This document shows positions 1 through 64,000 of a DNA stretch of 64,000 nucleotides, piece by piece. This stretch comes from an uncultured Acidobacteriota bacterium (GTDB lineage Bacteria; Acidobacteriota; Terriglobia; Acidiferrales; UBA7541): contig CAWAEM010000004.1 in assembly GCA_963780935.1 (NCBI GenBank), positions 816,402-880,401 of the forward strand, written 5' to 3'. Made by a program: the position numbers and the translations under genes. The notes under the pieces were generated by a model. It saw nothing but the letters and a program-made list of their open reading frames with translations, had not been told where the DNA came from and ran no database searches. Numbering within the stretch: position 1 is the stretch's first letter; the number at the start of each line of letters is the position of its first letter.

Positions 1-1268
1 TCGGCGATGAGGCGATGCTCGGCGTCACACCGCACGCTGCGGAGAATGTCGAAGCGGAAGCTGTCTTCGTCGGCTTCGGCCTGACGGTTCCAGAACTGCA
101 CTACGACGATTTGGCCGGCCAGGATCTGCAGGGCAAAATAGCCGTCTTCGTTACCGGTGGCCCTGCGGACATGCCCGGTCCCATCAAAGCGCATTATCAA
201 TCGAGCGAAGAACGGCGCCGCAACATGGTGAAAGCCGGAGTTATCGGCACGATCGCAATCCCCAATCCGAAAAGCGCCGAGGTGCCGTGGTCCCGCGTCG
301 CCGCCTCGCGCTTTCAGCCGCACATGGAACTGCGGGATCCCGGTGCGGGCGTACCTCCGCCCTATCAGGTGACCATCACCTTTAATCCGGCGCGCGCTCA
401 GCTGCTCTTTGCCGGCAGTGGCCATTCCTTCGAGGATATTCTAGCGGCACTCAATTCTGATAAAGCGGTTCCTCATTTTCCGCTCAACGTCAAAATTCGT
501 TCGCGCGTCGGTATGACCCGCTCGCAAGTGGAATCCGAGAATATCGCCGGCGTTTATCCGGGAAGCGATCCGCAACTCAAAAAAGAATACGTGGTGGTTA
601 GCGCGCATCTCGACCACCTGGGAATCGGCGAGCCGGTCAACGGCGACCGCATTTACAACGGAGCAATGGACGACGCTTCGGGAGACGCTTCGCTGATCGA
701 AATTGCTCGCGCGCTGCAGAATTCCAAGGCTCAGCCGAAGCGCTCGATTCTTTTTCTCTCGGTCACGGGCGAAGAAAAAGGCGAACTTGGTTCGCAATAC
801 TTTTCCGCACATCCTACGGTATCCGGCCCGATCATCGCGGACCTCAACATGGATATGTATCTTCCGCTTTTTCCGTTGAAATATCTGGAGGTGCAGGGTC
901 TTGGCGAGTCCACGCTCGGCGATGATGTGCGCGCGGTCGCGCAGCAAGCCGGCGTGCAAATACAGGCAGACAAGGAGCCTGAACACAATCGCTTTATCCG
1001 CAGCGATCAATACAGTTTTATCAAGAGAGGCATTCCGTCTCTGGCATTTAAATTTGGTTATATTCCGGGAACGCCCGAGGAAAAGCTTTTCAAAGCCTGG
1101 TACCACGACCGCTACCACGCCCCCTCCGATGACGTCGACCAACCGGTCGACCGTGCCGCTGCCGGGCAGTTCAACGCCATCCTGGAGAAACTGGCGTTGC
1201 GCGTCGCCAACTCGAACCAGCACCCCACCTGGAAGTCCGACAGTTTCTTCCGACGCTTCCCCGAGTAG
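1..1268 (+). CDS. M28 family metallopeptidase (PA-domain type), 5'-truncated by the window edge
   Basis: M28 zinc-ligand motifs SAHLDHLG, NGAMDDASG, TGEEKG, DLNMDM, RSDQY, YHAPSDD; PA-like region near the N-end; reading frame appears open to the window edge. Confidence 0.85.
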   Translation, partial: GDEAMLGVTPHAAENVEAEAVFVGFGLTVPELHYDDLAGQDLQGKIAVFVTGGPADMPGPIKAHYQSSEERRRNMVKAGVIGTIAIPNPKSAEVPWSRVAASRFQPHMELRDPGAGVPPPYQVTITFNPARAQLLFAGSGHSFEDILAALNSDKAVPHFPLNVKIRSRVGMTRSQVESENIAGVYPGSDPQLKKEYVVVSAHLDHLGIGEPVNGDRIYNGAMDDASGDASLIEIARALQNSKAQPKRSILFLSVTGEEKGELGSQYFSAHPTVSGPIIADLNMDMYLPLFPLKYLEVQGLGESTLGDDVRAVAQQAGVQIQADKEPEHNRFIRSDQYSFIKRGIPSLAFKFGYIPGTPEEKLFKAWYHDRYHAPSDDVDQPVDRAAAGQFNAILEKLALRVANSNQHPTWKSDSFFRRFPE

Positions 1269-1348
1269 TACAACCCGTCGCGCTGCAAGATCACTTGGTG
1301 CGGGTGGGCGATCGAATCCGCGCGTCCCATTCGCCGACCATACGAAAC

Positions 1349-2242
1349 CTACCTGCGAGCAGTTCGCACCGCCGACGGATCGCGCAGATGCTCGAGAAAA
1401 CCGAGATGCGCGCGGCTGAGCGATCGTCCCCGCAGCACCAGCGCCGCGATGGTTCGCGTCGCCGAAGCGTCAGCAATCTTCACATACCTGCACCGCGTGG
1501 ATTTCTCAATAGCCATCTCCGGCACGATGGAAACTCCCATCTCCGCCGCCACCATACTCAGCAAGCTGCTGAACTGACCGCTTTCGAAAATAATTTGCGG
1601 ATTGAGCCGCGCGCGGTCGCAAGCGGCTACGGCGGTATCGCGAAAACAATGTCCATCACGCAATAGCAGAAAAGGCTCGGAACGAAGGTCCTTCAGCGAC
1701 AGCGAGCGGCGTGATGCCAGCTTGTGTTTTGCCGGCAGCGCCGCAAAAAGTGGCTCCGTCAATAGTGCCGTAGCTGCAAATTCATGGCCGCGAATTGGCA
1801 GGGCCAGGATGGCAACGTCGATCGTTCCGGCGCGCAACCTATCAAGAAGCACCGGCGTGATTTCTTCGACCACGGTAAGCCGTGCCTGCGGAAATTTTCT
1901 AGAGAACGTCGTAAGGTAGGCCGGCAGCAAGTACGGCGCGACCGTGGGAATCACTCCGATGGTCACCACGCCGCCGACCGAGTCTTTGTGCTCGACCACA
2001 TCGCCCTTGGCAGCTTCGAGTTCCCGCAAAACACCGCGTGCTCGCGGGAGAAAAGTCTTGCCGAGATCGGTTAATCGCACCGAACGTCCCAAGCGGTCGA
2101 ACAGCCGCGCGCCAAGCTCATCCTCCAGCTTCATAATTTGTTGCGAGAGCGACGGCTGCGAGACGTGGGATTGCTCTGCGGCCCTTGAAAACGAGCCCGT
2201 TTCCGCAACCGCGCAGAAGTAGCGAAGCTGATGAAGTTCCAT
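1349..2242 (-). CDS. oxyR: H2O2-sensing LysR regulator OxyR
   Basis: LysR HTH ([23 protein letters not shown]...SQPSLSQQI); [13 protein letters not shown] has the C199/C208 spacing of OxyR; divergent from a catalase. Confidence 0.88.
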
Positions 2243-2321
2243 AAAGTGGTTGCTTCAGCCTTTTTCCGAACCCCGCCCTACGAACCTATCTGATCACACG
2301 GCAGAGGCGCGCAACTCAGTC

Positions 2322-2358
2322 ATAGGCTGTACCTATCCATCTTATCTGAACTATATAT
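2322..2358. promoter_or_regulatory. Putative OxyR operator between oxyR and catalase
   Basis: ATAG-N7-CTAT-N7-ATct-N7-aTAT (ATAGgctgtacCTATccatcttATCTgaactatATAT) versus the established consensus ATAG-N7-CTAT-N7-ATAG-N7-CTAT. Confidence 0.7.
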
Positions 2359-2429
2359 TGGATGTATACGAACCGGGCGTCTATCCTCCAGCTGTTCGCT
2401 GCAGTTTGCTTCAACTGAGGAGAGCTATC

Positions 2430-3956
2430 GTGGAAGAAAAGAAAAAATTGCAGGAAGAAAAAGATTTGCATATTGAACGGCCGAAATTCATGACTACCGA
2501 CTCCGGGCGACCGGTAGGCGACAACCAGAACTCGCTGACCGTAGGCCCTCGTGGCCCGGTGGTTTTTGAAGACTTTCTGTTGTTTGAAAAAATGGCGCAC
2601 TTTAACCGCGAGCGTATTCCGGAACGCGTGGTGCACGCCAAAGGCTCGGGAGCGCACGGCCACTTCGTGGTCACCGCGGACATCACAAAATACACCACCG
2701 CAAAATTGTTCAGCGGCATAGGTAAAAAGACTCCCACCTTCATCCGCTTTTCAACGGTCGGCGGCGAAAAAGGCTCCGCGGACACGGAACGCGACCCCCG
2801 CGGCTTCGCCCTGAAGTTTTACACCGAAGAAGGCAACTGGGACATGACCGGCAACAACACTCCGGTTTTTTTCATCCGCGATCCCTTGAAGTTCGGCGAT
2901 TTCATTCACACGCAGAAGCGCGATCCGCAAACCAACCTCAAGTCGCCCACGATGATGTGGGACTTCTGGTCGCTTTCGCCGGAATCCCTGCATCAGGTCA
3001 CCATTCTGTTTTCCGATCGCGGAACTCCCGATGGCTATCGGCACATGGATGGCTTCAGCAGCCACACCTTCAGCCTAATTAACGCCAAGAACGAACTTTT
3101 CTATTGCAAGTGGCATTTCAAGACCAAGCAAGGCATCAAGAATTTCACGGGCGAAAAAGCCAGTGAAATGCGCGGCATCGATCCCGATTACGCGCAGCGC
3201 GATCTCTTCGACGCCATTGCCAAGGGTGATTACCCCAAGTGGAGAGTTTCCGTGCAGATCATGCCGGAAAAAGAAGCCGAGACCTACCATATCAATCCTT
3301 TTGATCTCACCAAGGTCTGGCCCCACAAGGACTATCCGCTGCACGAAGTCGGCGAGCTCGAACTGAACCGCAATCCGGAAAATTATTTCGCCGAGGTTGA
3401 GCAGGCTGCATTTGAACCGCGCAACATCGTGCCGGGCATGGGTTATTCTCCGGACAAAATGTTGCAAGCCCGCCTGATTTCTTACCCGGACGCCCATCGC
3501 TATCGCCTCGGCGTCAACTACGAAGTGCTGCCCGTCAACAAACCGCAGTGCCCGTTCGCCACATATAACCGCGACGGCGCCATGCGTTTCGATGGCAATT
3601 ACGGCGCGCAACCGAACTACGAGCCGAACAGCTTCGGCGGACCGAAACAAAACCCCGCGTACACGGAGAGGCCGCACGCCGTGAGCGGGACAGTGGCCCG
3701 TCACGATCACCGCGCGGATAGCGATTACTATTCACAACCAGGCAATCTTTTTCGCTTGATGGACGCGGGCGCGAAGGCGCGCCTGATTGGGAACATCGTC
3801 GGCAGCCTCGGCAGCGGCGTGCCTCCGCGTATCCAGGAACTGCAAATCCTGCATTTTTACAAAGCCGATCCGGCCTACGGAACGGGCGTCGCGAAAGGAC
3901 TGGGTCTGAACATCGACACGATCGTCGAAAAAAAACAGGCCAGCGCGGCTGACTAG
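2430..3956 (+). CDS. katA: Monofunctional small-subunit heme catalase
   Basis: [17 protein letters not shown] active-site motif and [14 protein letters not shown] heme-ligand motif; start moved to GTG 2430 behind GAGGAG (2417-2422), instead of the track's TTG 2250. Confidence 0.93.
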
Positions 3957-3992
3957 CTAGTTCCTCAAAAACGATCCGTCGTGCACCTCAAG

Positions 3993-4028
3993 AAGGCAAG
4001 TCATCCGTCTGACTTGCCTTTTTGTTTT
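3993..4028 (+). terminator. Rho-independent terminator after catalase
   Basis: Perfect 11-bp stem AAGGCAAGTCA / TGACTTGCCTT, 6-nt loop, then TTTGTTTT. Confidence 0.85.
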
Positions 4029-4086
4029 CACCGTCGCCGTAAGGTAAGGTGAAGCCCTCGCACTTTGCGGCTCCCAAGGACGGTTC

Positions 4087-5490
4087 ATGGCGAAACTTAC
4101 ATTTCTCGGCGCGGCTGGTTGCGTAACCGGATCGAAATATCTCATTGAAGCAGCGGGCAAACGACTGCTGCTCGATTGCGGAATTTTTCAAGGTTCCCCG
4201 GAGCTCGGCGACCGCAATTACCAGCCGCTTTCCGTTGATCCAAAGTCCATCGATTATGCCGTGCTTACCCACGCGCATCTCGATCACACGGGCTGGCTTC
4301 CGTGTCTCGTGAAAGCCGGATTTAAGGGTCCAATCTACGCCAACCCGGCAACCATCGATCTCACCACGATCTTGCTGAAAGATTCTGCGCACCTGCAGGA
4401 AGAAGACGCGCTTCACGCACAGCAGCATGGCTACAGCCGACACGCCAATCCCCGACCGCTATACGTAGCCGCGGATGTTGATCCCGTACTTAAGCTGCTT
4501 AAGCCCGCACCACGTACCGGGGCGTTCGCCGTTAGCGCGGAATTTCAATTTGTGGCTTACGACGCGGGTCACATTCTGGGCTCGACCAGCCTGGTGCTGA
4601 CGATCACCGAAGGCGCAAAAAAAATCGTTGTGATCTTTTCGGGCGATATCGGTCGCTACGACCAGGTTATTTTGAAGGATCCCGTCACACCACCGGCGCA
4701 AGCGGACATTCTCTTGTGCGAATCCACCTATGGCGATCGCGAGCATGAACCGGGCGATCCCGCCGCGGAAATTGCCGCGGTGGTGAACCGCGTCTCGCAA
4801 CGCGGCGGTTGCATCGTGATTCCTGCGTTCGCCATCGGACGTACGCAGACCTTTATGTATTACCTGCGGCAACTGGAAGACGCCAACAAAATTCCGCGCA
4901 TCCCGGTATACGTCGACAGCCCGATGGCGCTAAGCGCGACAGATTTATATCTGAAGTATTCCGCGGATCATGATTCGGAGTTTCAACAGCTCGCAGGCGC
5001 AGGCGGCGGCAAAGGCGACCCATTGAGCGTGCACGAATTTCACCTGACGCGTTCGGTGCAGGAATCGAAGGCTATCAACCAAGTGAAGACGCCGTGCATT
5101 ATTGTTTCCGCGAGCGGCATGGCCAGCGGCGGTCGTGTTCTGCATCACCTTGAACAACGTTTGCCGGATGCTCGCAACGCCGTACTGCTGGCCGGCTTCC
5201 AGGCCGAAGGTTCTCGCGGCCGCGCCTTGCAGGACGGCGCAAAATCCATCCGCTTTTATGGCCACAGTGTGGCGGTCCACGCGGAAATAATTTCCATGGG
5301 CCAGCTTTCCGCGCACGCGGGAAAAAGCGAACTTTTGCGCTGGCTCGCTGGACTGCCGTCGGCCCCCAAACAGACCTATCTGACGCACGGCGAACCCGCC
5401 GCGGCGCAATCTTTGCAAAACGCGATCGTGCAAAAGTTTAACTGGAAGACCGATGTCGCCCAGTATCAGCAGACTGTCGAAATTGGCTGA
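4087..5490 (+). CDS. Metallo-beta-lactamase / beta-CASP ribonuclease-family protein
   Basis: DCG, THAHLDH, AGHILGS, SGDIG, ESTYG, SAHAG and THGE motifs. Confidence 0.9.
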   Translation: MAKLTFLGAAGCVTGSKYLIEAAGKRLLLDCGIFQGSPELGDRNYQPLSVDPKSIDYAVLTHAHLDHTGWLPCLVKAGFKGPIYANPATIDLTTILLKDSAHLQEEDALHAQQHGYSRHANPRPLYVAADVDPVLKLLKPAPRTGAFAVSAEFQFVAYDAGHILGSTSLVLTITEGAKKIVVIFSGDIGRYDQVILKDPVTPPAQADILLCESTYGDREHEPGDPAAEIAAVVNRVSQRGGCIVIPAFAIGRTQTFMYYLRQLEDANKIPRIPVYVDSPMALSATDLYLKYSADHDSEFQQLAGAGGGKGDPLSVHEFHLTRSVQESKAINQVKTPCIIVSASGMASGGRVLHHLEQRLPDARNAVLLAGFQAEGSRGRALQDGAKSIRFYGHSVAVHAEIISMGQLSAHAGKSELLRWLAGLPSAPKQTYLTHGEPAAAQSLQNAIVQKFNWKTDVAQYQQTVEIG

Positions 5491-5559
5491 CGGTATTCGC
5501 ACATTTCGGGGAAACATTTTGCCGGGTCACCTCGTCTATACCGACAAGACCACTCGCGG

Positions 5560-5607
5560 GGGCAGGAGACTAACCACCATAGGCAACTGACCGTCAGTCT
5601 TCTGCCC
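5560..5607. other. Stem-loop downstream of the MBL gene (possible terminator or structured element)
   Basis: GGGCAGGAGACT (5560-5571) pairs with AGTCTTCTGCCC (5596-5607) with one G-T pair; 24-nt loop; no clear U-tract. Confidence 0.4.
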
Positions 5608-5864
5608 TTGAAATATGGCAAACCTCCGCCGCGGCGTATCATTTAGAATCTGGCCGAGATAAATTTTAGATCGCGGAAGCTAAGTTACAAATGCCTATGT
5701 ACCGTGACTTGACGCCGCGCGGTTCGTGGCGGTGACGGCGCGCGATCTTGCCGATATTCCCCGGTGGACGCACGGCGGCCAGGCGCGTGCGCTCGTGGCA
5801 CGAAGCAAGCCTCTCTCGCAGCAGCCGCACTCGGATTCGGAAGGGCCCGACCAGTCGGATTGAC

Positions 5865-7115
5865 CTAAGAACGCAGTCTGACGAACCGTGCTTCCGCGGC
5901 GGCCAGGGTCGATTCCTTTTTGCAGAAGGTGAAGCGCACCTGGGAGGCGCCGTCCTGCGCATGGTTGTAGAAACTGGAGCCAGGGACACACGCGACGCCG
6001 ATTTCCTGCACGAGATATTTGGCGAAAGCCACGTCGCGCGAGGGCGCGACAAAGCGCGGATCTTCTTTCGGAAAAGCGAAGCGCGAAATATCGGTCATGA
6101 TGTAGTAGGCGCCACGCGGTTTGTAGACCGTGAAATGCGCGGCCGTCAGAATTTCCAACAGCCGCTCACGTTTCACGGTGTAGGTTTCCGCCAGTCTGTC
6201 GTAATAGGTTTGCGGAAATTTTAGCGCCGCGGCTCCGGCCTGCTGCAACGGCGCGGCTGCTCCCACCGTCAGAAAGTCGTGCACCTTGCGAATGGATTGC
6301 GTTGCTTCGGGAGGCGCAATGGCCCAACCGACACGCCAGCCCGTCACGCTGTAAGTTTTCGACAGCCCGTTAATAACGATGGTGCGCTCGCGCATGCCAT
6401 CGATCTGCGCCATGGAAATGTGCTGCCTTCCATCGTACAAAATGTGTTCGTAAATCTCATCGGTGATGCAGAAAGTATTGTGACGAATGCAGAGGTCGCG
6501 AATGAATTCGAGCTCCGCGCGACTGAAGACCTTCCCCGTGGGATTGTTGGGGGTATTAAGAATGATCGCCTTGGTGTGCTGGTTGAATGCTGCGGCCAAT
6601 TCATCCTGGTCGTAAGTCCATTCCGAGTTCGCATCTTTAGGAGGGTTCATCCGCACGAAGCGCGGAGTCGCTCCGCTCAGAATGGCGTCCGGCCCGTAAT
6701 TTTCATAAAACGGTTCAAAGACCACAACTTCGTCGCCGGGATTAATGATGGCCATCATTGCGGACATCATGGCTTCGGTCGAGCCGCAACAGATCGTAAT
6801 TTCACGCTCGGGATCAACGCGAACATTTTGCGTTCGCGCAAATTTCTCGACAATTGCGTCCCGCAGCGGCTTGGCGCCCCAGGTGATGGCGTACTGGTTG
6901 ATGTCATCGGCAATCGCTTGGCGGGCGGCTTCCTTAATCTCTTCAGGCGCCGCAAAGTCCGGAAAACCCTGCGAAAGATTTACCGCGTTGTGTTTTTGCG
7001 CCAGCCGGGTCATTTCGCGGATCACCGACTCGGTAAATTGCTCGGCTTTGGCGGAGAGCATGCGCGTCTGGGCGTGCCGCGCGCTTTGCCCGATGGAAAC
7101 GTTCGTAAGAGGCAT
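5865..7115 (-). CDS. PLP-dependent aminotransferase, class I/II
   Basis: NLSQGFPDF, NTPNNPTGKV, TDEIYEH, LSKTYSVTGWRVGW (PLP lysine); start uncertain (ATG 7115, ATG 7061 or TTG 7130). Confidence 0.9.
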   Translation of the reverse strand: MPLTNVSIGQSARHAQTRMLSAKAEQFTESVIREMTRLAQKHNAVNLSQGFPDFAAPEEIKEAARQAIADDINQYAITWGAKPLRDAIVEKFARTQNVRVDPEREITICCGSTEAMMSAMMAIINPGDEVVVFEPFYENYGPDAILSGATPRFVRMNPPKDANSEWTYDQDELAAAFNQHTKAIILNTPNNPTGKVFSRAELEFIRDLCIRHNTFCITDEIYEHILYDGRQHISMAQIDGMRERTIVINGLSKTYSVTGWRVGWAIAPPEATQSIRKVHDFLTVGAAAPLQQAGAAALKFPQTYYDRLAETYTVKRERLLEILTAAHFTVYKPRGAYYIMTDISRFAFPKEDPRFVAPSRDVAFAKYLVQEIGVACVPGSSFYNHAQDGASQVRFTFCKKESTLAAAEARFVRLRS

Positions 7116-7260
7116 GCTGGTATTCTGCAATAACGGCGAAGAGTTTTCAGAATAAAGTTATGCGCGGAAGTGACCGAAAAAACTCGCAGGCGAAAGATCG
7201 CTCGCGGAGGTACAATTGTTTCCCCGGACTCCCCTGCGATATTCCATCAGGAGAACTGTC

Positions 7261-7752
7261 ATGCCCCTCAACGAGTTGTTGCTCCGCGAGTTTGACGTGG
7301 AAATGCCGAACACGCGCAAAACCCTGGAACGCGTACCTGCCGACAAGTGGGACTGGAGACCGCACGAGAAATCCGGAACTCTAGGCTGGCTCGCCGGCCA
7401 CGTGGCGACGCTGCCCGGCTTCACCATTGCGGTGGTGCAGACTCCGGAAATGGAAATCGCCGGAGCCGTGTTTCCAAAAGTCGCGAAACATGCCGAACTA
7501 CTCGACACTTTTACCAACGTGAGCAAAGAAGCGCGCACCGCGGTTGCCGGACTGAACGACGCGCAACTGGCCGAAACCTGGACGCTCAAATGGAGCGGCA
7601 AAGTGTTGTTTTCTCTGCCTCGCTATGACGTCCTGCGCGTGCACTGCTTCAATCATCTGATTCATCATCGCGCGCAATTAACGGGTTATTTCCGCACGCT
7701 GAACGTGCCGTTGCCGGCGCTCTATGGCCCGAGCGCGGATGAACAGTTCTAG
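7261..7752 (+). CDS. DinB/YfiT-family protein (paralog 1)
   Basis: WRPHEKSGTLGWLAGH...NHLIHHRAQL...LYGPSADE; His triad pattern; AGGAG RBS before ATG 7261. Confidence 0.85.
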   Translation: MPLNELLLREFDVEMPNTRKTLERVPADKWDWRPHEKSGTLGWLAGHVATLPGFTIAVVQTPEMEIAGAVFPKVAKHAELLDTFTNVSKEARTAVAGLNDAQLAETWTLKWSGKVLFSLPRYDVLRVHCFNHLIHHRAQLTGYFRTLNVPLPALYGPSADEQF

Positions 7753-7903
7753 ATGCTTCGAGAAGGACTAGCTGACGCGAATTGCCGGGGACTCCCGTTG
7801 GCAGGCACTCGCGTGTAATTTTCACCCGGTCATTTCCGCCTAAGTGGCATTGCAACGCCTGGGCGTTCTCGTCATCAAATGCTAGTAGCTGCTGGAGGCC
7901 ATC

Positions 7904-9088
7904 GTGGAAGTTCCAGTGATTCTCAGCGCAGTGCGCACACCCGTCGGCAGGTTTCAGGGCGGTCTGGCGGGATTTTCGGCCACCGAACTAGGCGCCAAAG
8001 TTGTCGCCGAGGCGACACGGCGCGCGGGTCTCGACGGCAAGCACATCGATGAAGCCATCCTGGGCAACGTCGTGCAAGCCGGCCTTGGCCAGAATCCCGC
8101 GCGCCAAGCGGCCCTCAAGGGCGGCTGCGCTCCACGCGTCGCGGCGCTCACGATTAACAAAGTGTGCGGTTCGGGATTAAAGGCCGTTGCCCTCGCGGCG
8201 CAAGCCGTCCAACTCGGCGAATCCGAAGTCGTCGTGGCGGGAGGCATGGAGTCCATGTCCAACTGTCCGTACTTGCTGCCACAAGCGCGCACCGGTTACC
8301 GCATCGGCGACGGCAAGCTGGTCGATTCCATGATTCACGACGGCTTGTGGGACGCATACGAAGATTTTCATATGGGAATGACCGGCGAACTGGTCGCCGA
8401 GAAGTATGGCATTACGCGCGAAGAGCAAGACCGCTTCGCCTTCGAAAGCCATCAAAAAGCGGTTCGCGCCCGCAAGTCGTGCTTTTTCGAGGCGCAAATT
8501 TTGCCAATCGAAGTTCCGCAAAAAAAGGGCGAGCCGCTGGTGATTCGTTACGATGAATCGCCTCGCGAAGATACCTCCGTCGAGGCCCTTGCCAAACTGA
8601 AACCCGCGTTCAAGAAAGACGGCACGGTAACTGCGGGCAACGCCCCCGGCACCAATGACGGGGCGGCTGCGCTAATCGTCACGAGCGAACGGCAGGCAGA
8701 GGTGCTCGGCAAGAAACCGATGGCACGCATCGTTGCGCAGGCCACCAGCGGCGTCGAGCCCAAGTGGGTGATGATGGCTCCCGTCGAGGCCGTCGAGAAG
8801 CTCCTTGCGAAAACCGGCTGGGACCGCGACAAAGATGTGGACTTGATTGAGTTAAACGAAGCCTTCGCAGTGGCAGCGATCGCGGTGACCCGTCAGCTAA
8901 AATTAAATCCAGAGAAGGTGAACGTGAACGGTGGCGCGGTTGCCATCGGCCATCCCATCGGCGCGTCCGGCGCGCGCATCCTGGTAACGCTGCTCTACGA
9001 ACTCGAGCGCCGCAACCTCCGGCGTGGTATCGCGGCGCTGTGCCTCGGCGGCGGCAACGCCGTCGCGCTCGCCGTCGAGCGGTACTGA
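7904..9088 (+). CDS. Acetyl-CoA C-acetyltransferase (thiolase)
   Basis: [11 protein letters not shown] (catalytic Cys), [21 protein letters not shown]. Confidence 0.95.
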
Positions 9089-9117
9089 ATCGTTTCGCCT
9101 ATGCTTTTGATACTTCT

Positions 9118-9768
9118 TTACCGCGGTAGATCGGGTTCTTGAATTGGTTCGGGCGGCGTCTCATTTTCCTGCCAGCGATGTTTGCACGCATAGCAAGTCC
9201 AGCCCTTCTTCGTTTGTTTGATCGGAATTCCCACGAACATTCCAGCACCCACGACTTGCATATCGAGCGCGTCGAACGTGATATCCATCGACCCGCAGTT
9301 TGGACATTTTGGCTGATCGTATTCGCCAACACCTTCAACCTCGAACCTTTCCGGCGTGGCTTGATCCAGTAATTCACCCGCCGATTGCAGGTTTTCCTGG
9401 CGGACCAGAAGCTTTATGCCTCCAACGAGATTCGAGTAAAACCAGTCGATGCGAACTAAATTGTCATCTGCCAGAAGGCATTCGATGCCCGCCGAATCCA
9501 AAATGCTCTTGGCGATCATGGCGAGCGGAAGGTCGCGGTAACGCCGAAGGAGTTTGGGTTCCGGCAGTTCCGATTGTTCTTTCGCACTTAAGGCTAGCGC
9601 CGCTAATTGCGGCGGCAACTCTGATCCCCTCTTGGTGATCTCACTGCGCAACGTCTCTCGCGCCACATCGGTGAGCGAATCTAAATCCGATGCAATTTTA
9701 TTCAACTCGCCGTCTTCCATGCTGCTATACAAGGCGCGAAGGCGCTGCTGTTCTTTCTCCCAATTCAT
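9118..9768 (-). CDS. DUF2007-like protein with C-terminal zinc ribbon
   Basis: RRYRDLPLAMIAKSILDSAGIECLLADDNLVRIDWFYSNLVGGIKLLV resembles DUF2007; CPNCGS...WTCYACKHRW ribbon; start set at ATG 9768. Confidence 0.7.
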   Translation of the reverse strand: MNWEKEQQRLRALYSSMEDGELNKIASDLDSLTDVARETLRSEITKRGSELPPQLAALALSAKEQSELPEPKLLRRYRDLPLAMIAKSILDSAGIECLLADDNLVRIDWFYSNLVGGIKLLVRQENLQSAGELLDQATPERFEVEGVGEYDQPKCPNCGSMDITFDALDMQVVGAGMFVGIPIKQTKKGWTCYACKHRWQENETPPEPIQEPDLPR

Positions 9769-9820
9769 TTGGCTCACGGTGGAGAAATCATACGCGCACC
9801 GCGCAATATCCGGCAACGCG

Positions 9821-10498
9821 TCACGGAGCGGCTTCGGCCTCACTGAGCGGTGACGTTGAAGCTGGGACGCTGTTCTTCAGCTCACACGAACAATTCGGGC
9901 AGTATTTATCGGTCTCCGCAACTTCCTGCTTGCACTGCGGGCAGGCGGGATGGAGATTATTTTTGCAATTCGGGCAAAAGTTGAAACGCGGCCCAACCGT
10001 AGTTCCACACTGCGGGCAGGCATACGGCAGCGGCTCACGCATAAAAAAGTACAGCAGAAAACCAATCGCCAAGTACGCGGGAGACAACACCAGAATCAGC
10101 AACAGCCACAATCCTGCGCGCATTCCGCGGCGCTGCGCATCGCGGAAAACGTAGCCTAGCAGCAACAAAAACGCCGCAAGCGGAAGGGCAACTCCGGTTA
10201 TAGTCGCCGCCAAAATCAGGGAAGCGATTACCGGCTGGTCGCGAAATTCCCACGGCCAGACTTGGCGCGCAGCTTGGGCATGATACGAGCCGCCGTGAAT
10301 GGCGAAACTGGAACCCAGATTCACAACCGTGCCAATCGCAATTGCCAGCACCCATAGCAGCACCACGGTGATCACCAGCCATCGCGGAACGACGCGAAAC
10401 TCTTCGCCAAAACTGCTCTTCTCGCGCTTGCGGCGGAAACGGTTCAGCCGCATTCTTCCGCTCAGCGATTGACTTACTCGGTTCTGATAGTCAGCCAT
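9821..10498 (-). CDS. Membrane protein with C-terminal double zinc ribbon
   Basis: Three hydrophobic segments, then CPQC..CPNC..CPQC..CPNC; GAGGAG RBS. Confidence 0.85.
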   Translation of the reverse strand: MADYQNRVSQSLSGRMRLNRFRRKREKSSFGEEFRVVPRWLVITVVLLWVLAIAIGTVVNLGSSFAIHGGSYHAQAARQVWPWEFRDQPVIASLILAATITGVALPLAAFLLLLGYVFRDAQRRGMRAGLWLLLILVLSPAYLAIGFLLYFFMREPLPYACPQCGTTVGPRFNFCPNCKNNLHPACPQCKQEVAETDKYCPNCSCELKNSVPASTSPLSEAEAAP

Positions 10499-10545
10499 AC
10501 TCTCCTCGATTCCATCTCTGCAAAGCTTTTATGAGGCGCAGCGCA

Positions 10546-11052
10546 TTAGCGGCGATGCCAACTGCCCATTAATCGTTGCCGCGGACTCTCGACGAGCAGC
10601 ACCGCGCCGGCGATCAACGCCGGAATCAGCCACCACAAACCAAACCCCAATTCCCACACCAGCTTGGGAACGTGCAACCGCTCGCCCATCCACGCAAATA
10701 GCTGCCAAATATGAGGCGCAGTCGCGATGCCGAGCGCCCACGAGACCCCGGCAATCGCCCATATCGCGATGCTCCGCGGCTCGCGATCCTGTAATTGCGC
10801 AGCGCGCAGCCGCACGCGAAATTGCGTGCGGCTGGCCAGCCCCGATGGGAAAGCGATGGAAGTCGCGCGCAGCGCGCGCAAGGCGGCCTCCGCGGAGTGC
10901 GCTACACCGGCACACTCCGAGCAATCTTGCAGATGCGCATCGAGCCACGCGCGCTCTTGCTGCGACAGTCCTTCCACGTGATGCTGCGCAATCATTCGCT
11001 GAGCTCGCACGTGCATTTCTTGTTGGTTCGAGTCCTCGCCGATAAAGGTCAC
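10546..11052 (-). CDS. Zinc-binding (zf-HC2/ZAS) transmembrane anti-sigma factor
   Basis: HLQDCSEC (HxxxCxxC), two C-terminal TM helices, 4-nt overlap with the sigma gene stop. Confidence 0.85.
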   Translation of the reverse strand: MTFIGEDSNQQEMHVRAQRMIAQHHVEGLSQQERAWLDAHLQDCSECAGVAHSAEAALRALRATSIAFPSGLASRTQFRVRLRAAQLQDREPRSIAIWAIAGVSWALGIATAPHIWQLFAWMGERLHVPKLVWELGFGLWWLIPALIAGAVLLVESPRQRLMGSWHRR

Positions 11053-11621
11053 GCTGCACCTCCTTGCATCACCGCACGCAGGGCTTCCAACCCGCGGTAC
11101 AGGCGCGTTTTCACCGTGGAAACTGGCAAGTTCATCACTTTCGCGATTTCATCGATTTGCAACTCTTCATGAAAACGCAGCACGACCACTTCGCGGTAAA
11201 TGATGGCGATCTGTTCGAGGGAAGCTCGTATCTGCGAATCCTGCTGCCCACTCATCGCCAAATGCAGCGGCGAGGGATTATGCGTATCGGCAAACTGTAA
11301 CGGCTGCTCCTGCGCAGGATCCGTCAGGGTATCGAGGCTTTGCATTTTCTTTTGCCGCTGCCAATCAATCACCAAATTCCGCGCAATGGTAAACAACCAC
11401 GATTCAAATTTCGATTTGCCATCATATTGATGTCCGCGCTCCAGCACCCGGATCCACGTTTCCTGGAAAAAATCTTCCGCCCGTTCGCGATGCGACGCGA
11501 GATAAAGCAGGTAACGAAACAATCGAAACTGGTACTGTTCGATGAGCTGATCGAGCAGTTCGGGATCCCGGCGCCGCAGCCCCTCCGCCAGCGCCCGCCT
11601 ATCCGTCGTATCAGTAGCCAT
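11049..11621 (-). CDS. ECF RNA polymerase sigma factor
   Basis: Region 2 (AEDFFQETWIRV, FESWLFTIARN) and region 4 (EIAKVMNLPVSTVKTRLYRG); start uncertain (11621, 11657 or 11729). Confidence 0.92.
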   Translation of the reverse strand: MATDTTDRRALAEGLRRRDPELLDQLIEQYQFRLFRYLLYLASHRERAEDFFQETWIRVLERGHQYDGKSKFESWLFTIARNLVIDWQRQKKMQSLDTLTDPAQEQPLQFADTHNPSPLHLAMSGQQDSQIRASLEQIAIIYREVVVLRFHEELQIDEIAKVMNLPVSTVKTRLYRGLEALRAVMQGGAA

Positions 11622-11831
11622 CAGCGCAGACGACAAGCTGATAGACCCAAACCACATCCGAGGTGACGGTAAGGTTTGCGTCGTTCCTGTCGTTACTAAT
11701 GTGCATGTCGCGCTCATTCTATCGAACAATACGAGCCAGCCCGCGAAAAAGACTCAAGCGCCTAAGCCTGGTGCGGCAGAGGATGCGGTTGACCGGCTTG
11801 GACAGAGTTCGTAGTAAGCTATTTGCGCTCT

Positions 11832-12518
11832 ATGATTTGCCCCCAGTGCAAAGCCGAATACCGCGAAGGCTTTACCTTATGCGCGGATTGCGAGGTTCCC
11901 CTCGTGGCCGAGCTTCCTGCGCTTGCTGCCGCTCCTCGAGGTAGATCCGATGGTGGTACCAGCGAACCGCAGGATCCGGCACTCTCTGAAGACCCTTTTT
12001 GCGCATTTTGGCAGGGCGAAGACGCGCGTATTCACGCCGAACTTTGCGCCGTATTAGAAGAAGCTGGCATTCCTTATAAAACCGTTCGGCGGGAAGACTA
12101 TCTTTTCCGGTTGAGCGCCACAAGTGCGTTAAAGATCGGTGTCCCCTTCTCCCTTTACGGAAAGGCCGAAGCCGCCGTGAAAGAGGCATTCGGCAGCGAT
12201 GAGGAAGCTTCGCCAGCCATTCCGTTGTTGGGAGCTCCTGAACCTGAGATTTCCCATTCAGAAATTCAGAAGAGTGAACTCCGGTCTCGCGCGGGTTTTG
12301 ATCCGCGACAATTTTTTCCAGAAGACGCGGTCAGGGAAGTTTATTCGGGGAAAGAATTTCTTACCGCCGAGTTCTTGGTGCAATCTTTCGAGGCCAATGA
12401 GATTCACTGCAGATGGGAAAAAGAATCCGAGCGCCAGAGACTTTTCGTGTTGGAACAAGACGCCGATCGCGCCCGGGAGATTGTCCGCGAAGTTACGGAG
12501 GCCACTCCCCCCGCATAG
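11832..12518 (+). CDS. Zinc-ribbon plus tandem DUF2007-like signalling protein
   Basis: MICPQCKAEYREGFTLCADCEVPL N-terminus; two segments resembling DUF2007 (ELCAVLEEAGIPY; FLVQSFEANEIHC). Confidence 0.7.
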   Translation: MICPQCKAEYREGFTLCADCEVPLVAELPALAAAPRGRSDGGTSEPQDPALSEDPFCAFWQGEDARIHAELCAVLEEAGIPYKTVRREDYLFRLSATSALKIGVPFSLYGKAEAAVKEAFGSDEEASPAIPLLGAPEPEISHSEIQKSELRSRAGFDPRQFFPEDAVREVYSGKEFLTAEFLVQSFEANEIHCRWEKESERQRLFVLEQDADRAREIVREVTEATPPA

Positions 12519-12669
12519 AGCTGCGCCGCCCGAAATCATCAACTGAGCCGGTACCGCATAGTTACAGGTGAGCGCTTGTTCTTTAACTCCCGCTTCGACA
12601 GCTTTATCCCGCTTGACCGCACGGCGCCCCTCCGCGCATGCTCTAGGGCCGAGCTTGGAGAACTCTCGC

Positions 12670-13530
12670 ATGGATTTCGCGAACATCAAAACTGTCGCGG
12701 TTCTTGGCGCAGGCACGATGGGCAACGGCATCGCCCACGTTTTCGCTCGCGCTGGCTACAGCGTGATTCTGCGCGACCTCGAGCAGCGCTTCCTCGAACG
12801 CGGCCTCGAATCCGTCGCCAAAAATCTTGATCGCGAAATTAAAAAGGGCAAGCTTGCAGAAACTGAGCGCGCGGCAGTCCTCTCGCGGATTTCCCTGGCC
12901 ACCGAAATGTCCGCCATCGCCAACGCTCAATTCGTCGTCGAAGCGGTCCCCGAAAAAATCGATATCAAGCGCAGCGTGCTCACGGAGGCCGACGCGATCC
13001 TCGACCAAGACGCCATCATCGCCAGCAATACCTCCTCGATCGCCATGACCACTCTGGCCGCCATGACTAAACGGCCCGACCGCTTCGTCGGCATGCACTT
13101 CATGAATCCCGTTCCTGTGATAACGCTGGTCGAAGTAATTCGCGCCCTGCAAACCAGCGATGCCACGTTCGCCATCACCATGAGCCTCGCCGAAAAGCTT
13201 GGCAAAAAGCCAGTCGCGGTCAACGATGCCCCGGGCTTCGTCTCGAATCGCGTGCTCATGCCGCTCATCAACGAAGCCGCCTACTGCGTCCTCGAGGGCG
13301 TGGCCACCGCCGAAGCCGTCGACGCCGTGATGAAAACCGGCATGAATCACCCCATGGGTCCACTGGAATTGGCCGATTTCATCGGCCTCGACGTCTGCGC
13401 AGATATCATGCACGTCCTGCAGGAAGGACTTGGCGATCCTAAGTATCGCGTCTGCCCGCTTTTGAAGAAATATGTAGCCGCGGGCTGGCTGGGCCGCAAA
13501 TCAGGCCGGGGATTCTATACTTACAGTTGA
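12670..13530 (+). CDS. hbd: 3-hydroxybutyryl-CoA dehydrogenase
   Basis: [10 protein letters not shown] Rossmann motif, VEAVPE, SNTSS, GMHFMNP, NHPMGPL. Confidence 0.92.
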
Positions 13531-13590
13531 AAAGCTGTGCAAAACGATTTCCAACCAGATTTCAAGTGCCGCAGAATGAATCGTTTGCCA

Positions 13591-13633
13591 AGGCGAAACT
13601 TAAGCGAAAATACTATTTGCTTTTTATTCGCCT
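13591..13633. promoter_or_regulatory. Quasi-palindromic operator of two inverted NTTC-N7-NTTC boxes (LexA-like)
   Basis: AGGCGAAACTTAAGCGAAAA-tac-TATTTGCTTTTTATTCGCCT; each arm has TT(C/T)GC at 11-bp period; TACTAT (-10-like) at the centre. Confidence 0.55.
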
Positions 13634-13673
13634 ATCTGCTACTTTCACCCTCGCGGTTTTCAACAGGTGCCCC

Positions 13674-13877
13674 ATGCAGCATTCTTCGGCCTTTGGTTTA
13701 AGCTGTCTCGAGCGGGATCGCCTCGCCGACGAACTCGGCGAAGCCCAAACGCGCGGGCGCAACTTGACCCGCTTGCGCAAGCTTACTCTCGCCGAGCGGG
13801 TTTCCCTTGAACAGCGGGAAAACCTGGCGCAAGCCCGGCTGAGAAATCATGTGGCGGAGCACGGTTGCCAATCGTGA
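13674..13877 (+). CDS. Small hypothetical protein (67 aa) upstream of recA
   Basis: ATG 13674; helical-looking sequence bracketed by CLERDRL and HVAEHGC; fills the hbd-recA gap. Confidence 0.5.
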   Translation: MQHSSAFGLSCLERDRLADELGEAQTRGRNLTRLRKLTLAERVSLEQRENLAQARLRNHVAEHGCQS

Positions 13878-14050
13878 AGTTGGCTTCGGTAAAAGTCGGA
13901 TGCGTTTCTGTGAGCTGCGTGGTAAGCCGCTCGCACGGTAACGCCTCCGCAACAGGCTTTACGCTGTCCCGGCGCAAAAGCTTGATCGAGATGTAAAGGC
14001 TGCCGCGCCTTCCCTGGCCCGGCGCCTACTTTCCTCCACCGAGGTGTGAA

Positions 14051-15190
14051 ATGGCAGATGACAAAGCAAAGCTTCTCGAAGCAGCGATTTCTCAGATTGA
14101 AAAGTCCTACGGCAAGGGTTCCATCATGCGTCTGGGCAGCCGCGATGTACTCGTTCCCGTCAGCGTAATTCCCAGCGGCTGCCTCTCCATTGACGCCGCT
14201 CTCGGCGTCGGCGGCTTTCCGCGCGGCCGTGTGATCGAAATCTACGGCCCGGAATCCGGCGGCAAAACCACCATGACCCTCCACGTCATCGCGGAAGCGC
14301 AACGCCTAGGGGGCCAAGCCGCTTTCATCGATGCCGAACACGCTCTCGATCCCATCTACGCCCGCAAACTTGGCGTCGATGTTGACAACTTGCTTGTCTC
14401 GCAGCCGGATAACGGCGAACAAGCTCTCGAAATCGCCGAAACCTTAATTCGCTCCGGTGGCGTCGATGTCGTCGTCGTCGACTCCGTCGCTGCGTTGGTC
14501 CCCAAAGCCGAACTCGAAGGCGACATGGGCGATCCGCAAATGGGCTTGCAAGCGCGTCTGATGTCTCAGGCCTTGCGCAAACTCACCGCCATCGTCTCGA
14601 AGTCCAACACCTGCCTGATCTTCATCAACCAGATCCGCGAAAAAATCGGCGTCATGTTCGGCAACCCGGAAACCACCACCGGCGGCCGCGCCCTAAAATT
14701 CTATGCCTCCATGCGCGTGGACATTCGCCGCATTCAGGCCATTAAGGAAGGCGACAAAGTAGTAGGCTCGCGCACGCGCGCCAAAGTCGTCAAAAACAAA
14801 GTCGCTGCGCCTTTCCGCGAAGCCGAATTCGACATCATCTACGGTGAAGGCATCTCTCGCGAAGGCGACCTGATTGACTTGGGCGTCGATAAAGGCATTC
14901 TTGAAAAGAGCGGCACGTGGATCAGCTTCGGCGCGGATCGCCTGGGCCAAGGCCGCGAAAACGCCCGCGTCTTCCTCAAGGAAAATCGCGACATTCGCAA
15001 CCGTCTGGAAGCTGCTCTGCGCAAAAAACTCGAACTCCGCTCCCCCAATAATTCCGATGGCACGCCCGCCACGCCCGTCAACGGCCACGCCGACAAAGCC
15101 AGCGCCGCCGCGGCGGGCGCGACTGGCGCAACGGCGTCCGCTGCTGGCGGCGCCAACGCTGCCAAAGGCCGGCCACTACCAGCGCGCTAA
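14051..15190 (+). CDS. recA: Recombinase RecA
   Basis: [64 protein letters not shown]. Confidence 0.99.
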
Positions 15191-15223
15191 AATTTGTGCG
15201 CGCGGTTGGCCCCAAAACGACTC

Positions 15224-15260
15224 AGCGGCGGATCGCTTGTTCAAAGCGACCGCCGCTTTT
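15224..15260 (+). terminator. Rho-independent terminator after recA
   Basis: AGCGGCGGATCGCTT..AAGCGACCGCCGCT hairpin with one bulge, ending in a short T-run. Confidence 0.7.
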
Positions 15261-15283
15261 CCCTCTAGCGTCGCATCTCGAGA

Positions 15284-15799
15284 TCAGCCAATCCTGCCTT
15301 CGTCCGCGCTCGGCCCGTAAATCGAGGGCACCGGCACATCGAGCAGCCGCAAATAAACGGAGAGTTGCCCGCGGTGATGCACTACGTGATTCAGGAACAT
15401 CGTCCGTACCGCCATCGCTCGTGGCATCGAAAATATCGTATTCCCGGCCATGCTTAGCGTCCAGACTTTAGCTAGATGTTCGTCCGTCGCTCCGGCGATC
15501 ACTTCGCGCGCTTCCGCGACTTTCTCATCAAAAAGTTGCAGCACGTGCTTTCGCGACTCCGCGATGGTCGGCTTTCGCGGCGGCTCCCCGTCTTTTGGCG
15601 CAAAATCCAGGGCATCGAGCTGGATCATGCTGAGCGAAAATCTTGGCAACTCCGCAATGTGTCCTGCCAGCCGCCCCAGCGTCATCGACTTTTCGTGCGG
15701 CTTCCAGCCAAGTTTATCTTCCGGAATGCGCTCCAGAACGGTTCGCGTCACTTTCATCTCGTGGTCGTATTCAGGTATCAGAGATCTTCCGATGCTCAT
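15284..15799 (-). CDS. DinB/YfiT-family protein (paralog 2)
   Basis: WKPHEKSMTLGRLAGH...NHVVHHRGQL...IYGPSADE; clearly similar to 7261-7752. Confidence 0.85.
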   Translation of the reverse strand: MSIGRSLIPEYDHEMKVTRTVLERIPEDKLGWKPHEKSMTLGRLAGHIAELPRFSLSMIQLDALDFAPKDGEPPRKPTIAESRKHVLQLFDEKVAEAREVIAGATDEHLAKVWTLSMAGNTIFSMPRAMAVRTMFLNHVVHHRGQLSVYLRLLDVPVPSIYGPSADEGRIG

Positions 15800-15914
15800 A
15801 TCCGACTCCTTAAACTTGCCAAAGAGTGTAACGCATTCACCGTGCCGCGAAAGCTGCCTTCACACAAGCCCGCCTGGCCTTCCGACACACATCCGCGAGG
15901 AGTACAATTCGCAG

Positions 15915-16463
15915 ATGCCCCACGAACTCACAAATTCCTATATCGAGGACTGCACCGTGCTCTTTCGCTATTACAAGAAAATGGCCGAAAAAGCGCTGGC
16001 CCAATGCCCTGACGACGCTCTCGTCGCCACCCTCGACAAGGAATCAAACTCCATCGCCATCATCGTTAAACATCTCTCCGGCAACATGCGCTCTCGTTGG
16101 ACCAATTTTCTCACGACTGACGGCGAAAAACCCGATCGCGATCGCGACAGCGAATTCGAAGAAGCGCCTAAAACGCGCGCGCAACTTCTGGCTGCTTGGG
16201 ATTCTGGGTGGACGGTTTTGCTCGACGCTCTCGATTCCCTCAACGATGACGACCTGACCAAAATCGTAACCATCCGCAACGAGCCGCATTCAGTAATGCA
16301 AGCCATCAACCGCCAAATGGCGCACTACGCTTCGCATCTGGGGCAAATCGTTTTTCTAGCCAAGCACTTTGCCGGCCAAAACTGGCAATCCTTAACCGTG
16401 CCCCGCAAAGCCTCTCAACAATTCACCGCGGACGTGGCCGCCGGAAAGAAATCGCAACGTTAA
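15915..16463 (+). CDS. DUF1572-like (DinB superfamily) protein
   Basis: SNSIAIIVKHLSGNMRSRWTNFLTTDGEKPDRDRDSEF...HYASHLGQIVFLAK; start at ATG 15915 (the longer track ORF is antisense to the dinB gene). Confidence 0.8.
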   Translation: MPHELTNSYIEDCTVLFRYYKKMAEKALAQCPDDALVATLDKESNSIAIIVKHLSGNMRSRWTNFLTTDGEKPDRDRDSEFEEAPKTRAQLLAAWDSGWTVLLDALDSLNDDDLTKIVTIRNEPHSVMQAINRQMAHYASHLGQIVFLAKHFAGQNWQSLTVPRKASQQFTADVAAGKKSQR

Positions 16464-16555
16464 CCATCGCAGCACCGCCAATTTCGCAACGCGCTACGGC
16501 TAACTCGCGCTTGCACCTACGCTATGGATCCCTCTTCGCCATCCGGTAATCCAAA

Positions 16556-19534
16556 ATGAAACCCATGGGCCCAACGCTGTTCGATATCGCCCCGCTCGAA
16601 AGCGGCCTGCAATTAAACGACGCACAACGTCGCGCCATCACCCACGGCGCCGGTCCGTTGCTGGTCATCGCTGGTGCCGGCACCGGCAAAACCCGCGTAA
16701 TCACCGAACGCATCCGTTATCTTCTCGAATCCGACGCCACCCTGCACGGCGAAAACATCCTCGCGCTAACCTTCACCAACAAAGCCGCCGGCGAAATGCG
16801 TTCCCGCGTGATGAACTCCATCGGTGAACGCGCCCGTGGCGTGACCATCGAAACCTTTCATTCGTTCTGCCAGAGCCTCCTCAAAACAATCGTGCCCGAC
16901 CGCCTCATCCTGGAAAAAGTCGACCACTGGATTCTCCTGCGCCGCAATATGCGCCGCCTTAAACTTGAGAAATACCGCAAACTTGCCGAACCCGGGCAAT
17001 TCCTCAATGATTTCCTGCAATTTTTCTCTCGCTGTCAGGACGAATTGGTCTCCAGCGCGGAGTACGCGCGGTACGCTGAAACCGAAGCGCGGAAACTTGA
17101 GATGGAAAAAAGTGTGTTGGACGACGCCACCTACCAGGAACGTCTCGAAGAGGTCGGCAAACAACAGGAAATCGCCCGCGCCTACCGAGCCAGCGAAGAA
17201 TTGCTGCGCGAAAAAAATGCCGTCGCCATCAACGGCTTGATCACCGATGCCGTGGCGTTGCTTGAAAACGATTCTGTGAAGCGCACCATGCTGCAAAACC
17301 GCTTCAAACACATCCTCGTCGACGAATTTCAAGATACCAACATCGCGCAGCTCCGCTTGCTCGAACTGCTTTCCGCCGAACCGCGCAACATCGTCGTCGT
17401 TGGCGACAACGATCAGGCCATCTATCGCTTTCGCGGCGCCTCCTTCGGCAGCTTCAAAATGTTTCTTGAACGCTTCGCCGGATGGCGCCAAGGCCAGGAT
17501 TCCTCTCCGTTCCGCGTCGCGCTAACCGAGAACTATCGCTCTACGCCAAATATTCTCCGCGTGGCGCAGCAAGTCATCGCGCAAAATGAAGTCAGCGCCG
17601 ATTTTCCAAACAAAATTCTTTCCCCCAACAAATCGGAAGGCCAGCGCATCCGCATCGCCGAACTCGCTGAGAAACGCAGCGAAGCCGTATGGGTCGCCAG
17701 TGAACTCGAACGCATTCGCAAAGCGGGCCGCCGCTGGAAGGATCTGGCCGTCCTTTACCGCCAGCACGCGCACCGCGACGAACTCGTCGAGGAACTGTCG
17801 CGCCGCAAAATTCCGTTCGTTATCAGCAAACTATCAATCCTGGTTCACCCCTTGGTCCGCGACGTTCTCGCGTATCTGCGCCTCATCGCCAAACCATACG
17901 ACGATGTGGCGTGCGCCCGGGTTCTCGCCATGCCCGCGTGGCAGCTGCAGCCTGAGGACTTGCTTCGCCTCACCGAACGCGCCAAAAAAGAACGCAAACC
18001 CGTGTACGATATTTTGCAATCGCCCCAGGCTCAGCTGCCTTTCGCGCCTTCCGCGGGCCTAACCGATGAGTTGGTCAAGTTTCTTCTGTCCCAGCGCAAA
18101 TCTCTCAAACGCCGTACCGCTCGCGAAATTCTTTCCGAACTAACGGATTGGCTGGAAATTCCGCAACGTGCAAATCAGCGCGACCGCCAAACGTTCGCGC
18201 GCCTCTCGGAATTCATGAAGGAGTGGGAACCCAAGAGCGAACGCCGCGACCTTCCAGAATTTCTCGAATATCTGGATTACTACCAGCAAGCCGGCGAGAG
18301 TATTTGCCTCGAAGAGGATGCCTCGGGTGACGCCGTACAACTCATGAGCGTGCATGGCGCAAAGGGCCTCGAATTCCCCCACGTCTTTCTATTGCGCGTG
18401 AACAGCCGCTCGTTTCCGCCAACCAAACGTTCCCCGCTTTTCGAATTCCCCACCGCTTTGATGAAGGAGGATCTTCCGGACGGCGATTTCCACGTTCAGG
18501 AAGAACGCCGCTTATTTTACGTCGCCATCACGCGGGCGGAAGATCGCTTGACCATCACCACTCTCACGGAGCGGAAAAACAAAGTCCCGCTATTCATCGA
18601 AGACATGCTGATGGACCCGGCGATGAAACGCCGCGATATCCTGCAGCTAGGCCCAAAGATTTCACCCGCACAACAACTCCCGGCAGCCTCCACGGAAGAG
18701 GCCGCCACCGGGCTCTTTCCCTCCACCATCACACCCGCTAAAATCTTCTCCCGCGTCGGCGCCTGGTCCGAATCTTTCCGCGCCACGATTCCGGAGCCAT
18801 TAACGCTAAGCCCTTCCTCGATCCAGATCTATCGGGTTTGTCCGGCGCAATATCTGTTTCAAAAGCTCTGGTCGCTAGACGGTGCTCCTAAAGCGACCCT
18901 CACGTTCGGCCGTGTGATGCACAGCACCATCAAGCGTCTCGTCGCCGAGTTTCGCAAGGGCCATCGCCTTTCTTTCGACGATGTGCAGCGCCTTTTCGAA
19001 ATCGAATGGTCCGAGCGTGGCTTCGAAGACGACTATCAACAAGAGGAATACCGCAAAGACGGCCTGGAACAGTTGCGCGCGTTGCACACCGCACTTCTTG
19101 AAGCTACTCCCGAAATTATGGAGCAGGAAAAAGCTTTCGAATTGCCCCTCGAAAACAACGTAATCATCACCGGACGTTTCGACCAAATCAATTCCCTCGA
19201 CGGCAACCGCGGCAAGGATATCGAGATCATCGACTACAAAACCGGCCGCCCGCGCAGCGATGCGGACGCGCGCAAGGACTTGCAACTAAGCATTTACGCG
19301 CTGGCCGCTAGGGAAATTTTTGAATGGAATCCCGTGCGTTTGGTGTTTCACTATTTGCAAAATAATCTTGTGCAGGTCACCACACGCGACAAAAAAGAAC
19401 TCGACGCCGCGGAAAAAATTGTCCAGGAAACAGCTGCCGACATCCGTGCCGGCTCATTCGCTCCGACCAGCGGATTCGCCTGCCGCGGTTGCGCCTACCG
19501 CATGATCTGTCCCGAGCACGAATCGCACACCTAG
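16556..19534 (+). CDS. UvrD/PcrA-type SF1A helicase fused to a C-terminal PD-(D/E)XK nuclease (AdnA/AddA-like)
   Basis: AGAGTGKT, DEFQD, GDNDQAIYRFRGA, ENYRS, SVHGAKGLEF, EERRLFYVAITRA; nuclease GRFDQI...IIDYKTG; Cys set CPAQY...CRGCAYRMIC. Confidence 0.9.
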   Translation: MKPMGPTLFDIAPLESGLQLNDAQRRAITHGAGPLLVIAGAGTGKTRVITERIRYLLESDATLHGENILALTFTNKAAGEMRSRVMNSIGERARGVTIETFHSFCQSLLKTIVPDRLILEKVDHWILLRRNMRRLKLEKYRKLAEPGQFLNDFLQFFSRCQDELVSSAEYARYAETEARKLEMEKSVLDDATYQERLEEVGKQQEIARAYRASEELLREKNAVAINGLITDAVALLENDSVKRTMLQNRFKHILVDEFQDTNIAQLRLLELLSAEPRNIVVVGDNDQAIYRFRGASFGSFKMFLERFAGWRQGQDSSPFRVALTENYRSTPNILRVAQQVIAQNEVSADFPNKILSPNKSEGQRIRIAELAEKRSEAVWVASELERIRKAGRRWKDLAVLYRQHAHRDELVEELSRRKIPFVISKLSILVHPLVRDVLAYLRLIAKPYDDVACARVLAMPAWQLQPEDLLRLTERAKKERKPVYDILQSPQAQLPFAPSAGLTDELVKFLLSQRKSLKRRTAREILSELTDWLEIPQRANQRDRQTFARLSEFMKEWEPKSERRDLPEFLEYLDYYQQAGESICLEEDASGDAVQLMSVHGAKGLEFPHVFLLRVNSRSFPPTKRSPLFEFPTALMKEDLPDGDFHVQEERRLFYVAITRAEDRLTITTLTERKNKVPLFIEDMLMDPAMKRRDILQLGPKISPAQQLPAASTEEAATGLFPSTITPAKIFSRVGAWSESFRATIPEPLTLSPSSIQIYRVCPAQYLFQKLWSLDGAPKATLTFGRVMHSTIKRLVAEFRKGHRLSFDDVQRLFEIEWSERGFEDDYQQEEYRKDGLEQLRALHTALLEATPEIMEQEKAFELPLENNVIITGRFDQINSLDGNRGKDIEIIDYKTGRPRSDADARKDLQLSIYALAAREIFEWNPVRLVFHYLQNNLVQVTTRDKKELDAAEKIVQETAADIRAGSFAPTSGFACRGCAYRMICPEHESHT

Positions 19535-19553
19535 TGGTGGGATCCCGCAATTT

Positions 19554-19612
19554 GCCGTTCCGAGCGAAGCGAAGTTCTCTTCGTCCTCGCGCGGCGCGAG
19601 GAATCCGCTTTC
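19554..19612. repeat. REP-like palindromic element between convergent genes
   Basis: TTCCGAGCGAAGCGA...GGAATCC frame containing hairpins CGAAG/CTTCG (19570-19583) and TCCTCGCG/CGCGAGGA (19584-19602); only one copy seen in the window. Confidence 0.5.
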
Positions 19613-19652
19613 CCCTGGGCAATCGCGAAGCGCGCTGAACTTTGCCTCACAA

Positions 19653-20861
19653 TTATTTCTGCAACCCGCTGGCGTAATACCCTTCGCGCGCCGTCACGTT
19701 CAGTCCCTCGCGTTCCACGCGCACCTCGATCGTGTGATAATCCGCAGTGCGGTCCGTTCGCTCCGGTGTGTAGTACAGCGTGTATTCATGCCGCGCTTCT
19801 TCCGCAATCCGTGAATACAGTTCTTCCATCGTGCCGCGCTTTAGCGCGTAATAAATATCTCCCCCGGTAGCGTGCGTGTACTCCACGAGCCGATTGAACT
19901 TCCGGTCAAAATAGGCGCTGCCCACAGCCACGCTGAATACCGAAATATTGTTGCGCAGAAGTTCTTTCACCACGTTCGCGTAAGGATTGGTATTGAACTT
20001 AGCCCCATTTTGTCCATCGGAAATCAACAGAATGATCTTGCGCCGATCGCGGCCGCGGTCTTCGAGCAACTGCGCGGCGGCATACACCGCGTCGTCCAAA
20101 GTTTTCGTATGTTGCTCATGGATGACGCGCGTCGAAGGATATTGATCGGGCTGATTCACCCCCGGCGCTGCCTGCCCATTGATCGTCGGCCCATTAAAAG
20201 GTCCGCCCGGCGGTGCCGTCGTCGGACGGCTCTCATCAATAGGCGTGCGCTGCAATTCCGTCAATAACCTGTCCTGATTGGCCGTAAAACCTTTGCCCTC
20301 GTGAAAAAATTGATCGAAGCGGCATATGGAAGCTTCATCCGCGGTGCTCATCGCGGCCACTACTGCCTTGATGCTCGCTTCCACGTGCTCGGCGTCCTTG
20401 GCTTTCAAGTCGTTGTCAATCAGCACCACCATGGAAAGCGGAAAAGCGTCCGCGCTAAACGAGCTGATTCTCTGTTCTATGTTGTCTTCAAATACGCGAA
20501 ATTCTTCTCTGCGCAAATCCGGGATCAGCCGCCCATTGCCGTCTTTCACCGTCACCGGAACAACCACCAAACTGGAGGGCACAACGATGCGGGCTGCGGG
20601 TTTTTGCCGCTGCGGCGCCGTCGCCGGACTCGGCGAAGCGGGTGCTTGCGACCCTGAAGTCTGTGGCGTCGCCGGTGATCCGCCGGCGGTTGCGCTGCCG
20701 GGAACGGTCGATGGTCCGCCTTCCGCGCCATCAGGGCGCGGCGTGCTCGGTGGATTCGCCGGGGGCATCTGCCCAGTCACCTGCGTCGCGAACACCCCTC
20801 CCAGCGCGTTTACCGCAAATAGCGTCCCGGCCAGCAGCCTCGTTTTTCGTAGACTTTTCAT
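19653..20861 (-). CDS. Exported VWA-domain protein, acidobacterial type (paralog 1)
   Basis: Signal peptide, Pro/Ser/Thr-rich linker, VVVPVTVKDGNG, LISDGQN, EEARHEYTLYY...GYY C-terminus; MIDAS degenerate (DNDLK). Confidence 0.85.
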   Translation of the reverse strand: MKSLRKTRLLAGTLFAVNALGGVFATQVTGQMPPANPPSTPRPDGAEGGPSTVPGSATAGGSPATPQTSGSQAPASPSPATAPQRQKPAARIVVPSSLVVVPVTVKDGNGRLIPDLRREEFRVFEDNIEQRISSFSADAFPLSMVVLIDNDLKAKDAEHVEASIKAVVAAMSTADEASICRFDQFFHEGKGFTANQDRLLTELQRTPIDESRPTTAPPGGPFNGPTINGQAAPGVNQPDQYPSTRVIHEQHTKTLDDAVYAAAQLLEDRGRDRRKIILLISDGQNGAKFNTNPYANVVKELLRNNISVFSVAVGSAYFDRKFNRLVEYTHATGGDIYYALKRGTMEELYSRIAEEARHEYTLYYTPERTDRTADYHTIEVRVEREGLNVTAREGYYASGLQK

Positions 20862-21004
20862 AGCCCTCGGAGTAACACTTCCTCTTGAACTTTAATCCGT
20901 GATTCCCAACACGCATCCATCGGCCACCTTCGCCGCATCTCATCGTGCCGTGCTGCCCAGCGACTGTTCAACAGTCGCCATATTTCTCGTCAAGGAAAGT
21001 ATAC

Positions 21005-21976
21005 ATGCCTTCCGCTAACAAACTTGTGATGCAATGTCTCGCCGCGGTCGTTGCCGCCTCGCTGGCCGTGCCGGCGGCACTGCCGCAGGAACCCCCTCAG
21101 GGCGGCGTCATCAAGTCCCAGGTCAACCTGGTGAACATCTTCGCGACCGTGCGCGACAAAAATAAAAAAATCGTCTCCGATCTCAAACAGGAAGATTTCT
21201 CGCTCACCGAAGACAATCAGCCTCAGAAAATCGCCTTTTTCTCCAAAGAATCCACCCTGCCCATCACCCTGGCCATGCTTCTCGACACTTCCGGCAGCGA
21301 ACAATATATGATTGGCAGTATTCAGGAAGCCGGCAGCCGCTTCCTCGATCGCGTGCTGCGCAAAGGCGACGAGGCTCTGGTCATGTCGTTCGACACGGAT
21401 GCCGATCTCTTGTCCGATTTCACCGATGACCGCGCGCTGCTCGACCGCGCCGTTCACCGCGCCCGCGTCAACGTACCCGGCGGCGGAATGATTGCTGGCA
21501 ATCCTGGACCGATCGGAAACCAGAACACTCCCGGCACGGTCCTGTACGACGCCATCTATCTGGCATGCAGCGAAAAATTGAACACCGAAGCCGGACGCAA
21601 AGCCATCATCATCGTCACCGACGCTCAGGACGAAGGCAGTCGCGTGCGCATCGAAGAGGCTGTTGAATCGGCGCAGCGCACCGACACCGTAATTCACATT
21701 CTCCTCGTCGCTGATCGTCATTTCGGAGGCGGCAACATGGGCGCCGCGAGGAAACTTAGCGATGAAACCGGAGGCCGCGTAATCGTCGTCTCGTCGGAGA
21801 AAAAACTTGCCGAAGCCTTTGATGAAATTTCCGAAGAATTGCGCAGCCAGTACACCCTCGGCTACTATCCGACCAACAACGAGCGCGATGGAAAATTTCG
21901 CAAGATCAAAGTGGAAACCGCCAACCACGACCTGAGAGTCCTGGCCCGCAAAGGCTATTACGCGCCAAAAGAGTAG
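21005..21976 (+). CDS. Exported VWA-domain protein, acidobacterial type (paralog 2)
   Basis: Signal peptide; LLDTSGS MIDAS; TDAQD; ELRSQYTLGYYP...ARKGYYA; start at ATG 21005 with AAGGA RBS. Confidence 0.88.
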   Translation: MPSANKLVMQCLAAVVAASLAVPAALPQEPPQGGVIKSQVNLVNIFATVRDKNKKIVSDLKQEDFSLTEDNQPQKIAFFSKESTLPITLAMLLDTSGSEQYMIGSIQEAGSRFLDRVLRKGDEALVMSFDTDADLLSDFTDDRALLDRAVHRARVNVPGGGMIAGNPGPIGNQNTPGTVLYDAIYLACSEKLNTEAGRKAIIIVTDAQDEGSRVRIEEAVESAQRTDTVIHILLVADRHFGGGNMGAARKLSDETGGRVIVVSSEKKLAEAFDEISEELRSQYTLGYYPTNNERDGKFRKIKVETANHDLRVLARKGYYAPKE

Positions 21977-22043
21977 CGCAGCGCCCGCGCCTCCGCATTG
22001 ACCGCCATTCGTTCAACGATTACCATCATCGTTCAGCGAAACC

Positions 22044-24791
22044 GTGATCAACCAAACCATTGCACACTACAAGATTCTCAGAAAACTCGGCGGTGGCGGC
22101 ATGGGCGTGGTCTATGAGGCCGCGGACAGCAAGCTCGGCCGCCACGTTGCTCTAAAATTCCTGCCGGAGGAAACCAAGCGCGACCCGCAAGCGCTCGAAC
22201 GCTTCCTCCGTGAAGCGCGCTCCGCATCCGCGCTGAATCATCCAGGCATTTGCACCATTTACTCCATCGAAGAAAACGAGGGCGTCACTTTCATCGCCAT
22301 GGAGTTGCTCGAAGGCCAATCCCTGGACAAATCTCTAGCGCTCGGCGAATGCCCAATTCCCCGCACCGTCGAAATCGGCATTCAACTCGCTGACGCTCTC
22401 GACGCCGCTCACAAAAAAAACATCGTTCACCGCGACATCAAGCCCGGGAATATTTTCATCACCGATCGCGGCACGGTTAAAATTCTCGACTTCGGCCTGG
22501 CCAAATTGATTTCGGATCGCGACGATTCCCTGCACGGCGAGACCTTGACGGATCCCGGCGTGCAACTCCTCACCAGCCCCGGCACCGCCGTCGGCACCAT
22601 CGCTTACATGTCGCCGGAACAAGCCCGCGGCCTCGAACTTGACGGCCGCACCGATCTTTTTTCTCTCGGCGCTGTTCTCTATCAAATGGTCACCGGCAAG
22701 CATCCGTTCCCCGGCTCAACCAGCGCGGTAGTCTTTGACAACATTCTTCACCGCGCTCCGGTCTCCCCCATTTCTGTCCGTCCCGGAGTGCCTCCAGAAC
22801 TCGAACGCATCCTGAATAAGGCGCTGGAGAAAGACGTCGACCTGCGCTACCAGGTCGCTGCTGAGTTACGCGCCGATTTGAAGCGCCTGCAGCGCGAACT
22901 TGAGCCGGGGAAAATCCCCTCCGGATCGTCGCAAATCGTGAGCGCCGCTCACGAATCCGCCAGTCAAGCCGCCGCGAGCGCTTCCCGCGCGAGCTCCCTT
23001 TCGTCTTCGTCACCGGCCGAGGCGACAGGAAGCTCGGCGCTCCTGCGTGCCGCCAGTCAGAACAAATTGGGCAGCGGCCTGATGCTTGCCATTGCCGCCG
23101 TGGTATTGCTTGCCGCGGCCTTCGGCGTGTATGCGCTGTTGCAGCGCACTCATCATCTGCCGTTTGAAAGAATCTCGATTGAAAACCTGACGAATAACGG
23201 CAAAGTTTCGCGCGCCGCGCTTTCTCCAGACGGCAAATACCTCTTGCATGTCCTGCTCGAAAACGGACAACAATCCTTGTGGCTCCGTCACATCCCCACC
23301 GGCAGCAACACACAAGTCGTCGCCCCCGCATCTACCAATTACAATGGCCTCACTTTCTCTCCCGACGGGAACTACATCTACTTCGTTCGCCGCGAGGAGG
23401 CCCAAGAGGAGATCGATTCGCTCTACAGCTCCCCGGTACTCGGGGGTACCCCGCGCCTCGTCCTGAACGATATTGATAGTCCCGCGGCGTTTTCCCCAGA
23501 CGGCCAAAAGTTTGCGTACTTGCACGTGCACGAAAGCTCCCTCGCCGTGGATCTTCGCGAGTCGCATAGCGACGGTACGCCGGACCATGCGATCTTCGAA
23601 CGCCGACCGCTGCGTATTGACAGTCACACGCTGGCGTGGTCCCCGGACGGAAAAACCATAGTCATCCCGGTCGTGCAGCCCACCGCCACCGATCTTTCCG
23701 GATACCTCACCGTCGACACCGCCACCGGTGATACCGGTCTCGTAGGAGCCGCCAAAGACAAACTTTTCTTCGAACCGTCCTGGTTCCCAGATGGAAAAAC
23801 CATTCTGACCAGCGTCGCTGCGAGCGACACCGGATTCCTGCGCCGCCAGATCGCCATGATTTCCTACCCCAGCGGGGAGTTTCATCCGCTGACCAACGAC
23901 ACCACTTTCTATTCGCACGCGGCACTCTCCGCAGACGGCAAAACCATTGTCGCCATCCAGTCCACCCCTCATTTCGATTTGCAAATTGCTTCCGCCTCGA
24001 TGCCCGGCGGGGTGAAAAACGTCAAGCTTTCGTCCAACGTGGGATATTGGGAATGGAATTGGACGGAAAACGGCCATATTCTACTGGCCCAGGGCCCCGA
24101 CATTCGCGAGGTTGATCCGAACGGCGGAGAGACAGTGATCTTTTCGGACGCCAAACACCCGTCGGATCGCGTCAACTCCTGCGGGAAATATCTCATTTTC
24201 CGCCCCATCGGACGAGCCGCCCCAACCGCCGTGAATCTGTGGCGTGCCGACGCCAACGGCGCCAACCAAAAACAACTTACCTTCGGGTCCAACCAGAACG
24301 AGCCGATATGTTCGCGTGACGGCAAATGGGTCTACTTCGTCGATCTTGGCGAAAAGGCGGGCGTTATCAAACGCGTGCCCATCGATGGCGGGCAGCCCGA
24401 AACGGTATTGGACAACGGAAGTTCCTTTTACTCATTCTCCCCCGATGACAAAACACTGCTGACTCTCGAAGTGCGGGATTCGGACCATAAAGTAATGCTT
24501 GCCCTTCGCACCATCGGCACCAACGAGAAGCGCGCCATCGAAGCTGATCCGCGCGCCCGCACGAACTATCAATTTTTGCCTGACGGGAAAGCCGTCGCCT
24601 ACGTCGTGCAAGAGCAAGGCGTCGACAATTTGTGGATTCAACCGCTGGACGGTGGCCCCCGGCGCCAACTCACTCATTTCACCAGCGAGCTGATCACCAC
24701 CTTCGCGTTCTCCCCGGACGGCTCCAAAATCGGATTTGTCCGCGGTCACGCGGACTCCGACGCGATTCTATTGCGCGACGATACCCGCTAA
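22044..24791 (+). CDS. Membrane-anchored Hanks-type Ser/Thr kinase with C-terminal TolB/PD40-like beta-propeller
   Basis: LGGGGMGVVY, VALKFL, HRDIKPGN, DFGLAK, GTIAYMSPEQ; one TM helix (GLMLAIAAVVLLAAAFGVYALL); many (F/W)SPDG repeats. Confidence 0.92.
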   Translation: MINQTIAHYKILRKLGGGGMGVVYEAADSKLGRHVALKFLPEETKRDPQALERFLREARSASALNHPGICTIYSIEENEGVTFIAMELLEGQSLDKSLALGECPIPRTVEIGIQLADALDAAHKKNIVHRDIKPGNIFITDRGTVKILDFGLAKLISDRDDSLHGETLTDPGVQLLTSPGTAVGTIAYMSPEQARGLELDGRTDLFSLGAVLYQMVTGKHPFPGSTSAVVFDNILHRAPVSPISVRPGVPPELERILNKALEKDVDLRYQVAAELRADLKRLQRELEPGKIPSGSSQIVSAAHESASQAAASASRASSLSSSSPAEATGSSALLRAASQNKLGSGLMLAIAAVVLLAAAFGVYALLQRTHHLPFERISIENLTNNGKVSRAALSPDGKYLLHVLLENGQQSLWLRHIPTGSNTQVVAPASTNYNGLTFSPDGNYIYFVRREEAQEEIDSLYSSPVLGGTPRLVLNDIDSPAAFSPDGQKFAYLHVHESSLAVDLRESHSDGTPDHAIFERRPLRIDSHTLAWSPDGKTIVIPVVQPTATDLSGYLTVDTATGDTGLVGAAKDKLFFEPSWFPDGKTILTSVAASDTGFLRRQIAMISYPSGEFHPLTNDTTFYSHAALSADGKTIVAIQSTPHFDLQIASASMPGGVKNVKLSSNVGYWEWNWTENGHILLAQGPDIREVDPNGGETVIFSDAKHPSDRVNSCGKYLIFRPIGRAAPTAVNLWRADANGANQKQLTFGSNQNEPICSRDGKWVYFVDLGEKAGVIKRVPIDGGQPETVLDNGSSFYSFSPDDKTLLTLEVRDSDHKVMLALRTIGTNEKRAIEADPRARTNYQFLPDGKAVAYVVQEQGVDNLWIQPLDGGPRRQLTHFTSELITTFAFSPDGSKIGFVRGHADSDAILLRDDTR

Positions 24792-24825
24792 ATTCGCGCA
24801 CCACCGAAATCCATTCTCCTGGAAG

Positions 24826-25920
24826 TTATGACGGCTTGTGTGTGCCACTGCCGCCGGATTTTGCCGGCGGCGCAGCCGAAGGTGCACTGGGACTAGACGC
24901 CGGATTGGGGCGCGCAAAGTAACCTTGCCGCGCGCGCACCTGATATCCCTTGTGTTCCGGCACCTCGATTCGAATCTTGTGATACTTGCCATCAAGAATC
25001 GAGTTCGTCGGCAAGTACGCCACGGAATACTGATTGCGCAGTTCGTCCCCAATATCCTGAAACGATTGGTCCAGGTCATCCACACGGTACGGGAAAAACG
25101 CGCGCCCGCCCGTTTGTTCCGCAAGGCTCTCCAGAATCTTGTCGCCTTCCGTCAAATGATATTTCAAGCTTCCGCCAGTGCTCGAATCCTTCTGCGTAGT
25201 AGAAACCCACTGCGTGTTCGTGCTGATGGTGTAAATCACCACGTCCGTCAGTTGCGCCATTTGAATCGCGTCCGCCCGTGTATGTGTCGATAGATTATCG
25301 TCCCCGTCGCTGATCAGAATCATCACGCGCCGCACCACATCCGGCTGGTCGCCCGGCGGCCGCGGCGGATGGCTCAGCGCCTTAAAGCACGCCTCGTAAA
25401 TCGCGTCATAAATAGCGGTGCCGCCGCCCGCGCGGGTGCTGACGATCTTATCGCGCAACTGGCCCGCGTCTCCCGTGAACGGCTGCACGATCTCCGGCTC
25501 GTCATCAAACGTCATCACAAAGGCTTCATCTTTGTTGCGCCGCAGCACGCTGAACAAAAAATTAACAGAAGCATCTTGTTCGAATTTTAGGCGATCGCGA
25601 ATGCTGTTTGAAGTATCCAGCAGCATTCCCACACGGAGCGGCAAATCCGTTTGTTTGCTGAAATATCGAATTTCCTGCGCGGCGTTGTCGTCGAAAATTT
25701 TAAAGTCCGGCTTATCGAGCTCCGGCACCAATTTGTTCCGCCGGTCCAGCACGGTAAACAGCACGTCCACCAGGTTGACCGACAATACAATCGGCTTGGA
25801 CCCATTATCGGGCTCCTGCGGTCTGGCGGGTACCGGCGGCGCTGGCTGTTGCGCCCGAATGGAACGCCCTGAGGTAAAGACGAATGAAATTGCCAAAAGG
25901 AAAATCGCTGCGCGGCGCAT
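24826..25920 (-). CDS. Exported VWA-domain protein, acidobacterial type (paralog 3)
   Basis: Signal peptide; LLDTSNS MIDAS; ISDGDDN; ELRNQYSVAYLP...ARQGYFA. Confidence 0.88.
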   Translation of the reverse strand: MRRAAIFLLAISFVFTSGRSIRAQQPAPPVPARPQEPDNGSKPIVLSVNLVDVLFTVLDRRNKLVPELDKPDFKIFDDNAAQEIRYFSKQTDLPLRVGMLLDTSNSIRDRLKFEQDASVNFLFSVLRRNKDEAFVMTFDDEPEIVQPFTGDAGQLRDKIVSTRAGGGTAIYDAIYEACFKALSHPPRPPGDQPDVVRRVMILISDGDDNLSTHTRADAIQMAQLTDVVIYTISTNTQWVSTTQKDSSTGGSLKYHLTEGDKILESLAEQTGGRAFFPYRVDDLDQSFQDIGDELRNQYSVAYLPTNSILDGKYHKIRIEVPEHKGYQVRARQGYFARPNPASSPSAPSAAPPAKSGGSGTHKPS

Positions 25921-25929
25921 GAGCCATGA

Positions 25930-26979
25930 TTATAGGTACGCAGCCAATGCAGCGTCAATGTGCGCATCATTTTCCCCGACTGCCGCGGAAAGCTTCCTTA
26001 GATATTCGCGCAGCTCTCCAGGAAGCGGAGCGCGAACTTCCACCCATTCTTGCGTGCGCGGCTGACGAAATTCCAGTTTCGCAGCGTGCAAGAAATTTCG
26101 CTCGAGCGCCGGCAAGATAGTTTTGCCAACACGCAATTGTCCGGCCGCGCCATACAAAGTGTCGCCCACCACCGGATGCTTCAGCGCCGCAAAATGCACC
26201 CGGATCTGGTGCGTGCGCCCAGTATGTAATTGCACTTCGAGCAACGTCGTTTCCGCAAGGCGCGCCAGCACACGCCAATCGGTCCGCGCCTCGCGTGCGT
26301 TCTGCAAAATCGCGCTGCGCCGCGTGGTCATTCGCGTGCGCCGCAATGGATCCCGGCTAATCGCCAGCTCAATGCGCCCGCGCTCCTCACCCAGCACGCC
26401 TTGTACCAGCGCCAAATAGGTTTTCTTTACGACTCGCTGCCGAAAATCTTCCGCCACCTTGGCGTGCGCGAAATCATTTTTCGCCACCACAATCGCGCCA
26501 GAAGTATCCTTATCCAGTCGATGCACGATCCCCGGCCGCAACAGATCCGCGGCCTGCGAAAGCCCCTGCCCGCGTCCGAGCAGCGCGTTCACCAGCGTCC
26601 CCGTGGGATTCCCCGCGCCCGCATGCACCGTCATTCCCGCAGCTTTATTGATGACAATCACATCCTCGTCTTCATACAGCACCTCCAGCGGAATCGCCTC
26701 CGCTTCTGCCGTCATCGGAGGCCGCGCCCGCTCCTCCACGCTGACGCGTTGCCCCTCGCGCACGCGGGACGAGCCCTTCGCCGCACGTCCATCCACCAAC
26801 ACCAGCGACGCTTCAATCAGTTCTTGCGCTCGCGTCCGGCTCAGCTCCTTACAGTGCCCCGCCACCACCCGATCCAGTCGCTCGCCCGCCTCTGCAGCTC
26901 CCACAACAAAAACAGAGGTCGCCTGGCCCGCCTCGGAAATCCCCGTTCCTTCTTTTGCCGTGCTTCGTCCCGCCATCAC
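25930..26979 (-). CDS. rluD: RluA/RluD-family rRNA pseudouridine synthase with S4 domain
   Basis: S4-like ERLDRVVA...SRTRAQELI; GIVHRLDKDTSG; LHTGRTHQIRVH. Confidence 0.88.
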   Translation of the reverse strand: MMAGRSTAKEGTGISEAGQATSVFVVGAAEAGERLDRVVAGHCKELSRTRAQELIEASLVLVDGRAAKGSSRVREGQRVSVEERARPPMTAEAEAIPLEVLYEDEDVIVINKAAGMTVHAGAGNPTGTLVNALLGRGQGLSQAADLLRPGIVHRLDKDTSGAIVVAKNDFAHAKVAEDFRQRVVKKTYLALVQGVLGEERGRIELAISRDPLRRTRMTTRRSAILQNAREARTDWRVLARLAETTLLEVQLHTGRTHQIRVHFAALKHPVVGDTLYGAAGQLRVGKTILPALERNFLHAAKLEFRQPRTQEWVEVRAPLPGELREYLRKLSAAVGENDAHIDAALAAYL

Positions 26980-27476
26980 GTACGTCCGCCATCGCCAGCT
27001 CGCGACCCAAACAGCACATCGATAATCAACAGCGCGGCCCCAATCGCGATCGCCGAATCCGCAACATTAAAGGCCGGCCACCGGTACGTCCCCAGCCACA
27101 CTTCAAAAAAATCCGTCACCGCGCCGTGCACGATGCGATCCGTGACGTTTCCCGTCGCCCCGCCGAGCAGCAGCGCAATTCCTGCCGCGTTCACGCCGCC
27201 GCCGCTGCGCCCCGCCACCAGCATCCACGCCAGAATCGCGATCACCGCCGCCGAACCCACGATCAACGCCACGCGCGTCCACGCCGACGCCGAATCCGCC
27301 ATGATTCCAAACGCAATTCCCGGATTTCTGCTGTGCACTAAATAAATAAAATTGTGCATCACTTCGCAGCGCCAGCCTTCCGGAGTCTGCGTCTCAAACC
27401 ACGCTTTCGTCGCACGATCCGCAAACACCACCGCCAGCGTCAGCCACAACCAACGCACCCGCGCCGGTACCTTCAC
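26976..27476 (-). CDS. lspA: Lipoprotein signal peptidase II
   Basis: DRATK, NPGIAFG, GGATGNVTDR, VTDF, WPAFNVADS; downstream of ileS. Confidence 0.95.
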   Translation of the reverse strand: MKVPARVRWLWLTLAVVFADRATKAWFETQTPEGWRCEVMHNFIYLVHSRNPGIAFGIMADSASAWTRVALIVGSAAVIAILAWMLVAGRSGGGVNAAGIALLLGGATGNVTDRIVHGAVTDFFEVWLGTYRWPAFNVADSAIAIGAALLIIDVLFGSRAGDGGRT

Positions 27477-27545
27477 GGGCTCTCCAGCCTTTCGGTCTTG
27501 GGCGTGCTCGCGCTTGCTGCCGTGCGCTGCGTGTCTCCGGACACG

Positions 27546-30413
27546 CTATATGTTTCCTGCGGTACTGGCGCTTGCGGCCGCGATTTGGCCTTCAATCTCA
27601 TTCAGCGCTTCGGTACACCGCTCGCACACCGTCATGTAGCGCGCATTTTCCCCAACGTGCGTCGAATAATTCCAGCAACGCTCGCACTTCGCGCCGTCCG
27701 CCTTTTGAACCGTAATTTCCAGCGACGGCACAACCTCTGATCGATAGTTCCCCGCCTCGGCATTCAAAAAATCCACCTGCGACACGATGAACAAGCCCGG
27801 CAGCGCCGCCAGATAATGCTTCAGCTTCGTCTTCAGCTGCAGCTCCGCATGCAGGAGCACCTTCGCTTCGAGCCCGGAGTTGATCACCTTCTCGTTCCGC
27901 GCAATCTCCAGCGCCTTCAAGACTTCTCCGCGAACCTTCGCCAGCATTTCCCAGTTCGCAATTTTTTCCGCGGCCAGCCCCGTGCGCATCTCCGTTTCGT
28001 CCGGGAACAGCGCCATGTGCACGCTTTCCGCGTCCCCGCCGCTCTTCGGCAGATATTTCCAGATCTCTTCTGCCGTAAACGTCAACACCGGCGCGGCAAT
28101 CCGTACCAGCGCGCTGGTAATTTCTAGTGCCGCCGTCTGCGCCGACCTCCGCGATTTATTTTTCGCCGCCTTCGTGTACAAGCGGTCCTTCAGCATGTCG
28201 TAATAAAACGAACTCAGCTCTACCACGCAGTAATCGTGAATCGCGTGGTACACCCGGTGAAACTCATAACCCGCGTACCACTCGCGGCACTTCTTCACCA
28301 GGTCCGCCGTCCGTTCCACCATCCACCGGTCGATCTCTTCCATCTCCGCGTGCGGCACGAGGTCCGTAGCCGGATCGAACGACGACAGATTCCCGAGCGC
28401 GAATCGAAACGTATTGCGAATCTTCCGGTACGCTTCGCTGAGCTGCGTCATCACCCGCTCGCTCATCTTCACGTCCGCCTGATATTCCTGCGACGCCACC
28501 CACAACCGCAGCAAATCCGCTCCCCACTTCTCGCAAATCTCTGAGGGCAGCACCACGTTCCCCAGCGACTTAGACATCGGCCGCCCCTGCTCATCGAGCG
28601 TCCACCCGTGCGTCACCACGCCCCTGAACGGCGCGTGCCCCCGCACTCCGGTCGCCACGAGCAGCGAACTCTGAAACCATCCGCGATACTGATCCGGCCC
28701 TTCCAAATAAACATCCGCCGGCCATTCCGCGCCTTTCAACACCGCCAAATTGGACGATCCCGAATCAAACCACACATCCAGAATGTCGTTTTCCTTGCGC
28801 CATTTCCGCGCGCCGCACGTGCACTTCGTCTGCGCCGGCAGCAACTCTTCCGCCGTATGCTGATACCACGCATCCGCGCCTTCCTTCAGAAACCACTGCA
28901 AAACATTCTTCAGCGCCGCAAAATCCTCCAGCCGCGTCCCGCAAGCATCGCAATAAAAAACAATAATCGGCACGCCCCAGAATCTCTGCCGCGAGACGCA
29001 CCAGTCCGGCCGCCCTTCCACCATTTCGTAAATCCGCTCTTCGCCCCACCCCGGAATCCACTTCACGCCGTGCACTTCATCCATCGCCGACTGCCGTAAA
29101 CTTTTCGTCGCCCCATGCGCGGCGCGATCCAAATCGATGAACCACTGCTCCGTGGCGCGAAAAATCACCGGATTGTGGCAGCGCCAGCAATGCGGATAGG
29201 TGTGGCGATAGTCGTGAAGCCCCAGCAGCGCTCCATGCGCCGCCAGCAATTTCACGATGATCGGATTCGCCGTAAAAACATCTTTCCCCAAATACTCCGG
29301 CAATCCCTCGGTATAGACTCCGCGATCGTCAATCGGCGCCGCGATCTCCAGTCCATACTTCACGCCCGTACGGTAATCGTCCGCGCCATGCCCCGGCGCG
29401 GTGTGCACGATCCCGCTGCCTTGGTCGAGCGTCACGTAATCCGCGAGCACTCCTGGTACCTGCATCGGCAAGAAAGGATGTTGAAATTTCACACCCTCAA
29501 ATTCGCGCCCCTTAAACGTTCCCACCACGCGCGCTTCCGTGCTCCCCGTCTCCGCCTGCAGCGCCGCCACGCGCTCCGCCGCCAGCAGCAATCTTCCCTT
29601 CTCCGTCTCCACCACCGCATATTCAAAATCCGGATGAAACGCCAGCGCCCGATTACTCGGCAGCGTCCACGGCGTAGTCGTCCAGATCACCGCGCGCGTC
29701 CCCGCGCCCAATTTTCCCTGTGCCGCGTCGTTCTCCGCCAGCGCAAAGGTCACCCATACCGACGGACTTACGTGGTCCTCATACTCCACTTCCGCTTCCG
29801 CCAGCGCCGTGCTGTCGAACAAGCACCAATAAACCGGCTTCCTCCCGCGATACACGTAGCCTTTCTCCATAAAATCAAGAAACGCTCCCGCAATGGTCGC
29901 CTCGTACTCAAAATTCATCGTCAAATACGGCTCGTTCCACCTCCCAAAAACCCCTAGCCTCTTAAAATCCCTGCGGTGCTGATCCACATACCTCGTCGCA
30001 AACTCCCGGCACAATTTCCGAAACTCCGCTGGGGCAACTTTCCCTTTCCCTCCCAGCTCTTTCTCCACCTGCGTCTCAATCGGTAGTCCGTGGCAATCCC
30101 ACCCCGGCACGTACGGCGCGTAATGCCCCGCCATGCTCTTTGACTTCACCACTAAATCCTTCAAGATTTTATTCAGTCCCGTCCCGAGGTGAATCGTCCC
30201 TGTCGGATACGGCGGCCCGTCGTGCAGCACAAATAGGGGCTTCCCCTCGCGCACGGCCAGAATGCGCTCGTACAGTTTCGCCTCGTCCCACGCCGCCAAT
30301 TGCTTGGGCTCGTTCTGCGGCAACCCCGCCTTCATCGGGAAATCCGTCTTCGGCAGATTCAGCGTCTTTTTCAGTTCTAAAGGTTCAAGCATAAGTTGAG
30401 CGTTTTCAAACAT
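27546..30413 (-). CDS. ileS: Isoleucyl-tRNA ligase (type 1)
   Basis: HDGPPY...HLGT (HIGH), GWDCHGLPIE, GSGIVHTAPGHG, DWCVSRQR, PMSKSLGN (KMSKS), C-terminal KCERCW...CERC; alternative start 30392. Confidence 0.98.
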   Translation of the reverse strand: MFENAQLMLEPLELKKTLNLPKTDFPMKAGLPQNEPKQLAAWDEAKLYERILAVREGKPLFVLHDGPPYPTGTIHLGTGLNKILKDLVVKSKSMAGHYAPYVPGWDCHGLPIETQVEKELGGKGKVAPAEFRKLCREFATRYVDQHRRDFKRLGVFGRWNEPYLTMNFEYEATIAGAFLDFMEKGYVYRGRKPVYWCLFDSTALAEAEVEYEDHVSPSVWVTFALAENDAAQGKLGAGTRAVIWTTTPWTLPSNRALAFHPDFEYAVVETEKGRLLLAAERVAALQAETGSTEARVVGTFKGREFEGVKFQHPFLPMQVPGVLADYVTLDQGSGIVHTAPGHGADDYRTGVKYGLEIAAPIDDRGVYTEGLPEYLGKDVFTANPIIVKLLAAHGALLGLHDYRHTYPHCWRCHNPVIFRATEQWFIDLDRAAHGATKSLRQSAMDEVHGVKWIPGWGEERIYEMVEGRPDWCVSRQRFWGVPIIVFYCDACGTRLEDFAALKNVLQWFLKEGADAWYQHTAEELLPAQTKCTCGARKWRKENDILDVWFDSGSSNLAVLKGAEWPADVYLEGPDQYRGWFQSSLLVATGVRGHAPFRGVVTHGWTLDEQGRPMSKSLGNVVLPSEICEKWGADLLRLWVASQEYQADVKMSERVMTQLSEAYRKIRNTFRFALGNLSSFDPATDLVPHAEMEEIDRWMVERTADLVKKCREWYAGYEFHRVYHAIHDYCVVELSSFYYDMLKDRLYTKAAKNKSRRSAQTAALEITSALVRIAAPVLTFTAEEIWKYLPKSGGDAESVHMALFPDETEMRTGLAAEKIANWEMLAKVRGEVLKALEIARNEKVINSGLEAKVLLHAELQLKTKLKHYLAALPGLFIVSQVDFLNAEAGNYRSEVVPSLEITVQKADGAKCERCWNYSTHVGENARYMTVCERCTEALNEIEGQIAAASASTAGNI

Positions 30414-30613
30414 CTCCTCATTGGCTGGTACGTACCGCCCTGTTGTTCAGGTATCCGGCGGGAAACATCGGAAAGCGGTTGAATTCCGTATGTTACAATG
30501 AATGCAGCTTGGTGTCAGCCGCACGCCCGCGCAACCATTCTCGGGCTAGGCGAATCCTACCCAGCTTGGGACACCGAATGCAGGGTAGCTGCGTCTAAAT
30601 TCGAGGGGATACA

Positions 30614-31840
30614 GTGCCGGGTCCAATCACAACTCTTTTGCCGCCTGAATTCAACAGACCTGCCGGGTCCGCGCCCGCCGTACCCGTGCCTTCCACACTC
30701 GTCCCGAGATTTGCCGCCCCCAAACACGTCGTCTCGGACGGATTTTTCTCCAACCTCAAACAATTTCTCGTCGAGCGCCCGGTAAAACTTAACGGCGCGG
30801 TCAATTCTCCGCTCATGCCTTCGACGTACGGCGGCGGCTTCTCGGAAAATCTCAGAGAGTTCTTCAGTTCACGCCCCGTTCCAAAAGGCCCGGTTAACAG
30901 CCGTCTGGCGGTCTCCTGGGGCACCAGTTTCGGCGGCTTCGGTTACCGCATCAAAGAATTTTTCTCACCGACGAAGATGGCGCCGCTGCAAGTCACCAGC
31001 AAGCCCATCAAAGTGAAAGATATTTGGTCCAAGGACGAAAATTTTGGCTGGACGCAGATCCTCTCCGTCGGCCTCCACGTCGCCATCATGGCGTTGATCA
31101 TCGCGCCTTTCATCATGAAGCTCTCGCCCACCACGCAGGCGAAGAACCCCGTCGACGTCACTCCCATCGATATTTCCGATTACATGAGCAAGCTTCCTGC
31201 GGGCGCCGATAAAGCTGGTGGCGGGGGTGGCGGTGGTGATCGTTCGATCCTGCCTCCCACCAAGGGCAAGCCGCCTAAGTTTAAGTGGACTCAGCTCACG
31301 CCTCCCGAGGCCACTCTTAAGAATCCGGCGCCCAAGCTGCCGGTCGATCCGTCCCTACTCGGGCCTCCCGATCTCAAAGTGCAAAGCCCTAACCTGAACA
31401 ACATGGGCGATCCTATGGCCGCTTCCGTCAACTTCTCCGGCGGTTCCGGCGGTGGTGGCGGCATCGGTACGGGCGGCGATGGCGGCATTGGTAGCGGAAG
31501 CGGTGGCGGTCTTGGCCCCGGCAGCGGTGGCGGCACTGGTGGCAGCGTGTTTCGCGCTGGCACGAACGGCATCGGCCAGCCCGTTTGCATCTATTGCCCG
31601 CCTCCGGAATTTTCCGACGAGGCCCGCAAAGCCAAGTACATGGGCTCCGTCCTTCTCGACGTCACCGTCACTCCCGATGGTCGCGTCATCGATCCCGTCG
31701 TCATTACAGGTCCCGGCATGGGTCTAGACGAAAAAGCCATAGAACGTGTAAAGACCTGGAAGATGAGAGCGGCATTGGGTCCAGGTGGTAAGCCCACGAC
31801 TTGCCGCGTAACGATCGACGTTCACTTCACGCTCTTGTAA
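30614..31840 (+). CDS. Energy transducer TonB-family protein
   Basis: One TM helix, Pro- and Gly-rich linker, C-terminal PEFSDEARKAKYMGSVLLDVTVTPDG...LDEKAIERVKTWK...IDVHFTL. Confidence 0.88.
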   Translation: MPGPITTLLPPEFNRPAGSAPAVPVPSTLVPRFAAPKHVVSDGFFSNLKQFLVERPVKLNGAVNSPLMPSTYGGGFSENLREFFSSRPVPKGPVNSRLAVSWGTSFGGFGYRIKEFFSPTKMAPLQVTSKPIKVKDIWSKDENFGWTQILSVGLHVAIMALIIAPFIMKLSPTTQAKNPVDVTPIDISDYMSKLPAGADKAGGGGGGGDRSILPPTKGKPPKFKWTQLTPPEATLKNPAPKLPVDPSLLGPPDLKVQSPNLNNMGDPMAASVNFSGGSGGGGGIGTGGDGGIGSGSGGGLGPGSGGGTGGSVFRAGTNGIGQPVCIYCPPPEFSDEARKAKYMGSVLLDVTVTPDGRVIDPVVITGPGMGLDEKAIERVKTWKMRAALGPGGKPTTCRVTIDVHFTLL

Positions 31841-31951
31841 GCACGCGTGGCGCAAGCGGAAGTCCGCGCTACGTCAGTGCTCCTTCGCAGTTCACGCAAC
31901 AACTCAAAATGCCCTGCTTCTGCGCCCGGTACAATCTGCTACGATTCCCGC

Positions 31952-32815
31952 ATGCGAAAAATCACTGTCCCTTTCGTGCTGGCTCTGCTGTGCTCGTTGT
32001 CGTTTTCCTTCTCCTCCATCGCTCGCGCGCAATCGGACAAAGGCGCCATCGAACTCAACGCTCGCATCACCCCCACTGCCGCGCGCCCCGAGCCCGTTCG
32101 CCAGTTCACCTTTTATCTGCTCACCCGCAGCTACGAGGAAGTCGTCCGCGATATCGGCGCACAAAACGTTTTGCCGCCGCGCAGCGAATTTATTGACACG
32201 CTGAAAATTTCCGATCCGCTCAAAGCCTGGCTCAAGGCCCACGACATTCTCGACCTCACCATGCCCGGTCTCGATAAAGCCGTCACCGCCGACGACATCA
32301 TCAACGTCCCTGAGTTTCTCCTCGCCTACCAGCATTCCAACAGCGGCGGCGTTACCAACGGCATTCCGAAACCTAAATACAAAGACGCTGACAAGATCGA
32401 TCACCCGGACCGCTACAAAAAGGATTACCAAGACTACATAAACGCGCTGAAGCATTTCATTCAAGCCCACCCTGAAACCGTCAGCGGCATGGAGCTCGAA
32501 CTCACCGCCATCAATCCGCAAACCAAATGGGCCAGAATCGAAAGCGATAAGCGCAATGCCATCCAGCGCAAGGCCCCCGACGTCGCACAAACCAAATATC
32601 TCGTCGCCAAAGTGGACACCGATCTGGAAGGTCACGCCGCGCTCGCCGGTTTGCCTCCCGGCAATTTCTGGATCAGCACTCTTAATCTCGATGCCGATGC
32701 CGGAGACGCTCGTCTGCGCTGGGACGTTCCTGTTACCATCGAACCCGGCCACACCACTCGCGTCGACCTTACCAATCTAAACGCCATCGACGCCCACGTC
32801 GTTTCAACTCCTTAG
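31952..32815 (+). CDS. Exported hypothetical protein
   Basis: Signal peptide (MRKITVPFVLALLCSLSFSFSSIARA); C-terminal beta-rich segment (LPPGNFWIS...WDVPVTIEPG); codon pattern matches neighbours. Confidence 0.75.
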   Translation: MRKITVPFVLALLCSLSFSFSSIARAQSDKGAIELNARITPTAARPEPVRQFTFYLLTRSYEEVVRDIGAQNVLPPRSEFIDTLKISDPLKAWLKAHDILDLTMPGLDKAVTADDIINVPEFLLAYQHSNSGGVTNGIPKPKYKDADKIDHPDRYKKDYQDYINALKHFIQAHPETVSGMELELTAINPQTKWARIESDKRNAIQRKAPDVAQTKYLVAKVDTDLEGHAALAGLPPGNFWISTLNLDADAGDARLRWDVPVTIEPGHTTRVDLTNLNAIDAHVVSTP

Positions 32816-32833
32816 AATTAACCTTACTTCGCT

Positions 32834-33748
32834 ATGGGCACGCCGTTCCGCTGGGTCGCCTTCAATCTCTTTATCCTTCTTGCCGTTTGCGCGGACCTGC
32901 GTTTCATCCACCATAAGCCGCACAAAAGCTCGGTTCGCGAAGCTGCCCTCTGGAGTCTCGCGTGGATCGCCGTCTCCATCCTCTTCGGCATCGGCGTCCA
33001 CTTTTACTTTGGCGCCCCCGCCTCCCTCGAATATTTCACCGGATATCTGATCGAAAAGGCTCTTAGCGTCGACAATCTCTTTTTGTTTCTCGTAATCTTT
33101 CGCGCTTTCGCCGTCGACCCTCGCCTGCAGCAGCGCCTGTTGCAGTGGGGAGTCTTCGGCGCTCTGCTCATGCGCGGCCTCATGATTCTCGCCGGGGCCG
33201 CTCTCATCCAGCGTTTCTCCTGGATTCTCTATCTGCTCGGCGCCTTCCTCGTCTTCGTCGGCATACGCATGCTCTTCGCCAAAAAAGAAAAGATTCATCC
33301 CGAACAAAACGCCATCTTCCGCTTCGCCAACCAACACCTTCGCGTCACCCGCGACTACCAAGGCGAACACTATTTCGTCCGGCGCGCCGGTCAACTCTTC
33401 GCCACCCCACTCTTCGTCGTCCTGCTGGTCATCGAAATCACCGACATCACCCTCGCCGTAGATTCCATTCCCGCCGTCTTCGGAATCACCCGCGACCCGT
33501 TCATCGTCTACACCTCCAACGTGTTCGCTATTCTCGGTCTCCGCGCTCTCTACTTCCTCCTCGCGGGCGTCCTCGGCCGCATGCGCTATCTCACCGTAGG
33601 CCTATCCTTCGTTCTGGTTTTCATCGGCGCAAAAATCGCAGCCGAGCCGTGGCTGCACATCCCGGTGCAAATCTCCCTCGGCGCGGTTGCCGGCATATTG
33701 GCCCTCGCCATACTTGCGTCCGTCGCGGCCCAATCGGATTCCGCATAG
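32834..33748 (+). CDS. TerC/Alx-family metal-homeostasis membrane protein
   Basis: IEKALSVDNLF, DITLAVDSIPAVF, FIVYTSNVFAILGLRALYF. Confidence 0.92.
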   Translation: MGTPFRWVAFNLFILLAVCADLRFIHHKPHKSSVREAALWSLAWIAVSILFGIGVHFYFGAPASLEYFTGYLIEKALSVDNLFLFLVIFRAFAVDPRLQQRLLQWGVFGALLMRGLMILAGAALIQRFSWILYLLGAFLVFVGIRMLFAKKEKIHPEQNAIFRFANQHLRVTRDYQGEHYFVRRAGQLFATPLFVVLLVIEITDITLAVDSIPAVFGITRDPFIVYTSNVFAILGLRALYFLLAGVLGRMRYLTVGLSFVLVFIGAKIAAEPWLHIPVQISLGAVAGILALAILASVAAQSDSA

Positions 33749-33800
33749 CTTTCACTCCGGTGCTTTTCCCGCCACTTGTCGCCCCTTTCTTCCATCCAAA

Positions 33801-34001
33801 CAGCCCACTACCGTCAGCCGACCTAACTTGTCAGCTGCGTTCGTTCGGTTAGCGTGGGTGGTTCACAAGAGTGCCCAAATCTTCGGCACCAGCTCATTGC
33901 GAAATCCCCTAAACCTGCACAATCTAACCGACGCGAACCGGCGTAAAGGCTCGCGCGACAGCAAGACGTCGTTTCGGTTCACGAGGTGGGATGAAGGGCT
34001 G
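33801..34001. ncRNA. Candidate structured RNA or long irregular hairpin
   Basis: Nested complementary blocks: CAGCCC/GGGCTG, GTTCG/CGAAC, TCGGTTAG/CTAACCGA, GGTT/AACC, GTGCC/GGCAC, in a 330-bp gap between convergent genes. Confidence 0.3.
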
Positions 34002-34075
34002 GAAGAATTCCGTGCAAAAATCAGCAGTTACCGCAAATCAGCGGATGGAAATGGCTCAAACAAACGCGACTGTCC

Positions 34076-34336
34076 TCATTCCTTAACCATTTCGTCCACG
34101 TAACACCACTCCCAGCTTTCCCCCGGCTCGATCGAACGGATCACCGGATGCTTCGTGGCATGGTAGTGCTTCGTCGCATGCTTGTTCTTTGAATCGTCGC
34201 AACACCCCACATGCCCGCACGTCAGGCACAGCCGCAGGTGCACCCAGTCGTCGCCCATCTTCAGGCACTCTTCGCACCCGTCCGTATTCGGCTTCACGTT
34301 ATGCGCTTTTTTTAAATGCACACAAAGGTCGGACAT
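34076..34336 (-). CDS. UBP-type zinc finger protein (86 aa)
   Basis: CVHL...GCEECLKMGDDWVHLRLCLTCGHVGCCDDSKNKHATKH...WEWCYVDE; GAGGAG RBS before ATG 34336. Confidence 0.88.
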   Translation of the reverse strand: MSDLCVHLKKAHNVKPNTDGCEECLKMGDDWVHLRLCLTCGHVGCCDDSKNKHATKHYHATKHPVIRSIEPGESWEWCYVDEMVKE

Positions 34337-34352
34337 CGTTTCTCCTCGCGAA

Positions 34353-35792
34353 TCACAACGCGCCTTGAATCGGAATGCGCACCTGAAATCGCGTATCGCC
34401 CGGCACGGACTTGACGTTGATCTGCCCATGCATTTTTCTCACGATACGGTGTACCACATCGAGGCCCAGCCCCGTGCCCTCGCCAACGCCCTTCGTCGTG
34501 AAAAACGGCTCGAAGATCCGCGATTGCACTTCCGGCGGAATGCCCGGCCCGCTATCCCCGATCTCCACCACCACATACTCGTTTTCCCGTTTCGCGCTCA
34601 CCCGCAATTTTCCTTTGCCCTGCATTGCATCCGCGGCATTGTCGATCAGGTTGGTCCACACCTGATTCAGTTCGCTGCCATAGGCCATGATCTTCGGCAA
34701 GTCCTCGGAATACTCCCGCGTCACGGTAATGCCATGCTTCAGCTTGTGATTCATGATCGTCAGCGTGGTTTCCAGGCTGCTCTTCAAATTCACTTCCTGC
34801 GATGGTGCCTGGTCCATGTACGAATATTCCTTGATCGCTTTGATCAGCTCAGAAATGCGCGCCGTGCTGTGGTCGAGTTCAACTGCAATGCGATCCATCT
34901 CCAGCAGCGTTCCGAACCGCATCAATTCCGCGCCCACGGACGGTCCGCAGATCTTCGCAAAGCTATCGAGATGCTCGTTCGTCAAATTCCCTTCCGCCAG
35001 CATGGGGGCAAGTTTCCACGGCTCCGGCACATGATGTGCTTCCAGCCAGCTCTGAATGGCCTCTTCGCGTTCCACGCGCGTGAATTCATCCTGCTGCTCC
35101 GGCGGTCGCAGCTGCTTGCGAATCTCTTCTTCGTGCTGCGCTAGCAGATTGCAAGCTTCGGAAGTCAAATTTGACTCATGCGTCGCGGTGCGCAGCCGCT
35201 GCAAGCAATCTTTTAGTGCGCCTGCCGATCGCCGCGCCGCCGCGGAAGGGTTGTTCAATTCGTGTGCCAGGCCCGCTGACAATTTTCCGAGTGCCGCCAG
35301 TTTTTCGTTCTGCTGCTCGATGCGCGTAAAATCACGCACCCTGTCCGTCAACACGCCGATTAGTTTCTGCGCCAAGTGCGGCAACCGCTGAATCAATTCC
35401 GCGAAATTGCCGGTACGAAACGCCAGTCCGTGCAGCGCCGTTACGGCGCGCCCGGTCACCGTATAAATCTTCATGCGCGAGAACGGCAGAATACCCGTGA
35501 TGTCCCCGGAATGCGCCGTAAACACCGTGCTATCCGGCCCGCTGGCTTCGCGTCGCGCGCGCATTTCGCCTTGCAGCAGCACCAGCATGCGGTCCGCGGG
35601 TTCGCCTTCGCGCACCACGATTTCACCGGGCGCCAGGCGTATTTCTTCCGCCTTGGAGATAAACCATTCGAGTTCTTCCGTCGTTAAAATGGCAAACGCC
35701 GGCACCAGGCGCAATTGCTCGACCAGGGACAGACTGCCGGATGATTCGAGACTTTCGTTTTTCGGAGTATCGCTACCCAGACGGCCCTCCAC
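34353..35792 (-). CDS. Cytoplasmic sensor histidine kinase with N-terminal cyclic-nucleotide-binding domain
   Basis: cNMP-like VREGEPADRMLVLLQGE...GDITG; H-box LAHELNNP; N-box NLIDNA; DSGPGI; FEPFFTTK; GTGLGL; no TM helix. Confidence 0.9.
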   Translation of the reverse strand: MEGRLGSDTPKNESLESSGSLSLVEQLRLVPAFAILTTEELEWFISKAEEIRLAPGEIVVREGEPADRMLVLLQGEMRARREASGPDSTVFTAHSGDITGILPFSRMKIYTVTGRAVTALHGLAFRTGNFAELIQRLPHLAQKLIGVLTDRVRDFTRIEQQNEKLAALGKLSAGLAHELNNPSAAARRSAGALKDCLQRLRTATHESNLTSEACNLLAQHEEEIRKQLRPPEQQDEFTRVEREEAIQSWLEAHHVPEPWKLAPMLAEGNLTNEHLDSFAKICGPSVGAELMRFGTLLEMDRIAVELDHSTARISELIKAIKEYSYMDQAPSQEVNLKSSLETTLTIMNHKLKHGITVTREYSEDLPKIMAYGSELNQVWTNLIDNAADAMQGKGKLRVSAKRENEYVVVEIGDSGPGIPPEVQSRIFEPFFTTKGVGEGTGLGLDVVHRIVRKMHGQINVKSVPGDTRFQVRIPIQGAL

Positions 35793-35814
35793 GGTTTTCT
35801 GCTCGAAGCTGACT

Positions 35815-37485
35815 CTAAACTTTGGCCAAATATTGATGAATGAATTGCACGACCACCGCGCCTTCTCCCACGCCGGAAGCCACGCGCTTCACCGATCCGT
35901 GACGCACGTCGCCCACGACAAAAATGCCGGGAACGCTCGTTTCCAGAAGCCCCGGATCGCGCTCCTGCGTCCAGGTTTTTGGCGGTTTCCCGTCGACGAT
36001 CAAGTCCGGTCCGGAAAGCACAAAACCCAGATTGTCCCGCATCACCACGCCGTCCAGCCACTGCGTGCGCGGCTGCGCCCCGATAAAAATAAACAGGCTG
36101 GACGCCGGCGCTTGCTCCGTGGTTTTGCTGTCCGAATATTCAATCGAAATACATTCCAGCCGCTTCTCGCCATAAACGCCGGTCACGCTCGCGAATTTAC
36201 GCACTTCGATATTCGGGGTCTTTTCAATTTGCTCGATCAAATAGAAAGACATTGTGCTCGCCAAAGTCGCGCCGCGAATCAGCATCACCACTTTGGCCGC
36301 GAACTTCGAAAAATGCATCGCCGCTTGTCCGGCGGAGTTCGCGCCGCCTACGATATACACCGTCTCGCCCTTGCAAGACAACGCTTCCGAGCTGCCGCCT
36401 CCGTAATACACGCCGGCGCCTTGCAAACGGTCCATTCCCGGTACATCCAACGACCGCCATTGCACGCCCATTGCCAGCAACAGCGCATTGCAGGAAATCT
36501 CCGTGCCGTCCACCAGTTTTATATAGCGGTATGGTCCTTCGACGCGCACCCCAATCACTTCTTGCGGCGAAAGAATTTCCACGCCGAAGCGCTCCGCCTG
36601 CTGCACTGCGCGGCGTGCCAGATCGCTTCCGGAAAGGCCCACGGGAAATCCCAGGTAATTCTCAATTCGCGAACTCAAGCCCGCTTGGCCGCCCGGAGCT
36701 TCGCGCTCAATCATCACCGTACGCAACCCTTCGCTCGCGCCGTAAACTCCCGCAGCCAAACCAGCCGGCCCGCCGCCCACAATCGCGAGATCGTAAAAAT
36801 TCGCCTGCGCGTGCGTTTTCAATCCAATTTTGTCGGCAACCGCCGGTAGCGCCGGCTCGGCGAGCCGCACTCCATCCGGGAAAAGCATCACCGGTAATTG
36901 ATGCGTTTCCGGTCCCAGCGACTCCACCAGGCCTTTCACCTCCGGATCGGTTTGCGCGAGCTCGATATCGATCCATTGGTAAGGCACTTGATTGCGCGCC
37001 AGAAAATTTCGCAGCTCGTAAGAGCGGTTTGAATAGCGCGTGCCCAGCACGCGAATGCCTTCGTAGGGAGGCCGGAACGTGGAAGTCCAATCGTTCAGCA
37101 AATCGTCAAGCGCGGGGAAAAGTTTTTCCTCGGGAGGATCCCAAGGTTTCATCAGGTAATAATGAACGCGAGCTTCGTTGATCGCTTCAATCGCCGCGCT
37201 GGTATCCGCGTAGGCCGTCAGCAGCGCTCGCTTGGCCTGCGGATAAATTACCATCGCCTCAGCAAGCAAACCGACGCCATCCATCAGTGGCATGCGCTGA
37301 TCCACCAGGAGCAGCGCCACCGGGTTATTTCGTGCCTTGAGTTCGCGCAACGTATCCAGCGCCGCGCCTGGCGAATTTGCGCGCATCACGCGGTAATGCT
37401 CCGAATAGTGGCTGCGCAAATCACGCTCAATCGCACGCAACACTTCGGGATCGTCATCCACCGTCAACAAGACTGGCTTCGGCAT
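35815..37485 (-). CDS. Response-regulator receiver fused to a thioredoxin-reductase-like FAD oxidoreductase
   Basis: Receiver (TVDDDPE, LLVDQRMP, LTAY, MKPW); GGGPAGLAA FAD motif; ENYLGFP; VGGANSAG NAD(P)H motif; SVKRVASGVGEG. Confidence 0.9.
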   Translation of the reverse strand: MPKPVLLTVDDDPEVLRAIERDLRSHYSEHYRVMRANSPGAALDTLRELKARNNPVALLLVDQRMPLMDGVGLLAEAMVIYPQAKRALLTAYADTSAAIEAINEARVHYYLMKPWDPPEEKLFPALDDLLNDWTSTFRPPYEGIRVLGTRYSNRSYELRNFLARNQVPYQWIDIELAQTDPEVKGLVESLGPETHQLPVMLFPDGVRLAEPALPAVADKIGLKTHAQANFYDLAIVGGGPAGLAAGVYGASEGLRTVMIEREAPGGQAGLSSRIENYLGFPVGLSGSDLARRAVQQAERFGVEILSPQEVIGVRVEGPYRYIKLVDGTEISCNALLLAMGVQWRSLDVPGMDRLQGAGVYYGGGSSEALSCKGETVYIVGGANSAGQAAMHFSKFAAKVVMLIRGATLASTMSFYLIEQIEKTPNIEVRKFASVTGVYGEKRLECISIEYSDSKTTEQAPASSLFIFIGAQPRTQWLDGVVMRDNLGFVLSGPDLIVDGKPPKTWTQERDPGLLETSVPGIFVVGDVRHGSVKRVASGVGEGAVVVQFIHQYLAKV

Positions 37486-37632
37486 GTTCCTCAGATGCTC
37501 TGAACGTTGCTGGAGTTACTTAAGTTACTTGACTTTCGCGGCTCGCAAAACTCCCGCAACGCGCGGAATTCACGATGCAGGCTGCCACGCTCTTCTCGCG
37601 GCTAATTCGCTGCGCTACAATTCAGCCCCATC

Positions 37633-38232
37633 ATGCCTGCAATGGACCCTGATTGGCTCGAGGAACTTTGTTCCGACGGCGAACTGGAGCGCAGCATCGC
37701 CGCCGGAGAAATTCACCGTTGCGGGCGTACCCCGGCGCTGCTCGTCGTGCATTCCTGGCGAAAACAGCCGGACCTGGAAAGTCTTTTGCCGGATCCGGAC
37801 ATGAACGTCACCGTCGGCGTAGCCGTGCGGCCGGACACCTTCAAAGCGATTCGCGCCGCCGCCGGCATGCCGGAACTTGCTGATGTTCCTCCTGACCAGG
37901 ACGCCATCGAGTTTGAAATGAATTTCGCTAGCGGTGCCATGTTGGATATTTTAACAACGAAAGATCCATCCGGAACTGGCGCGATCGCGCGCTATCTGCA
38001 TAAATTTGGCGAAGGCGTCCAGCAAGTGGAGTTTCTTTGTACCGATGTTGACCGGGCGACAGCCGCCCTCAAGGCTCATTTCGCGCTATCGCCGGTGTAC
38101 CCCGAAACTCGTGCTGGAGCGAACGGCACGCGCATCAATTTCTTTCTTGTCGGCGTCGATGGAGAAAGCGGTCGTGAAAAACTCTTGATCGAACTCTACG
38201 AGAAACCAGAAAAGGGATCCGCAGTCCACTAA
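37633..38232 (+). CDS. VOC/glyoxalase-superfamily protein (methylmalonyl-CoA-epimerase-like C-terminal half)
   Basis: AIARYLHKFGEGVQQVEFLCTDVD...RINFF...LLIELYE; N-terminal half not recognised. Confidence 0.55.
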   Translation: MPAMDPDWLEELCSDGELERSIAAGEIHRCGRTPALLVVHSWRKQPDLESLLPDPDMNVTVGVAVRPDTFKAIRAAAGMPELADVPPDQDAIEFEMNFASGAMLDILTTKDPSGTGAIARYLHKFGEGVQQVEFLCTDVDRATAALKAHFALSPVYPETRAGANGTRINFFLVGVDGESGREKLLIELYEKPEKGSAVH

Positions 38233-40637
38233 TTGCGCAGCGGCTTGCCGGTTTTCAGCGTATAGGCGATGCGTTCTTGTGTTTTCTTCTCGCCGAGCAG
38301 CGAAACAAACGCCTCGCGCTCCAAATCGAGGACGTATTGTTCGCTCACCATTTGCGGCGCGCTCAACGCTCCGCCCGCTAAAATATTCGCCAGCTTGCGG
38401 CCGACATGCGCGTCGTAATCGGACGCATATCCGCCTCGCTGCAACATGTGAATCGCCAGTTTACCCGCAGCCAGAAATGATTCGCCGAGCACTTTGATTT
38501 GCGTGGTCTGCGCGCCTTCCTGCCAGCTCGCGGCCAGCGGTTTCCACCCGCCACGCACCAGGCTCAGCGCGGCCTGTTTCGCATCTCCCACGAGCCGCAT
38601 GCCGTTCATGGAGACGCCATCTTCGCGCCGCAAAAATCCCAGGTCGCGATTTTCTTCGGCGCTGGTCCCGACTTTCGCCATGGCAATCGATTCAAAAACG
38701 GGTCTCAAAGCGTGAAACAAGTCCAGTTCTTCACCACCAGCGGCATGCTCGTTCGCGCGAATCATCATCTCTTTCGTTCCGCCGCCGCCAGGAATGAGCC
38801 CCACACCGGCTTCTACAAGACCCATGTACGATTCCGCTGCCGCTTGAATGCGTGCTCCGTGCAAACTCACTTCGCACCCGCCGCCTAGCGCCATTCCCTG
38901 GGGGGCGACTACCACCGGTTTTCGCGCGTACTTGATCGCCAGATTCACGTTCTGAAATTGCTTCACCGCCATGTGCAGCTCGTCCCACTCCTGCTCTTGC
39001 GCGCCGACCAGCACCAGCATCAAGTTGGCGCCCACGGAAAAGTTCACAGCCTGGTTGGCGATCACCATCGCTGCAAAATCCGTTTCGAGCCGCTTCAATC
39101 CTTTGTGAATCATGCTGATCAAATCCGCACCGATGGCGTTCATCTTGGCGTGAAATTCGCAGCACACTACGCCATCGCCCAAATCGATCAAGCTCGCGCC
39201 CGAGTTGCGTTCCACCTCACGGCCGGCTTCTTTCAGCGATTTCAAAATAATTACGCCGCCCGGTTCCTGCAAGGTTCGCGGCCCTACAATGTCAAAAACA
39301 GTGGTAACTCCCTTTTCACTCTCGTAAAATCCCTTTCGCCCGCTCGCCAGCACCCGCTCGATCAACAACGGCAAAGGACGTTTCTCTTTTTCGACCTGCG
39401 CGGCAAATTCTTTCACGCCAATGGCGTCCATCATTTCAAAAGGACCAAGCTCCCAGCCAAATCCCCAGCGCATCGCGCGATCCACTTCCGCGACGTTGTC
39501 GGCGATTTCCGGAATGCGGCGCGCGGCATACAGGCAGGTCTCCGAGAGCGCCTGCCACAGAAATTGCTGCGCCTTGTCGCCCTTTTGCCCCTGCAAAATA
39601 GGGCCGACCAGAAAACGCAACCGCTCTTTCGTGTCTTCGATTCCCTTGCCAGCTTCGAGCGACGCGAATTTGGCTTTTTGCTTGGGCCGATACTCCATGG
39701 TTTTGACGTCCAGCGTCAAAATCTCGCGGGGACCTTCTTTGGTTTTCTTGTAAAATCCCTGGCCGGTTTTATCGCCCAGCCATCCGCGCTTAGCCATCTC
39801 TTCAAGAAGTGGCGGAACCTTGTAGCGCTCGCGCAATTCGTCATGGGGAGCAGTTTCGTAGATGTTTTTAACCACGTGCGTCAGCACGTCGAGGCCCACC
39901 AAATCCGCGGTGCGAAAGGTCGCCGACTTCGGCCAGCCAACCGCCGGACCGGTGCACGCGTCGATTTCTTCGACCGTCATGTCCAGCGCGTCCATCAACC
40001 GCAAAGCGTTGAGCATGGAAAATGTTCCGATGCGATTGGCGATGAAATTCGGCGTGTCTTTCGCCTCCACGACGCCCTTGCCGAGGCGGCGATCACAAAA
40101 TTCGCGCAGCGTTTCCAGCACGTCGCTGGAGGTCTTTGGACCGGGAATAATCTCCACCAGTTTCAAGTAGCGCGGCGGATTGAAAAAGTGCGTTCCGCAC
40201 CAGTGCTCTTGAAATTCATCGCTCATGCCTTCGGCGATTAAACGCACCGGCAGCCCGGAGGTGTTGGTGGTGACGATCGCGCCAGGTTTGCGAAATTGCG
40301 CGACGCGCTCAAGCAGCTGGCGCTTGATTTCCAGATTTTCCGCGACGACTTCGATGATCCAATCGGCCTCAGCCACGCGCGCCAAGTCGTCTTCGAAATT
40401 CCCGATGGCCACTTTTTCCGCGAGAGCGGCATTAAAAAATGCCGCCGGTTTCGATTTTTTAGCGGCCTCGAGGCCCGCACGCACGATTTTGTTGCGGTCC
40501 GGCGATCCTGGCGCGGCGCCTGCAGGAGCAACATCCAGCAAAACGCACGGCAAACCGGCGTTCGCAAAGTGTGCCGCGATGCGCGCGCCCATGGTTCCAG
40601 CCCCCAACACCACCGCTTTTTCAATGCGACGTTTCAT
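38229..40637 (-). CDS. 3-hydroxyacyl-CoA dehydrogenase / enoyl-CoA hydratase family protein (FadN-like)
   Basis: GAGTMG, IEVVAE, TTNTSG, GTHFFNPPRY, NFIANRIG; C-terminal crotonase fold (NFSVGANL, LGGGCE, GLVEAGVGLIPGGGG); start at ATG 40637. Confidence 0.92.
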   Translation of the reverse strand: MKRRIEKAVVLGAGTMGARIAAHFANAGLPCVLLDVAPAGAAPGSPDRNKIVRAGLEAAKKSKPAAFFNAALAEKVAIGNFEDDLARVAEADWIIEVVAENLEIKRQLLERVAQFRKPGAIVTTNTSGLPVRLIAEGMSDEFQEHWCGTHFFNPPRYLKLVEIIPGPKTSSDVLETLREFCDRRLGKGVVEAKDTPNFIANRIGTFSMLNALRLMDALDMTVEEIDACTGPAVGWPKSATFRTADLVGLDVLTHVVKNIYETAPHDELRERYKVPPLLEEMAKRGWLGDKTGQGFYKKTKEGPREILTLDVKTMEYRPKQKAKFASLEAGKGIEDTKERLRFLVGPILQGQKGDKAQQFLWQALSETCLYAARRIPEIADNVAEVDRAMRWGFGWELGPFEMMDAIGVKEFAAQVEKEKRPLPLLIERVLASGRKGFYESEKGVTTVFDIVGPRTLQEPGGVIILKSLKEAGREVERNSGASLIDLGDGVVCCEFHAKMNAIGADLISMIHKGLKRLETDFAAMVIANQAVNFSVGANLMLVLVGAQEQEWDELHMAVKQFQNVNLAIKYARKPVVVAPQGMALGGGCEVSLHGARIQAAAESYMGLVEAGVGLIPGGGGTKEMMIRANEHAAGGEELDLFHALRPVFESIAMAKVGTSAEENRDLGFLRREDGVSMNGMRLVGDAKQAALSLVRGGWKPLAASWQEGAQTTQIKVLGESFLAAGKLAIHMLQRGGYASDYDAHVGRKLANILAGGALSAPQMVSEQYVLDLEREAFVSLLGEKKTQERIAYTLKTGKPLRN

Positions 40638-40745
40638 GGCACCCTTTTTGGTTGGATTTGTACCGCAGGACAGGTTACAAAACCAGCATGCTGCGGTCAA
40701 ACCAGCCCACAAGCATGCGATAATCCCTACTAAAATTGAATTGCG

Positions 40746-41639
40746 ATGCCTGACCCTCCTTCCACGTCCGGCTGGCTCAGCGCTGCCGCGAATAGGCTGC
40801 GCGCGTTTGCGTATGGCGGGGAAAACGCCGCGCTAGTGAAACCCCCGCGCGTGGGCATTGCGCTCGCGGGCGGATTTGCGCGCGGAATTGCGCACATCGG
40901 CGTCTTGCGAGCGCTGCGCGCCGCCAAAATTCCGATCGATTTTGTCTCGGGAACCAGCGTGGGCGCGCTTATTGGCGCGGCTTACTGCGGCGGCACGACC
41001 CTCGAAGAGATGGAGCGCATCGGCATGGCCACGACGTTTGCGGATTTTGGCCGCTGGACGCCCTCCTGGATTGGGCTGGCCACAAATCAGCGCCTCGAGA
41101 AATACCTCGCGCGCTTCACGTCCGCTACAACTTTCGAGGAACTGCAAATCCCGCTGGCCATCGCTACTTCCGACCTGAACGCCGGCATCACCGTTTACTA
41201 TTCGCACGGACCGATCGCTCCGCCGCTGCGCGCTTCTTGCTCCTATCCCGGGCTGTTTGTGCCGATTCAATTTGATGGGCGCATGTTGGTCGATGGATTT
41301 CTGACGGCGCCGGTGCCGGTGGAGGGATGTTTTTTGCAGGGCGCGGACGTGGTCATCGCCGTTCATCTCGAACCCGGAAATCTGGAGCCGCCGCGCACCT
41401 TTACCGACGTTCTAAGCCGTTCCTTCAACATTATTCAACGCCATGCGGATGTGGCCTGGCGCCAGCAAGCGGATGTGGTGATCGAGCCGGATGTGGAGAA
41501 ATTTGTGTGGGATGATTTTTCGAAGACGCTGGAGATGGTGGCGGCGGGAGAAGCCGCGGCGCTGGCGGCGATTCCGCAGATTCGCGCGGCAATTGCGAAC
41601 TTTGTGGACAAGTCCGCGGAAAAGCCGGTAGAAAAATAG
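40746..41639 (+). CDS. Patatin-like phospholipase
   Basis: GGFARGIAHIG, GTSVG nucleophile, LVDGF (DGG-like). Confidence 0.9.
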   Translation: MPDPPSTSGWLSAAANRLRAFAYGGENAALVKPPRVGIALAGGFARGIAHIGVLRALRAAKIPIDFVSGTSVGALIGAAYCGGTTLEEMERIGMATTFADFGRWTPSWIGLATNQRLEKYLARFTSATTFEELQIPLAIATSDLNAGITVYYSHGPIAPPLRASCSYPGLFVPIQFDGRMLVDGFLTAPVPVEGCFLQGADVVIAVHLEPGNLEPPRTFTDVLSRSFNIIQRHADVAWRQQADVVIEPDVEKFVWDDFSKTLEMVAAGEAAALAAIPQIRAAIANFVDKSAEKPVEK

Positions 41640-41691
41640 TTGCGCATCGAGCGCCGCTCATTCGCAAGAATACAAGTTTACGGGAATCGAT

Positions 41692-41955
41692 TCAGCTTTC
41701 TTTTGTCACACTTACAACCACCGGCTGACCTTCGCCTTTACCGCGCTGCGTCAACCAAGCGCCCAAACCTTCGGCGAAACGCTCTGGTGTTAAGCGAAAG
41801 CTGGCCTCCACACGGCCATCGGCGATCGGCAAGGTGTCGTCAAAATCGGCGCTATTCGTGAAATTGCGCATGCAAAAAGAATCGAGCCAGTCCAACGGGC
41901 AATCGCGCCGTTGCCCGCGAATTTCGAGTTCTACGTGAAATTTCTGCGCGTACAC
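41692..41955 (-). CDS. Small hypothetical protein (87 aa)
   Basis: Globular-looking sequence (CPLDWLDSFCMRNFTNSADFDDTLP), 15 bp downstream of the methyltransferase on the same strand. Confidence 0.65.
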   Translation of the reverse strand: MYAQKFHVELEIRGQRRDCPLDWLDSFCMRNFTNSADFDDTLPIADGRVEASFRLTPERFAEGLGAWLTQRGKGEGQPVVVSVTKES

Positions 41956-41970
41956 GATGTCCGCTCGTTT

Positions 41971-42708
41971 TTATCTCGCAGGAATCTCATCGATACGCAC
42001 GGCTACCTGCGTGCCAATGCGGATGAATGCGAGGTACGTGAATTTTACGTTGCGTTCTTCGACAAATTCCATCCAGGCTTTGTATTCGTGCCAGAGCCAG
42101 TCTGGATAATTGTAATACTCGTCAAAGACGATGACGGTGCCGGGGCGGAAGCGGTCACCCAAAAAATGAAAAATCTCTCTGGTGGCGCTGTACAAATCGC
42201 AATCGACGTGCAGGAAGGAGACGGCCTCGGTCTTGTTTTCGGCGGAAAACCTGGGCAGCGTTTCGGAATAAAAACCCTTCACCAAAGAGACATTTTTTCG
42301 GACTTTCGGCAATTTCCCGCCGACGTCAAACGCGCCTTTTTTTGATTCAATGGTCCACTGCTCCGGCAAGCCTTCGAAGGAGTCAAACCCCCAAATGGTG
42401 CGGTCGGGCGCAAGCTTGGCGAGCATATTGATGGAGTCGCCTTTGTAAACGCCGAATTCCATGTTGAGCCCGCCGGGAATTTGCGCGGATTGTTCGAGGC
42501 AAGCCGCAAATAAATCGCGGCGCGATTTGTAGATGGCGGCGTGGCGCAGATGTTCGGATTCAAAATCCGAAGAGCTGATGGCGGCGCGCACCGCGGGAAC
42601 CAGATCGGTACCCTGCAGCACGATCTCCAGGCTTTTTTCGATATATCTCCGCGCCAGCTTGCGAACAAACTCGTTCACGCTGGCGGTCATTTCGCGCGCC
42701 CAAATCAA
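41971..42708 (-). CDS. TylF/MycF-like class I SAM methyltransferase
   Basis: MEFGVYKG, GFDSFEGLP, LHVDCDLY, VFDEY; alternative start 42690. Confidence 0.85.
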   Translation of the reverse strand: MIWAREMTASVNEFVRKLARRYIEKSLEIVLQGTDLVPAVRAAISSSDFESEHLRHAAIYKSRRDLFAACLEQSAQIPGGLNMEFGVYKGDSINMLAKLAPDRTIWGFDSFEGLPEQWTIESKKGAFDVGGKLPKVRKNVSLVKGFYSETLPRFSAENKTEAVSFLHVDCDLYSATREIFHFLGDRFRPGTVIVFDEYYNYPDWLWHEYKAWMEFVEERNVKFTYLAFIRIGTQVAVRIDEIPAR

Positions 42709-42839
42709 AAGGTTCTCCCCTGCGGCACTTCGAACACGTACAACTCCGGGCTTTCGCTCCGGGCATCGAGCAAAAAAAACTTTCCGTGAGAGTGTACCTC
42801 AAGCAAGAGAGGAAAGCGTCGGAAGCGAACTTGCTTCAC

Positions 42840-43568
42840 TTAGTCAGGCGATTGCGCACCGTGGCGGTTCTGCAAATGCATTTTGGAGAGCAGCGAGTGC
42901 GGGCCACTCGGGAAAAATTCCAGCACCACGTTGCCGCCCATGTACGCGAGCAAGCTGTAGTTGCCCTGCCGGAAAGCGTCTTTCTCGCTGTACCTGCCCG
43001 GATACCACGCCGCCACCGCGACTGAAGTTCCCACGTAGGGCGCAATGAGCGAGGGCACGGAAAACACGCGGTGGCCGTCTTCGCCGCGGCGACCCGTCAG
43101 TGTGGAGATCATGGCGTGGCGCAAGCGCGGGAAAAACCCCGTGCATTCGCAGCGGTAATACAAAGTGTCTTCTCGCAATAATGCCGCCAAGCCAAAGCGC
43201 GTGGTGGTGGTGATGGCACCGATCCCGTAATTTGAACCCCAGCGGCGCTCGAAACCGCTAAAACCCTGGCCCCACTCCGGAACGACGTTGTCTGCTTGGT
43301 TGATCCCCGCGACGAGCGCGGAACCGACAATGGGAAAAGGTCCGTAGGCGTCAAACAGATAATTCACGAGTTTGATTTTCTCCGTAGGCCGCTGGTAGCC
43401 GGTAACCACTTTCGCTTTGGGGGATTCCGGCTTGGTGGAGTCTTGGGTGGTGGCCTGGCCCATCGCGGAGCCGCCAATCGCCAGCGTGGCGATCGCCAAA
43501 ATCGCCCAGCGCGAGGCAGACCGGCAGGCCATGCTCGGGGACACTTCGCGTACACAAACTGCTGTCAT
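42840..43568 (-). CDS. Exported or membrane hypothetical protein
   Basis: AGGAGAG RBS; signal-like WAILAIATLAIGGSAMG; EWGQGFSGFERRWG...EDTLYYRCECTGFFPRLRHA. Confidence 0.7.
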   Translation of the reverse strand: MTAVCVREVSPSMACRSASRWAILAIATLAIGGSAMGQATTQDSTKPESPKAKVVTGYQRPTEKIKLVNYLFDAYGPFPIVGSALVAGINQADNVVPEWGQGFSGFERRWGSNYGIGAITTTTRFGLAALLREDTLYYRCECTGFFPRLRHAMISTLTGRRGEDGHRVFSVPSLIAPYVGTSVAVAAWYPGRYSEKDAFRQGNYSLLAYMGGNVVLEFFPSGPHSLLSKMHLQNRHGAQSPD

Positions 43569-43792
43569 CGTTCTCTCCTGAAAACGTGAAAATTGCTGGA
43601 CAAACCTGAAAATGCCGCTCAGCGGGCGGCAGGGTCCGACAAGCCTAACATGCCTTCCGGCGCAACCTCCTGCGGTATTCCCTGTATTTCAGGGACATTT
43701 CGCCATTAACGCCGCAGGATGTTCAGCGAGGAACCGATGCTGCTGGCGGACCGGCGGCGCCAATTATTTACTCTAAATCCTTACGTAGGGCC

Positions 43793-44938
43793 TCAGACCT
43801 GGCCGAGGAATTCGCCGAGGAGCATGTGGAAATGGTGCACGCCATTTTCTCGTTTCACGGAATAACGGCCACGATCGTAAGTAGCCGAGCGCAGGCCTTT
43901 TTGCACGTGGCTACAGAGCAGGATGTCTTCCTGTTGCACTTCATCGCTGAAGGCAATGGCGCGGGCGATGCGCGCCTGATTGTCCGGCGATGTGACGTCT
44001 TGAAAAAACCATTCAAAGATGGTCAGCGTTTTATCCTCCGAAAGCGGAACGATCAGGTTCGTGGAAATATTGTCGGGATAAATGTTGAGCATCAGGTTTG
44101 GAAAAATCCAAAAGTATAGCGCTTCTTGTAGGCCGCCTTTTGCCGGAGCGTAAAAGCGTTCCCCGCAGTCGTTTTCTTTCATGGCGCGGATCGGGGCGAA
44201 TTGCTGGGAATGATAACGAAAGGTATCGGTGCGATAGTTGGCGTAGTCAATTTCTTTCATCAATCCGGGATGCGCGATGGGAATGTGGTAGCCCTCGAGA
44301 TAGTTGTCGACGTACACCTTCCAATTGCAAGCGATGACGTAATCGCGGCGTTCGGCAGATTGTAATCCTGCAAATTCAAATCCCGCAGCCTGTTCGGGAA
44401 TTTGTCCAAGAAATTTGCTAAGCGGCGGAGCGTCGGAATCGAAATTCACGAAGATAAATTGTTCCCAGGTTTCGACGCGCAGTGGCACCATGCCCATGCC
44501 GCTGCGATCGAAGAATTCCACGCCCTCGATATCGGGCGTGCCGATCAACCTGCCGTCGAGCGCATACGTCCAGCCGTGATACTGACAACGCAGAACGTTT
44601 TTGCATCCGCTGCCCAGCGCAATGGGGCCAGCGCGGTGGCGGCAAACGTTGCTGAAAGCCCGCAACGCGCCCTGTTTATCGCGCACCACGACGACCGGCT
44701 CGCCGGCGATTTCCGCGGTGAAATAGCTCTCTGCATCAGAGATCGTTCGCGGAGCGCCGTTCACCTCGCCGCAAGGCTGAGCGAGGGTGCCAACCAGTTG
44801 CCAAGTGCGACGGAAGATTCTGGCGCGTTCGATGGCGAGAATCGCGGGGTCGGTGTAAAAACGTGAGGCCAGCGTTTGCGCGCATTCGATCTGTTCGTGT
44901 ACGTCAAGATGCAAGGGCTTGCTGATCATAAAATCCAA
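43793..44938 (-). CDS. Rieske non-heme iron oxygenase alpha subunit (choline-monooxygenase-like)
   Basis: NVCRHR and CQYHGW Rieske ligands; NWKVYVDNYLEGYHIPIAHP and a late EDIL Asp for mononuclear Fe. Confidence 0.9.
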   Translation of the reverse strand: MDFMISKPLHLDVHEQIECAQTLASRFYTDPAILAIERARIFRRTWQLVGTLAQPCGEVNGAPRTISDAESYFTAEIAGEPVVVVRDKQGALRAFSNVCRHRAGPIALGSGCKNVLRCQYHGWTYALDGRLIGTPDIEGVEFFDRSGMGMVPLRVETWEQFIFVNFDSDAPPLSKFLGQIPEQAAGFEFAGLQSAERRDYVIACNWKVYVDNYLEGYHIPIAHPGLMKEIDYANYRTDTFRYHSQQFAPIRAMKENDCGERFYAPAKGGLQEALYFWIFPNLMLNIYPDNISTNLIVPLSEDKTLTIFEWFFQDVTSPDNQARIARAIAFSDEVQQEDILLCSHVQKGLRSATYDRGRYSVKRENGVHHFHMLLGEFLGQV

Positions 44939-45011
44939 TTCGCGCGGTGGCGGCCGCTAAGCGATGGAAGCGGTCCATGGTGAAAGCGGCGTCAAGCCGC
45001 CGCACCCCAAA

Positions 45012-46505
45012 TTAAAATTTGCGGGTTTCCTGGCGCGACCAGCGCTCCACGACGATTTTCGACTCGGTGTAGAACTCCACGGCGTCGCGCCCCTGTCCAT
45101 GCAAAATACCGAAGAAACTTTCTTTCCATCCGCTGAACGGAAAATAAGCCATGGGAGCGGCGACGCCGATGTTGATGCCAATGTTCCCGGCGGGCGCTTC
45201 GTAGCGAAACTTTCTGGCGGCAGCGCCGCTGGTGGTAAAAAGCGAAGCTTGATTTCCATAAGGACTGCGGCTCAAAAATTCCAAGGCCGCATCGATGGAA
45301 TCGACGTGCACCAGGCTTAACACCGGGCCGAATATTTCCGTGTGCGCCAGTTCGCTGGTGGCCGGCAGCCCGTCCAGCACGGTTGGCGTCAGAAAGTTCC
45401 CTGTCTCATAGCCGGCAATTTTTGTGTTGCGGCCGTCGATGAGCGGTTTCGCGCCTTCGCTTACGCCCTTGGCAATCAAGCCTTCAATGCGGCCCTTGCT
45501 TTGCTGCGAAATCACCGGCCCCATGTGAATTCCCTTATCCATGCCGTTGCCCACGCGAATTGCCGAAGCCGCTTGCGTGATGGCGTCGCGAAAGGTTTTT
45601 TGCGCTTCGCCGATGGTGACGGCCACGCTTACCGCCAGGCAACGCTGCCCGGCACAGCCAAACGCGCTATCACTGATAATCTGTTTCGCGAGATCCATAT
45701 CGGCGTCGGGGAGGACGATGACGTGATTTTTGGCGCCGCCCTGGCATTGCATTCGTTTCCCGCTGGCCGCCGCACGCGTGTATACGTGCTTGGCAACCGG
45801 CGTCGAACCCACAAAACTGACCGCGCGCACTTGCGGATGATCGCAGAGAGCGTTCACCACATCGCGTCCGCCGTTGACAATGTTCACGACTCCCTTTGGC
45901 AAACCGGTTTTCTCGATCAACTCCATCGCACGATGCATGGTCAGCGGAACGCGCTCGGAAGGCTTCAGCACGATGGTGTTTCCGCAAGCGATGGCGTAGG
46001 GCAAAAACCAGAACGGAATCATGGCGGGAAAGTTGAAAGGAACGATGGCGGCCACCACGCCGAGGGGCTGGCGAATTTGCATTTCGTCGACGCCCGGGGT
46101 CACATCTTCCAGATTGTAGCCTTGCATCATCATGGGAATACCGCAGGCTACTTCCACGTTTTCGATGCCGCGGCGCATTTCCGCCTTGGCTTCGCCAAAG
46201 GTTTTCCCGTTTTCTCGCGTGGTGATGGCTGCGAGTTCGTCGATATGTTCTTCAAGAAGGTTTTTGAGTTTGAAAAGATACTGGATGCGTTCGCCGGGAG
46301 GAGTTCTGCGCCAGGAGGGAAAGGCGGCGGCGGCGGCGCGCACCGCGGATTCGACATCCGCGGCTGTCGAAATTGGCGTGCGCGCCAGTACTTCGCCGGT
46401 GGCAGGATTGTTAACTTCGACAAACTCCGTGGCCGTAGCGCGTTGCCAACCCCCATCAATATAATTCTGCAATTCCGGTGCTACGGTGGTGGCCGCGCTG
46501 CTCAT
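45012..46505 (-). CDS. mmsA: CoA-acylating (methyl)malonate-semialdehyde dehydrogenase
   Basis: [54 protein letters not shown]. Confidence 0.9.
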
Positions 46506-46646
46506 TGCCTTCTCCCGATCGGCGGATTCGTCGGCGCCGCCAATTCTTCCCTCGTGATTCGTGTACAGGGTACGCGACGTAGTTTAGCAAAAAACGGCAA
46601 TGTTGGCCGATTCGGCGAGGGTTTTGCAGAATGCTGTGCGCGCGGA

Positions 46647-47192
46647 TTAGGCCTCCACGGGCAGCGCGACGCGATTATCCTTCCAGGTATGCCAAGCTAA
46701 CCACAGAACGGTTGCAAACATGCCGAGCCAGCCAAGGTCGCGCGTGGCCCCTCCGATGTTTTGATCCTGCATAAGCAGCCCCCACTGCCCGAACAGCGTC
46801 TCCCAATCGTGTTCGCCGGAACCCACGAGCGGCAAAGATACCGCGCGAGCGTCGGCCATGTAGGTGCCGATGTACAGAAAGTTTTCGAAAAACCAAAAAC
46901 CGCAGAAGGCCGTGGCCGTGACTTCGCGCTTCCAGAAGAAATAAACCGCTAATAGCAGCGGGGCCAGAAGTTCCCCCAGCGTGCCCCCCAAAATCATGAT
47001 GGTGTAGCCGCACCAGCTGAAGAAGACGTGGCCGGCTTCATGGATCATCAGGTTCACATTGTCGAGAATCAAGAATCCGGGACGGTTGGCAAAAGCGTAG
47101 AGAAGAAACGCGGCGTAAAAGATCAACCAGCTGACTCCCGCATAGCGCGACACCGGCTTCCATTCATCAAAATAATCCTCGAGCAGGCTCAC
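46647..47192 (-). CDS. Integral membrane protein with HExxH motif (M50-like)
   Basis: Several TM segments; NLMIHEAGH; C-terminal HDW. Confidence 0.65.
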   Translation of the reverse strand: MSLLEDYFDEWKPVSRYAGVSWLIFYAAFLLYAFANRPGFLILDNVNLMIHEAGHVFFSWCGYTIMILGGTLGELLAPLLLAVYFFWKREVTATAFCGFWFFENFLYIGTYMADARAVSLPLVGSGEHDWETLFGQWGLLMQDQNIGGATRDLGWLGMFATVLWLAWHTWKDNRVALPVEA

Positions 47193-47309
47193 TCGAAAAG
47201 CGTAGCAGTGTGGGCGGCGCAGCGGGACAAATCAGCGGTGGGGAGTTTCCATGACGGAACGGCGCAGCAAGAATGCAATGCTTCGCGGCGCTCCGGAACA
47301 CGCCGGCAA

Positions 47310-48314
47310 TTATTTCGCGATGGCGTTGTAAGCCTCGTAAGCCGCTCCGAGCAGCGGTGCGGTTTCGTTGAGAATCACGGAGACGGGGATGCTGCTGAGC
47401 AGGCCTTCGAAGTGCCATTTGTCCTTGAAAGCCGCGGAAAAGGCGCCATCCTTCATTTTTTCCAGGATTTTTACGGCGATCCCGCCGGCCACGTACACGC
47501 CGCCAAGCGCCAACACTTTTAACGCGAGATTACCGGCTTCCGCGCCATAGATGGCGGTCCACAGATCGAGCGTGTCGGCGCAGGTGCGGCAAGAGCGATT
47601 GAGGCCGTTGCGCGTGATTTCCGGCGCGGGGTCGGAATCTGGATCTTCAAAAGAAGCGTGCCTGATATTTGGCGCGAGAAATTCATGAATGGTGCGGAAT
47701 CCGCGGCCCGAAAGAATCAACTCCCAGCTGACTTGCGGATAGCGGCGGCGCATGAAGCGAAGCAGTTCAATTTGCTGTTCGGAGTGCGGTGCAAAATCAG
47801 AGTGACCACCCTCAGAAGGAACGACGAAATAGCGGCCATTGCTCCAAACGAGAATGGACTCGCCAAGGCCGGTGCCCGCGGCAAGCAACGCGCGCGTGCC
47901 CCCTTGCTCGGGATCGCCGGGATTCAAAATGCAAAAATCTTCCGGCGCAAGATATTGCAAACTGTGGCCCCAGGCACCCAAATCGTTCATCAGCTCGATA
48001 TGCGCCACCTTGAGTTCGGATTTAAGATGCGCGGCTTCGACGATCCATGGCAGATTTGTGGCGCGCACTTGTCCGTTGATCACCGGACCAGCAATGCCAA
48101 ATCCAGCGGCGTAGATTTTTTCATGACCGATATGCGGGGCGGCCAGGCGCGCGAATTCCTTGACGATCAAATCAAACCGCGCGAACTCCTTGCTGGCAAA
48201 ACGGTGATTGAAAACCAGCACGAGTTTGCCGCTTTTTTCGGCAAACAGCGCCAAATTGCATTTCGTTCCACCAACGTCTCCGGCGAGAATCACCCTGGCC
48301 CCCAAAAAGACCAA
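47310..48314 (-). CDS. glk: Glucokinase
   Basis: AGDVGGTK, GIAGPV, MNDLGA, GTGLGE, PSEGGH, GGVYVAGGI. Confidence 0.92.
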   Translation of the reverse strand: MVFLGARVILAGDVGGTKCNLALFAEKSGKLVLVFNHRFASKEFARFDLIVKEFARLAAPHIGHEKIYAAGFGIAGPVINGQVRATNLPWIVEAAHLKSELKVAHIELMNDLGAWGHSLQYLAPEDFCILNPGDPEQGGTRALLAAGTGLGESILVWSNGRYFVVPSEGGHSDFAPHSEQQIELLRFMRRRYPQVSWELILSGRGFRTIHEFLAPNIRHASFEDPDSDPAPEITRNGLNRSCRTCADTLDLWTAIYGAEAGNLALKVLALGGVYVAGGIAVKILEKMKDGAFSAAFKDKWHFEGLLSSIPVSVILNETAPLLGAAYEAYNAIAK

Positions 48315-48374
48315 TCGATTTCACTGCGCACCATCTCGGTCAAATATCGTGATTCACGTGTCGCTTACGGCGTT

Positions 48375-49913
48375 TTACCGCGAGGCGCCATTGGGGTTGT
48401 GCCAGTGGCGGCCATCGCTCTCAATCAACGCGTCGGATTCACGCGGACCCCAGCTTCCGGCCGGGTATTGCGGAACCTGGGCACTGCGCGTGGCGCTCCA
48501 CACCTCGAGAATGGGATCCACAAGTGACCAAGCCGCTTCTACGTTGTCCCCGCGATCAAACAACGTCGCGTCACCGCGAACGCAATCGTTCACAAGTGTG
48601 GCGTAGGCGCTGCGCGTGGGCTCGCCGAAACCCTCCTGATAGCTGAATTTCATGGTTACGTTGCCGATATTCATTTCCGTGCCGGGGCGTTTTGCGCCAA
48701 AAGAAACGGAAATGCCTTCGTCCGGCTGAATATTGAGAATCAGGCGGTTCGGCTCGATACCTTTATCGCGAAAAACCATGTGCGGAGCGCCGCGAAATTC
48801 TATGACGATTTCCGTGCTGCGTTTAGCCAGACGTTTGCCGGTGCGCAGATAAAAAGGCACGCCAGCCCAACGCCAATTGTCGATCAGCACTTTGGCGGCG
48901 ACGAACGTCTCGGTGTGCGAATTGGCCGCCACGCCCTGCTCCTGGCGATAGCCGGGAACGTCTTTATCGCCAATTCTTCCTGGTCCGTACTGTCCGCGAA
49001 CCACGGAATGCGCCATCATATCGATGTTGAACGGGCGAATGGATTGCAGCACTTTCAGTTTTTCGTTGCGCACGGAATTCGCGTCGAAGGAAGCCGGCGG
49101 TTCGACGGCCACCAACGAAGTGAGCTGCAGAACGTGGCTCTGGATCATGTCGCGCAGCGCGCCGGTGGTTTCGTAGAAACCTCCGCGCCGCTCCACCCCC
49201 AGGGTTTCGCCGGCGGTGATTTGCACGTGATCGACGTAATTGCGGTTCCACAGCGGCTCGAAAATGCCGTTTCCGAAACGCAGGACCAAGAGGTTTTGCA
49301 CTGTGTCTTTGCCGAGATAATGATCGATGCGGTAAACCTGCTTTTCTTCGAAGACGCACAGCACTTTCTGATTTAATTCTTTGGCGGAAGCCAGGTCGCG
49401 GCCAAAAGGCTTCTCGATAATGATGCGGACCCAGGAATCCGGGGAAGCGGGCTTGTTGAGGCCGGCCTTGCCGATCTGTTCGATAATGTCTTCATAAACT
49501 TCCGGAGGCGTCGAAAGATAAAATAGCCGGTTGCCTCCCAGATTTTTCGCCTCGGAAATTTCTTTCAGGCGTTTGGCCAGCCCGGCGTACGATTCTGGCT
49601 TGCCGTAATCGCCCTGGCTGTAAAAGAGATTGGAGGCAAAATCGCTCCACTGTTGCGGATCGATGGGGCCGACTTCAGAGATGCTTTTGGCGGCATCGCC
49701 GACGGTGGCGCGAAAACTGTCGTCGGTCATGGCGGTGCGGGAGAACCCCACGATGGCGTAGCGCGCGCCGAGCGCCCGGTGAATGGCCAGGTCGTACATG
49801 GCGGGAATCACTTTGCGTTTGGCCAAATCGCCGGAGGCGCCAAAGAGGATAACCGTGCAGGGTTCGGCGACGCCACCGTAAGCAGAGCTCGATCGAATCA
49901 ATTCCGCGGCCAT
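48375..49913 (-). CDS. zwf: Glucose-6-phosphate 1-dehydrogenase
   Basis: GASGDLAKRK, EKPFG, RIDHYLGK, WAGVPFYLRTGK. Confidence 0.97.
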   Translation of the reverse strand: MAAELIRSSSAYGGVAEPCTVILFGASGDLAKRKVIPAMYDLAIHRALGARYAIVGFSRTAMTDDSFRATVGDAAKSISEVGPIDPQQWSDFASNLFYSQGDYGKPESYAGLAKRLKEISEAKNLGGNRLFYLSTPPEVYEDIIEQIGKAGLNKPASPDSWVRIIIEKPFGRDLASAKELNQKVLCVFEEKQVYRIDHYLGKDTVQNLLVLRFGNGIFEPLWNRNYVDHVQITAGETLGVERRGGFYETTGALRDMIQSHVLQLTSLVAVEPPASFDANSVRNEKLKVLQSIRPFNIDMMAHSVVRGQYGPGRIGDKDVPGYRQEQGVAANSHTETFVAAKVLIDNWRWAGVPFYLRTGKRLAKRSTEIVIEFRGAPHMVFRDKGIEPNRLILNIQPDEGISVSFGAKRPGTEMNIGNVTMKFSYQEGFGEPTRSAYATLVNDCVRGDATLFDRGDNVEAAWSLVDPILEVWSATRSAQVPQYPAGSWGPRESDALIESDGRHWHNPNGASR

Positions 49914-49989
49914 GTCTCTCTCCTTCCCAGCAAAAACTTAACACTAAAACGATTTAATACCTACTGTGGAAATTCTTGATTCCCTGGAA

Positions 49990-50646
49990 CTACACCGCGA
50001 CACCGTATTCCTGCAGCTCGGACCGCAACTGCCCGGCATTTTGATAATGAATGGCGTGCATACCCAGCCGGCGCGGGCTTTCCAGATTGAGCGCGCGGTC
50101 GTCGATGAACAGACATTGCGCTGGAGGGCGTTGCGTCACCGCCAGTGCCACGCGAAAAATCAGTTCTTCCGGTTTGCGGGAATGCACGTAGCAGGAGCTG
50201 AAGAATACCAAAAAATCGCGCCGCAGATTAAAAGTTTCGATGCGATATTGATTTAGTTCGAGGGGTTCATTGTTGATGGCGCCCACAAAATATTTTCCGC
50301 TGCGCGCCACGGCATGCAACATGGCCCGCGATTCGGGATACTCCTTGGATTGCGCGAGCATAAAGGCGGTAAATTCTTCGCGCGTAAAGTTGCGGTGGCG
50401 GTAGAAAAGCGTGCGGTCGAGATATTCGTTGAGGGAAGTATTACCGGCGTCAAAAGCGGGAAATGCCAGGTCGTGGCGGTCCTGAAAATCCTCCCAATCC
50501 AGATTGAAAGCCGTCGCGGCTTCGCGGCGGGCGTGGCGGTCCCAGCCATTGGTGAGCACTACTCCGCCAATATCCCAAAACAGCGTGGTGATTTCCGGCA
50601 AAGAGACGGACCTCGATTTTTTCCGCGCGCTGCGAGGCAGCGCCAT
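49990..50646 (-). CDS. HAD-family phosphatase
   Basis: WDIGGV motif I, INN, RKP, FIDD; start set at ATG 50646. Confidence 0.85.
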   Translation of the reverse strand: MALPRSARKKSRSVSLPEITTLFWDIGGVVLTNGWDRHARREAATAFNLDWEDFQDRHDLAFPAFDAGNTSLNEYLDRTLFYRHRNFTREEFTAFMLAQSKEYPESRAMLHAVARSGKYFVGAINNEPLELNQYRIETFNLRRDFLVFFSSCYVHSRKPEELIFRVALAVTQRPPAQCLFIDDRALNLESPRRLGMHAIHYQNAGQLRSELQEYGVAV

Positions 50647-50828
50647 TTCTGACTTACGAGATAGTGAAGATAGGGGCGGGTGTCTGTCAAGGGAACGAAG
50701 TGGACGCTGCTTATTCTCGAAAGAAGTTCGCTGGCATCGCTTCGGGATGGCGCGCGCGAGAACGTCCGCGCTAGGAAATTGCGGCGTTGTACAGTAAGGT
50801 AAAGTTTCGTGGATTTTGGAGGAAGACG

Positions 50829-51161
50829 ATGTCTGACGATTCTTGCACACCGACACCCGCTGCCAGTGAGCCGCCAAAGCCCGGCACGCGTATGGTGCAT
50901 TGCGTGAAATTTGATAAGGATTTGCCGGGGCTCGATCGCGTGCCCTGGAAGGGCGAAATCGGGAAACGCGTCTACGAAAACGTCTCGAAAGAGGCCTGGA
51001 AATTGTGGATTGAGCATTCCAAGATGGTGATGAACGAATACCGATTGAATCCGCTGGATCCGAATTCCATGAAAATTATGGAAGAACAAATGGAACAGTT
51101 TTTCTTTGGCGCGGGCGCGAAATTGCCGGAAGGATATGTGGCGCCGAAGGCCAAAGGATAA
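50829..51161 (+). CDS. yggX: Fe(II)-trafficking / oxidative-damage protection protein
   Basis: RMVHCVKF...GKRVYENVSKEAWKLWIEH...MNEYRLN...QMEQFFFG; start at ATG 50829. Confidence 0.9.
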   Translation: MSDDSCTPTPAASEPPKPGTRMVHCVKFDKDLPGLDRVPWKGEIGKRVYENVSKEAWKLWIEHSKMVMNEYRLNPLDPNSMKIMEEQMEQFFFGAGAKLPEGYVAPKAKG

Positions 51162-51172
51162 GGAAGCTGCGC

Positions 51173-52516
51173 TTAGATTTGTGACGACGGATGGTGCACC
51201 GCAAGGCGTGGCGCGATTTGGAATTGCAGGTTGCCGTGAGCTAGACGCAGCGCATTTTCCACTGTTCCGGGATCTTCCCCGCGCGCGAAAATGAAACCCA
51301 AATAGCTGGCGCCCTCCGGCCATGCGGCGAGATAGTCATGCGCGCGCGCGGTGATCGCAATTTGCGTAACGCCCGGCGTTGCGGCGGCTTGTTGCTCGCC
51401 GCTGACGCCTTCGAAAATGCCGCTTTGCGGAACGGGGATCATCATTACGCCGGATGATATTTGCTCCCGCGACGCATCGGCGCCCGTCAATTCCAGCGCG
51501 TGCCGCAACAACAATTCTTCGAGCCCGATTGGCGCGTTTCCGGAATTTGCAATGAAGCGCAGAGATTGCGCGCAGAGGCCGCCGATGGGCCGCGGTGCGA
51601 TTTCGATTGGCCACACCGTCGCATCGCCGGCGGATTCTTCGGCAAGATTTCCTGTTGCTGCGCTGCTGCGGTCGGCAACGCGAAATTCCGCGTGCACGGG
51701 ACCGTGCGAAAGTCCCAGCGCGGTCACTGCGGAGCGGAGCGACTTTTCAATCGCCGCGATTTCTGGCAGCGGCAAGCGGCTCGGCGTGACATAGATGGTT
51801 TCCTCGAAGTACGGACCCTCGAGGGGATCGGGCTTGTCAAAAATCGCGAGAATGCGTAGATCTCCTGCGGTCATCAACGCTTCGACCGCGACTTCCCTGC
51901 CGGCAAGATAACCTTCGACGATCATTTCGCCGAGCCGCGGCTCGCGCGTGGCCTGAATTTCCGGCGAACGCAACAGCCTGCGGATTCGCATCGCCGCATC
52001 GACAAATTGCTCGCGATTATCGGCGCGAATGACGCCTTGGCTGGCAGAAAGCGCCAGCGGCTTCAGCACGCACGGATACGGAATCCCCAGCAGCGCGGGC
52101 TCTGGAACGGGATCGAGCGGAATCGCGCGAAACCACGGCACCGGCAATCCGGCTTCGCCCAACACTTCGCGAGTGCGCAGCTTGCTGCGGCAAGCTTCCA
52201 CCGCGGCGGGATGGTGAAAGGCGATGCCCAGCGAGCGGGCTGCAAAAGCCGCGGCATGCGCCGGGCGGTCACCGAGCGCGATAATTCCGTCGATTTGCAG
52301 AGGACGGGATTTCTCGATAGCGGTTTGCGCGGCTTCGCCGGGCGACTCGAAGTGCACCGCTATGGCACGGTCTTCCCATGGATCGTCCAATTGGTGGCAG
52401 CGATCCGTGACGTACACGAGCTCTACATGCAATTTTTTCGCGGCTTCCTTAAAGCTGCGCGTTTGATAGCCCAGCTTGGCGGCGAAGAGTAAGACGCGTT
52501 TGACGGTTCCAGACAT
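51173..52516 (-). CDS. ATP-grasp ligase (L-amino-acid-ligase-like)
   Basis: YPCVLKP...SQGV, IVEGYLAGREVAVE, HGPVHAEFR, IEIAPRPIGG. Confidence 0.88.
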   Translation of the reverse strand: MSGTVKRVLLFAAKLGYQTRSFKEAAKKLHVELVYVTDRCHQLDDPWEDRAIAVHFESPGEAAQTAIEKSRPLQIDGIIALGDRPAHAAAFAARSLGIAFHHPAAVEACRSKLRTREVLGEAGLPVPWFRAIPLDPVPEPALLGIPYPCVLKPLALSASQGVIRADNREQFVDAAMRIRRLLRSPEIQATREPRLGEMIVEGYLAGREVAVEALMTAGDLRILAIFDKPDPLEGPYFEETIYVTPSRLPLPEIAAIEKSLRSAVTALGLSHGPVHAEFRVADRSSAATGNLAEESAGDATVWPIEIAPRPIGGLCAQSLRFIANSGNAPIGLEELLLRHALELTGADASREQISSGVMMIPVPQSGIFEGVSGEQQAAATPGVTQIAITARAHDYLAAWPEGASYLGFIFARGEDPGTVENALRLAHGNLQFQIAPRLAVHHPSSQI

Positions 52517-52550
52517 GATTGAGAATTTGCTTGAGATTCCCTAAACGACC

Positions 52551-54059
52551 CTAAACAAATTGATCCGCGGAGAGCGCTGGATGTTTCACGGGAGTTAATT
52601 TTATCGCCGGCGGCGCGACCGGAAGCACGGACGTACCGGCAATGGAAACGAACTGCGCGGGCGTAGGCTCAGCGCAGCAATACCAGGGCTCGCTCAGAAA
52701 CGGCACCGGCGTCGCAGGCGATTGCCGTGTCAGCTGCGGAGGTTGTAGCGCCGAAGCTGCGTGGGCGGCTTGCCAGATGCTTTCAAATGCCGCAAAACGC
52801 GTGAGTTTTTCCGCGTCGGTTTGCGCCGCGATCTCCTGAATCTTCACGCTTAGTGCATCGACGCGCAAATCGCTGTGCTGCCAGGGGAACACCAGTGATT
52901 TCGCATCGAAAGGACCAACTGTATTGCGGATTTCCGGCAATTCCAAAAGGCGCGAACCCGCTGGGATGAGCAAGCGGATACCGAATTGGATAGGCGCTAC
53001 ATTTTCGATGAGATTTTCGTCGCGTATCACGCGCAAGAGATCGCGAAAGTCTTCGAGCGAGCTCCACGGAGCGAACGGGACAAATGTCGGATGAAGCGTC
53101 ATCCCCAGTTTGCGAAAGTTTTCCACCACCGCGAGAAAATCCTGACGCGTGTGACCCTTGTCGAGAATTTGCAGCGCGGAGTCGTTCACAGATTCCACCG
53201 CACTGATCACGAAAAGGCAGCCGGTGTCGCGCAGCGCAGGTAAGTGTTGCGAATATTTCATCAAATGTTCGATCTTAATGGTGACGTCGTAGGTGATCGC
53301 GGCAAATTCTTCGTGAAACAATTTGATAATTTCCAGCGCATGCCCGATGCCGTTAAAAAAATCAGGATCGCCAAACGATATATGCTGCGCCCCGGCGGCG
53401 ACTTGGCGGCGGATATCCTCGAGCACCACTTCACGCTGCACGATGCGAAAAACCCCTTTATAGACCGGTACAATCGGGCAGTGGCGGCAGAGATGCTTGC
53501 AGCCGCGGCTGGCTTCCGTCGAGCCCACCACACGATAACCAGCGCCAGGGATCATGAGATGCGCGTATGTTTCGATGGGCGGGAGGCCGCTGCGATCCGG
53601 CACCTCGAACGCTAGCCGCTCTAAAGAAATCAGTGGCTGGCGCTGCAACGAATCGGGAACCTGCGCGAAGGCTGCTCCATCACCGGAGCGGCGCGCCGAC
53701 AACTCGTCTGCGAGATTTGTGAGACCAGCCTCAAATTCGCCGCCGAGCAACGTTTGTACACCCAGCTCTTTCAAGTATTCGATGTTCATGGGCGCGTACA
53801 AGCCGTAACAACAAAGGTGCGCATGAGGACTTCGCCGGCTTAATTCGGGAATAAGTTGCGCCGCGATCCGCGTGGCGGTATGCATCGGCAAGTAGATGGC
53901 GATGAGTTCAGCGCGAGCGATCGCGCCCTCGTCGAGTGGCTGGCGCGTCAAGTCGAGGCAAGTGACCTGGTGACCTCGCTTGCGAAGCCACGCCGCGGGC
54001 GACACAAGACCAAACGGCTGACGCCCCAATTCGTAGGTAGAAATCAGAACGATGTTCAT
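52551..54059 (-). CDS. B12-binding-type radical SAM protein with C-terminal CCAEP motif
   Basis: N-terminal cobalamin-binding-like domain ([12 protein letters not shown]); [10 protein letters not shown] (CxxxCxxC); FGDPDFF; PWYCCAEP at 52665-52679; start at ATG 54059. Confidence 0.88.
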
Positions 54060-54197
54060 AGCGCAAAGCACCACAAGCCCGCGACATTTGCCGCGCGCAT
54101 CTTTGAGGCAAGGCTGCTACCAGGACAGTATAGCCGTCCGCGGGCCGCCGCGAATTCGGTTATCATAGAGCCACGATTTCTTGAAAGGACGGCTGGA

Positions 54198-56864
54198 ATG
54201 GTCATCTCCGCGGGAAATACTTTCGGAACCAGCGACACGCTGCACGTCGGCGCGCAAAGCTTTGAAATTCGCCGTCTCGAACAGCTCGAGAAAAAGGGCG
54301 TGGGGCACCTGCAAAGACTGCCGTTTTCGCTGCGTATCCTGCTGGAAAATTTGCTGCGGTGTGAAGATGGCCGCTTCGTGCATCCTGCCGACATTGAAGC
54401 ATTGGCTTCCTGGAAGCCGAACTCCGCCGAAAAAGAAATTGCCTTCATGCCGGCGCGCGTGCTGCTGCAGGATTTTACCGGCGTCCCCGCGGTAGTGGAC
54501 TTGGCGACAATGCGCGAAGCGTTTACGCGCATGGGCGGAAATCCCAAGCGCATTAATCCCATTTTTCCCGCCGAATTGGTGATTGATCACTCCGTGCAGG
54601 TCGACAGTTTTGGGAACGTCAACGCATTTGGCCTGAACGCGGAGCTGGAATTTCAGCGGAACGTGGAACGCTACGCGTTTTTGCGCTGGGGCCAGACGGC
54701 GTTCCAGAATTTCAAAGTGGTGCCGCCGGACACGGGAATTTGTCATCAAGTGAATCTCGAATATCTGGCGCGCGTGGTTTGTGTAATGCCCTCGGGCAGC
54801 CGCTTTGAGGCGTTTCCCGATTCCGTGGTGGGCACCGATTCTCACACCACGATGATCAACGCGCTCGGCGTTTTCGGTTGGGGCGTAGGCGGAATTGAAG
54901 CCGAAGCCGCGATGCTTGGACAGCCTTCATCGATGCTGATTCCAGAAGTGGTGGGCTTCCGGCTGCACGGGAAATTGCGCGAAGGCGCGACCGCCACGGA
55001 CCTGGTGCTGACAGTGACGGAAATGCTGCGCAAAAAGGGCGTAGTCGGAAAATTTGTGGAATTTTACGGTTCGGGCCTATCCACTTTGAGCGTCCCAGAT
55101 CGCGCGACGATTGCCAATATGGCGCCGGAATATGGCGCAACCATGGGATTTTTCCCAGTGGATGCGGAAACTTTGTCCTATCTGCATTTCACGGCGCGCG
55201 CCCAGGAACAGATCGCGCTGGTGGAAGCTTATTGCAAAGAGCAGTCGCTTTTCCGCACGGATCAGACCCCGGATCCAATCTTCAGCGACACGCTGCAACT
55301 CGATTTAGAAAGCGTGGAGCCGACGCTGGCGGGGCCAAAACGCCCCCAAGATCGTGTGGCGCTGCATCAAGCGAAAGCGTCGTTTGTGAAAGTGCTCGAG
55401 GGTGCGCCGGCGAAACACGTTGCGGTGAAAAACAATGGCGACTCTTTCGACCTTTCCAGCGGATCCGTAGTGATTGCGGCCATCACCAGTTGCACGAATA
55501 CCTCGAATCCAACGCTGATGCTTGGCGCGGGATTATTGGCCAAAAAAGCGGTGGAACGCGGTTTGCGCAGCAAACCGTGGGTGAAAACCAGCCTCGCGCC
55601 AGGCTCGAAAGTGGTGACGGACTATCTGAAGGCTGCGGATCTTACAAAATATTTGGACGCGTTGAATTTTCAACTGGTCGGATACGGCTGCACCACGTGC
55701 ATCGGAAACAGCGGGCCGCTAGCGGAGAACATCGGTGCGGCCATTAAAGACAATAATCTGGTAGCGGTCGCGGTGCTCAGCGGAAACCGGAATTTTGAAG
55801 GGCGAATTCATCCGCTGGTGCGCGCGAACTATCTGGCGTCGCCGCCTTTGGTGGTGGCCTATGCGCTGGCGGGACGCATGGATGTGGATCTTACCAGCGA
55901 ATCCTTGGGAAACGGAAGCGATGGCCAGCCTGTATATTTGCGCGATATTTGGCCCACGCCGCAGGAAATTGAGAGCACCGTGCGCGCGTCGGTGACCAGC
56001 GAGCAATATCGCAAACAATATTCCGAAGTGTATGAAGGTGACGCGCATTGGAAGTCCATGCCCGTGCCCGAGGGCGACGTTTACCAATGGGATCCTAAAT
56101 CCACGTACATCAAGATGCCGCCGTATTTTGAAAACATGCCGAAAGAACCGGCCCCTTTGGCGGATATCCATGGCGCGCGAGTGCTGGCGATTCTGGGCGA
56201 CAGCGTGACCACCGACCATATTTCGCCCGCGGGATCCATCGCTGTGGATTCGCCGGCGGGAAAATATTTGATCGCCCATGGTGTGAAACCGCACGAATTT
56301 AATTCTTATGGAGCGCGCCGCGGAAATCATGAAGTAATGATGCGCGGAACTTTTGCGAATATCAGATTGCGCAATCAACTGGCGCCGGGCACGGAGGGCA
56401 GCTGGACTTTGCACTTGCCGGGTGGCGAGAAGATGTTCATTTACGATGCCTCGCTGAAATATCGCGAAGCGGGCGTGCCGTTGGTGGTGCTGGCCGGCAA
56501 GGAGTACGGCTCCGGGTCGTCGCGGGATTGGGCGGCGAAGGGTACGCGGCTGCTGGGCGTGCGGGCGGTGATCGCGGAGAGCTACGAACGCATCCATCGC
56601 AGCAATCTGGTGGGCATGGGCGTACTGCCACTGGAATTTTTGCCGGGAGAAAATCGCCAGTCGCTCGGACTGACGGGCCACGAAGTGTTTGAGGTTTCCG
56701 GCGTGGCCTCGCTGGCGCCGAAAAAGAAGGTCACTTTGAAGGCCACCGTGGCGGACGGAACGGCGAAAACGTTTTCAGCGATTGCCCGCGCCGATACGCC
56801 AGAAGAGGTTTTGTACTACAAGCACGGCGGGATTCTGCAATACGTCTTGCGGCAGATGCTGTAG
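54198..56864 (+). CDS. acnA: Aconitate hydratase A
   Basis: [69 protein letters not shown]; start moved to ATG 54198. Confidence 0.97.
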
Positions 56865-56930
56865 TCTGCCGCGTTCATCGCCTCGAATGTCCATTGCTTC
56901 GGCTTGAAATAAGGAGTGCTTGAACACGGG

Positions 56931-58409
56931 CTAAATGCGGCCCTGGCGTTTTTGCGCGAGGACCAAGCCGCGCGGTGTCGGTAGCAGCAGTACCGAGAGC
57001 AGGCCTTCCTGCTCCATCTTTAGTGCGGCGGCACGGACGGTATTCATCGATGAGCTGGCGTCGTGCATGACGATGATGCCAAAGGGGTTGATTTGCGGCA
57101 GGAAGCGCCGCACTTCCTGCTCGCGAATGGATGTTTCGCTGTCGCAAAATAGAAAATCGATGCGCCCAGAGACCGTCATCTCGAGGCTCGATTCGTTGCG
57201 GGCCTCGATCCACAGCGCTAGCTCCGATGCTTGAAAGCGTTCGCGTGCCGCAGCAAACACTTTTGCGTCATATTCGCAGGTGATAATTTTTCCTACGCCA
57301 TTTTCTCTCAGCCCGTCCGCGATGCGCAGCGTGCTGATACCGGAAAACGTGCCTGTTTCAACCACCAGTTCCGGCTTGAGCGTGATGACCAGCGCTTTCA
57401 AAAAATCCAGTACTTCTACTTCCGCGGTCATGGAATCGTACATGTGCCACCGTCCGGGATGCGGGCATTCGGGAGTTGCTTTGTGATATTCCGGCTGCAA
57501 AACGTCGCCGCGGGAATGGATGTGTTCTACGATGCGGTGTTCTTGCTTAAGCGCGTGGAATTGGCTTTTAAGACGCCAAAGAAGCACCGCGCCAACCAGG
57601 ATGGAAAGCAGGCTAGCGGCTTGCGCGTTACTCAGTCCGAAAAAGGAACGCGGATTGATGCGTAAAAACTCAACGAAAAAGCGCGCGAGTCCGGTGAGAA
57701 TCAAATAATTGCAGAAAATTTCGCCTTTGGCCTTCGGACCGCGCAAAGTCTTGCTTCCCATATGCCACAAGAATGCTGCGATGGCGATCCAGACGAAAAA
57801 CTCGTAAATCGGCGTGGGATGCACGGCGCAATTTGCCGGCCAGCCCCACTGCACGCAAGTTTCCGTGGTGGGCACAACGCCATTGGGAAAACTCATCCCC
57901 CACGGCAAATTTGTGGGGCGCCCGTAGTCGCCGTCGCCCGAGAGCAAGCAGCCGATACGCCCGATTGCGTAACCGACAGCGGCAGCCGGCGCGCAGATGT
58001 CGAAAAATTCCAGGAGCGGAACCTTGTAGTAGCGCGCGAGCAACACCAGCGCCAGAAAGCCGCCGATGAAGCCGCCGAACCAGGCGAAGCCGTAGCGCGT
58101 GAGCAGCATGGGCTTGGGATCCGCGAAGAATTCGCGCGGTGTTTCGAGCACGTGGTAGAAACGCGCACCCACCAACCCCGCGATTCCCGCGATGGTGACA
58201 ATCAGAAAACCTTCGTCTCGCGGCGGAGGCTCGAGTTGCGTGCTGGTTGATTTCCCCGATTTTTTCGATTTCTTTGGCGGTCGTACCGGGAAATTTCCGC
58301 GACGATTGATGTCGCTCTGCAGAATGTAGCCCGCGACCAGCACAGCCGTAGCCACCATTAATCCAAATGTGGGAATGGTCAGCGGGCCAAGATGCAGAAA
58401 GGGAATCAT
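56931..58409 (-). CDS. lgt: Lgt-family prolipoprotein diacylglyceryl transferase fused to a class I SAM (O-)methyltransferase
   Basis: N-terminal ~278 aa: GFAWFGG, IGRIGC, PWGMSFP, HPTPIYE, ARFFVEFLR; C-terminal ~190 aa: VVETGTFSGIST, ITCEYD, DFLFCDS, IVMHD; one open frame. Confidence 0.85.
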   Translation of the reverse strand: MIPFLHLGPLTIPTFGLMVATAVLVAGYILQSDINRRGNFPVRPPKKSKKSGKSTSTQLEPPPRDEGFLIVTIAGIAGLVGARFYHVLETPREFFADPKPMLLTRYGFAWFGGFIGGFLALVLLARYYKVPLLEFFDICAPAAAVGYAIGRIGCLLSGDGDYGRPTNLPWGMSFPNGVVPTTETCVQWGWPANCAVHPTPIYEFFVWIAIAAFLWHMGSKTLRGPKAKGEIFCNYLILTGLARFFVEFLRINPRSFFGLSNAQAASLLSILVGAVLLWRLKSQFHALKQEHRIVEHIHSRGDVLQPEYHKATPECPHPGRWHMYDSMTAEVEVLDFLKALVITLKPELVVETGTFSGISTLRIADGLRENGVGKIITCEYDAKVFAAARERFQASELALWIEARNESSLEMTVSGRIDFLFCDSETSIREQEVRRFLPQINPFGIIVMHDASSSMNTVRAAALKMEQEGLLSVLLLPTPRGLVLAQKRQGRI

Positions 58410-58627
58410 GAACAGGATTGAACCTAGGAAGTATACATGAAGGTTTCGTCCAACTCCGGCGCACGCGGAGCGCGGCCGGGGCGAAGCGAACGTACTAGAA
58501 CCGCCCCCCCCGGATGTTAACCGAGCGCCAGCCTTCTTGTAACAAAACAGCAACAATGCACGATTAGTTTGTAACCGGTCGCGGCAGCGTCCCCGCTGCA
58601 GTTCCGACACTCTTCATTTCCAAAAGG

Positions 58628-59962
58628 ATGGTCATGGCAATGATAAAAAAGGCCGCAGTTTTGGGTCTATTCGCGGCGGCACTGGCGCTCTCCGGCGCGG
58701 TACGCGCGCAAGAAGGCGCTGTCCCGAAAGGCGTTCCGCACCTGGACCACGTCTTCGTGATCATGATGGAGAATCACGGTTTCCATCAAATTCTTAACAA
58801 TCCCGATGCACCCTTCATCAACGAATTGGCAAATTCCGCAAACCTGGCGACCAATTATTTTGCCGTAGGCCATCCGAGCTCAACCAACTACTTGGAAACG
58901 GTAGGCGGATCGAATTTCGGGGTACGTTCCGACAACTATCCGGATTGGCATGATGCGAACTGCGTACCGAATTTAATCAGTGGATTCACGACCACCGATA
59001 ATCCTTCCAGTCCGCCCGTCTGCCCCATCGCCGGAAGCGGCGCGGACGCAGCCACGCCCGCGATTGATTGCACGAATGAAGTGCAGACCACGCCCCCGAA
59101 CTGTTACGACGACCTCGACGGCACGCTCTCCATCGCCTCCGCGCCGAAGACCGTCGGCAAATCGATTGCCGATCAACTGGCGGAGCGCGGCCGCGGCTGG
59201 CGAAGCTATCAGGAAAGCCTGCCTCCGGGCGGCGCGGATACAGTAAACATCAGCGACGGATTCTTCACGAACAACACGGATTTTACGTCGTACCTGCCCG
59301 GTTTCGCGTCATGGAGCATTCAGAACGTCACGATTCCCGCCGTACAGAACCAAACACAGGCGCAGAACGACATCGTCTATCTGTACGCGGTGAAGCACAA
59401 CCCCTTTGCCTACTTCAAGAGCGTGCAGGAAGACACCATTCCGGGCGGAGGCCTGCGCAATGTACGTGGATTTGACGGTCCAGAAGGCTTGTATGCCGAA
59501 TTAGCGTCGGGCGATGTACCGGCATTTTCGTTTATCGCGCCGAATCAGTGCAACGACCAGCACGGACGCGGCAATGCGGGCCCGTTCTGCAACTTCGATG
59601 CATCCGACAACGGCACGCAATCGGGGCTTAACGGGACGGAGATCTACCGCGGAGACGTAACGGTGCAGACGATCGTGAAAGCCATCAAAAAATCCCCGGC
59701 GTGGCGCGAAGGCAACAACGCACTCGTCGTCATGTGGGACGAAAACGATTACACCGCCACGCCAAACCAGGTCATGGTGATCGTGGACAAGAACTACGGC
59801 GACAAACACGTAAAGAGCAGCACCTTCTACACGCACTTCTCGCTGCTGCGCACCATCGAAGGCGGTCTCGGATTGCCGTGCTTGAACCATGCTTGCGATG
59901 CGAGCACCAGCACCATGACGGATCTGTTCCACCGTGGCGATGGAGACGGCGACGATAAGTAA
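58628..59962 (+). CDS. Secreted phosphoesterase (phospholipase C / acid phosphatase family)
   Basis: Signal peptide; DHVFVIMMENH, HPSSTNY, YAVKHNPF, PNQCNDQH, MWDE, YTHFSLLRTIE. Confidence 0.88.
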   Translation: MVMAMIKKAAVLGLFAAALALSGAVRAQEGAVPKGVPHLDHVFVIMMENHGFHQILNNPDAPFINELANSANLATNYFAVGHPSSTNYLETVGGSNFGVRSDNYPDWHDANCVPNLISGFTTTDNPSSPPVCPIAGSGADAATPAIDCTNEVQTTPPNCYDDLDGTLSIASAPKTVGKSIADQLAERGRGWRSYQESLPPGGADTVNISDGFFTNNTDFTSYLPGFASWSIQNVTIPAVQNQTQAQNDIVYLYAVKHNPFAYFKSVQEDTIPGGGLRNVRGFDGPEGLYAELASGDVPAFSFIAPNQCNDQHGRGNAGPFCNFDASDNGTQSGLNGTEIYRGDVTVQTIVKAIKKSPAWREGNNALVVMWDENDYTATPNQVMVIVDKNYGDKHVKSSTFYTHFSLLRTIEGGLGLPCLNHACDASTSTMTDLFHRGDGDGDDK

Positions 59963-59989
59963 AAGTTGAAATGCCTTGCTTGAACGAAG

Positions 59990-60027
59990 GAGGCTCGCAG
60001 CGGTAATCACTCCAGCGAGCCTCTTTT
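59990..60027 (+). terminator. Rho-independent terminator after the phosphoesterase
   Basis: GAGGCTCGC / GCGAGCCTC stem followed by TTTT. Confidence 0.7.
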
Positions 60028-60092
60028 CTCTTTGGCTTCAAATCCTCTGCTTCCCCATCCCCGCAGTTCTGAACTAAACTTTGCTTTGGATT

Positions 60093-60986
60093 ATGAAAAC
60101 CCAAAAGTACATCAAGGAAGCTGCGCGCCTGGCCTACGCTTACCGCATCACCAAAGGGAAGAAGTTTCGTTTGAAGGATTTTGACCCGGCGGACGTCGGT
60201 GACATCGAATCCAAAGACGAAGCCCACAAACTCCTGGAACACGGCACGCAACTTCTCGAGGTCTTGCAAGAAAAGTTGTGGGCCCAGCATAAATGGGCGG
60301 TGTTGATTATTTTGCAGGGCATGGACGCGGCGGGCAAAGACGGCGTTGTGGAACATGTCATGTCTGGCGTGAATCCGCAGGGCTGCGACGTGTGGTCGTT
60401 CAAGACGCCGAGCGTCGAGGAACTGAACCACGACTATCTTTGGCGCGCGCACCAACGCGTTCCGGGACGTGGACAAATTGGCATTTTCAATCGCTCTTAT
60501 TACGAGGAAGTGCTGGTGGTGCGCGTGCACCCGAAATTGCTGAGCGCGGAACACGCCAAACGCGTCAACCATCTCTGGCGGCAACGCTACGAAGATATCA
60601 ATGCATTTGAAACCTATTTGACGCACAACGGCGTGGTAGTGCTGAAATTTTTTCTTCACCTTTCCGAAGGCGAACAGAAAAAACGCTTTTTGGCGCGGAT
60701 CGATGACCCCCACAAAAGCTGGAAATTTTCCCGGGCCGATATCAAGGAGCGCGGCTACTGGAAGGATTACCAATTGGCATACGAAGAGATGATTCAGGGG
60801 ACCGCAACGAAGTGCGCGCCGTGGTACATCGCGCCCGCAGACAATAAATGGTACACCCGCGTAGTAGTGTCCGCCGCAATTGTCGACACGCTGGATAGTC
60901 TGAATCTGGAATTTCCTTCGCTCGACAAAGCCAAGAAGAAAGAGCTTGCGCAGGTGCGAAAATTACTGGTCAGCGATAAGTCGTGA
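60093..60986 (+). CDS. ppk2: Polyphosphate kinase 2 family phosphotransferase (class III-like)
   Basis: QGMDAAGKDG, SGVNPQG, FKTPS, FNRSYYEEVLVVRVH, WKFSRADIKER; start at ATG 60093. Confidence 0.92.
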   Translation: MKTQKYIKEAARLAYAYRITKGKKFRLKDFDPADVGDIESKDEAHKLLEHGTQLLEVLQEKLWAQHKWAVLIILQGMDAAGKDGVVEHVMSGVNPQGCDVWSFKTPSVEELNHDYLWRAHQRVPGRGQIGIFNRSYYEEVLVVRVHPKLLSAEHAKRVNHLWRQRYEDINAFETYLTHNGVVVLKFFLHLSEGEQKKRFLARIDDPHKSWKFSRADIKERGYWKDYQLAYEEMIQGTATKCAPWYIAPADNKWYTRVVVSAAIVDTLDSLNLEFPSLDKAKKKELAQVRKLLVSDKS

Positions 60987-61215
60987 AGAATGTCAAATTC
61001 GCTCTCGCAAAGCAGTCTCACGAGGGACTCGTCCGCGCTGGTTGCGAAGAGACATTTTCGAGAAATTTGTTGCCGCCGCCCTTTGCAGACATCGCGAACG
61101 CGAGAAGCAGCCTGTGGTGCGCGGCGAGTCTCGAAGCGGATAGTTCAGCGGGTTCCCCGCAATCGACCAAAGGCGTCAGCTTCTTTCGACGAGACAACCA
61201 TCAGGGATGACAAAA

Positions 61216-61416
61216 TCACAAGAAGAAGCTGTCATTTGCGGTACGACGCGAATTTTTTGTGAGGTGCCAGGCTTTGCACCATTCGCATCGATAGGCCCGA
61301 AGTTCTTTTGGCGCGCCGGTGGTGGCGATCTGGTGTGACGCGGTGGCCAACGCTCCGCCTTTGCTCGAATACTTGCGCTTGCCGCTAACCGGACATTTTT
61401 CTTGGTTCTCGAGCAC
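61216..61416 (-). CDS. Small Cys3His zinc-finger-like protein (66 aa)
   Basis: CPVSGKRKY...RAYRCEWCKAWHLTK; GTG start 48 bp downstream of the dehalogenase. Confidence 0.65.
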   Translation of the reverse strand: MLENQEKCPVSGKRKYSSKGGALATASHQIATTGAPKELRAYRCEWCKAWHLTKNSRRTANDSFFL

Positions 61417-61464
61417 GAGGCCTTACCCGTTGTTTCGAGCGGTTCACGGCTACAGCGGTTCACT

Positions 61465-62148
61465 TCAAGCCAGAACGATATCCGGAACTTCGCTCAGCGT
61501 CGCGATTTGCGCATCCGGCGTTTCCGGAATGCGTTCCGCAGATTGCCCAAAACGATTGCACCACAGCACGCGGAAGCCAAACGCTTTCGCCGAATATGCG
61601 TCCCAGCCATTCGAAGATAGGAAGCAGATCTGCTCGGCGCGCAAACTGAGCCGCTCGCACGCCAGCGCATAAACCCTGGGATGCGGCTTGTAGACCAGCA
61701 CTTCTTCCACCGACAAAATCGCATCAAGCATTCCGGCGATGCCCGCGCCCGTTGCGGCCGCTGCGAGCATGGCGGGAGTTCCGTTGGACAAAATCGCGAG
61801 CCTCAGGCCGCCATGCTTTAGGCGCTGCAAGGCCTCCGGCACTTCCGGATAGGCCTTCAGCGCGAGATACAAATCCATGAGCCGCGCGCGCAGCACGTCA
61901 TCTTCGAGCTGCAACGTTGCCATTGCAAAATCCAGCGCATCCCCAGTCACTCGCCAAAAATCTGCATGCCGACCGCCCAGGCCGCGCAGCCATGTGTATT
62001 GCAATTGCTTCGCGCGCCACAACTCCGCAAGCGGCTGCCATTTTTCTCCCAGCGCGTCCTGCGCGGAGCGCGCCGCGCTGTTCACGTCGAACAGCGTGCC
62101 GTACGCATCAAATACGCACGCCGCTATATTCCTGAGCTTTTCCGTCAT
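61465..62148 (-). CDS. Haloacid dehalogenase type II (2-haloalkanoic acid dehalogenase-like)
   Basis: FDAYGTLFDV, WRAKQLQYTW, ILSNGT, YKPHP, SSNGWD. Confidence 0.92.
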   Translation of the reverse strand: MTEKLRNIAACVFDAYGTLFDVNSAARSAQDALGEKWQPLAELWRAKQLQYTWLRGLGGRHADFWRVTGDALDFAMATLQLEDDVLRARLMDLYLALKAYPEVPEALQRLKHGGLRLAILSNGTPAMLAAAATGAGIAGMLDAILSVEEVLVYKPHPRVYALACERLSLRAEQICFLSSNGWDAYSAKAFGFRVLWCNRFGQSAERIPETPDAQIATLSEVPDIVLA

Positions 62149-62216
62149 CGACACCTTGTCTTCGGGGGCGGCGGCTAAACGCCGCCATACACCTGCGCCC
62201 GTCAGCGGCGATGCAG

Positions 62217-63281
62217 CTAAACGTAATGCGTGGATTCGCGCACCACAAGTTCAGCGGGCAGCCGCCGCCGCACCAACGTGACTTCGCGTTTTTCTTCCGC
62301 GGCGGCAATCGCTTCCATAATGATCCCGACGCTTAACGTGCCCATGGCTTCCATCGGCTGGCGGACCGTGGTGAGCGAGGGGATCGAAAGCCCGGCCTGA
62401 GCTACGTCGTCAAATCCAACCACTGAACACTCTTCGGGCACGCCGATACCTTTTTTGCGGAGTGCGCGCAGTGCGCCCAGCGCGGTCATATCGTCGTAGG
62501 CCAGCAACGCCGTAAACCGTTTCCCGTTGCGCAGAAGATCGGCCGTCAATTGGGCGCCAGCCTCGAAGCTCGAATTGGGATCGAGCGACTCCGGCAACTC
62601 CGCGATGCGTTTTGCATCAAGTTGCAGGCCAGCGCTTTGCGCGTACGCGCGAATGCCTTTCCAGCGCTGGCCGCTGCTGGCCAGCGTTTTTGGACCGCGA
62701 ATGAAAGCAATTTCGCGGTGGCCCAAGCGAAAAAGGTGATCAAGCGCAGCGGCCGCCCCGGCTTCATTGTCCGCAGAAACCGTGTTGGCAGTGTCGATGT
62801 CTATTTCACGGCCGACGATCACCGTAGGCACCTGACGGCGTGTGACATCCGCAAGCAGCTTGATGTCCATCACCAGCCAGTTGGCGATCACGATGAGCGC
62901 TTCGACACGACGGTCGAGCAACATTTCCAGGTAACGCTCGAAGCGGCGCGGTTCGTTGTGTGCGTCCGCCAGCAGCGAAAGCAGATTCCCTTGATAAAGA
63001 GAATTTTCGATGCCCCGCAAGATCGGCGTGCAGAAGGGATCGGTGATGTCGAAGAGCATCACCCCAACAATGTTCGACCGGCGGCTACGCAGCGAACGCG
63101 CCAGCGGATTCGGCCGGTAGCCGAGCCGCCGCGCCGCAGTCTCAATGCGCTGCTTGGTGTCGGCGGGGATGTAACGCGAAAGCGGCGCATTGTTCAGCAC
63201 GATGGAAACGGTGGACGCAGAGTAGCCGCTTTCGTGCGCGACGTCGCGGATGGTCATCACCGCGGACTTGGACATGCTCAA
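62217..63281 (-). CDS. LacI-family transcriptional regulator
   Basis: TIRDVAHESGYSASTVSIVLN, YRPNPLARSL, DDMTALGAL, VVGFDD, LTTVRQP, VVREST. Confidence 0.95.
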   Translation of the reverse strand: MSMSKSAVMTIRDVAHESGYSASTVSIVLNNAPLSRYIPADTKQRIETAARRLGYRPNPLARSLRSRRSNIVGVMLFDITDPFCTPILRGIENSLYQGNLLSLLADAHNEPRRFERYLEMLLDRRVEALIVIANWLVMDIKLLADVTRRQVPTVIVGREIDIDTANTVSADNEAGAAAALDHLFRLGHREIAFIRGPKTLASSGQRWKGIRAYAQSAGLQLDAKRIAELPESLDPNSSFEAGAQLTADLLRNGKRFTALLAYDDMTALGALRALRKKGIGVPEECSVVGFDDVAQAGLSIPSLTTVRQPMEAMGTLSVGIIMEAIAAAEEKREVTLVRRRLPAELVVRESTHYV

Positions 63282-63284
63282 ACC

Positions 63285-64000
63285 TCACTGCGGTACGGCG
63301 TAATCGTAGCGCAAAGTGGGCGGCATGCGTTCAGAACGTTGCCGCGTGTTGTAGTCCAGCTGGTAGTTCAGGTGCCCGGAATCTTCGGGATATTCCTGCC
63401 CGGGCGGATACGGATAGGAGGCCAAGGAGTGCCGCGGCAATGGTTCCACGGTGAATCCGTGCGCCGCGTAGAAGTCCAAATCTTTTTCGAAACCGTCCGC
63501 ATAGAAGAAATAATCGCGCACCCAGCCCGTGGGCAACGCCGGCAATTTGCGCGGATCGAAGTCAAGTTTTACGCCTTCGCCGGAGCTGAAAATCGCGAAG
63601 CGATCGTCGGCGGCGCCAAGCAAATTGCGCACGTCGCCGTAACGCGTGTAATTTCCTGCCGCGCGCGCGTAAGGCCCGGTCATGCTGCGGCGGCGGTAAG
63701 AATAAATCGTGTCGCTCGCGGGGTGCAGCCGGGTTTCCCGGGGAAAGCCCAGGAAGGCCAATTCCGCGTTGGCTAGCGGAATCTCCATCACGCGCACATC
63801 GCGTGGCTCCGGCGTTTGGTCGATGCGCACCGCATCCCAGTAAATTTTTAGATTGTTTACGATGCGGATGCGCCGCGTGCCTGCGGGCAGTTTACCCGTC
63901 AGATCGGCAACCATCGTGCGCGCCAGTCCCGCCGGAAAACCCATGTCGTCGACGACGCGCGCCCATTGGCCTTGCGCGTCCTGCGCTTCCACATACGGCG
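63285..64000 (-). CDS. C-terminus of a large FG-GAP/ASPIC-UnbV-type protein (5'-truncated by the window edge)
   Basis: DMGFPAGLARTMVADLTG...NLKIYWD...GWVRDYFFYADGFEKDLDF...TVEPLP...YNTR, recognised from memory as this family's C-terminus; frame open at the edge. Confidence 0.6.
   Translation of the reverse strand, partial: PYVEAQDAQGQWARVVDDMGFPAGLARTMVADLTGKLPAGTRRIRIVNNLKIYWDAVRIDQTPEPRDVRVMEIPLANAELAFLGFPRETRLHPASDTIYSYRRRSMTGPYARAAGNYTRYGDVRNLLGAADDRFAIFSSGEGVKLDFDPRKLPALPTGWVRDYFFYADGFEKDLDFYAAHGFTVEPLPRHSLASYPYPPGQEYPEDSGHLNYQLDYNTRQRSERMPPTLRYDYAVPQ

Follow-up and report, generated by a model that had tools for sequence, protein, structure and literature searches.

Response regulators in which the receiver gates a fused enzyme are exemplified by CheB, PleD/WspR and RpfG, whose output is a methylesterase or a cyclic-di-GMP enzyme. 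Those catalogued as 'TrxB-type' combine a receiver (REC) with a Pyr_redox_2 domain next to a classic kinase, as is the case of SCO7298 of S. coelicolor and its kinase SCO7297, though the census entries are catalogue lines with no function attached and SCO7298 is compared here by that entry. Computational work by Burroughs, Iyer and Aravind in 2011 (Mol Biosyst 7:2261) reportedly predicted, from gene context, that bacterial ZF-UBP proteins are tied to cNMP-binding and redox proteins. The locus described here is a further member of this catalogued and computationally predicted class. It shares with the TrxB-type regulators the REC and Pyr_redox_2 domains and the adjacent kinase, and with the system reportedly predicted by Burroughs et al. 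(2011) the neighbourhood link between ZF-UBP, cNMP domain and redox enzyme, while its output, in contrast to those of CheB, PleD/WspR and RpfG, would be a flavin oxidoreductase. The preliminary description of this DNA called the genes functionally uncharacterised, which is right experimentally, but the class itself had already been catalogued. The 2011 prediction may already cover the version with REC and kinase, the fusions to antiporters and DAC, or the statistics presented below; what is added beyond the catalogue is a family without CxxC, a dead glutaredoxin (Grx)-like domain and the link to zf-UBP.

The window analysed comprises 64,000 nucleotides from an uncultured Acidobacteriota bacterium (Terriglobia; Acidiferrales; UBA7541; assembly GCA_963780935.1, contig CAWAEM010000004.1, positions 816,402-880,401 of the forward strand), the host being described as a soil acidobacterium. 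The block at 34076-37485 contains three minus-strand ORFs separated by gaps of 22 and 16 nt, as first noticed, and ORF coordinates and domains agree on this layout; all features given below lie on the minus strand. The genes encode a 556-aa protein joining REC, a Grx-like domain and a flavoprotein of thioredoxin reductase (TrxR) fold (35815..37485; Pfam Response_reg and Pyr_redox_2; AF2 pLDDT 87.7), a soluble 479-aa histidine kinase with an N-terminal CAP/cNMP-fold domain (34353..35792; Pfam cNMP_binding and HATPase_c; AF2 pLDDT 84.3) and a stand-alone 86-aa zf-UBP protein, hereafter ZnF (34076..34336), with a CCDD motif at 34193-34204. The start of ZnF is the ATG at 34336, the 117-aa ORF in the list being an upstream extension, and an AGGAG ribosome-binding site could be read from the sequence at 34342..34346, inside the 16-nt gap past the kinase stop. 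A scan of the three-gene block gave no promoter-like site and no excess of terminator-like sites over shuffled sequence. This arrangement is far beyond chance. The same trio appears in the same order in 31 of the 80 loci of the closest ZnF relatives.

The receiver (residues 4-120, 37126..37476; Pfam Response_reg match over residues 7-118) retains the acidic pocket D10/D11, the phospho-acceptor D62 (37300-37302), T90 and K113, each of them showing 90% or higher conservation across 29 homologues, in agreement with the initial reading that the phospho-Asp, Thr and Lys are kept. The receivers nearest to it are of the RpfG/HupR type, with a KPW motif.

Next to the receiver, residues 143-222 (36820..37059) display in the AF2 model the beta-alpha-beta-alpha-beta-beta-alpha fold of a glutaredoxin/mycoredoxin-like domain. 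On alignment to the Rv3198.1 glutaredoxin (2lqo), the CGYC of the latter falls opposite S152-N-R-S155 (37021-37032), an SxxS in place of CxxC; the corresponding linker of a paralogue matches Pfam Glutaredoxin (3e-4). The FAD/NAD(P)H domain of TrxR fold that follows (residues 229-556, 35818..36801; Pyr_redox_2 match over residues 231-542) has its best PDB TrxR matches at 4e-40, and Foldseek gives a TMt of up to 0.93, to L. lactis TrxR in the FR conformation (5mh4). With low-Mr TrxB it has in common the two-Rossmann fold and the GxGxxG motif for FAD and GxGxxA motif for NAD(P)H, conserved here as GGGPAGLAAGVYGASEG and GGANSAGQAA, and GxGxxG, GGQ, GGANSAGQAA and GDVR...VGEG are conserved throughout the flavoprotein family. 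On the contrary, the reductase CxxC of TrxB is gone: its CATC position is taken by YYGGGSSEALSC (residues 359-371, 36373..36411), in which both Cys positions are non-Cys, GGGSS standing opposite the CAIC of 4zn0 and the CATC of the host TrxB. At C371, four loci (L086, L095, L099 and L100) have T, Y or F instead, and among 29 flavoprotein members there is neither an invariant Cys nor a single CxxC. The score against NCBIfam TRX_reduct (TIGR01292), 188.7 bits, stays below the curated cut-off of 343.45, and an ordinary TrxB with CATC is encoded elsewhere in the host genome. AhpF shares the order of domains, with a Trx-fold domain ahead of the reductase, but both redox Cys pairs are missing here, the Trx/Grx-fold domain having SxxS where that of AhpF relays through a CxxC of its own, and the AhpF model yields 142.5 against a cut-off of 502.9. 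All four catalytic cysteines are lost from the Grx-TrxR protein, and the TrxR label it was initially given could not be maintained, CxxC being absent from every member and the preceding Grx-like domain having SxxS.

A TrxR fold without active-site disulfide is also the hallmark that the protein has in common with TrxR-type ferredoxin-NADP+ reductases (FNR) and with the bacillithiol-disulfide reductase YpdA/Bdr. TrxR-type FNRs possess a C-terminal extension with an aromatic residue that is stacked on the flavin, and have ferredoxin or flavodoxin as partner. Sequence matches to FNRs and to the YpdA model are nonetheless weak and far below those to true TrxRs, the FNR ones covering the domain in part at 1e-9 to 1e-11. 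Relative to both, the present family is distinguished by the signature YYGA..EA, MSxYL and a 20-residue insertion W..R.P.LLET, as well as by being fused to the Grx-like domain and to a sensor domain of REC or cNMP type.

In the kinase, the Pfam matches cover residues 51-136 (cNMP_binding) and 374-475 (HATPase_c, 6.8e-26), and no match to Pfam HisKA was obtained. The DHp helices (residues 138-328, 34809..35381) appear in the AF2 model as 138-205, then helices over 211-267, then 272-328, the middle part belonging to a three-helix insertion (residues 206-271, 34980-35177), and they are followed by the catalytic ATP-binding domain (residues 330-476, 34365..34805). The kinase has its H-box as well as boxes N, G1, F and G2, with H177 (35262-35264, in HELNNP), N381/N385, D413-G415-G417, F427/F430 and G437-G443 invariant in 23 homologues. 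No membrane segment was detected in the protein, the maximal 19-residue hydropathy being 1.18, consistent with its being a soluble and complete kinase, as proposed at the outset.

The CAP-fold sensor domain (residues 30-136, 35385..35705) is well recognised as such, with a PF00027 match of 41.8 bits for a cut-off of 27.5 and a barrel modelled over residues 48-126. In canonical CAP/PKA proteins the phosphate-binding cassette, GE...R(S/T)A, holds the cyclic phosphate. Here, GDITGILPFSRMKIYTVTGRA occupies the place of the cassette (35445-35507): the Glu is changed to Ile, R(S/T)A is missing, and a motif TG(I/M)LP(F/Y)SRM, conserved in closer homologues, replaces cassette Glu and Arg. Some distant homologues retain GE in the cassette, and fusions of cNMP domain and flavoprotein in a single protein mostly retain GE...RR(S/A). 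Judging from these replacements, the domain does not fit the cAMP/cGMP sensor that its cNMP label implied, and the ligand of the kinase is probably neither cAMP nor cGMP.

Pairing of both proteins was explored in 18 species-level acidobacterial genomes that encode the REC fusion at full length. The kinase gene adjoins the REC-flavoprotein gene in 17 of them, in both gene orders, and the only copy without kinase (L100) has a receiver devoid of DD pocket and phospho-Asp, while no other conserved neighbour of the pair was found. Linkage of kinase and receiver is thus shown, which supports the initial reading of the two as a cognate pair that would gate the flavoprotein.

The 86-aa protein is a true zf-UBP, as its pattern had suggested: it matches PF02148 (1.1e-13, 51.6 bits, cut-off 22.7) and PDB 2IDA (3.8e-35), and 13 Cys/His positions are invariant in 81 sequences (C5, H7, C21, C24, H33, C37, C40, C45, C46, H53, H57, H63 and C78). 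The Pfam family and the Cys/His ligand pattern are common to eukaryotic ZnF-UBP/BUZ domains (USP5, USP16, HDAC6) and to 2IDA, a zinc protein deposited as a hypothetical protein. Bacteria are not known to possess ubiquitin. Fingers of the USP5/USP16/HDAC6 type that bind the ubiquitin C-terminus have a key Arg following a CG motif, together with an aromatic pocket. Arg84 of USP16 is the key residue guiding the ubiquitin C-terminus in zf-UBP (PMC13493902), and D47, an invariant Asp, aligns to it; unlike ubiquitin-binding zf-UBPs, the present proteins have, moreover, an extra invariant Cys ahead of this position (CCDD). The alignment shows that the ubiquitin-binding Arg has been lost, which speaks against a role of this ZnF in the ubiquitin-tail binding that the preliminary description mentioned for eukaryotic ZnF-UBP domains.

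Regarding the genomic company of ZnF, its gene lies directly beside a kinase-less cNMP-flavoprotein fusion in seven loci of the ZnF scan and in the acidobacterial G038/L101, across several phyla, and directly downstream of the flavoprotein gene in all four Pseudomonadota genomes having both, while in a Truepera genome (L117) the order is ZnF, response regulator, kinase. ZnF and the flavoprotein family also co-occur genome-wide (with kinship and genome size ignored), both in Acidobacteriota (counts 18/8/9/116, p = 5e-11) and in Pseudomonadota (4/8/2/136, p = 3e-4), and the family is present in 17 of 20 further genomes carrying ZnF in other contexts. Thus, linkage of ZnF to the flavoprotein is independent of the kinase, and ZnF belongs with the former and not with the latter; of the two roles originally offered for it, partner of the flavoenzyme is favoured and modulator of the kinase is disfavoured. 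The claim that the trio recurs is sustained for the pair of kinase and REC-flavoprotein, its conserved core, but ZnF adjoins the REC-type flavoprotein gene in only 3 of the 18 sampled acidobacterial species and is missing from 8 of 26 family-positive Acidobacteriota genomes, and therefore it is not an obligatory substrate.

ZnF domains also appear fused to CPA2-TrkA_N antiporters, MFS, LtrA and DAC, with K+/H+ antiporter and c-di-AMP cyclase fusions being frequent. Nine of the ten long ZnF representatives are Na_H_Exchanger and/or TrkA_N proteins (with or without TrkA_C) in which zf-UBP is C-terminal, and three further fusions of antiporter type were found in loci. The flavoprotein family is still encoded where ZnF is an antiporter fusion (G153, G154 and G077). 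MsrA, Dps and an MDR oxidoreductase are among the neighbours of ZnF. As regards a redox-substrate role for ZnF, the transporter and cyclase fusions weigh against it in that a sensory or regulatory domain would account for them no less well.

Considering the sequence features altogether, we propose with moderate confidence that the locus encodes an NAD(P)H flavoenzyme free of redox thiols and gated by a signal, with the ZnF metalloprotein as partner or substrate. It would constitute a cytoplasmic two-component system with an enzyme instead of a transcription factor as output, in which the soluble histidine kinase would detect, via its CAP-fold domain, a ligand that is probably neither cAMP nor cGMP, and would transfer phosphate to D62 of its cognate receiver. 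Joined to that receiver are the redox-dead Grx-like domain and a flavoprotein predicted to bind FAD and NAD(P)H with no redox disulfide, and phosphorylation may toggle NAD(P)H-dependent flavin chemistry, for example by promoting dimer formation or by altering where the NAD(P)H domain sits. The 86-aa zf-UBP would then be the dedicated partner of the flavoprotein family, most likely a small Cys/His metalloprotein that either accepts electrons from the reduced flavin or is reset by it as a thiolate/metal switch, providing in trans the redox-active cysteines missing from the enzyme. Zinc being redox-inert, an electron-carrier role of ZnF would need iron in vivo or thiolate chemistry.

Among other readings, the one that survives best, though we consider it unlikely, takes ZnF as a non-redox regulatory or adaptor domain, which at this locus would be a regulatory subunit and not a substrate. 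By binding to the flavoprotein, or by holding a ligand or peptide in its pocket, ZnF would make targets such as K+/H+ antiporters and c-di-AMP synthesis respond to the NAD(P)H/flavin state of the flavoprotein. A possible parallel is the flavoprotein KefF, which activates KefC. The predominance of antiporter/TrkA_N-type proteins among long ZnF representatives and loci, the ZnF-DAC fusions, the persistence of the flavoprotein family in the three genomes with antiporter-fused ZnF and the nature of eukaryotic zf-UBPs as binding modules (PMC13493902) agree with such an adaptor, but the canonical Arg of the peptide pocket is an invariant Asp, and the loss of redox cysteines together with a Cys-rich partner is left without account.

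It is improbable, and clearly more so than the adaptor, that the flavoprotein is a signal-gated reductase whose substrate is the oxidised form of a thiol or thione of low molecular weight, ergothioneine for instance, with ZnF as an accessory. Among Acidobacteriota, EgtD (PF10017) is encoded by 24 of the 26 genomes having the family and by 44 of the 125 lacking it (p = 7e-8); within genus g3, flavoprotein, ZnF and EgtD are all present in G111 and G135 and all absent from G032; egtB-egtD lies ~1 kb from the cNMP-flavoprotein/ZnF pair in L101; and the linker resembles a mycoredoxin-type glutaredoxin. On the contrary, the association is not replicated in Pseudomonadota (5/12 versus 25/138, p = 0.06), where the four genomes whose flavoprotein and ZnF genes form an operon all lack EgtD; just one of 115 loci has egtBD as a neighbour, and the host egtBD is on another contig. 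Chances are slim that ZnF modulates the histidine kinase, as its position 16 nt past the kinase gene might suggest, when it is found, in many phyla, alongside cNMP-flavoprotein fusions that have no kinase, precedes the flavoprotein gene and not the kinase gene in Truepera, and is accompanied by a kinase domain in none of the ten long fusion representatives. A genuine phosphorylation-regulated thioredoxin reductase, or a ubiquitin-like reader with ZnF on a C-terminal Gly-Gly, as the database names 'thioredoxin reductase (NADPH)' and 'fused response regulator/thioredoxin-disulfide reductase' and the Pfam zf-UBP match would have it, is contradicted by a family lacking CxxC and far under the TRX_reduct cut-off, by the normal CATC-bearing TrxB of the host and by the Asp in place of the key Arg, and is very improbable.

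Returning to the thiol-free flavoenzyme with ZnF as its partner or substrate, zf-UBP modules fused to K+/H+ antiporters and c-di-AMP cyclases elsewhere would, by virtue of those fusions, pass on redox state to effectors. A phylum-spanning relay can thereby be envisaged, as a speculative extension that we hold to be rather unlikely, in which the cysteine-free Grx-TrxR flavoenzyme, gated by a second messenger or a phosphorelay, sets the redox or metal state of zf-UBP modules, and these, free or fused, control K+/H+ antiporters (CPA2-RCK-ZnF) and c-di-AMP synthesis (ZnF-DAC). If true, it would tie redox state to potassium homeostasis via a domain hitherto recognised solely for reading ubiquitin.

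Three genes follow one another on the minus strand of the window, encoding the REC-flavoprotein (35815-37485, 556 aa), the histidine kinase (34353-35792, 479 aa) and the zf-UBP protein ZnF (34076-34336, 86 aa), separated by intergenic gaps of 22 and 16 nt. Pfam recognizes in them Response_reg and Pyr_redox_2, cNMP_binding and HATPase_c, and zf-UBP, respectively, confirming the order, spacing and domains that the preliminary description had read from the sequence alone. The ORF listing gives the ZnF gene as a 117-aa frame, but its true start is the ATG at 34336, since an AGGAG lies 6 nt and the kinase stop 16 nt before it. A promoter/terminator scan found no promoter-like sites within the trio block, and terminator-like sites there were no more frequent than in shuffled sequences, while an Rfam search of window positions 30000-39000 returned zero RNA families. 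The host genome is acidobacterial and amounts to 4.95 Mb, homologues with 81-89% identity carry the names Candidatus Acidiferrum/Acidoferrum, and the trio is a real and well-conserved locus. Around it, a divergently transcribed gene (37633-38232, plus strand, 199 aa) gives a faint VOC/methylmalonyl-CoA-epimerase-like match (8e-5) and is presumed, by length and position, to represent the ~196-aa neighbour family of 23 of the loci scanned for close ZnF relatives. On the other side stands a plus-strand membrane protein gene of the TerC/Alx family (32834-33748; TIGR03718, 'riboswitch-switched Alx'), upstream of which neither yybP-ykoY nor any other Rfam riboswitch was detected at the gathering threshold.

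The receiver of the flavoprotein keeps D10/D11, D62, T90 and K113, each conserved in 90% or more of 29 homologues, and the C-terminal 330 residues of the protein match solved thioredoxin reductases (TrxRs) up to 4e-40. The predicted model (pLDDT 87.7) likewise superimposes on TrxR in the flavin-reducing conformation with a TMt of 0.93. Nonetheless, alignments to 4zn0 and to the TrxB of the same genome (contig C2, motif CATC) place GGGSS where TrxR has its CxxC. The family consensus at this site is YYGAAxxEA, and C371, the lone Cys following it, gives way to T, Y or F in four members; the window protein has three Cys in total, and zero are invariant among the 29 homologues. Together with a TrxB profile score of 188.7 bits against a cut-off of 343.45 bits, these features make the TrxR label initially given to the protein misleading. 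Since the motifs for FAD and NAD(P)H do not vary, a cofactor-binding flavoprotein is to be expected.

Between receiver and reductase, residues 143-222 are predicted to adopt a thioredoxin/glutaredoxin fold, as judged from the AF2 model and from the best PDB match, a weak one (E = 0.044), to the mycobacterial glutaredoxin Rv3198.1, whose CGYC falls opposite S152-N-R-S155. The isolated linker gave no Pfam match even at E = 10, and that of the cNMP-type paralogue matches Pfam Glutaredoxin at 3e-4. Since a Grx-like domain precedes the reductase, the architecture resembles that of AhpF, which also has a Trx-fold domain ahead of its TrxR module; unlike in AhpF and Grx-TrxR relays, however, all four redox cysteines are substituted. 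The paralogue, encoded in the same genome (G000:C5:628888-630594), is assigned to the cNMP type because a cNMP-binding domain replaces the receiver. It shares linker and reductase, is 40% identical to the window flavoprotein, has a near-canonical cNMP cassette (GD..RRS) and a reductase devoid of CxxC (YYGATFIEAQLC), and is not adjoined by any ZnF gene on contig C5. This flavoprotein family is very large: at least 8000 candidates were scored for the REC type, all significant matches, and the cNMP type is found in 8-9% of sampled Proteobacteria.

Across 23 homologues of the kinase, neither H177 (within HELNNP) nor the N, G1, F or G2 box varies. The kinase DHp gives no match to Pfam HisKA. In its model (pLDDT 84.3), the kinase has a CAP-type barrel followed by two long helices, the first of them bearing H177, with three inserted helices between the two, and then by the ATPase domain. 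The insertion (34980-35177, minus strand) amounts to some 65 residues, separates the two DHp helices and contains a conserved SDREE..WLE motif. In the CAP domain, the phosphate-binding cassette has the sequence GDITGILPFSRMKIYTVTGRA, with the conserved TG(I/M)LP(F/Y)SRM occupying the site. In canonical cassettes a Glu and an Arg-Ser/Thr hold the cyclic nucleotide, and here both are missing. Because these residues are replaced, the N-terminus is taken, as judged from its sequence, to be a CAP-fold sensor with a non-canonical cassette and is assigned no ligand, the earlier 'cNMP' name being misleading.

ZnF matches PF02148 and, at 3.8e-35, the NMR structure 2IDA, deposited as 'hypothetical protein' and originating from Rhodopseudomonas palustris; the bacterial zf-UBP family comprises 2978 clusters at 50% identity (E <= 1e-3). 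Invariant in 81 ZnF sequences are C5, H7, C21, C24, H33, C37, C40, C45, C46, H53, H57, H63 and C78. Eukaryotes use the ZnF-UBP domain to read ubiquitin tails. In human ZnF-UBPs, a 2026 study identified a key Arg (USP16 Arg84) and aromatic residues as determinants of this binding (PMC13493902). USP16 Arg84 aligns with D47, part of an invariant CCDD, and since the key Arg is so replaced, the canonical ubiquitin-tail pocket appears not to be conserved in ZnF; the ubiquitin analogy of the preliminary description misleads on this point. The same genome also encodes a second, divergent zf-UBP (locus L002, G000:C5:147198-147404) without the C5/H7/C78 ligand set, directly 3' of an MDR-type zinc-dehydrogenase/quinone-oxidoreductase-like gene and with a VOC/glyoxalase gene nearby, thus forming another pair of NAD(P)H oxidoreductase and ZnF.

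Gene neighbourhoods were then compared. Among 151 evenly drawn acidobacterial genomes, 18 encode a full-length REC fusion, and a kinase homologue directly adjoins it in 17 of them, in either gene order. The sole exception (genome G040, locus L100 5056-6681) has a receiver without DD pocket or phospho-Asp and no adjacent kinase, and its copy resembles a pseudo-receiver version of the family. A third conserved gene beside the kinase/regulator pair was looked for and none was found. ZnF adjoins the REC-flavoprotein in only 3 of the 18 species-level genomes, although it occurs somewhere in 14. The full trio, in the same order, is present in 31 of the 80 loci holding the closest ZnF relatives, and in a Truepera genome (Deinococcota, L117) the order is ZnF, regulator, kinase. 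A few trio loci of 84-87% identity, labelled Betaproteobacteria, Cybelea or Udaeobacter, were not counted as other phyla, because they are probably misbinned acidobacterial contigs. In one genome (G120, L102 4881-7956) the regulator/kinase pair is split over several frames, owing either to decay of the copy or to faulty assembly, and a ZnF gene lies 10 kb away.

ZnF also neighbours flavoproteins that have no kinase. A cNMP-flavoprotein fusion stands directly beside ZnF, without kinase, in seven of the scanned loci (labelled Bryobacterales, Chthonomonadaceae, Usitatibacter, Gamma- and Betaproteobacteria, Nitrospirales and Myxococcales), and one further acidobacterial neighbour pair of this kind was found (G038/L101). 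In a sample of 150 Pseudomonadota genomes, 12 encode the cNMP-flavoprotein fusion, 6 ZnF and 4 both, ZnF being the next gene downstream of the fusion in all four. Co-occurrence profiling, proposed earlier as a check, bears out the ZnF-flavoprotein association, with both, flavoprotein only, ZnF only and neither in 18, 8, 9 and 116 Acidobacteriota (Fisher p = 5e-11) and in 4, 8, 2 and 136 Pseudomonadota (p = 3e-4), p values that ignore phylogeny. Considering (i) the kinase-less neighbours, (ii) the four Pseudomonadota pairs, (iii) this co-occurrence, and (iv) that 17 of 20 further genomes picked for ZnF in another context encode the flavoprotein family, ZnF is tied to the flavoprotein regardless of its sensor domain, and not to the kinase. 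Thus, of the two roles previously envisaged for ZnF, that of flavoprotein partner is supported, while a link to the kinase is disfavoured by its pairing with kinase-less fusions.

ZnF is, in addition, mobile as a module. CPA2-type (Kef-like) K+/H+ antiporters with TrkA_N/RCK carry it at their C-terminus (L008 5327-7252, L065 5219-7246, L111 6079-8484, and P0148, P0248, P0263 and others, 9 of 10 long representatives), as do an MFS transporter (P0244) and LtrA (L110 4685-6112). N-terminally, it is fused to a DAC (c-di-AMP/diadenylate cyclase) domain (L009 1348-2343, L017 2222-3226), whose cyclase activity is uncertain because RHL stands for the RHR motif. ZnF is thereby linked twice, through DAC and antiporter fusions, to potassium/c-di-AMP biology. 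Free ZnF genes often neighbour DUF5996 (10 loci; it comes after ZnF in 10 of 49 non-trio loci) and methylpurine glycosylase (6 loci), and also MsrA and Dps, with methylpurine-DNA glycosylase, zf-UBP and DUF5996 recurring together as a block in L042, L053, L067 and L080 (at about 6200-8300 of each locus). Such surroundings suggest that ZnF acts in regulation or as a relay, and connect it with stress, redox and ion homeostasis.

In the best-supported reading, a signal gates a thiol-free NAD(P)H flavoenzyme whose partner is the ZnF metalloprotein. ZnF would be acted upon by the flavoenzyme, either as acceptor or as a thiolate/metal switch, an option favoured because the enzyme lost its own cysteines while its companion has 13 invariant Cys/His. 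Nearly as good is a model in which ZnF is a non-redox regulatory subunit, an adaptor, as its fusions to transporters and cyclase would suggest. Ergothioneine as substrate of the flavoprotein, examined through co-occurrence with EgtD, is a lead and not a general rule: EgtD is present in 24 of 26 family-positive against 44 of 125 family-negative Acidobacteriota (p = 7e-8), and within one genus two genomes (G111, G135) have flavoprotein, ZnF and EgtD while a third (G032) has none; however, this is not replicated in Pseudomonadota (5/12 against 25/138, p = 0.06), where all four genomes with the flavoprotein-ZnF operon are devoid of EgtD, and egtBD is adjacent in just 1 of 115 loci. The window's own genome has an egtB-egtD pair (G000:C2:27608-30048), unlinked to the trio and some 12 kb away from the canonical trxB. 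Three further candidates are ruled out: a true thioredoxin reductase, as CxxC is missing; a reader of ubiquitin or Ubl, given the Arg to Asp change; and a membrane sensor kinase, the kinase having no hydrophobic segment.

Bacterial ZF-UBP domains were reportedly placed by Burroughs, Iyer and Aravind (Mol Biosyst 2011) in a cyclic-nucleotide-dependent redox signalling system. A 'TrxB' output class appears in censuses of response regulators, with cases such as S. coelicolor SCO7298, unnamed and unstudied, with its kinase SCO7297, and one thermophilic cyanobacterium; at NCBI the family goes under 'fused response regulator/thioredoxin-disulfide reductase'. Full-text searches (zf-UBP, UBP-type zinc finger, RPA1320/2IDA, cNMP-TrxR) yielded no paper on the function of these proteins in bacteria, and no experimental work on any trio component was found in the literature. 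The class is thus already catalogued and reportedly predicted by computation, but experimentally untouched.

Databases routinely mislabel this flavoprotein family as thioredoxin reductase. It retains the cofactor sites of an ancestral Grx-TrxR relay whose four catalytic cysteines are gone, and would represent a rare case of a redox enzyme under direct control of a two-component system or a second messenger. Its constant companion is the bacterial form of a ubiquitin-tail-reader domain, with an altered pocket and fused elsewhere to K+ transporters and c-di-AMP cyclases. The trio being compact and soluble, its reconstitution should be easy, and the substrate, once found, would define a new enzyme activity and also show what the zf-UBP family does in bacteria.

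Follow-up and report, generated by a model that had tools for sequence, protein, structure and literature searches.

ArsL is an enzyme of the biosynthesis of arsinothricin, an arsenic antibiotic. To our knowledge, no other radical SAM enzyme of the CxxxCxxC type has so far been found to release an ACP unit from SAM, and we know of no sequence determinant that separates this cleavage from that giving 5'-dA. AprD4 is a cobalamin-independent enzyme with a B12-like N-terminal domain. Among L-amino acid ligases, BL00235 has a preference for Met or Leu at the N-terminal position, and Met is itself a 2-amino-4-X-butanoate. The reaction of ArsL yields MTA and the ACP unit, with arsenite held on tail cysteines as the acceptor, and a cobalamin requirement is mentioned in neither of the two papers on the enzyme (10.1101/2024.02.01.577332; 10.64898/2026.04.29.721666). 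For the CUAEP/CCAEP-tail radical SAM proteins, the only literature found was the statement that the family is uncharacterised (Haft 2022, bioRxiv 10.1101/2022.07.06.499078), and no biochemistry was found for any member.

A gene for a member of this family was found next to an ATP-grasp ligase gene in the window, a stretch of 64,000 nucleotides from an uncultured Acidobacteriota bacterium (Table 1). An ORF check reproduced the coordinates of the preliminary description of this DNA and all three gap sizes: 34 nt between the radical SAM gene (rSAM) and the ligase gene, 11 nt between the convergent ligase and yggX genes, and 138 nt between the divergent rSAM and acnA genes (acnA ATG at 54198). An alternative GTG start of rSAM lies upstream at 54074, and the start of yggX is uncertain (ATG at 50892 or 50829, in an ORF open from 50787 to 51161). 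The preliminary description had also seen no space for a precursor peptide and no adjacent transporter or regulator. This was borne out by the ORF list, which contains no precursor-sized ORF, transporter or regulator in the immediate flanks of the pair; the gaps of 34 nt and 11 nt, like the loci of relatives, also lack a precursor-sized ORF. Contigs from soil and rhizosphere metatranscriptomes cover rSAM, ligase and yggX, and one 151-nt piece (52488-52638, 0 mismatches) contains both the stop codon of rSAM and the beginning of ligase. This lends weak support to co-transcription of rSAM and ligase, weak because DNA carry-over is possible in those libraries.

Table 1. Positions in the window of the genes and motifs discussed in the text.
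Feature	Coordinates	Strand	Remarks
CCAEP-tail radical SAM protein (rSAM) gene	52551..54059	minus	502 aa, ATG at 54059
CxxxCxxC (C187, C191, C194), motif of the SAM-cleaving [4Fe-4S] cluster	53478..53501	minus	from alignment
Cys281, core cysteine	53217..53219	minus	invariant in the CUAEP/CCAEP family
Tail motif, residues 455-465	52665..52697	minus	Cys461-Cys462 at 52674-52679
C-terminal extension, 37 residues after CCAEP	52554..52664	minus	lineage-specific, predicted disordered
rSAM/ligase intergenic spacer	52517..52550	minus	34 nt, metatranscriptome contig across it
L-amino-acid-ligase-type ATP-grasp gene	51173..52516	minus	447 aa
yggX, Fe(2+)-trafficking / oxidative-damage protection protein	50892..51161	plus	convergent with the ligase gene

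The rSAM is a full-length match to NF040546, the NCBIfam model 'CUAEP/CCAEP-tail radical SAM (seleno)protein', with 598 bits against a curated cut-off of 500 (E = 1.2e-179, model positions 1-466 of 468). The family, which had been named in the preliminary description, is therefore real and includes the rSAM; it is an uncharacterised family and not one with a known substrate. The radical SAM core (PF04055) was recognized at residues 189-346 with 44.5 bits against a threshold of 29.5. In a MAFFT alignment of 32 family members and 3 ArsL-family proteins, the CxxxCxxC motif was invariant throughout, and the position of Cys281 was occupied by Val in the ArsL-family proteins; the invariance of Cys281 within the family was seen again in a second alignment (A1). 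The tail motif was present in all 112 homologues whose tail fell inside the fetched contig, as CUAEP with an in-frame TGA in 71 and as CCAEP in 41, with the consensus L-x-E-P-W-[YF]-C-[UC]-A-E-P-T-x-x-Q. The rSAM, which reads PWYCCAEP at residues 458-465, is thus a Cys form in a family that mostly bears selenocysteine. Loss of the Sec machinery was rejected as the explanation of the Cys form, since the genome has a tRNA-Sec. In an AF2 model the tail motif has a pLDDT of 57-80. The extension behind it was seen only in Acidiferrales relatives, other lineages stopping about 8 residues past the motif; it ends in a conserved [DE]-x-F-[VL] and has a pLDDT of about 30 over residues 470-502.

Coupling of the two genes, for which a genome-neighbourhood check had been proposed in the preliminary description, was strong across two phyla. 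Near relatives came from a genome-contig scan (the best 80 of 561), and other phyla were sampled separately. Among 201 Acidobacteriota genomes, both genes were present in 28, rSAM only in 1, ligase only in 7 and neither in 165 (Fisher 1.3e-26); the corresponding numbers for 201 Chloroflexota genomes were 40, 2, 11 and 148 (Fisher 1.4e-29). The rSAM family thus occurs in 14% of the sampled species genomes of Acidobacteriota and 21% of those of Chloroflexota, and the module is near-universal in the order of the present bacterium (35 of 41 relatives). Order and orientation of the genes vary. The 40 Chloroflexota pairs comprised 8 with rSAM followed by ligase, 10 with the reverse order, 9 convergent and 13 unlinked, and since the genes are unlinked in about one third of the genomes holding both, the operon described here does not hold throughout. 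In Thermomicrobium roseum DSM 5159, rSAM (TRD_RS12835) is on the megaplasmid and the ligase gene on the chromosome. The earlier proposal of a two-enzyme small-molecule module without precursor peptide is supported. The widespread pair probably makes an amino-acid-derived compound, and it is quite likely that the two enzymes form a coupled pathway whose substrate is a free amino acid or another small molecule.

The second-best family for the rSAM was ArsL (NF040542) with 277 bits, and the next family reached 36 bits. The score of 277 bits is below the NF040542 cut-off of 450 and does not make the rSAM an ArsL; judged by profile scores and by 32% identity to an RCCLKC-tail (ArsL-family) protein over residues 2-410, its family is a sister of ArsL. 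The CC of RCCLKC in ArsL aligns with the tail pair Cys461-Cys462 of the rSAM. Both families have three Cys/Sec residues outside the cluster motif, but the third Cys lies in the tail of ArsL (CCxxC) and in the core of the rSAM (Cys281), where the aligned tail position is Pro. From this alignment, Cys281 is a putative third soft ligand. A site with three soft ligands could accommodate As(III), and the rSAM might then be an ArsL isoenzyme making hydroxyarsinothricin from arsenite, for which the ligase would provide an arsinothricin-containing dipeptide. That ArsL is the closest characterised family, and that ATP-grasp ligases also occur in ArsL-family clusters, would be in line with this. However, apart from the sub-cut-off score, the rSAM carries CCAEP in place of the arsenite-binding RCCLKC tail, and no homologue of ArsM, ArsN1, ACR3, ArsC or CMD was found in the set of 148 fetched loci, which together cover about 2.07 Mb. 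In the rSAM's own genome, ArsM-like and ArsC genes sit on another contig, and ArsN1 was not found. The presence of the rSAM in 14-21% of the species genomes in two phyla, and almost throughout one order, would also be surprising if the product were a trace-metalloid antibiotic, with no resistance gene alongside. We regard an isoenzyme of ArsL as the least probable of the explanations considered.

The AF2 model of the rSAM (mean pLDDT 83.3, pTM 0.84) shows a Rossmann-like domain at the N terminus and the radical SAM barrel behind it. Its top Foldseek matches were AprD4, TsrM, MgmA and OxsB, with E values of 6.5e-17 for AprD4 (6fd2) and of 1e-15 to 1e-12 for TsrM, MgmA, OxsB and CysS, and the matches to AprD4, TsrM, OxsB, MgmA, CysS and TokK span 466-520 columns. 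Searching the PDB with the rSAM sequence produced a single match (E = 0.008), which was of no use. The label 'B12-type' in the preliminary description is weak, being supported by the two-domain architecture but not by the B12-binding domain itself, as PF02310 scored 16.9 bits against a threshold of 32.1. Methylation or rearrangement as carried out by B12-dependent radical SAM enzymes, taken earlier as a guide to function, is also not the best one, because this domain match is below threshold, AprD4 is free of cobalamin, and ArsL, the nearest characterised relative, carries out ACP transfer and not methylation.

The fold could also be explained by a canonical 5'-deoxyadenosyl-radical enzyme, that is, a dehydratase, an isomerase or an enzyme of C-H functionalisation acting on an amino acid or on the dipeptide made by the ligase. 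The matches to AprD4 and then to class-B enzymes are all to makers of 5'-dA radicals or users of cobalamin. In such an enzyme the Cys-Cys or Cys-Sec tail would be a redox or resolving pair, comparable to the C-terminal Gly-Cys-Sec-Gly of thioredoxin reductase, and not a site for binding an acceptor. Sec and Cys replace each other at one position (71 versus 41), as residues with a redox or nucleophilic function typically do, and the length and conservation of the motif enclosing the pair suggest that the tail docks as a catalytic element; coupling with a ligase would fit equally well. On the other side, ArsL is by far the nearest relative by sequence (277 bits versus 36 for the next family), the tail CC aligns with the arsenite-binding CC of ArsL, and the third invariant Cys is kept, as a three-ligand site would require. 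Canonical 5'-dA chemistry seems to us possible but rather unlikely.

The ligase matched both PF13535 (ATP-grasp_4, 102.4 bits versus 27) and PF18603 (LAL_C2, 45.5 bits versus 29.4), in agreement with its earlier assignment as an ATP-grasp enzyme. Its best solved relative was 3VOT, the L-amino acid ligase BL00235 (E = 2.7e-29), followed by BacD. On the strength of these matches it is of the L-amino-acid-ligase type, and dipeptide formation is the predicted reaction. In a tree the ligase fell into a 100/100-supported clade of rSAM-partner ligases. Ligases of this clade, some of them still adjoining nfuA, also occur in genomes truly without rSAM. Assembly gaps and a paralogous ligase clade were both rejected as explanations for at least three near-complete genomes, in which rSAM is truly absent and the ligases fall inside the partner clade. 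Therefore, the ligase has no strict need for the rSAM product, and the rSAM tail cannot be an obligate substrate of the ligase. No recurrent neighbour besides nfuA was found for the unlinked ligase genes.

An ATP-grasp protein was also encoded in all four of the ArsL-family plasmid clusters examined. ATP-grasp_4 was present in the three proteins checked by Pfam, and LAL_C2 was just below threshold in two. The clusters with an ATP-grasp gene were on plasmids of Bacillus, Priestia, Alicyclobacillus and Klebsiella. Their ATP-grasp proteins suggest that arsinothricin may also occur as a peptide, an idea not found in the searchable literature. These proteins were rejected as orthologues of the present ligase (25% identity over 223 aa), and because a very long branch separates the two sets, the parallel coupling is analogous and not orthologous.

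A weak similarity of the ligase to RimK and LysX (E of about 0.002-0.003) and the conserved acidic/aromatic C-terminus of the rSAM could be taken to mean that the pair modifies a peptide or protein, either in a RiPP-like manner with a remote precursor or by RimK/LysX-like addition to a protein carboxylate. A protein target encoded elsewhere had been left open in the preliminary description. This is contradicted by the missing precursor-sized ORF in the gaps and in relatives' loci, and by profile searches (NCBIfam, Pfam), in which no RRE/PqqD or SPASM domain was found. Moreover, a C-terminal domain specific to LAL enzymes is present in the ligase, the closest solved structure is that of an enzyme ligating free amino acids, and the ligase-only genomes argue against the rSAM tail as an obligate substrate of the ligase. 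The neighbours in other phyla point the same way: the rSAM locus of Nonomuraea sp. NPDC050783 contains a GCS2 ligase, a methyltransferase, an aminotransferase and DUF169, and the Thermomicrobium roseum rSAM adjoins an aminotransferase and an MFS transporter. Amide-forming or amino-acid enzymes thus accompany rSAM in other settings too, and a peptide or protein target is very unlikely.

YggX was identified by NF003817 (121 bits versus a cut-off of 74) and PF04362 (119.6 bits versus 27), and its gene at the locus is the sole copy in the genome. In many lineages of Acidobacteriota and Chloroflexota yggX adjoins the module, in varying orientation, and in other lineages an NfuA-type Fe-S carrier, sometimes together with DUF169, replaces it. 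Since one or the other is beside the module at 105 of 133 loci (19 of 20 in Chloroflexota), yggX is usually part of the neighbourhood and not a mere boundary, as had been thought. It was rejected as a dedicated component, since PF04362 occurs in 75 of 201 Acidobacteriota genomes, many of them without the module; YggX is a general protein often found beside it. Membership of acnA was rejected as well, its adjacency being limited to Acidiferrales.

By analogy with ArsL, the best reading of these data is that the rSAM provides an unusual 2-amino-4-X-butanoate and the ligase builds it into a dipeptide, with a probability of roughly 0.5. The rSAM would reductively cleave SAM at the S-C(gamma) bond, with Cys461-Cys462 (a Cys-Sec pair in the majority of relatives) and Cys281 serving as three soft ligands for the acceptor, and a non-proteinogenic 2-amino-4-X-butanoate would result. 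The ligase would then use ATP to join this product to a second amino acid. YggX here and NfuA elsewhere could serve in the supply or repair of the rSAM iron-sulfur cluster in these aerobes. For the rSAM chemistry taken alone, ACP transfer falls slightly short of an even chance. It is favoured by the relatedness to ArsL, the alignment of the two CC pairs and the retention of three non-cluster Cys/Sec residues; on the other hand, 32% identity leaves the mode of SAM cleavage unfixed, and the best structural match, AprD4, is a canonical 5'-dA enzyme.

An antibiotic role of the product fits poorly with the near-universality of the module in the order and the lack of a transporter or resistance gene here. 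A more speculative extension of the ArsL-like reading, which we consider unlikely, is that the CUAEP/CCAEP proteins form another class of canonical-fold radical SAM enzymes, the second and by far the commoner, for which SAM is the ACP donor, that they forge a bond from carbon to sulfur, selenium or another soft element in place of arsenic, and that the dipeptide serves Fe/Fe-S homeostasis. The bonded atom would be carried on the site formed by Cys281 and the Cys-Sec pair, and the dipeptide would perhaps be a low-molecular-weight thiol or selenol, or a chelator, and not an antibiotic. Three observations would be explained in this way: the genome's single yggX or an nfuA adjoins the module, ligase and nfuA are kept as a pair where rSAM has been lost, and in aerobic lineages from soil the module is close to being a core trait.

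The sister family of ArsL is widespread in two phyla, usually a selenoprotein, and uncharacterised according to Haft 2022. If the ACP chemistry is true, noncanonical SAM cleavage would be common among soil bacteria and no longer a peculiarity of the route to a single arsenic antibiotic, and it would lead to a natural amino acid and a dipeptide that are both new. As the present copy is a Cys form, its expression in E. coli requires no selenocysteine machinery, so that the question is directly testable.

Compared with the known systems, the rSAM shares with AprD4 and the class-B enzymes the Rossmann-like domain before the barrel, at an identity of only 13-18%. The ligase shares the ATP-grasp_4 core and LAL_C2 with BL00235 (3VOT), the alignment covering ligase residues 46-411, but it is distant (105 bits) from BL00235 and from BacD/YwfE of bacilysin biosynthesis, and unlike it the characterised L-amino acid ligases have no genomic tie to a radical SAM enzyme or Fe-S helpers. 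ArsL and the rSAM have the same two-domain architecture, the same position of CxxxCxxC and dozens of invariant residues in common. They differ in the tail, RCCLKC in ArsL and L-x-E-P-W-Y-C-[U/C]-A-E-P in the CUAEP/CCAEP family, whose members are mostly selenoproteins, unlike ArsL, and in their neighbours, which are ArsM, ArsN1, an aquaporin and a GTPase for ArsL and YggX or NfuA, sometimes with DUF169, for the rSAM.

The gene for the radical SAM protein (rSAM) and that for its ATP-grasp partner (the ligase) are separated by 34 nt, with yggX convergent with the ligase gene across a gap of 11 nt and acnA divergent from the rSAM gene across 138 nt. Re-derivation of these positions and spacings returned the values of the preliminary description, and its remark that there is no room for a precursor-peptide ORF and no transporter or regulator was borne out, as the gaps accommodate no ORF and neither kind of gene is adjacent. 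The wider neighbours are housekeeping genes (methylmalonate-semialdehyde dehydrogenase, glucokinase, zwf, HAD hydrolase, acnA, lgt). Residues about 135-344 of a nearby 559-aa ORF match prolipoprotein diacylglyceryl transferase (Lgt); the last ~200, unmatched in NCBIfam, resemble by eye a class I methyltransferase. The ORF may be a fusion. NCBIfam likewise gave no match for a 444-aa protein whose start resembles a signal peptide; from a VIMMENHGF motif seen by eye, it is a candidate member of the phosphoesterase / phospholipase C family. Short contigs from four soil/rhizosphere metatranscriptomes fell on the ligase, rSAM and yggX, and one perfectly matching piece of 151 nt spans the junction between rSAM and ligase, both at low depth and with DNA carry-over possible.

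Coordinates of the genes and clusters discussed
Feature	Source	Position	Strand	Details
rSAM gene	window	52551..54059	minus	ATG 54059, 502 aa; alternative start GTG 54074
ATP-grasp ligase gene	window	51173..52516	minus	447 aa
Lgt-matching ORF	window	56931-58610	minus	559 aa
Protein with VIMMENHGF motif	window	58628-59962	plus	444 aa
tRNA-Sec gene	same genome, contig C2, outside window	74824-74922		
DUF169 homologue	same genome, contig C6, outside window	475461-476090		
Phage-integrase-family gene	locus L091, Acidiferrales-like contig	6270-7574		
Ligase with NfuA-type gene	locus L125 (genome G064)	5087-7272		
Ligase with NfuA-type gene	locus L126 (genome G079)	5923-7981		
Variant cluster around CCAEP rSAM	locus L092, Nonomuraea sp. 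NPDC050783	6126-13884		
ArsL-cluster ATP-grasp	locus L114, Alicyclobacillus acidocaldarius plasmid	2436-3668		
ArsL-cluster ATP-grasp	locus L115, Priestia megaterium plasmid	2659-3882		
ArsL-cluster ATP-grasp	locus L116, Klebsiella pneumoniae plasmid	7709-8773		
ArsL-cluster ATP-grasp	locus L134, Bacillus cereus AH820 plasmid	2444-3667		

The ligase follows the rSAM in 12 of 12 relatives within the order Acidiferrales and in 73 of the best 80 of 561 public loci. The misses were three contigs ending before the expected ligase position, one locus with an inserted phage integrase, one (L041) with no ligase within 4 kb downstream, and two loci of other phyla, one in a Thermomicrobiales MAG and one in a Nonomuraea. 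At L091 the phage-integrase-family gene occupies the usual ligase position, which suggests insertion of a mobile element into the module. Since the arrangement within the order could be mere synteny, presence and absence were compared across phyla. Among 201 Acidobacteriota species genomes, 28 had both genes, 1 the rSAM only, 7 the ligase only and 165 neither (Fisher p 1.3e-26); for 201 Chloroflexota genomes the numbers were 40, 2, 11 and 148 (p 1.4e-29), both p-values ignoring shared ancestry and the co-occurrence covering many families. In 9 of 20 Acidobacteriota loci from different families no ligase lies within 8 kb of the rSAM; 8 of these 9 genomes carry it elsewhere, and the ninth (G074) has no ligase orthologue. 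The 40 Chloroflexota pairs comprise 8 with the rSAM first, 10 with the ligase first, 9 convergent and 13 unlinked, and in Thermomicrobium roseum the ligase is chromosomal and the rSAM is on a megaplasmid. Because co-occurrence outlasts rearrangement and unlinking, it is good evidence that the two proteins share a function, as the preliminary description had supposed. Anatomy and gene coupling are what the data show, and we read the module as a coupled small-molecule or amino-acid pathway with a probability of about 0.75.

The CUAEP/CCAEP-tail radical SAM (seleno)protein family named in the preliminary description does exist, and an NCBIfam scan placed the rSAM in it as a full-length member (NF040546, 598 bits, cut-off 500). 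This uncharacterised family is curated yet unstudied: the only paper naming it in the searchable literature, Haft 2022 (10.1101/2022.07.06.499078), describes the structure and function of its members as 'not well known'. The second-best family was ArsL (NF040542; 277 bits, below its cut-off), all remaining rSAM families scoring <36 bits, and the rSAM is 32% identical over residues 2-410 to an RCCLKC-tail protein of Alicyclobacillus. In arsinothricin biosynthesis the C-As bond is formed by ArsL. Although its CxxxCxxC cluster is of the normal kind, this enzyme converts SAM to methylthioadenosine and a 3-amino-3-carboxypropyl (ACP) unit, and the acceptor arsenite is bound by the three cysteines in its C-terminal RCCLKC motif (10.1101/2024.02.01.577332); a 2026 preprint describes an Fe-C(gamma) organometallic intermediate (10.64898/2026.04.29.721666). 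Kinship with ArsL could mean that the rSAM also acts on arsenic, but this is argued against by the score below the ArsL cut-off and the different tail, by the absence of ArsM, ArsN1, ACR3, ArsC and CMD homologues from about 2.07 Mb of flanks at 148 loci, by the placement of the organism's own ArsM-like gene and arsC on another contig, with ArsN1 not found, and by the near-universal presence of the family in the order (35 of 41 relatives score above the cut-off).

When 112 homologous tails were read with TGA as selenocysteine, 71 were CUAEP and 41 CCAEP, each embedded in a more extended conserved stretch, L-x-E-P-W-[YF]-C-[U/C]-A-E-P-T-x-x-Q. The window lineage has the Cys form with a 37-residue extension, disordered in the model (pLDDT about 30). 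About half of the same-genus relatives have the TGA (Sec) form. Loss of Sec decoding was ruled out as the cause of the Cys-Cys tail, since the genome keeps its tRNA-Sec gene. When 32 diverse members and 3 proteins of the ArsL family were aligned, the tail CC pair matched the CC of RCCLKC in position, and ~97 columns are near-invariant in the CUAEP/CCAEP family, many of them shared by ArsL and the CUAEP/CCAEP family. The latter family has one more invariant cysteine in the barrel, C281, at a position where ArsL has Val, so that each family retains three Cys/Sec residues outside the cluster. All three are in the tail in ArsL, whereas in the CUAEP/CCAEP family one has moved to the core. We infer that C281 and the Cys-Cys/Sec tail form one acceptor-binding site.

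The label 'B12-type' given to the rSAM held for the fold but not for the cobalamin domain, whose HMM scored 16.9 bits against a threshold of 32.1. AlphaFold2, given 25 homologues, yielded a confident model (mean pLDDT 83.3, pTM 0.84) in which Foldseek found a Rossmann-like N-terminal domain and an rSAM barrel, with AprD4 the best match (6fd2, E 6.5e-17), followed by TsrM, MgmA, OxsB, CysS, MiaB and TokK. On these grounds the architecture is class-B-like, with cobalamin use at most putative. Neither ArsL paper (10.1101/2024.02.01.577332, 10.64898/2026.04.29.721666) mentions a cobalamin requirement.

For the chemistry, ArsL serves as the analogue. The rSAM would move the ACP unit of SAM onto an acceptor bound by C281 and the tail, giving a 2-amino-4-X-butanoate which the ligase would join to another amino acid. 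ACP transfer is put forward tentatively, as a possibility somewhat short of even odds. A serious rival, though a less probable one, is a canonical 5'-deoxyadenosine enzyme in which the Cys-Cys/Sec tail serves redox chemistry, as in thioredoxin reductase.

The ligase was correctly called, its ATP-grasp_4 core and L-amino-acid-ligase C-terminal domain LAL_C2 both being above the Pfam thresholds; among solved structures, the closest relative was the L-amino acid ligase BL00235 (3VOT, E 2.7e-29), with BacD next. Ligases partnering the rSAM form one clade (support 100/100), which also occurs in near-complete genomes where absence of the rSAM is true. Either, then, the ligase can work without the rSAM product, or its link to the Fe-S helper is meaningful in its own right. 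In two such Acidobacteriota genomes, G064 and G079, the ligase adjoins an NfuA-type gene and no CUAEP/CCAEP or ArsL-type rSAM was found. This adjacency is unexplained if NfuA serves the rSAM only. A RiPP system or a protein target is argued against by these ligase-only genomes, by the LAL-type domain, and by the lack of a precursor ORF at the locus and of RRE and SPASM domains.

The preliminary description had taken yggX as a boundary. Many Acidobacteriota families instead have it next to the module, in varied orientation; in one locus it directly precedes the rSAM and no ligase is close by. In Chloroflexota it adjoins either the rSAM, on its upstream side, or the ligase. Other lineages have an NfuA-type protein (PF01521 + PF01106) in its place, often with DUF169. 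Across 133 loci the ligase was near the rSAM in 112, yggX in 93, nfuA in 13, either of the two in 105 and both in 1, a near-exclusive alternation, and DUF169 in 9; 19 of 20 Chloroflexota loci had yggX or nfuA. Adjacency of acnA is limited to Acidiferrales. YggX was rejected as a module-dedicated protein, since 75 of the 201 Acidobacteriota genomes carry a single copy of it and many of these lack the module. The role envisaged for YggX or NfuA is supply or repair of the iron in the rSAM cluster, help that may be needed because an Fe-C intermediate, or oxygen, damages the cluster. An unlinked DUF169 homologue in the organism's genome, 42% identical to the DUF169 following the rSAM in another acidobacterium, may be a detached module member. 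No paper on an rSAM with a LAL-type ligase and YggX or NfuA (sometimes DUF169) was found in the searchable literature.

The Nonomuraea genome has no orthologue of the ligase. Its CCAEP rSAM is accompanied by a divergent GCS2 carboxylate-amine ligase, after which come genes for a class I methyltransferase, a class I/II aminotransferase and DUF169; a TetR regulator is also close. The whole resembles a small biosynthetic gene cluster, and the host is a cultured actinomycete. An aminotransferase and an MFS transporter adjoin the rSAM of T. roseum. All four ArsL-family (RCCLKC-tail) plasmid arsenic clusters opened contain an 'ATP-grasp domain-containing protein' and, nearby, a COG0523-like GTP-binding protein; in the three from Bacillota a carboxymuconolactone-decarboxylase-family gene adjoins the ATP-grasp gene. 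Three of these ATP-grasp proteins were searched against Pfam and matched ATP-grasp_4, two also having LAL_C2 just below threshold. The partners in the variant and ArsL clusters all act on free amino acids. As the ArsL-cluster ligases are only distantly related to the window ligase (25% identity, a long branch in the tree), the coupling is parallel and not orthologous. No paper linking arsinothricin with an ATP-grasp ligase was found in the searchable literature; the ATP-grasp gene in every cluster opened suggests that arsinothricin, or a precursor of it, may be converted to a peptide. Among known systems, we regard the module as a variation on ArsL-type biosynthesis.

Follow-up and report, generated by a model that had tools for sequence, protein, structure and literature searches.

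A single open reading frame (ORF) of 492 amino acids occupies positions 56931-58409 of the window, the 64,000-nucleotide stretch of DNA analysed here. It lies on the minus strand, as do all features described below, with its ATG at 58409 and its stop codon at 56931-56933. An alternative frame starting at GTG is longer (559 amino acids), but the ATG start is favoured since the N-terminus that it yields, MIPxLHxGPL, is kept among homologues. The N-terminal part of the product resembles the prolipoprotein diacylglyceryl transferase Lgt and the C-terminal part is a SAM-dependent methyltransferase. This in-frame combination within one 492-residue ORF had been recognized in the first-pass annotation of the sequence, and Pfam domains, contigs and homologues agree with it; the motifs quoted there are all present, namely the linker KSQFHALKQEHRIVEHIHSRGDVLQPEYH, followed by TPECPHPGRWHMYDSMTAE, ETGTFSG, CEYD, DFLFCDS and MHD. 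Lipoprotein biogenesis in bacteria is committed at the step that Lgt catalyzes, which is usually essential, and Lgt is a current antibiotic target; to our knowledge, the enzyme is considered to have a single domain. No description of an Lgt-methyltransferase fusion was found in the literature, which matches the earlier remark that none had been characterized. A phylum-wide survey of Lgt treats its paralogues and residue variants (PMC13251419), and a word search of that survey returned no mention of fusions.

The junction of the two halves (about 57444-57551), which had been singled out for a read check, is spanned by Logan contigs that show no indels there; they come from four soil-metagenome runs, each belonging to a different study. 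These cover positions 57281-57729 (0 differences), 57420-57818, 57053-57951 and 57071-57638. The same architecture recurs at 70-97% identity in over 100 protein clusters, and 66 of the 80 best genome loci have it. Acidoferrum/Acidoferrales provide at least 186 fused sequences (58-97% identity), and the catalytic residues of both halves are kept in all of them; residue conservation is counted throughout over 186 fused homologues. The possibility that the fusion exists in this assembly only is thus removed by its many relatives and by the independent contigs. The Lgt-methyltransferase fusion is genuine, conserved and under selection. That the gene is decaying into a pseudogene or is an artefact of assembly or annotation can for practical purposes be discounted, for although one relative (G001) carries the gene split over three frames, the gap-free junction contigs, the intact sequences with their invariant catalytic residues and the confident AF2 model of both domains speak against it. 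Loss of a stop codon as the source of the fusion is ruled out by the same contig check and by the number of intact homologues.

The Lgt domain comprises residues 1-286 (57552-58409) and consists of an arm-1 hairpin, seven transmembrane (TM) helices and a periplasmic head, as assigned from Pfam, AF2 and Foldseek. Residues 5-278 match the Pfam LGT profile (PF01790) with 166.6 bits (cut-off 24.9; E 8e-49) over positions 4-239 of its 240, close to the limits of about 1-278 given previously for a multi-TM Lgt-like domain. The AF2 model, with a pLDDT of 84, has seven long helices and an N-terminal hairpin, and Foldseek aligns the Lgt half with E. coli Lgt 5azb (E 2.3e-8, TM-score 0.67 on the target). 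The cytoplasmic loop between TM1 and TM2 (residues 38-65; 58215-58298) is rich in K and P, with 7 K/R in 28 residues, and its length differs among homologues. Relatives align to residues 1-38 and from 66 onward in separate pieces flanking this loop, and the AF2 pLDDT falls below 50 for residues 51-62. Lgt homologues of the same subfamily also occur fused to unrelated domains, including Redoxin, a periplasmic-binding domain and TPR.

The protein shares with E. coli Lgt (5AZB/5AZC, PF01790) the seven-TM fold with arm and periplasmic head, the N-out, C-in topology, the glycines of the signature motif and the residues R143, R239, E243, R246, E202 and D129 (E. coli numbering). These six residues, along with G142 and G145, are conserved in 100% of the 186 fused sequences. 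The signature motif GRIGCLLSGDGDYG (57921-57962) retains R143, while N146 is replaced by C and E151 by D. The TM6 motif ARFFVEFLR (57660-57686) provides the equivalents of R239, E243 and R246, all three in 186/186 sequences. R143 and R239 are the residues proposed for head-group binding and gating. The two proteins have about 26% identity; the fusion protein differs in its long basic TM1-TM2 loop, in the additional 206-residue C-terminal cytoplasmic methyltransferase module, and in having F for Y26, F for H103, C for N146, D for E151 and T for Y235. Y26, H103 and N146 are each required in E. coli Lgt (PMC4728403, PMC13251419), where a Y26F mutant has no activity (PMC4728403). Natural variants of Lgt include H103 to Y, W or F, N146 to C and E151 to D (PMC13251419).

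The replacement of Y26, H103 and N146 lowers the certainty as to the activity and substrate of the Lgt half. Its scores also lie below the cut-offs of the NCBIfam equivalog TIGR00544 (93.9 bits against 118.9) and of NF000778 (126 against 334), and relatives are for this reason labelled “Lgt family protein” by NCBI. On account of both the replaced residues and the equivalog score, Lgt activity is here a predicted property. The genome holds three PF01790 matches, of 166, 94 and 68 bits, of which the Lgt half of the fusion is the best; the other two paralogues deviate more at E243 and G142. The same genome contains lspA. The Lgt half is orthologous and syntenic to the unfused lgt of sister species, with 59-72% identity. 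Judged from these comparisons, it is most likely catalytically competent and the main prolipoprotein diacylglyceryl transferase of the organism.

The Lgt domain is followed by a juxtamembrane linker of 36 residues (287-322; 57444-57551), modelled by AF2 as a short helix (289-299) and then coil. As the linker is kept in stand-alone copies of the methyltransferase and in the TM-MT paralogues described below, it is assigned to the methyltransferase module. The signature of the module, ECPHPGRWHMYD (residues 314-325; 57435-57470), follows the pattern ECPxPxRWxMxD; its E, C, P, W and D stay unchanged also when a sister clade fused to GT2 glycosyltransferases is included. Residues 323-492 (56934-57443) form a class I SAM-dependent methyltransferase core with a fold like that of cation-dependent O-methyltransferases (OMTs). 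This region matches Pfam Methyltransf_24 (PF13578) at 350-450 (46.5 bits against a cut-off of 26.3) and Methyltransf_3 (PF01596) at 323-427 (30.2 bits against 22). The best Foldseek match is 8c9v, with a TM-score of 0.77 on the target, followed by PaMTH1, Rv0187, SynOMT, SafC and TrmR. The SAM-binding motif I, VETGTFSG (57339-57362), has E351, G353 and G357 invariant in 186 sequences, and the SAM motifs and the acidic residues after beta-2 (E379 and D381) are likewise invariant among the fused homologues.

Cation-dependent OMTs act on vicinal hydroxyls by chelating two adjacent hydroxyl groups. The module has in common with these enzymes (PF01596; Desulfuromonas acetoxidans 8C9V, SynOMT 3CBG, SafC 5LOG, PaMTH1 4YMG and TrmR 5ZW3) the Rossmann SAM fold, motif I, an acidic residue after beta-2 and the first metal-binding Asp, with which D423 of DFLFCDS (57138-57158) aligns; an “FLDSE” strand is common to it and 8C9V. 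It differs from them in its extra invariant N-terminal ECPxPxRWxMxD, in being tethered to the membrane where they are soluble, and in its active-site residues. H449-D450 (57060-57065) stands at the place of the Asp-Asn metal ligands, and a profile alignment against the PDB sets ...LLHDAS of the fusion protein opposite ...VVDNA of 8c9v. D423 and H449 are 100% conserved in the 186 fused sequences, whereas the catalytic Lys three residues after D423 is absent from them and the position is variable. The canonical COMT/CCoAOMT triad is therefore incomplete, with D423 kept and His449-Asp450 in place of Asp-Asn. As the Lys and the Asp-Asn metal pair are both missing, the chemistry could differ from O-methylation. 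By its alignments, the methyltransferase resembles the cation-dependent OMTs and may work in a similar manner, yet is not a canonical member of the group.

The active site of Lgt is open to the periplasm, and its N-terminal beta strand belongs to the periplasmic head, with the seven TMs following (PMC4728403). The AF2 model of the fusion protein has the same layout as the published Lgt, and the positive-inside count (K/R 16 inside versus 5 outside) puts the methyltransferase, which comes after TM7, on the cytoplasmic side. SAM is also cytoplasmic. From model and charge distribution together, the Lgt active site is predicted to be periplasmic and the methyltransferase cytoplasmic.

The fusion gene sits where sister species carry an unfused lgt, in the arrangement permease > lgt < aconitase. 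Its conserved neighbours are the permease and aconitase genes, a radical SAM gene (CCAEP tail) and an ATP-grasp gene; the unfused lgt shares them, and they are uninformative on the function of the fusion. The divergent phosphoesterase gene of the window is next to the fusion in 0 of 47 loci. Unfused Lgt orthologues are nested within the fused clade and exist in the same genus, and none of the syntenic ones has a methyltransferase gene beside it. This distribution indicates that the methyltransferase has been lost several times with retention of Lgt.

Stand-alone copies of the methyltransferase (213-260 amino acids, about 70% identity) occur in Terriglobales, including in genomes assembled in one or two contigs. 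A look-up by protein cluster returned no named isolate with the stand-alone gene. No lgt was found within 10 kb of the methyltransferase in 12 stand-alone loci, nor within 10 kb of the TM-MT copies. A recent fusion of operon neighbours, as the first-pass annotation had suggested, does not fit these loci, in that the separated halves are never neighbours, whether at the 12 stand-alone loci or at the syntenic unfused lgt genes. Origin by the joining of adjacent genes is likewise unsupported by the stand-alone and TM-MT copies, which have no lgt within 10 kb. The sister clade of the methyltransferase is almost always fused to GT2 glycosyltransferases, and one such example lies within a glycan cluster with ABC-transporter, RgpF and sulfotransferase genes. 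By these comparisons, the methyltransferase appears as a mobile module that is separable from Lgt.

The TM-MT (pseudo-Lgt-methyltransferase) proteins of Acidoferrales carry no annotation more specific than [quoted passage not shown]. They have the same methyltransferase module and linker as the fusion protein, at 45-57% identity, but the Lgt part is cut to five TMs and R143, R239 and E243 are lost. With hhalign, the 5-TM domain aligns to TM3-TM7 of Lgt (probability 96.6%, E 4.7e-10), and intermediates of the family still match PF01790; on these two grounds the membrane domain is called Lgt-like. The top 50 Foldseek matches of TM-MT are all methyltransferases. The family has an invariant cytoplasmic loop of its own, EGRRQxQFQRPxG.

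TM-MT, the dead-Lgt form, resides in a conserved operon with an ArnE/F-like EamA pair, an AsnB-like amidotransferase, an ArnT-like PMT_2 GT-C gene, which the methyltransferase gene directly follows, a UDP-sulfoquinovose-synthase-like SDR and an HpnI-like (GT2/GT21) glycosyltransferase; HpnI-like, HpnJ and HpnA-like genes flank the paralogues. The genome of the window has orthologues of the GT-C, EamA, SDR and GT2/GT21 genes and no second copy of the methyltransferase module. Outside the TM-MT operon, the fused and stand-alone forms show no phyletic dependence on an ArnT-like GT-C or an SQD1-like SDR, the latter being found in 2 of about 39 genomes with a fused or stand-alone methyltransferase. 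The recurrent pairing of the module with the Lgt fold, live or dead, suggests that the fold may do more than anchor it.

It is proposed, at about even odds (a probability of roughly 0.5), that this is a bifunctional inner-membrane protein in which a working Lgt and an independent inner-face O-methyltransferase with a putative lipid or glycan substrate are tethered together. The Lgt half, of the natural N146C/E151D subtype, would act as a diacylglyceryl transferase at the periplasmic leaflet. Residues 287-492 would constitute an active SAM-dependent methyltransferase with an altered Asp...His-Asp metal site and ECPxPxRWxMxD as an N-terminal lid motif, suspended on the cytoplasmic side by its link to TM7. 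The body of Lgt would serve as a membrane tether and possibly as a lipid-binding platform, without being a chemical partner. At the inner face, the methyltransferase would then O-methylate a substrate embedded in the membrane or close to it, perhaps a lipid-carrier sugar, another glycolipid or a polyol lipid. As the neighbours of the Lgt-fused gene are uninformative, the substrate class rests on the paralogues. A membrane or glycan link is supported by the TM-MT operon, the GT2-fused sister clade and an OMT fold that acts on vicinal hydroxyls, and a lipid or glycan substrate possibly fits the contexts of the paralogous forms.

Two aspects are new: a predicted bifunctional Lgt, clade-wide and selectively maintained, in an uncultured soil lineage that ranks among the most abundant, and the apparent exaptation of the Lgt fold, stripped of its catalytic function, as a membrane platform that carries the same methyltransferase in a glycolipid/hopanoid-type operon. 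They raise the testable question of whether the methylation of acidobacterial envelope lipids or glycans is arranged around the lipoprotein machinery.

Pathway coupling of the kind seen in mycobacterial Lnt-Ppm1 is an unlikely alternative, with a small but real chance of being correct. A polyprenyl-phosphate sugar or some other lipid-linked glycan donor would be methylated at the cytoplasmic face and flipped, the PMT_2/ArnT-like GT-C would transfer it onto lipoproteins or envelope lipids, and the Lgt fusion would co-localize both machineries. M. tuberculosis Rv2051c (Ppm1) joins Lnt to a polyprenol-phosphate-mannose synthase, and lipoprotein acylation and glycosylation are coupled in C. glutamicum (PMC3460810). 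There, as here, a polytopic lipoprotein-maturation enzyme is followed by a C-terminal cytoplasmic enzyme of envelope biosynthesis, and the halves are separate proteins in relatives (PMC3460810). The partners differ, being Lnt and a GT2 synthase in one case and Lgt and a methyltransferase in the other. The separate genes of Corynebacteriales are operon neighbours, unlike those for Lgt and the methyltransferase, and the functional link has been demonstrated for Ppm1 whereas the Lgt-methyltransferase protein is known from sequences. The position of the dead-Lgt paralogue directly after the GT-C gene, in the company of the EamA pair, SDR and GT2/GT21, would suit such coupling, as would the operon orthologues in the genome of the window, where no other copy of the module occurs. 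However, the SDR orthologue is missing from many genomes that have a fused or stand-alone methyltransferase, GT-C genomes occur without the methyltransferase, and direct evidence that Acidobacteriota glycosylate their lipoproteins was not found.

Slightly less likely is direct O-methylation of the vicinal diol of a bulk lipid in the inner leaflet, with the Lgt fold, live or dead, holding the lipid; candidates are the glycerol of phosphatidylglycerol (PG), the Lgt donor, and the polyol side chain of a bacteriohopanetetrol-type hopanoid. The closest fold is that of cation-dependent OMTs, chelators of adjacent hydroxyls, the Lgt fold binds PG (PMC4728403), hopanoid-type genes lie beside the paralogues, and the dead-Lgt domain retains its strongly conserved cytoplasmic loop. 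Yet the PG-binding cavity of Lgt faces the periplasmic leaflet, the dead form is without R143 and R239, and a lipid-binding domain is lacking where the methyltransferase stands alone or is fused to GT2. A literature search yielded neither O-methylated PG nor an enzyme that would make it, and nothing relevant came up on O-methylated hopanoids in Acidobacteria or on Acidoferrum biology.

Equally doubtful is that an O-methyltransferase for small molecules (catechol-type) or RNA is tethered incidentally and has no substrate in the membrane, in which case the fusion would be neutral or would affect localization or dosage only. The nearest solved structures are soluble catechol and flavonoid OMTs and the tRNA 5-hydroxyuridine methyltransferase TrmR, other domains are also fused to Lgt homologues of the subfamily (Redoxin, periplasmic-binding domain, TPR), and Lgt has been retained in the several cases where the methyltransferase was lost. 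Against it stand three independent architectures with a membrane or glycan association, the juxtamembrane linker that stand-alone forms retain, and the two halves themselves, strictly conserved throughout the 186 sequences. At a comparable level of doubt, it has been considered that the Lgt fold was recruited twice, once live and once truncated and dead, as a platform presenting a lipid-linked sugar or polyol lipid at the cytoplasmic face to a new His-Asp-type subclass of O-methyltransferase, with the live fusion physically coupling lipidation to the tailoring of donors for periplasmic GT-C glycosylation. If true, acidobacteria would have an equivalent of mycobacterial Lnt-Ppm1, with methylated glycans on lipoproteins or envelope lipids.

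The proposed bifunctional protein with two independent activities is to be set against chemical coupling within lipoprotein maturation, in which glycerol-1-phosphate, diacylglyceryl-cysteine or the prolipoprotein would be methylated. One polypeptide with both predicted activities, conserved in at least 186 sequences, and the existence of two families that combine an Lgt fold with the methyltransferase would be in keeping with this, but it is very improbable. Methylation of the glycerophosphate by-product, envisaged in the first-pass annotation along with that of a lipoprotein, is unsupported, as is methylation of the newly lipidated cysteine, because the Lgt site is periplasmic while the methyltransferase and SAM are cytoplasmic, so that the two active sites lie across the membrane from each other. 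Within the same genus there are syntenic Lgt orthologues that are unfused, and the same methyltransferase is carried on a dead Lgt remnant, on its own or on a GT2.

The gene at window positions 56931-58409 lies on the minus strand and runs from an ATG at 58409 to a stop at 56931-56933, encoding 492 amino acids. The open frame continues upstream as far as a GTG at 58610; the ATG is backed as the start since the N-terminal sequence MIPxLHxGPL is kept in homologues. Pfam profiles place LGT (PF01790) at residues 5-278 (166.6 bits, cut-off 24.9), Methyltransf_3 at 323-427 (30.2 bits, cut-off 22) and Methyltransf_24 at 350-450 (46.5 bits, cut-off 26.3). All of the sequence motifs quoted in the first-pass annotation are present, and the in-frame joining of Lgt to a methyltransferase that it proposed is genuine. 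Assembly error is excluded as its source: the domain junction is spanned without indels by Logan contigs from four soil-metagenome runs of four different studies, one contig with 0 differences. The architecture also extends beyond one assembly, as a search of 5.8 billion proteins recovered more than 100 protein clusters (70-97% identity) with the same two domains, assigned where named to “Candidatus Acidoferrum/Acidiferrum”. The fusion is real and conserved, and both of the enzymes it joins are of known kinds. In databases it is labelled only as “prolipoprotein diacylglyceryl transferase (family protein)”, and a literature search found no paper on an Lgt-methyltransferase fusion.

In one relative (locus L113, G001:C5:100500-104500), the fused gene is split over three reading frames, reflecting either a pseudogene or indel errors in a long-read assembly. 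Three near-identical fused genes (L076, L078 and L082) occur in bins labelled Methylomirabilota or Verrucomicrobiia; these contigs are probably mis-binned, given their acidobacterial synteny and position in the tree.

The genome of the window encodes three PF01790 homologues, of which the fused one scores highest (166 vs. 94 vs. 68 bits). Alignment with E. coli Lgt (E. coli numbering) indicates that R143, G142, G145, D129, H196, E202, R239, E243 and R246 are retained, while Y26 and H103 are replaced by F, N146 by C, E151 by D and Y235 by T. Mao et al. reported that E. coli Lgt needs R143, R239, Y26 and H103, and that the active site faces the periplasm (PMC4728403). Natural variants described in distant Lgts by Legood et al. 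include H103 to Y/W/F, N146 to C and E151 to C/D (PMC13251419). C146 and D151 are almost invariant among 36 unfused relatives, so the Lgt half belongs to a regular Lgt subtype. These Lgt positions, R143, R239, E243, R246, E202, D129, G142 and G145 among them, are invariant in 186 fused sequences. The fusion scores below the NCBIfam Lgt equivalog cut-off (93.9 vs. 118.9). Its AF2 model (pLDDT 84.3, pTM 0.76) shows seven TM helices preceded by a hairpin at the N-terminus, together with a head region, and matches the E. coli Lgt structure 5AZB. Overall, the fusion is likely to have Lgt activity, with a probability of roughly three in four. The lspA gene (Peptidase_A8, 126 bits), whose product follows Lgt in lipoprotein maturation, is at 27009-27440 (-), approximately 30 kb away.

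The predicted cytoplasmic loops hold 16 K/R residues, compared with 5 in the periplasmic loops, and the predicted topology therefore places the C-terminal methyltransferase domain on the cytoplasmic side. By fold and profile, this half is closest to the cation-dependent class I O-methyltransferases; its neighbours include 8C9V (TM-score 0.77 on target), PaMTH1, Rv0187, SynOMT, SafC and TrmR. The SAM motif I VETGTFSG, E379, D381 and D423 are invariant in the 186 fused sequences, with D423 corresponding to the first metal-binding Asp of these enzymes. However, their Asp-Asn metal pair is His449-Asp450 in the fusion, their catalytic Lys is absent, and an invariant ECPxPxRWxMxD segment precedes the core.

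The methyltransferase with its linker and ECP segment (the module) is mobile. A profile search of species-representative genomes returned 495 module relatives. In the 80 top-ranking loci, the module is fused to Lgt in 66 and occurs in 12 as a stand-alone protein of 213-262 amino acids, the latter from Terriglobales, Acidobacteriaceae or Korobacter bins. All 12 retain the basic juxtamembrane linker, and none has an lgt within 10 kb. A further form of ~365 amino acids, abundant in Acidoferrales, carries the module behind an N-terminal 5-TM domain that aligns to Lgt TM3-TM7 (hhalign probability 96.6%, E 4.7e-10). This remnant lacks R143, R239 and E243 and is termed dead Lgt; two intermediate proteins still match PF01790. 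In a sister clade (~38% identity, same ECP motif), fusion to a GT2 glycosyltransferase is almost universal, and one of these genes lies in a glycan cluster with an ABC transporter, RgpF and a sulfotransferase. The glycan cluster at L116 452-10556 holds two tandem GT2-methyltransferase genes, RgpF, another methyltransferase, a sulfotransferase and an ABC transporter, suggesting a methylated, sulfated rhamnan-type polymer as its product.

The dead-Lgt form is embedded in a conserved Acidoferrales envelope operon. Its genes encode a small EamA pair, an AsnB-like amidotransferase, an ArnT-like PMT_2 GT-C, the pseudo-Lgt-methyltransferase, a UDP-sulfoquinovose-synthase-like SDR and a divergent HpnI-like GT; some genomes also have genes for HpnJ or HpnA-like proteins close by. 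Operons of this type were seen at loci L099 (4320-12450), L100, L102 and L014. In the window's genome, the ArnT-like/HpnI-like and AsnB/SDR/EamA genes lie at two other loci (L107 and L108), where the methyltransferase is missing.

The module occurs in 43 of 301 Terriglobia genomes, three of which hold two copies, and is confined to two families. The window's family has fused or dead-Lgt forms and the second mainly stand-alone forms. The module is found in 17 of 25 genomes of the genus to which the window belongs, and the unfused lgt of species in this genus occupies the same site as the fusion (permease > lgt < aconitase). In the Lgt-domain tree, two unfused lineages branch earliest, followed by a single clade (98/97) containing all fused genes. 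At least 3-4 unfused lineages also nest in this clade, a pattern consistent with a single gain and several later losses. In the module tree, one tight clade (100/94) unites the present Lgt-fused genes; the deep, unresolved branches are those of the stand-alone lineages and of several dead-Lgt ones.

The first-pass annotation had envisaged a coupled methylation at the membrane, acting for example on the glycerophosphate by-product, a lipid or glycan, or a lipoprotein. Direct chemical coupling, for instance through methylation of glycerol-1-phosphate or of the lipidated cysteine, is unlikely, because the halves face opposite compartments, are separate in close relatives, and the methyltransferase also occurs on a dead Lgt remnant. 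In the simplest reading, the body of a working Lgt would hold an independent methyltransferase on the membrane's inner face. The closest precedent for this logic is M. tuberculosis Rv2051c, in which Lnt is joined to polyprenol-phosphate-mannose synthase (PMC3460810). As three forms of the module have membrane- or glycan-linked architectures, a lipid-linked sugar or glycolipid is suggested as the substrate. This suggestion is weak, since no informative neighbours of the fused gene were found at the related loci examined, the operon genes occur elsewhere in the window's genome without the methyltransferase, and in phyletic profiles neither fused nor stand-alone forms depend on the dead-Lgt operon genes.

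Divergent from the fused gene is a PF04185 phosphoesterase-family protein with a signal peptide (58628-59962, +), an adjacency particular to the window's genome (0/47 related loci). At 51173-54074 (-) are a gene for an ATP-grasp ligase and a radical SAM gene (CCAEP tail); 39 of the 47 loci keep this pair on the downstream side of lgt and aconitase.

Unrelated domains are predicted at the C-terminus of other Lgt homologues of the N146C subtype (Redoxin/AhpC-TSA, periplasmic-binding domain and TPR in proteins P0204, P0220 and P0256), so this terminus would tolerate passengers. The second Lgt paralogue (288 amino acids; G000:C6:760658-761347, locus L002 1492-2358, +) has a GRIGC motif, keeps R239 and has E243 changed to D. 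Directly downstream (L002 2886-3689) is a radical SAM gene whose product has a Zn_ribbon_HMPTM domain, named from the pterin methyltransferase HMPTM. This domain also occurs in archaeal tetraether (GDGT/MAS) synthases, and the two genes may be a membrane-spanning-lipid pair. The third and most divergent paralogue (273 amino acids; G000:C4:400103-400777, locus L003 1444-2265, -) has an ARLGC motif, G at E243 and His at the Y26 position, and is adjoined by a tyrosinase-like gene.
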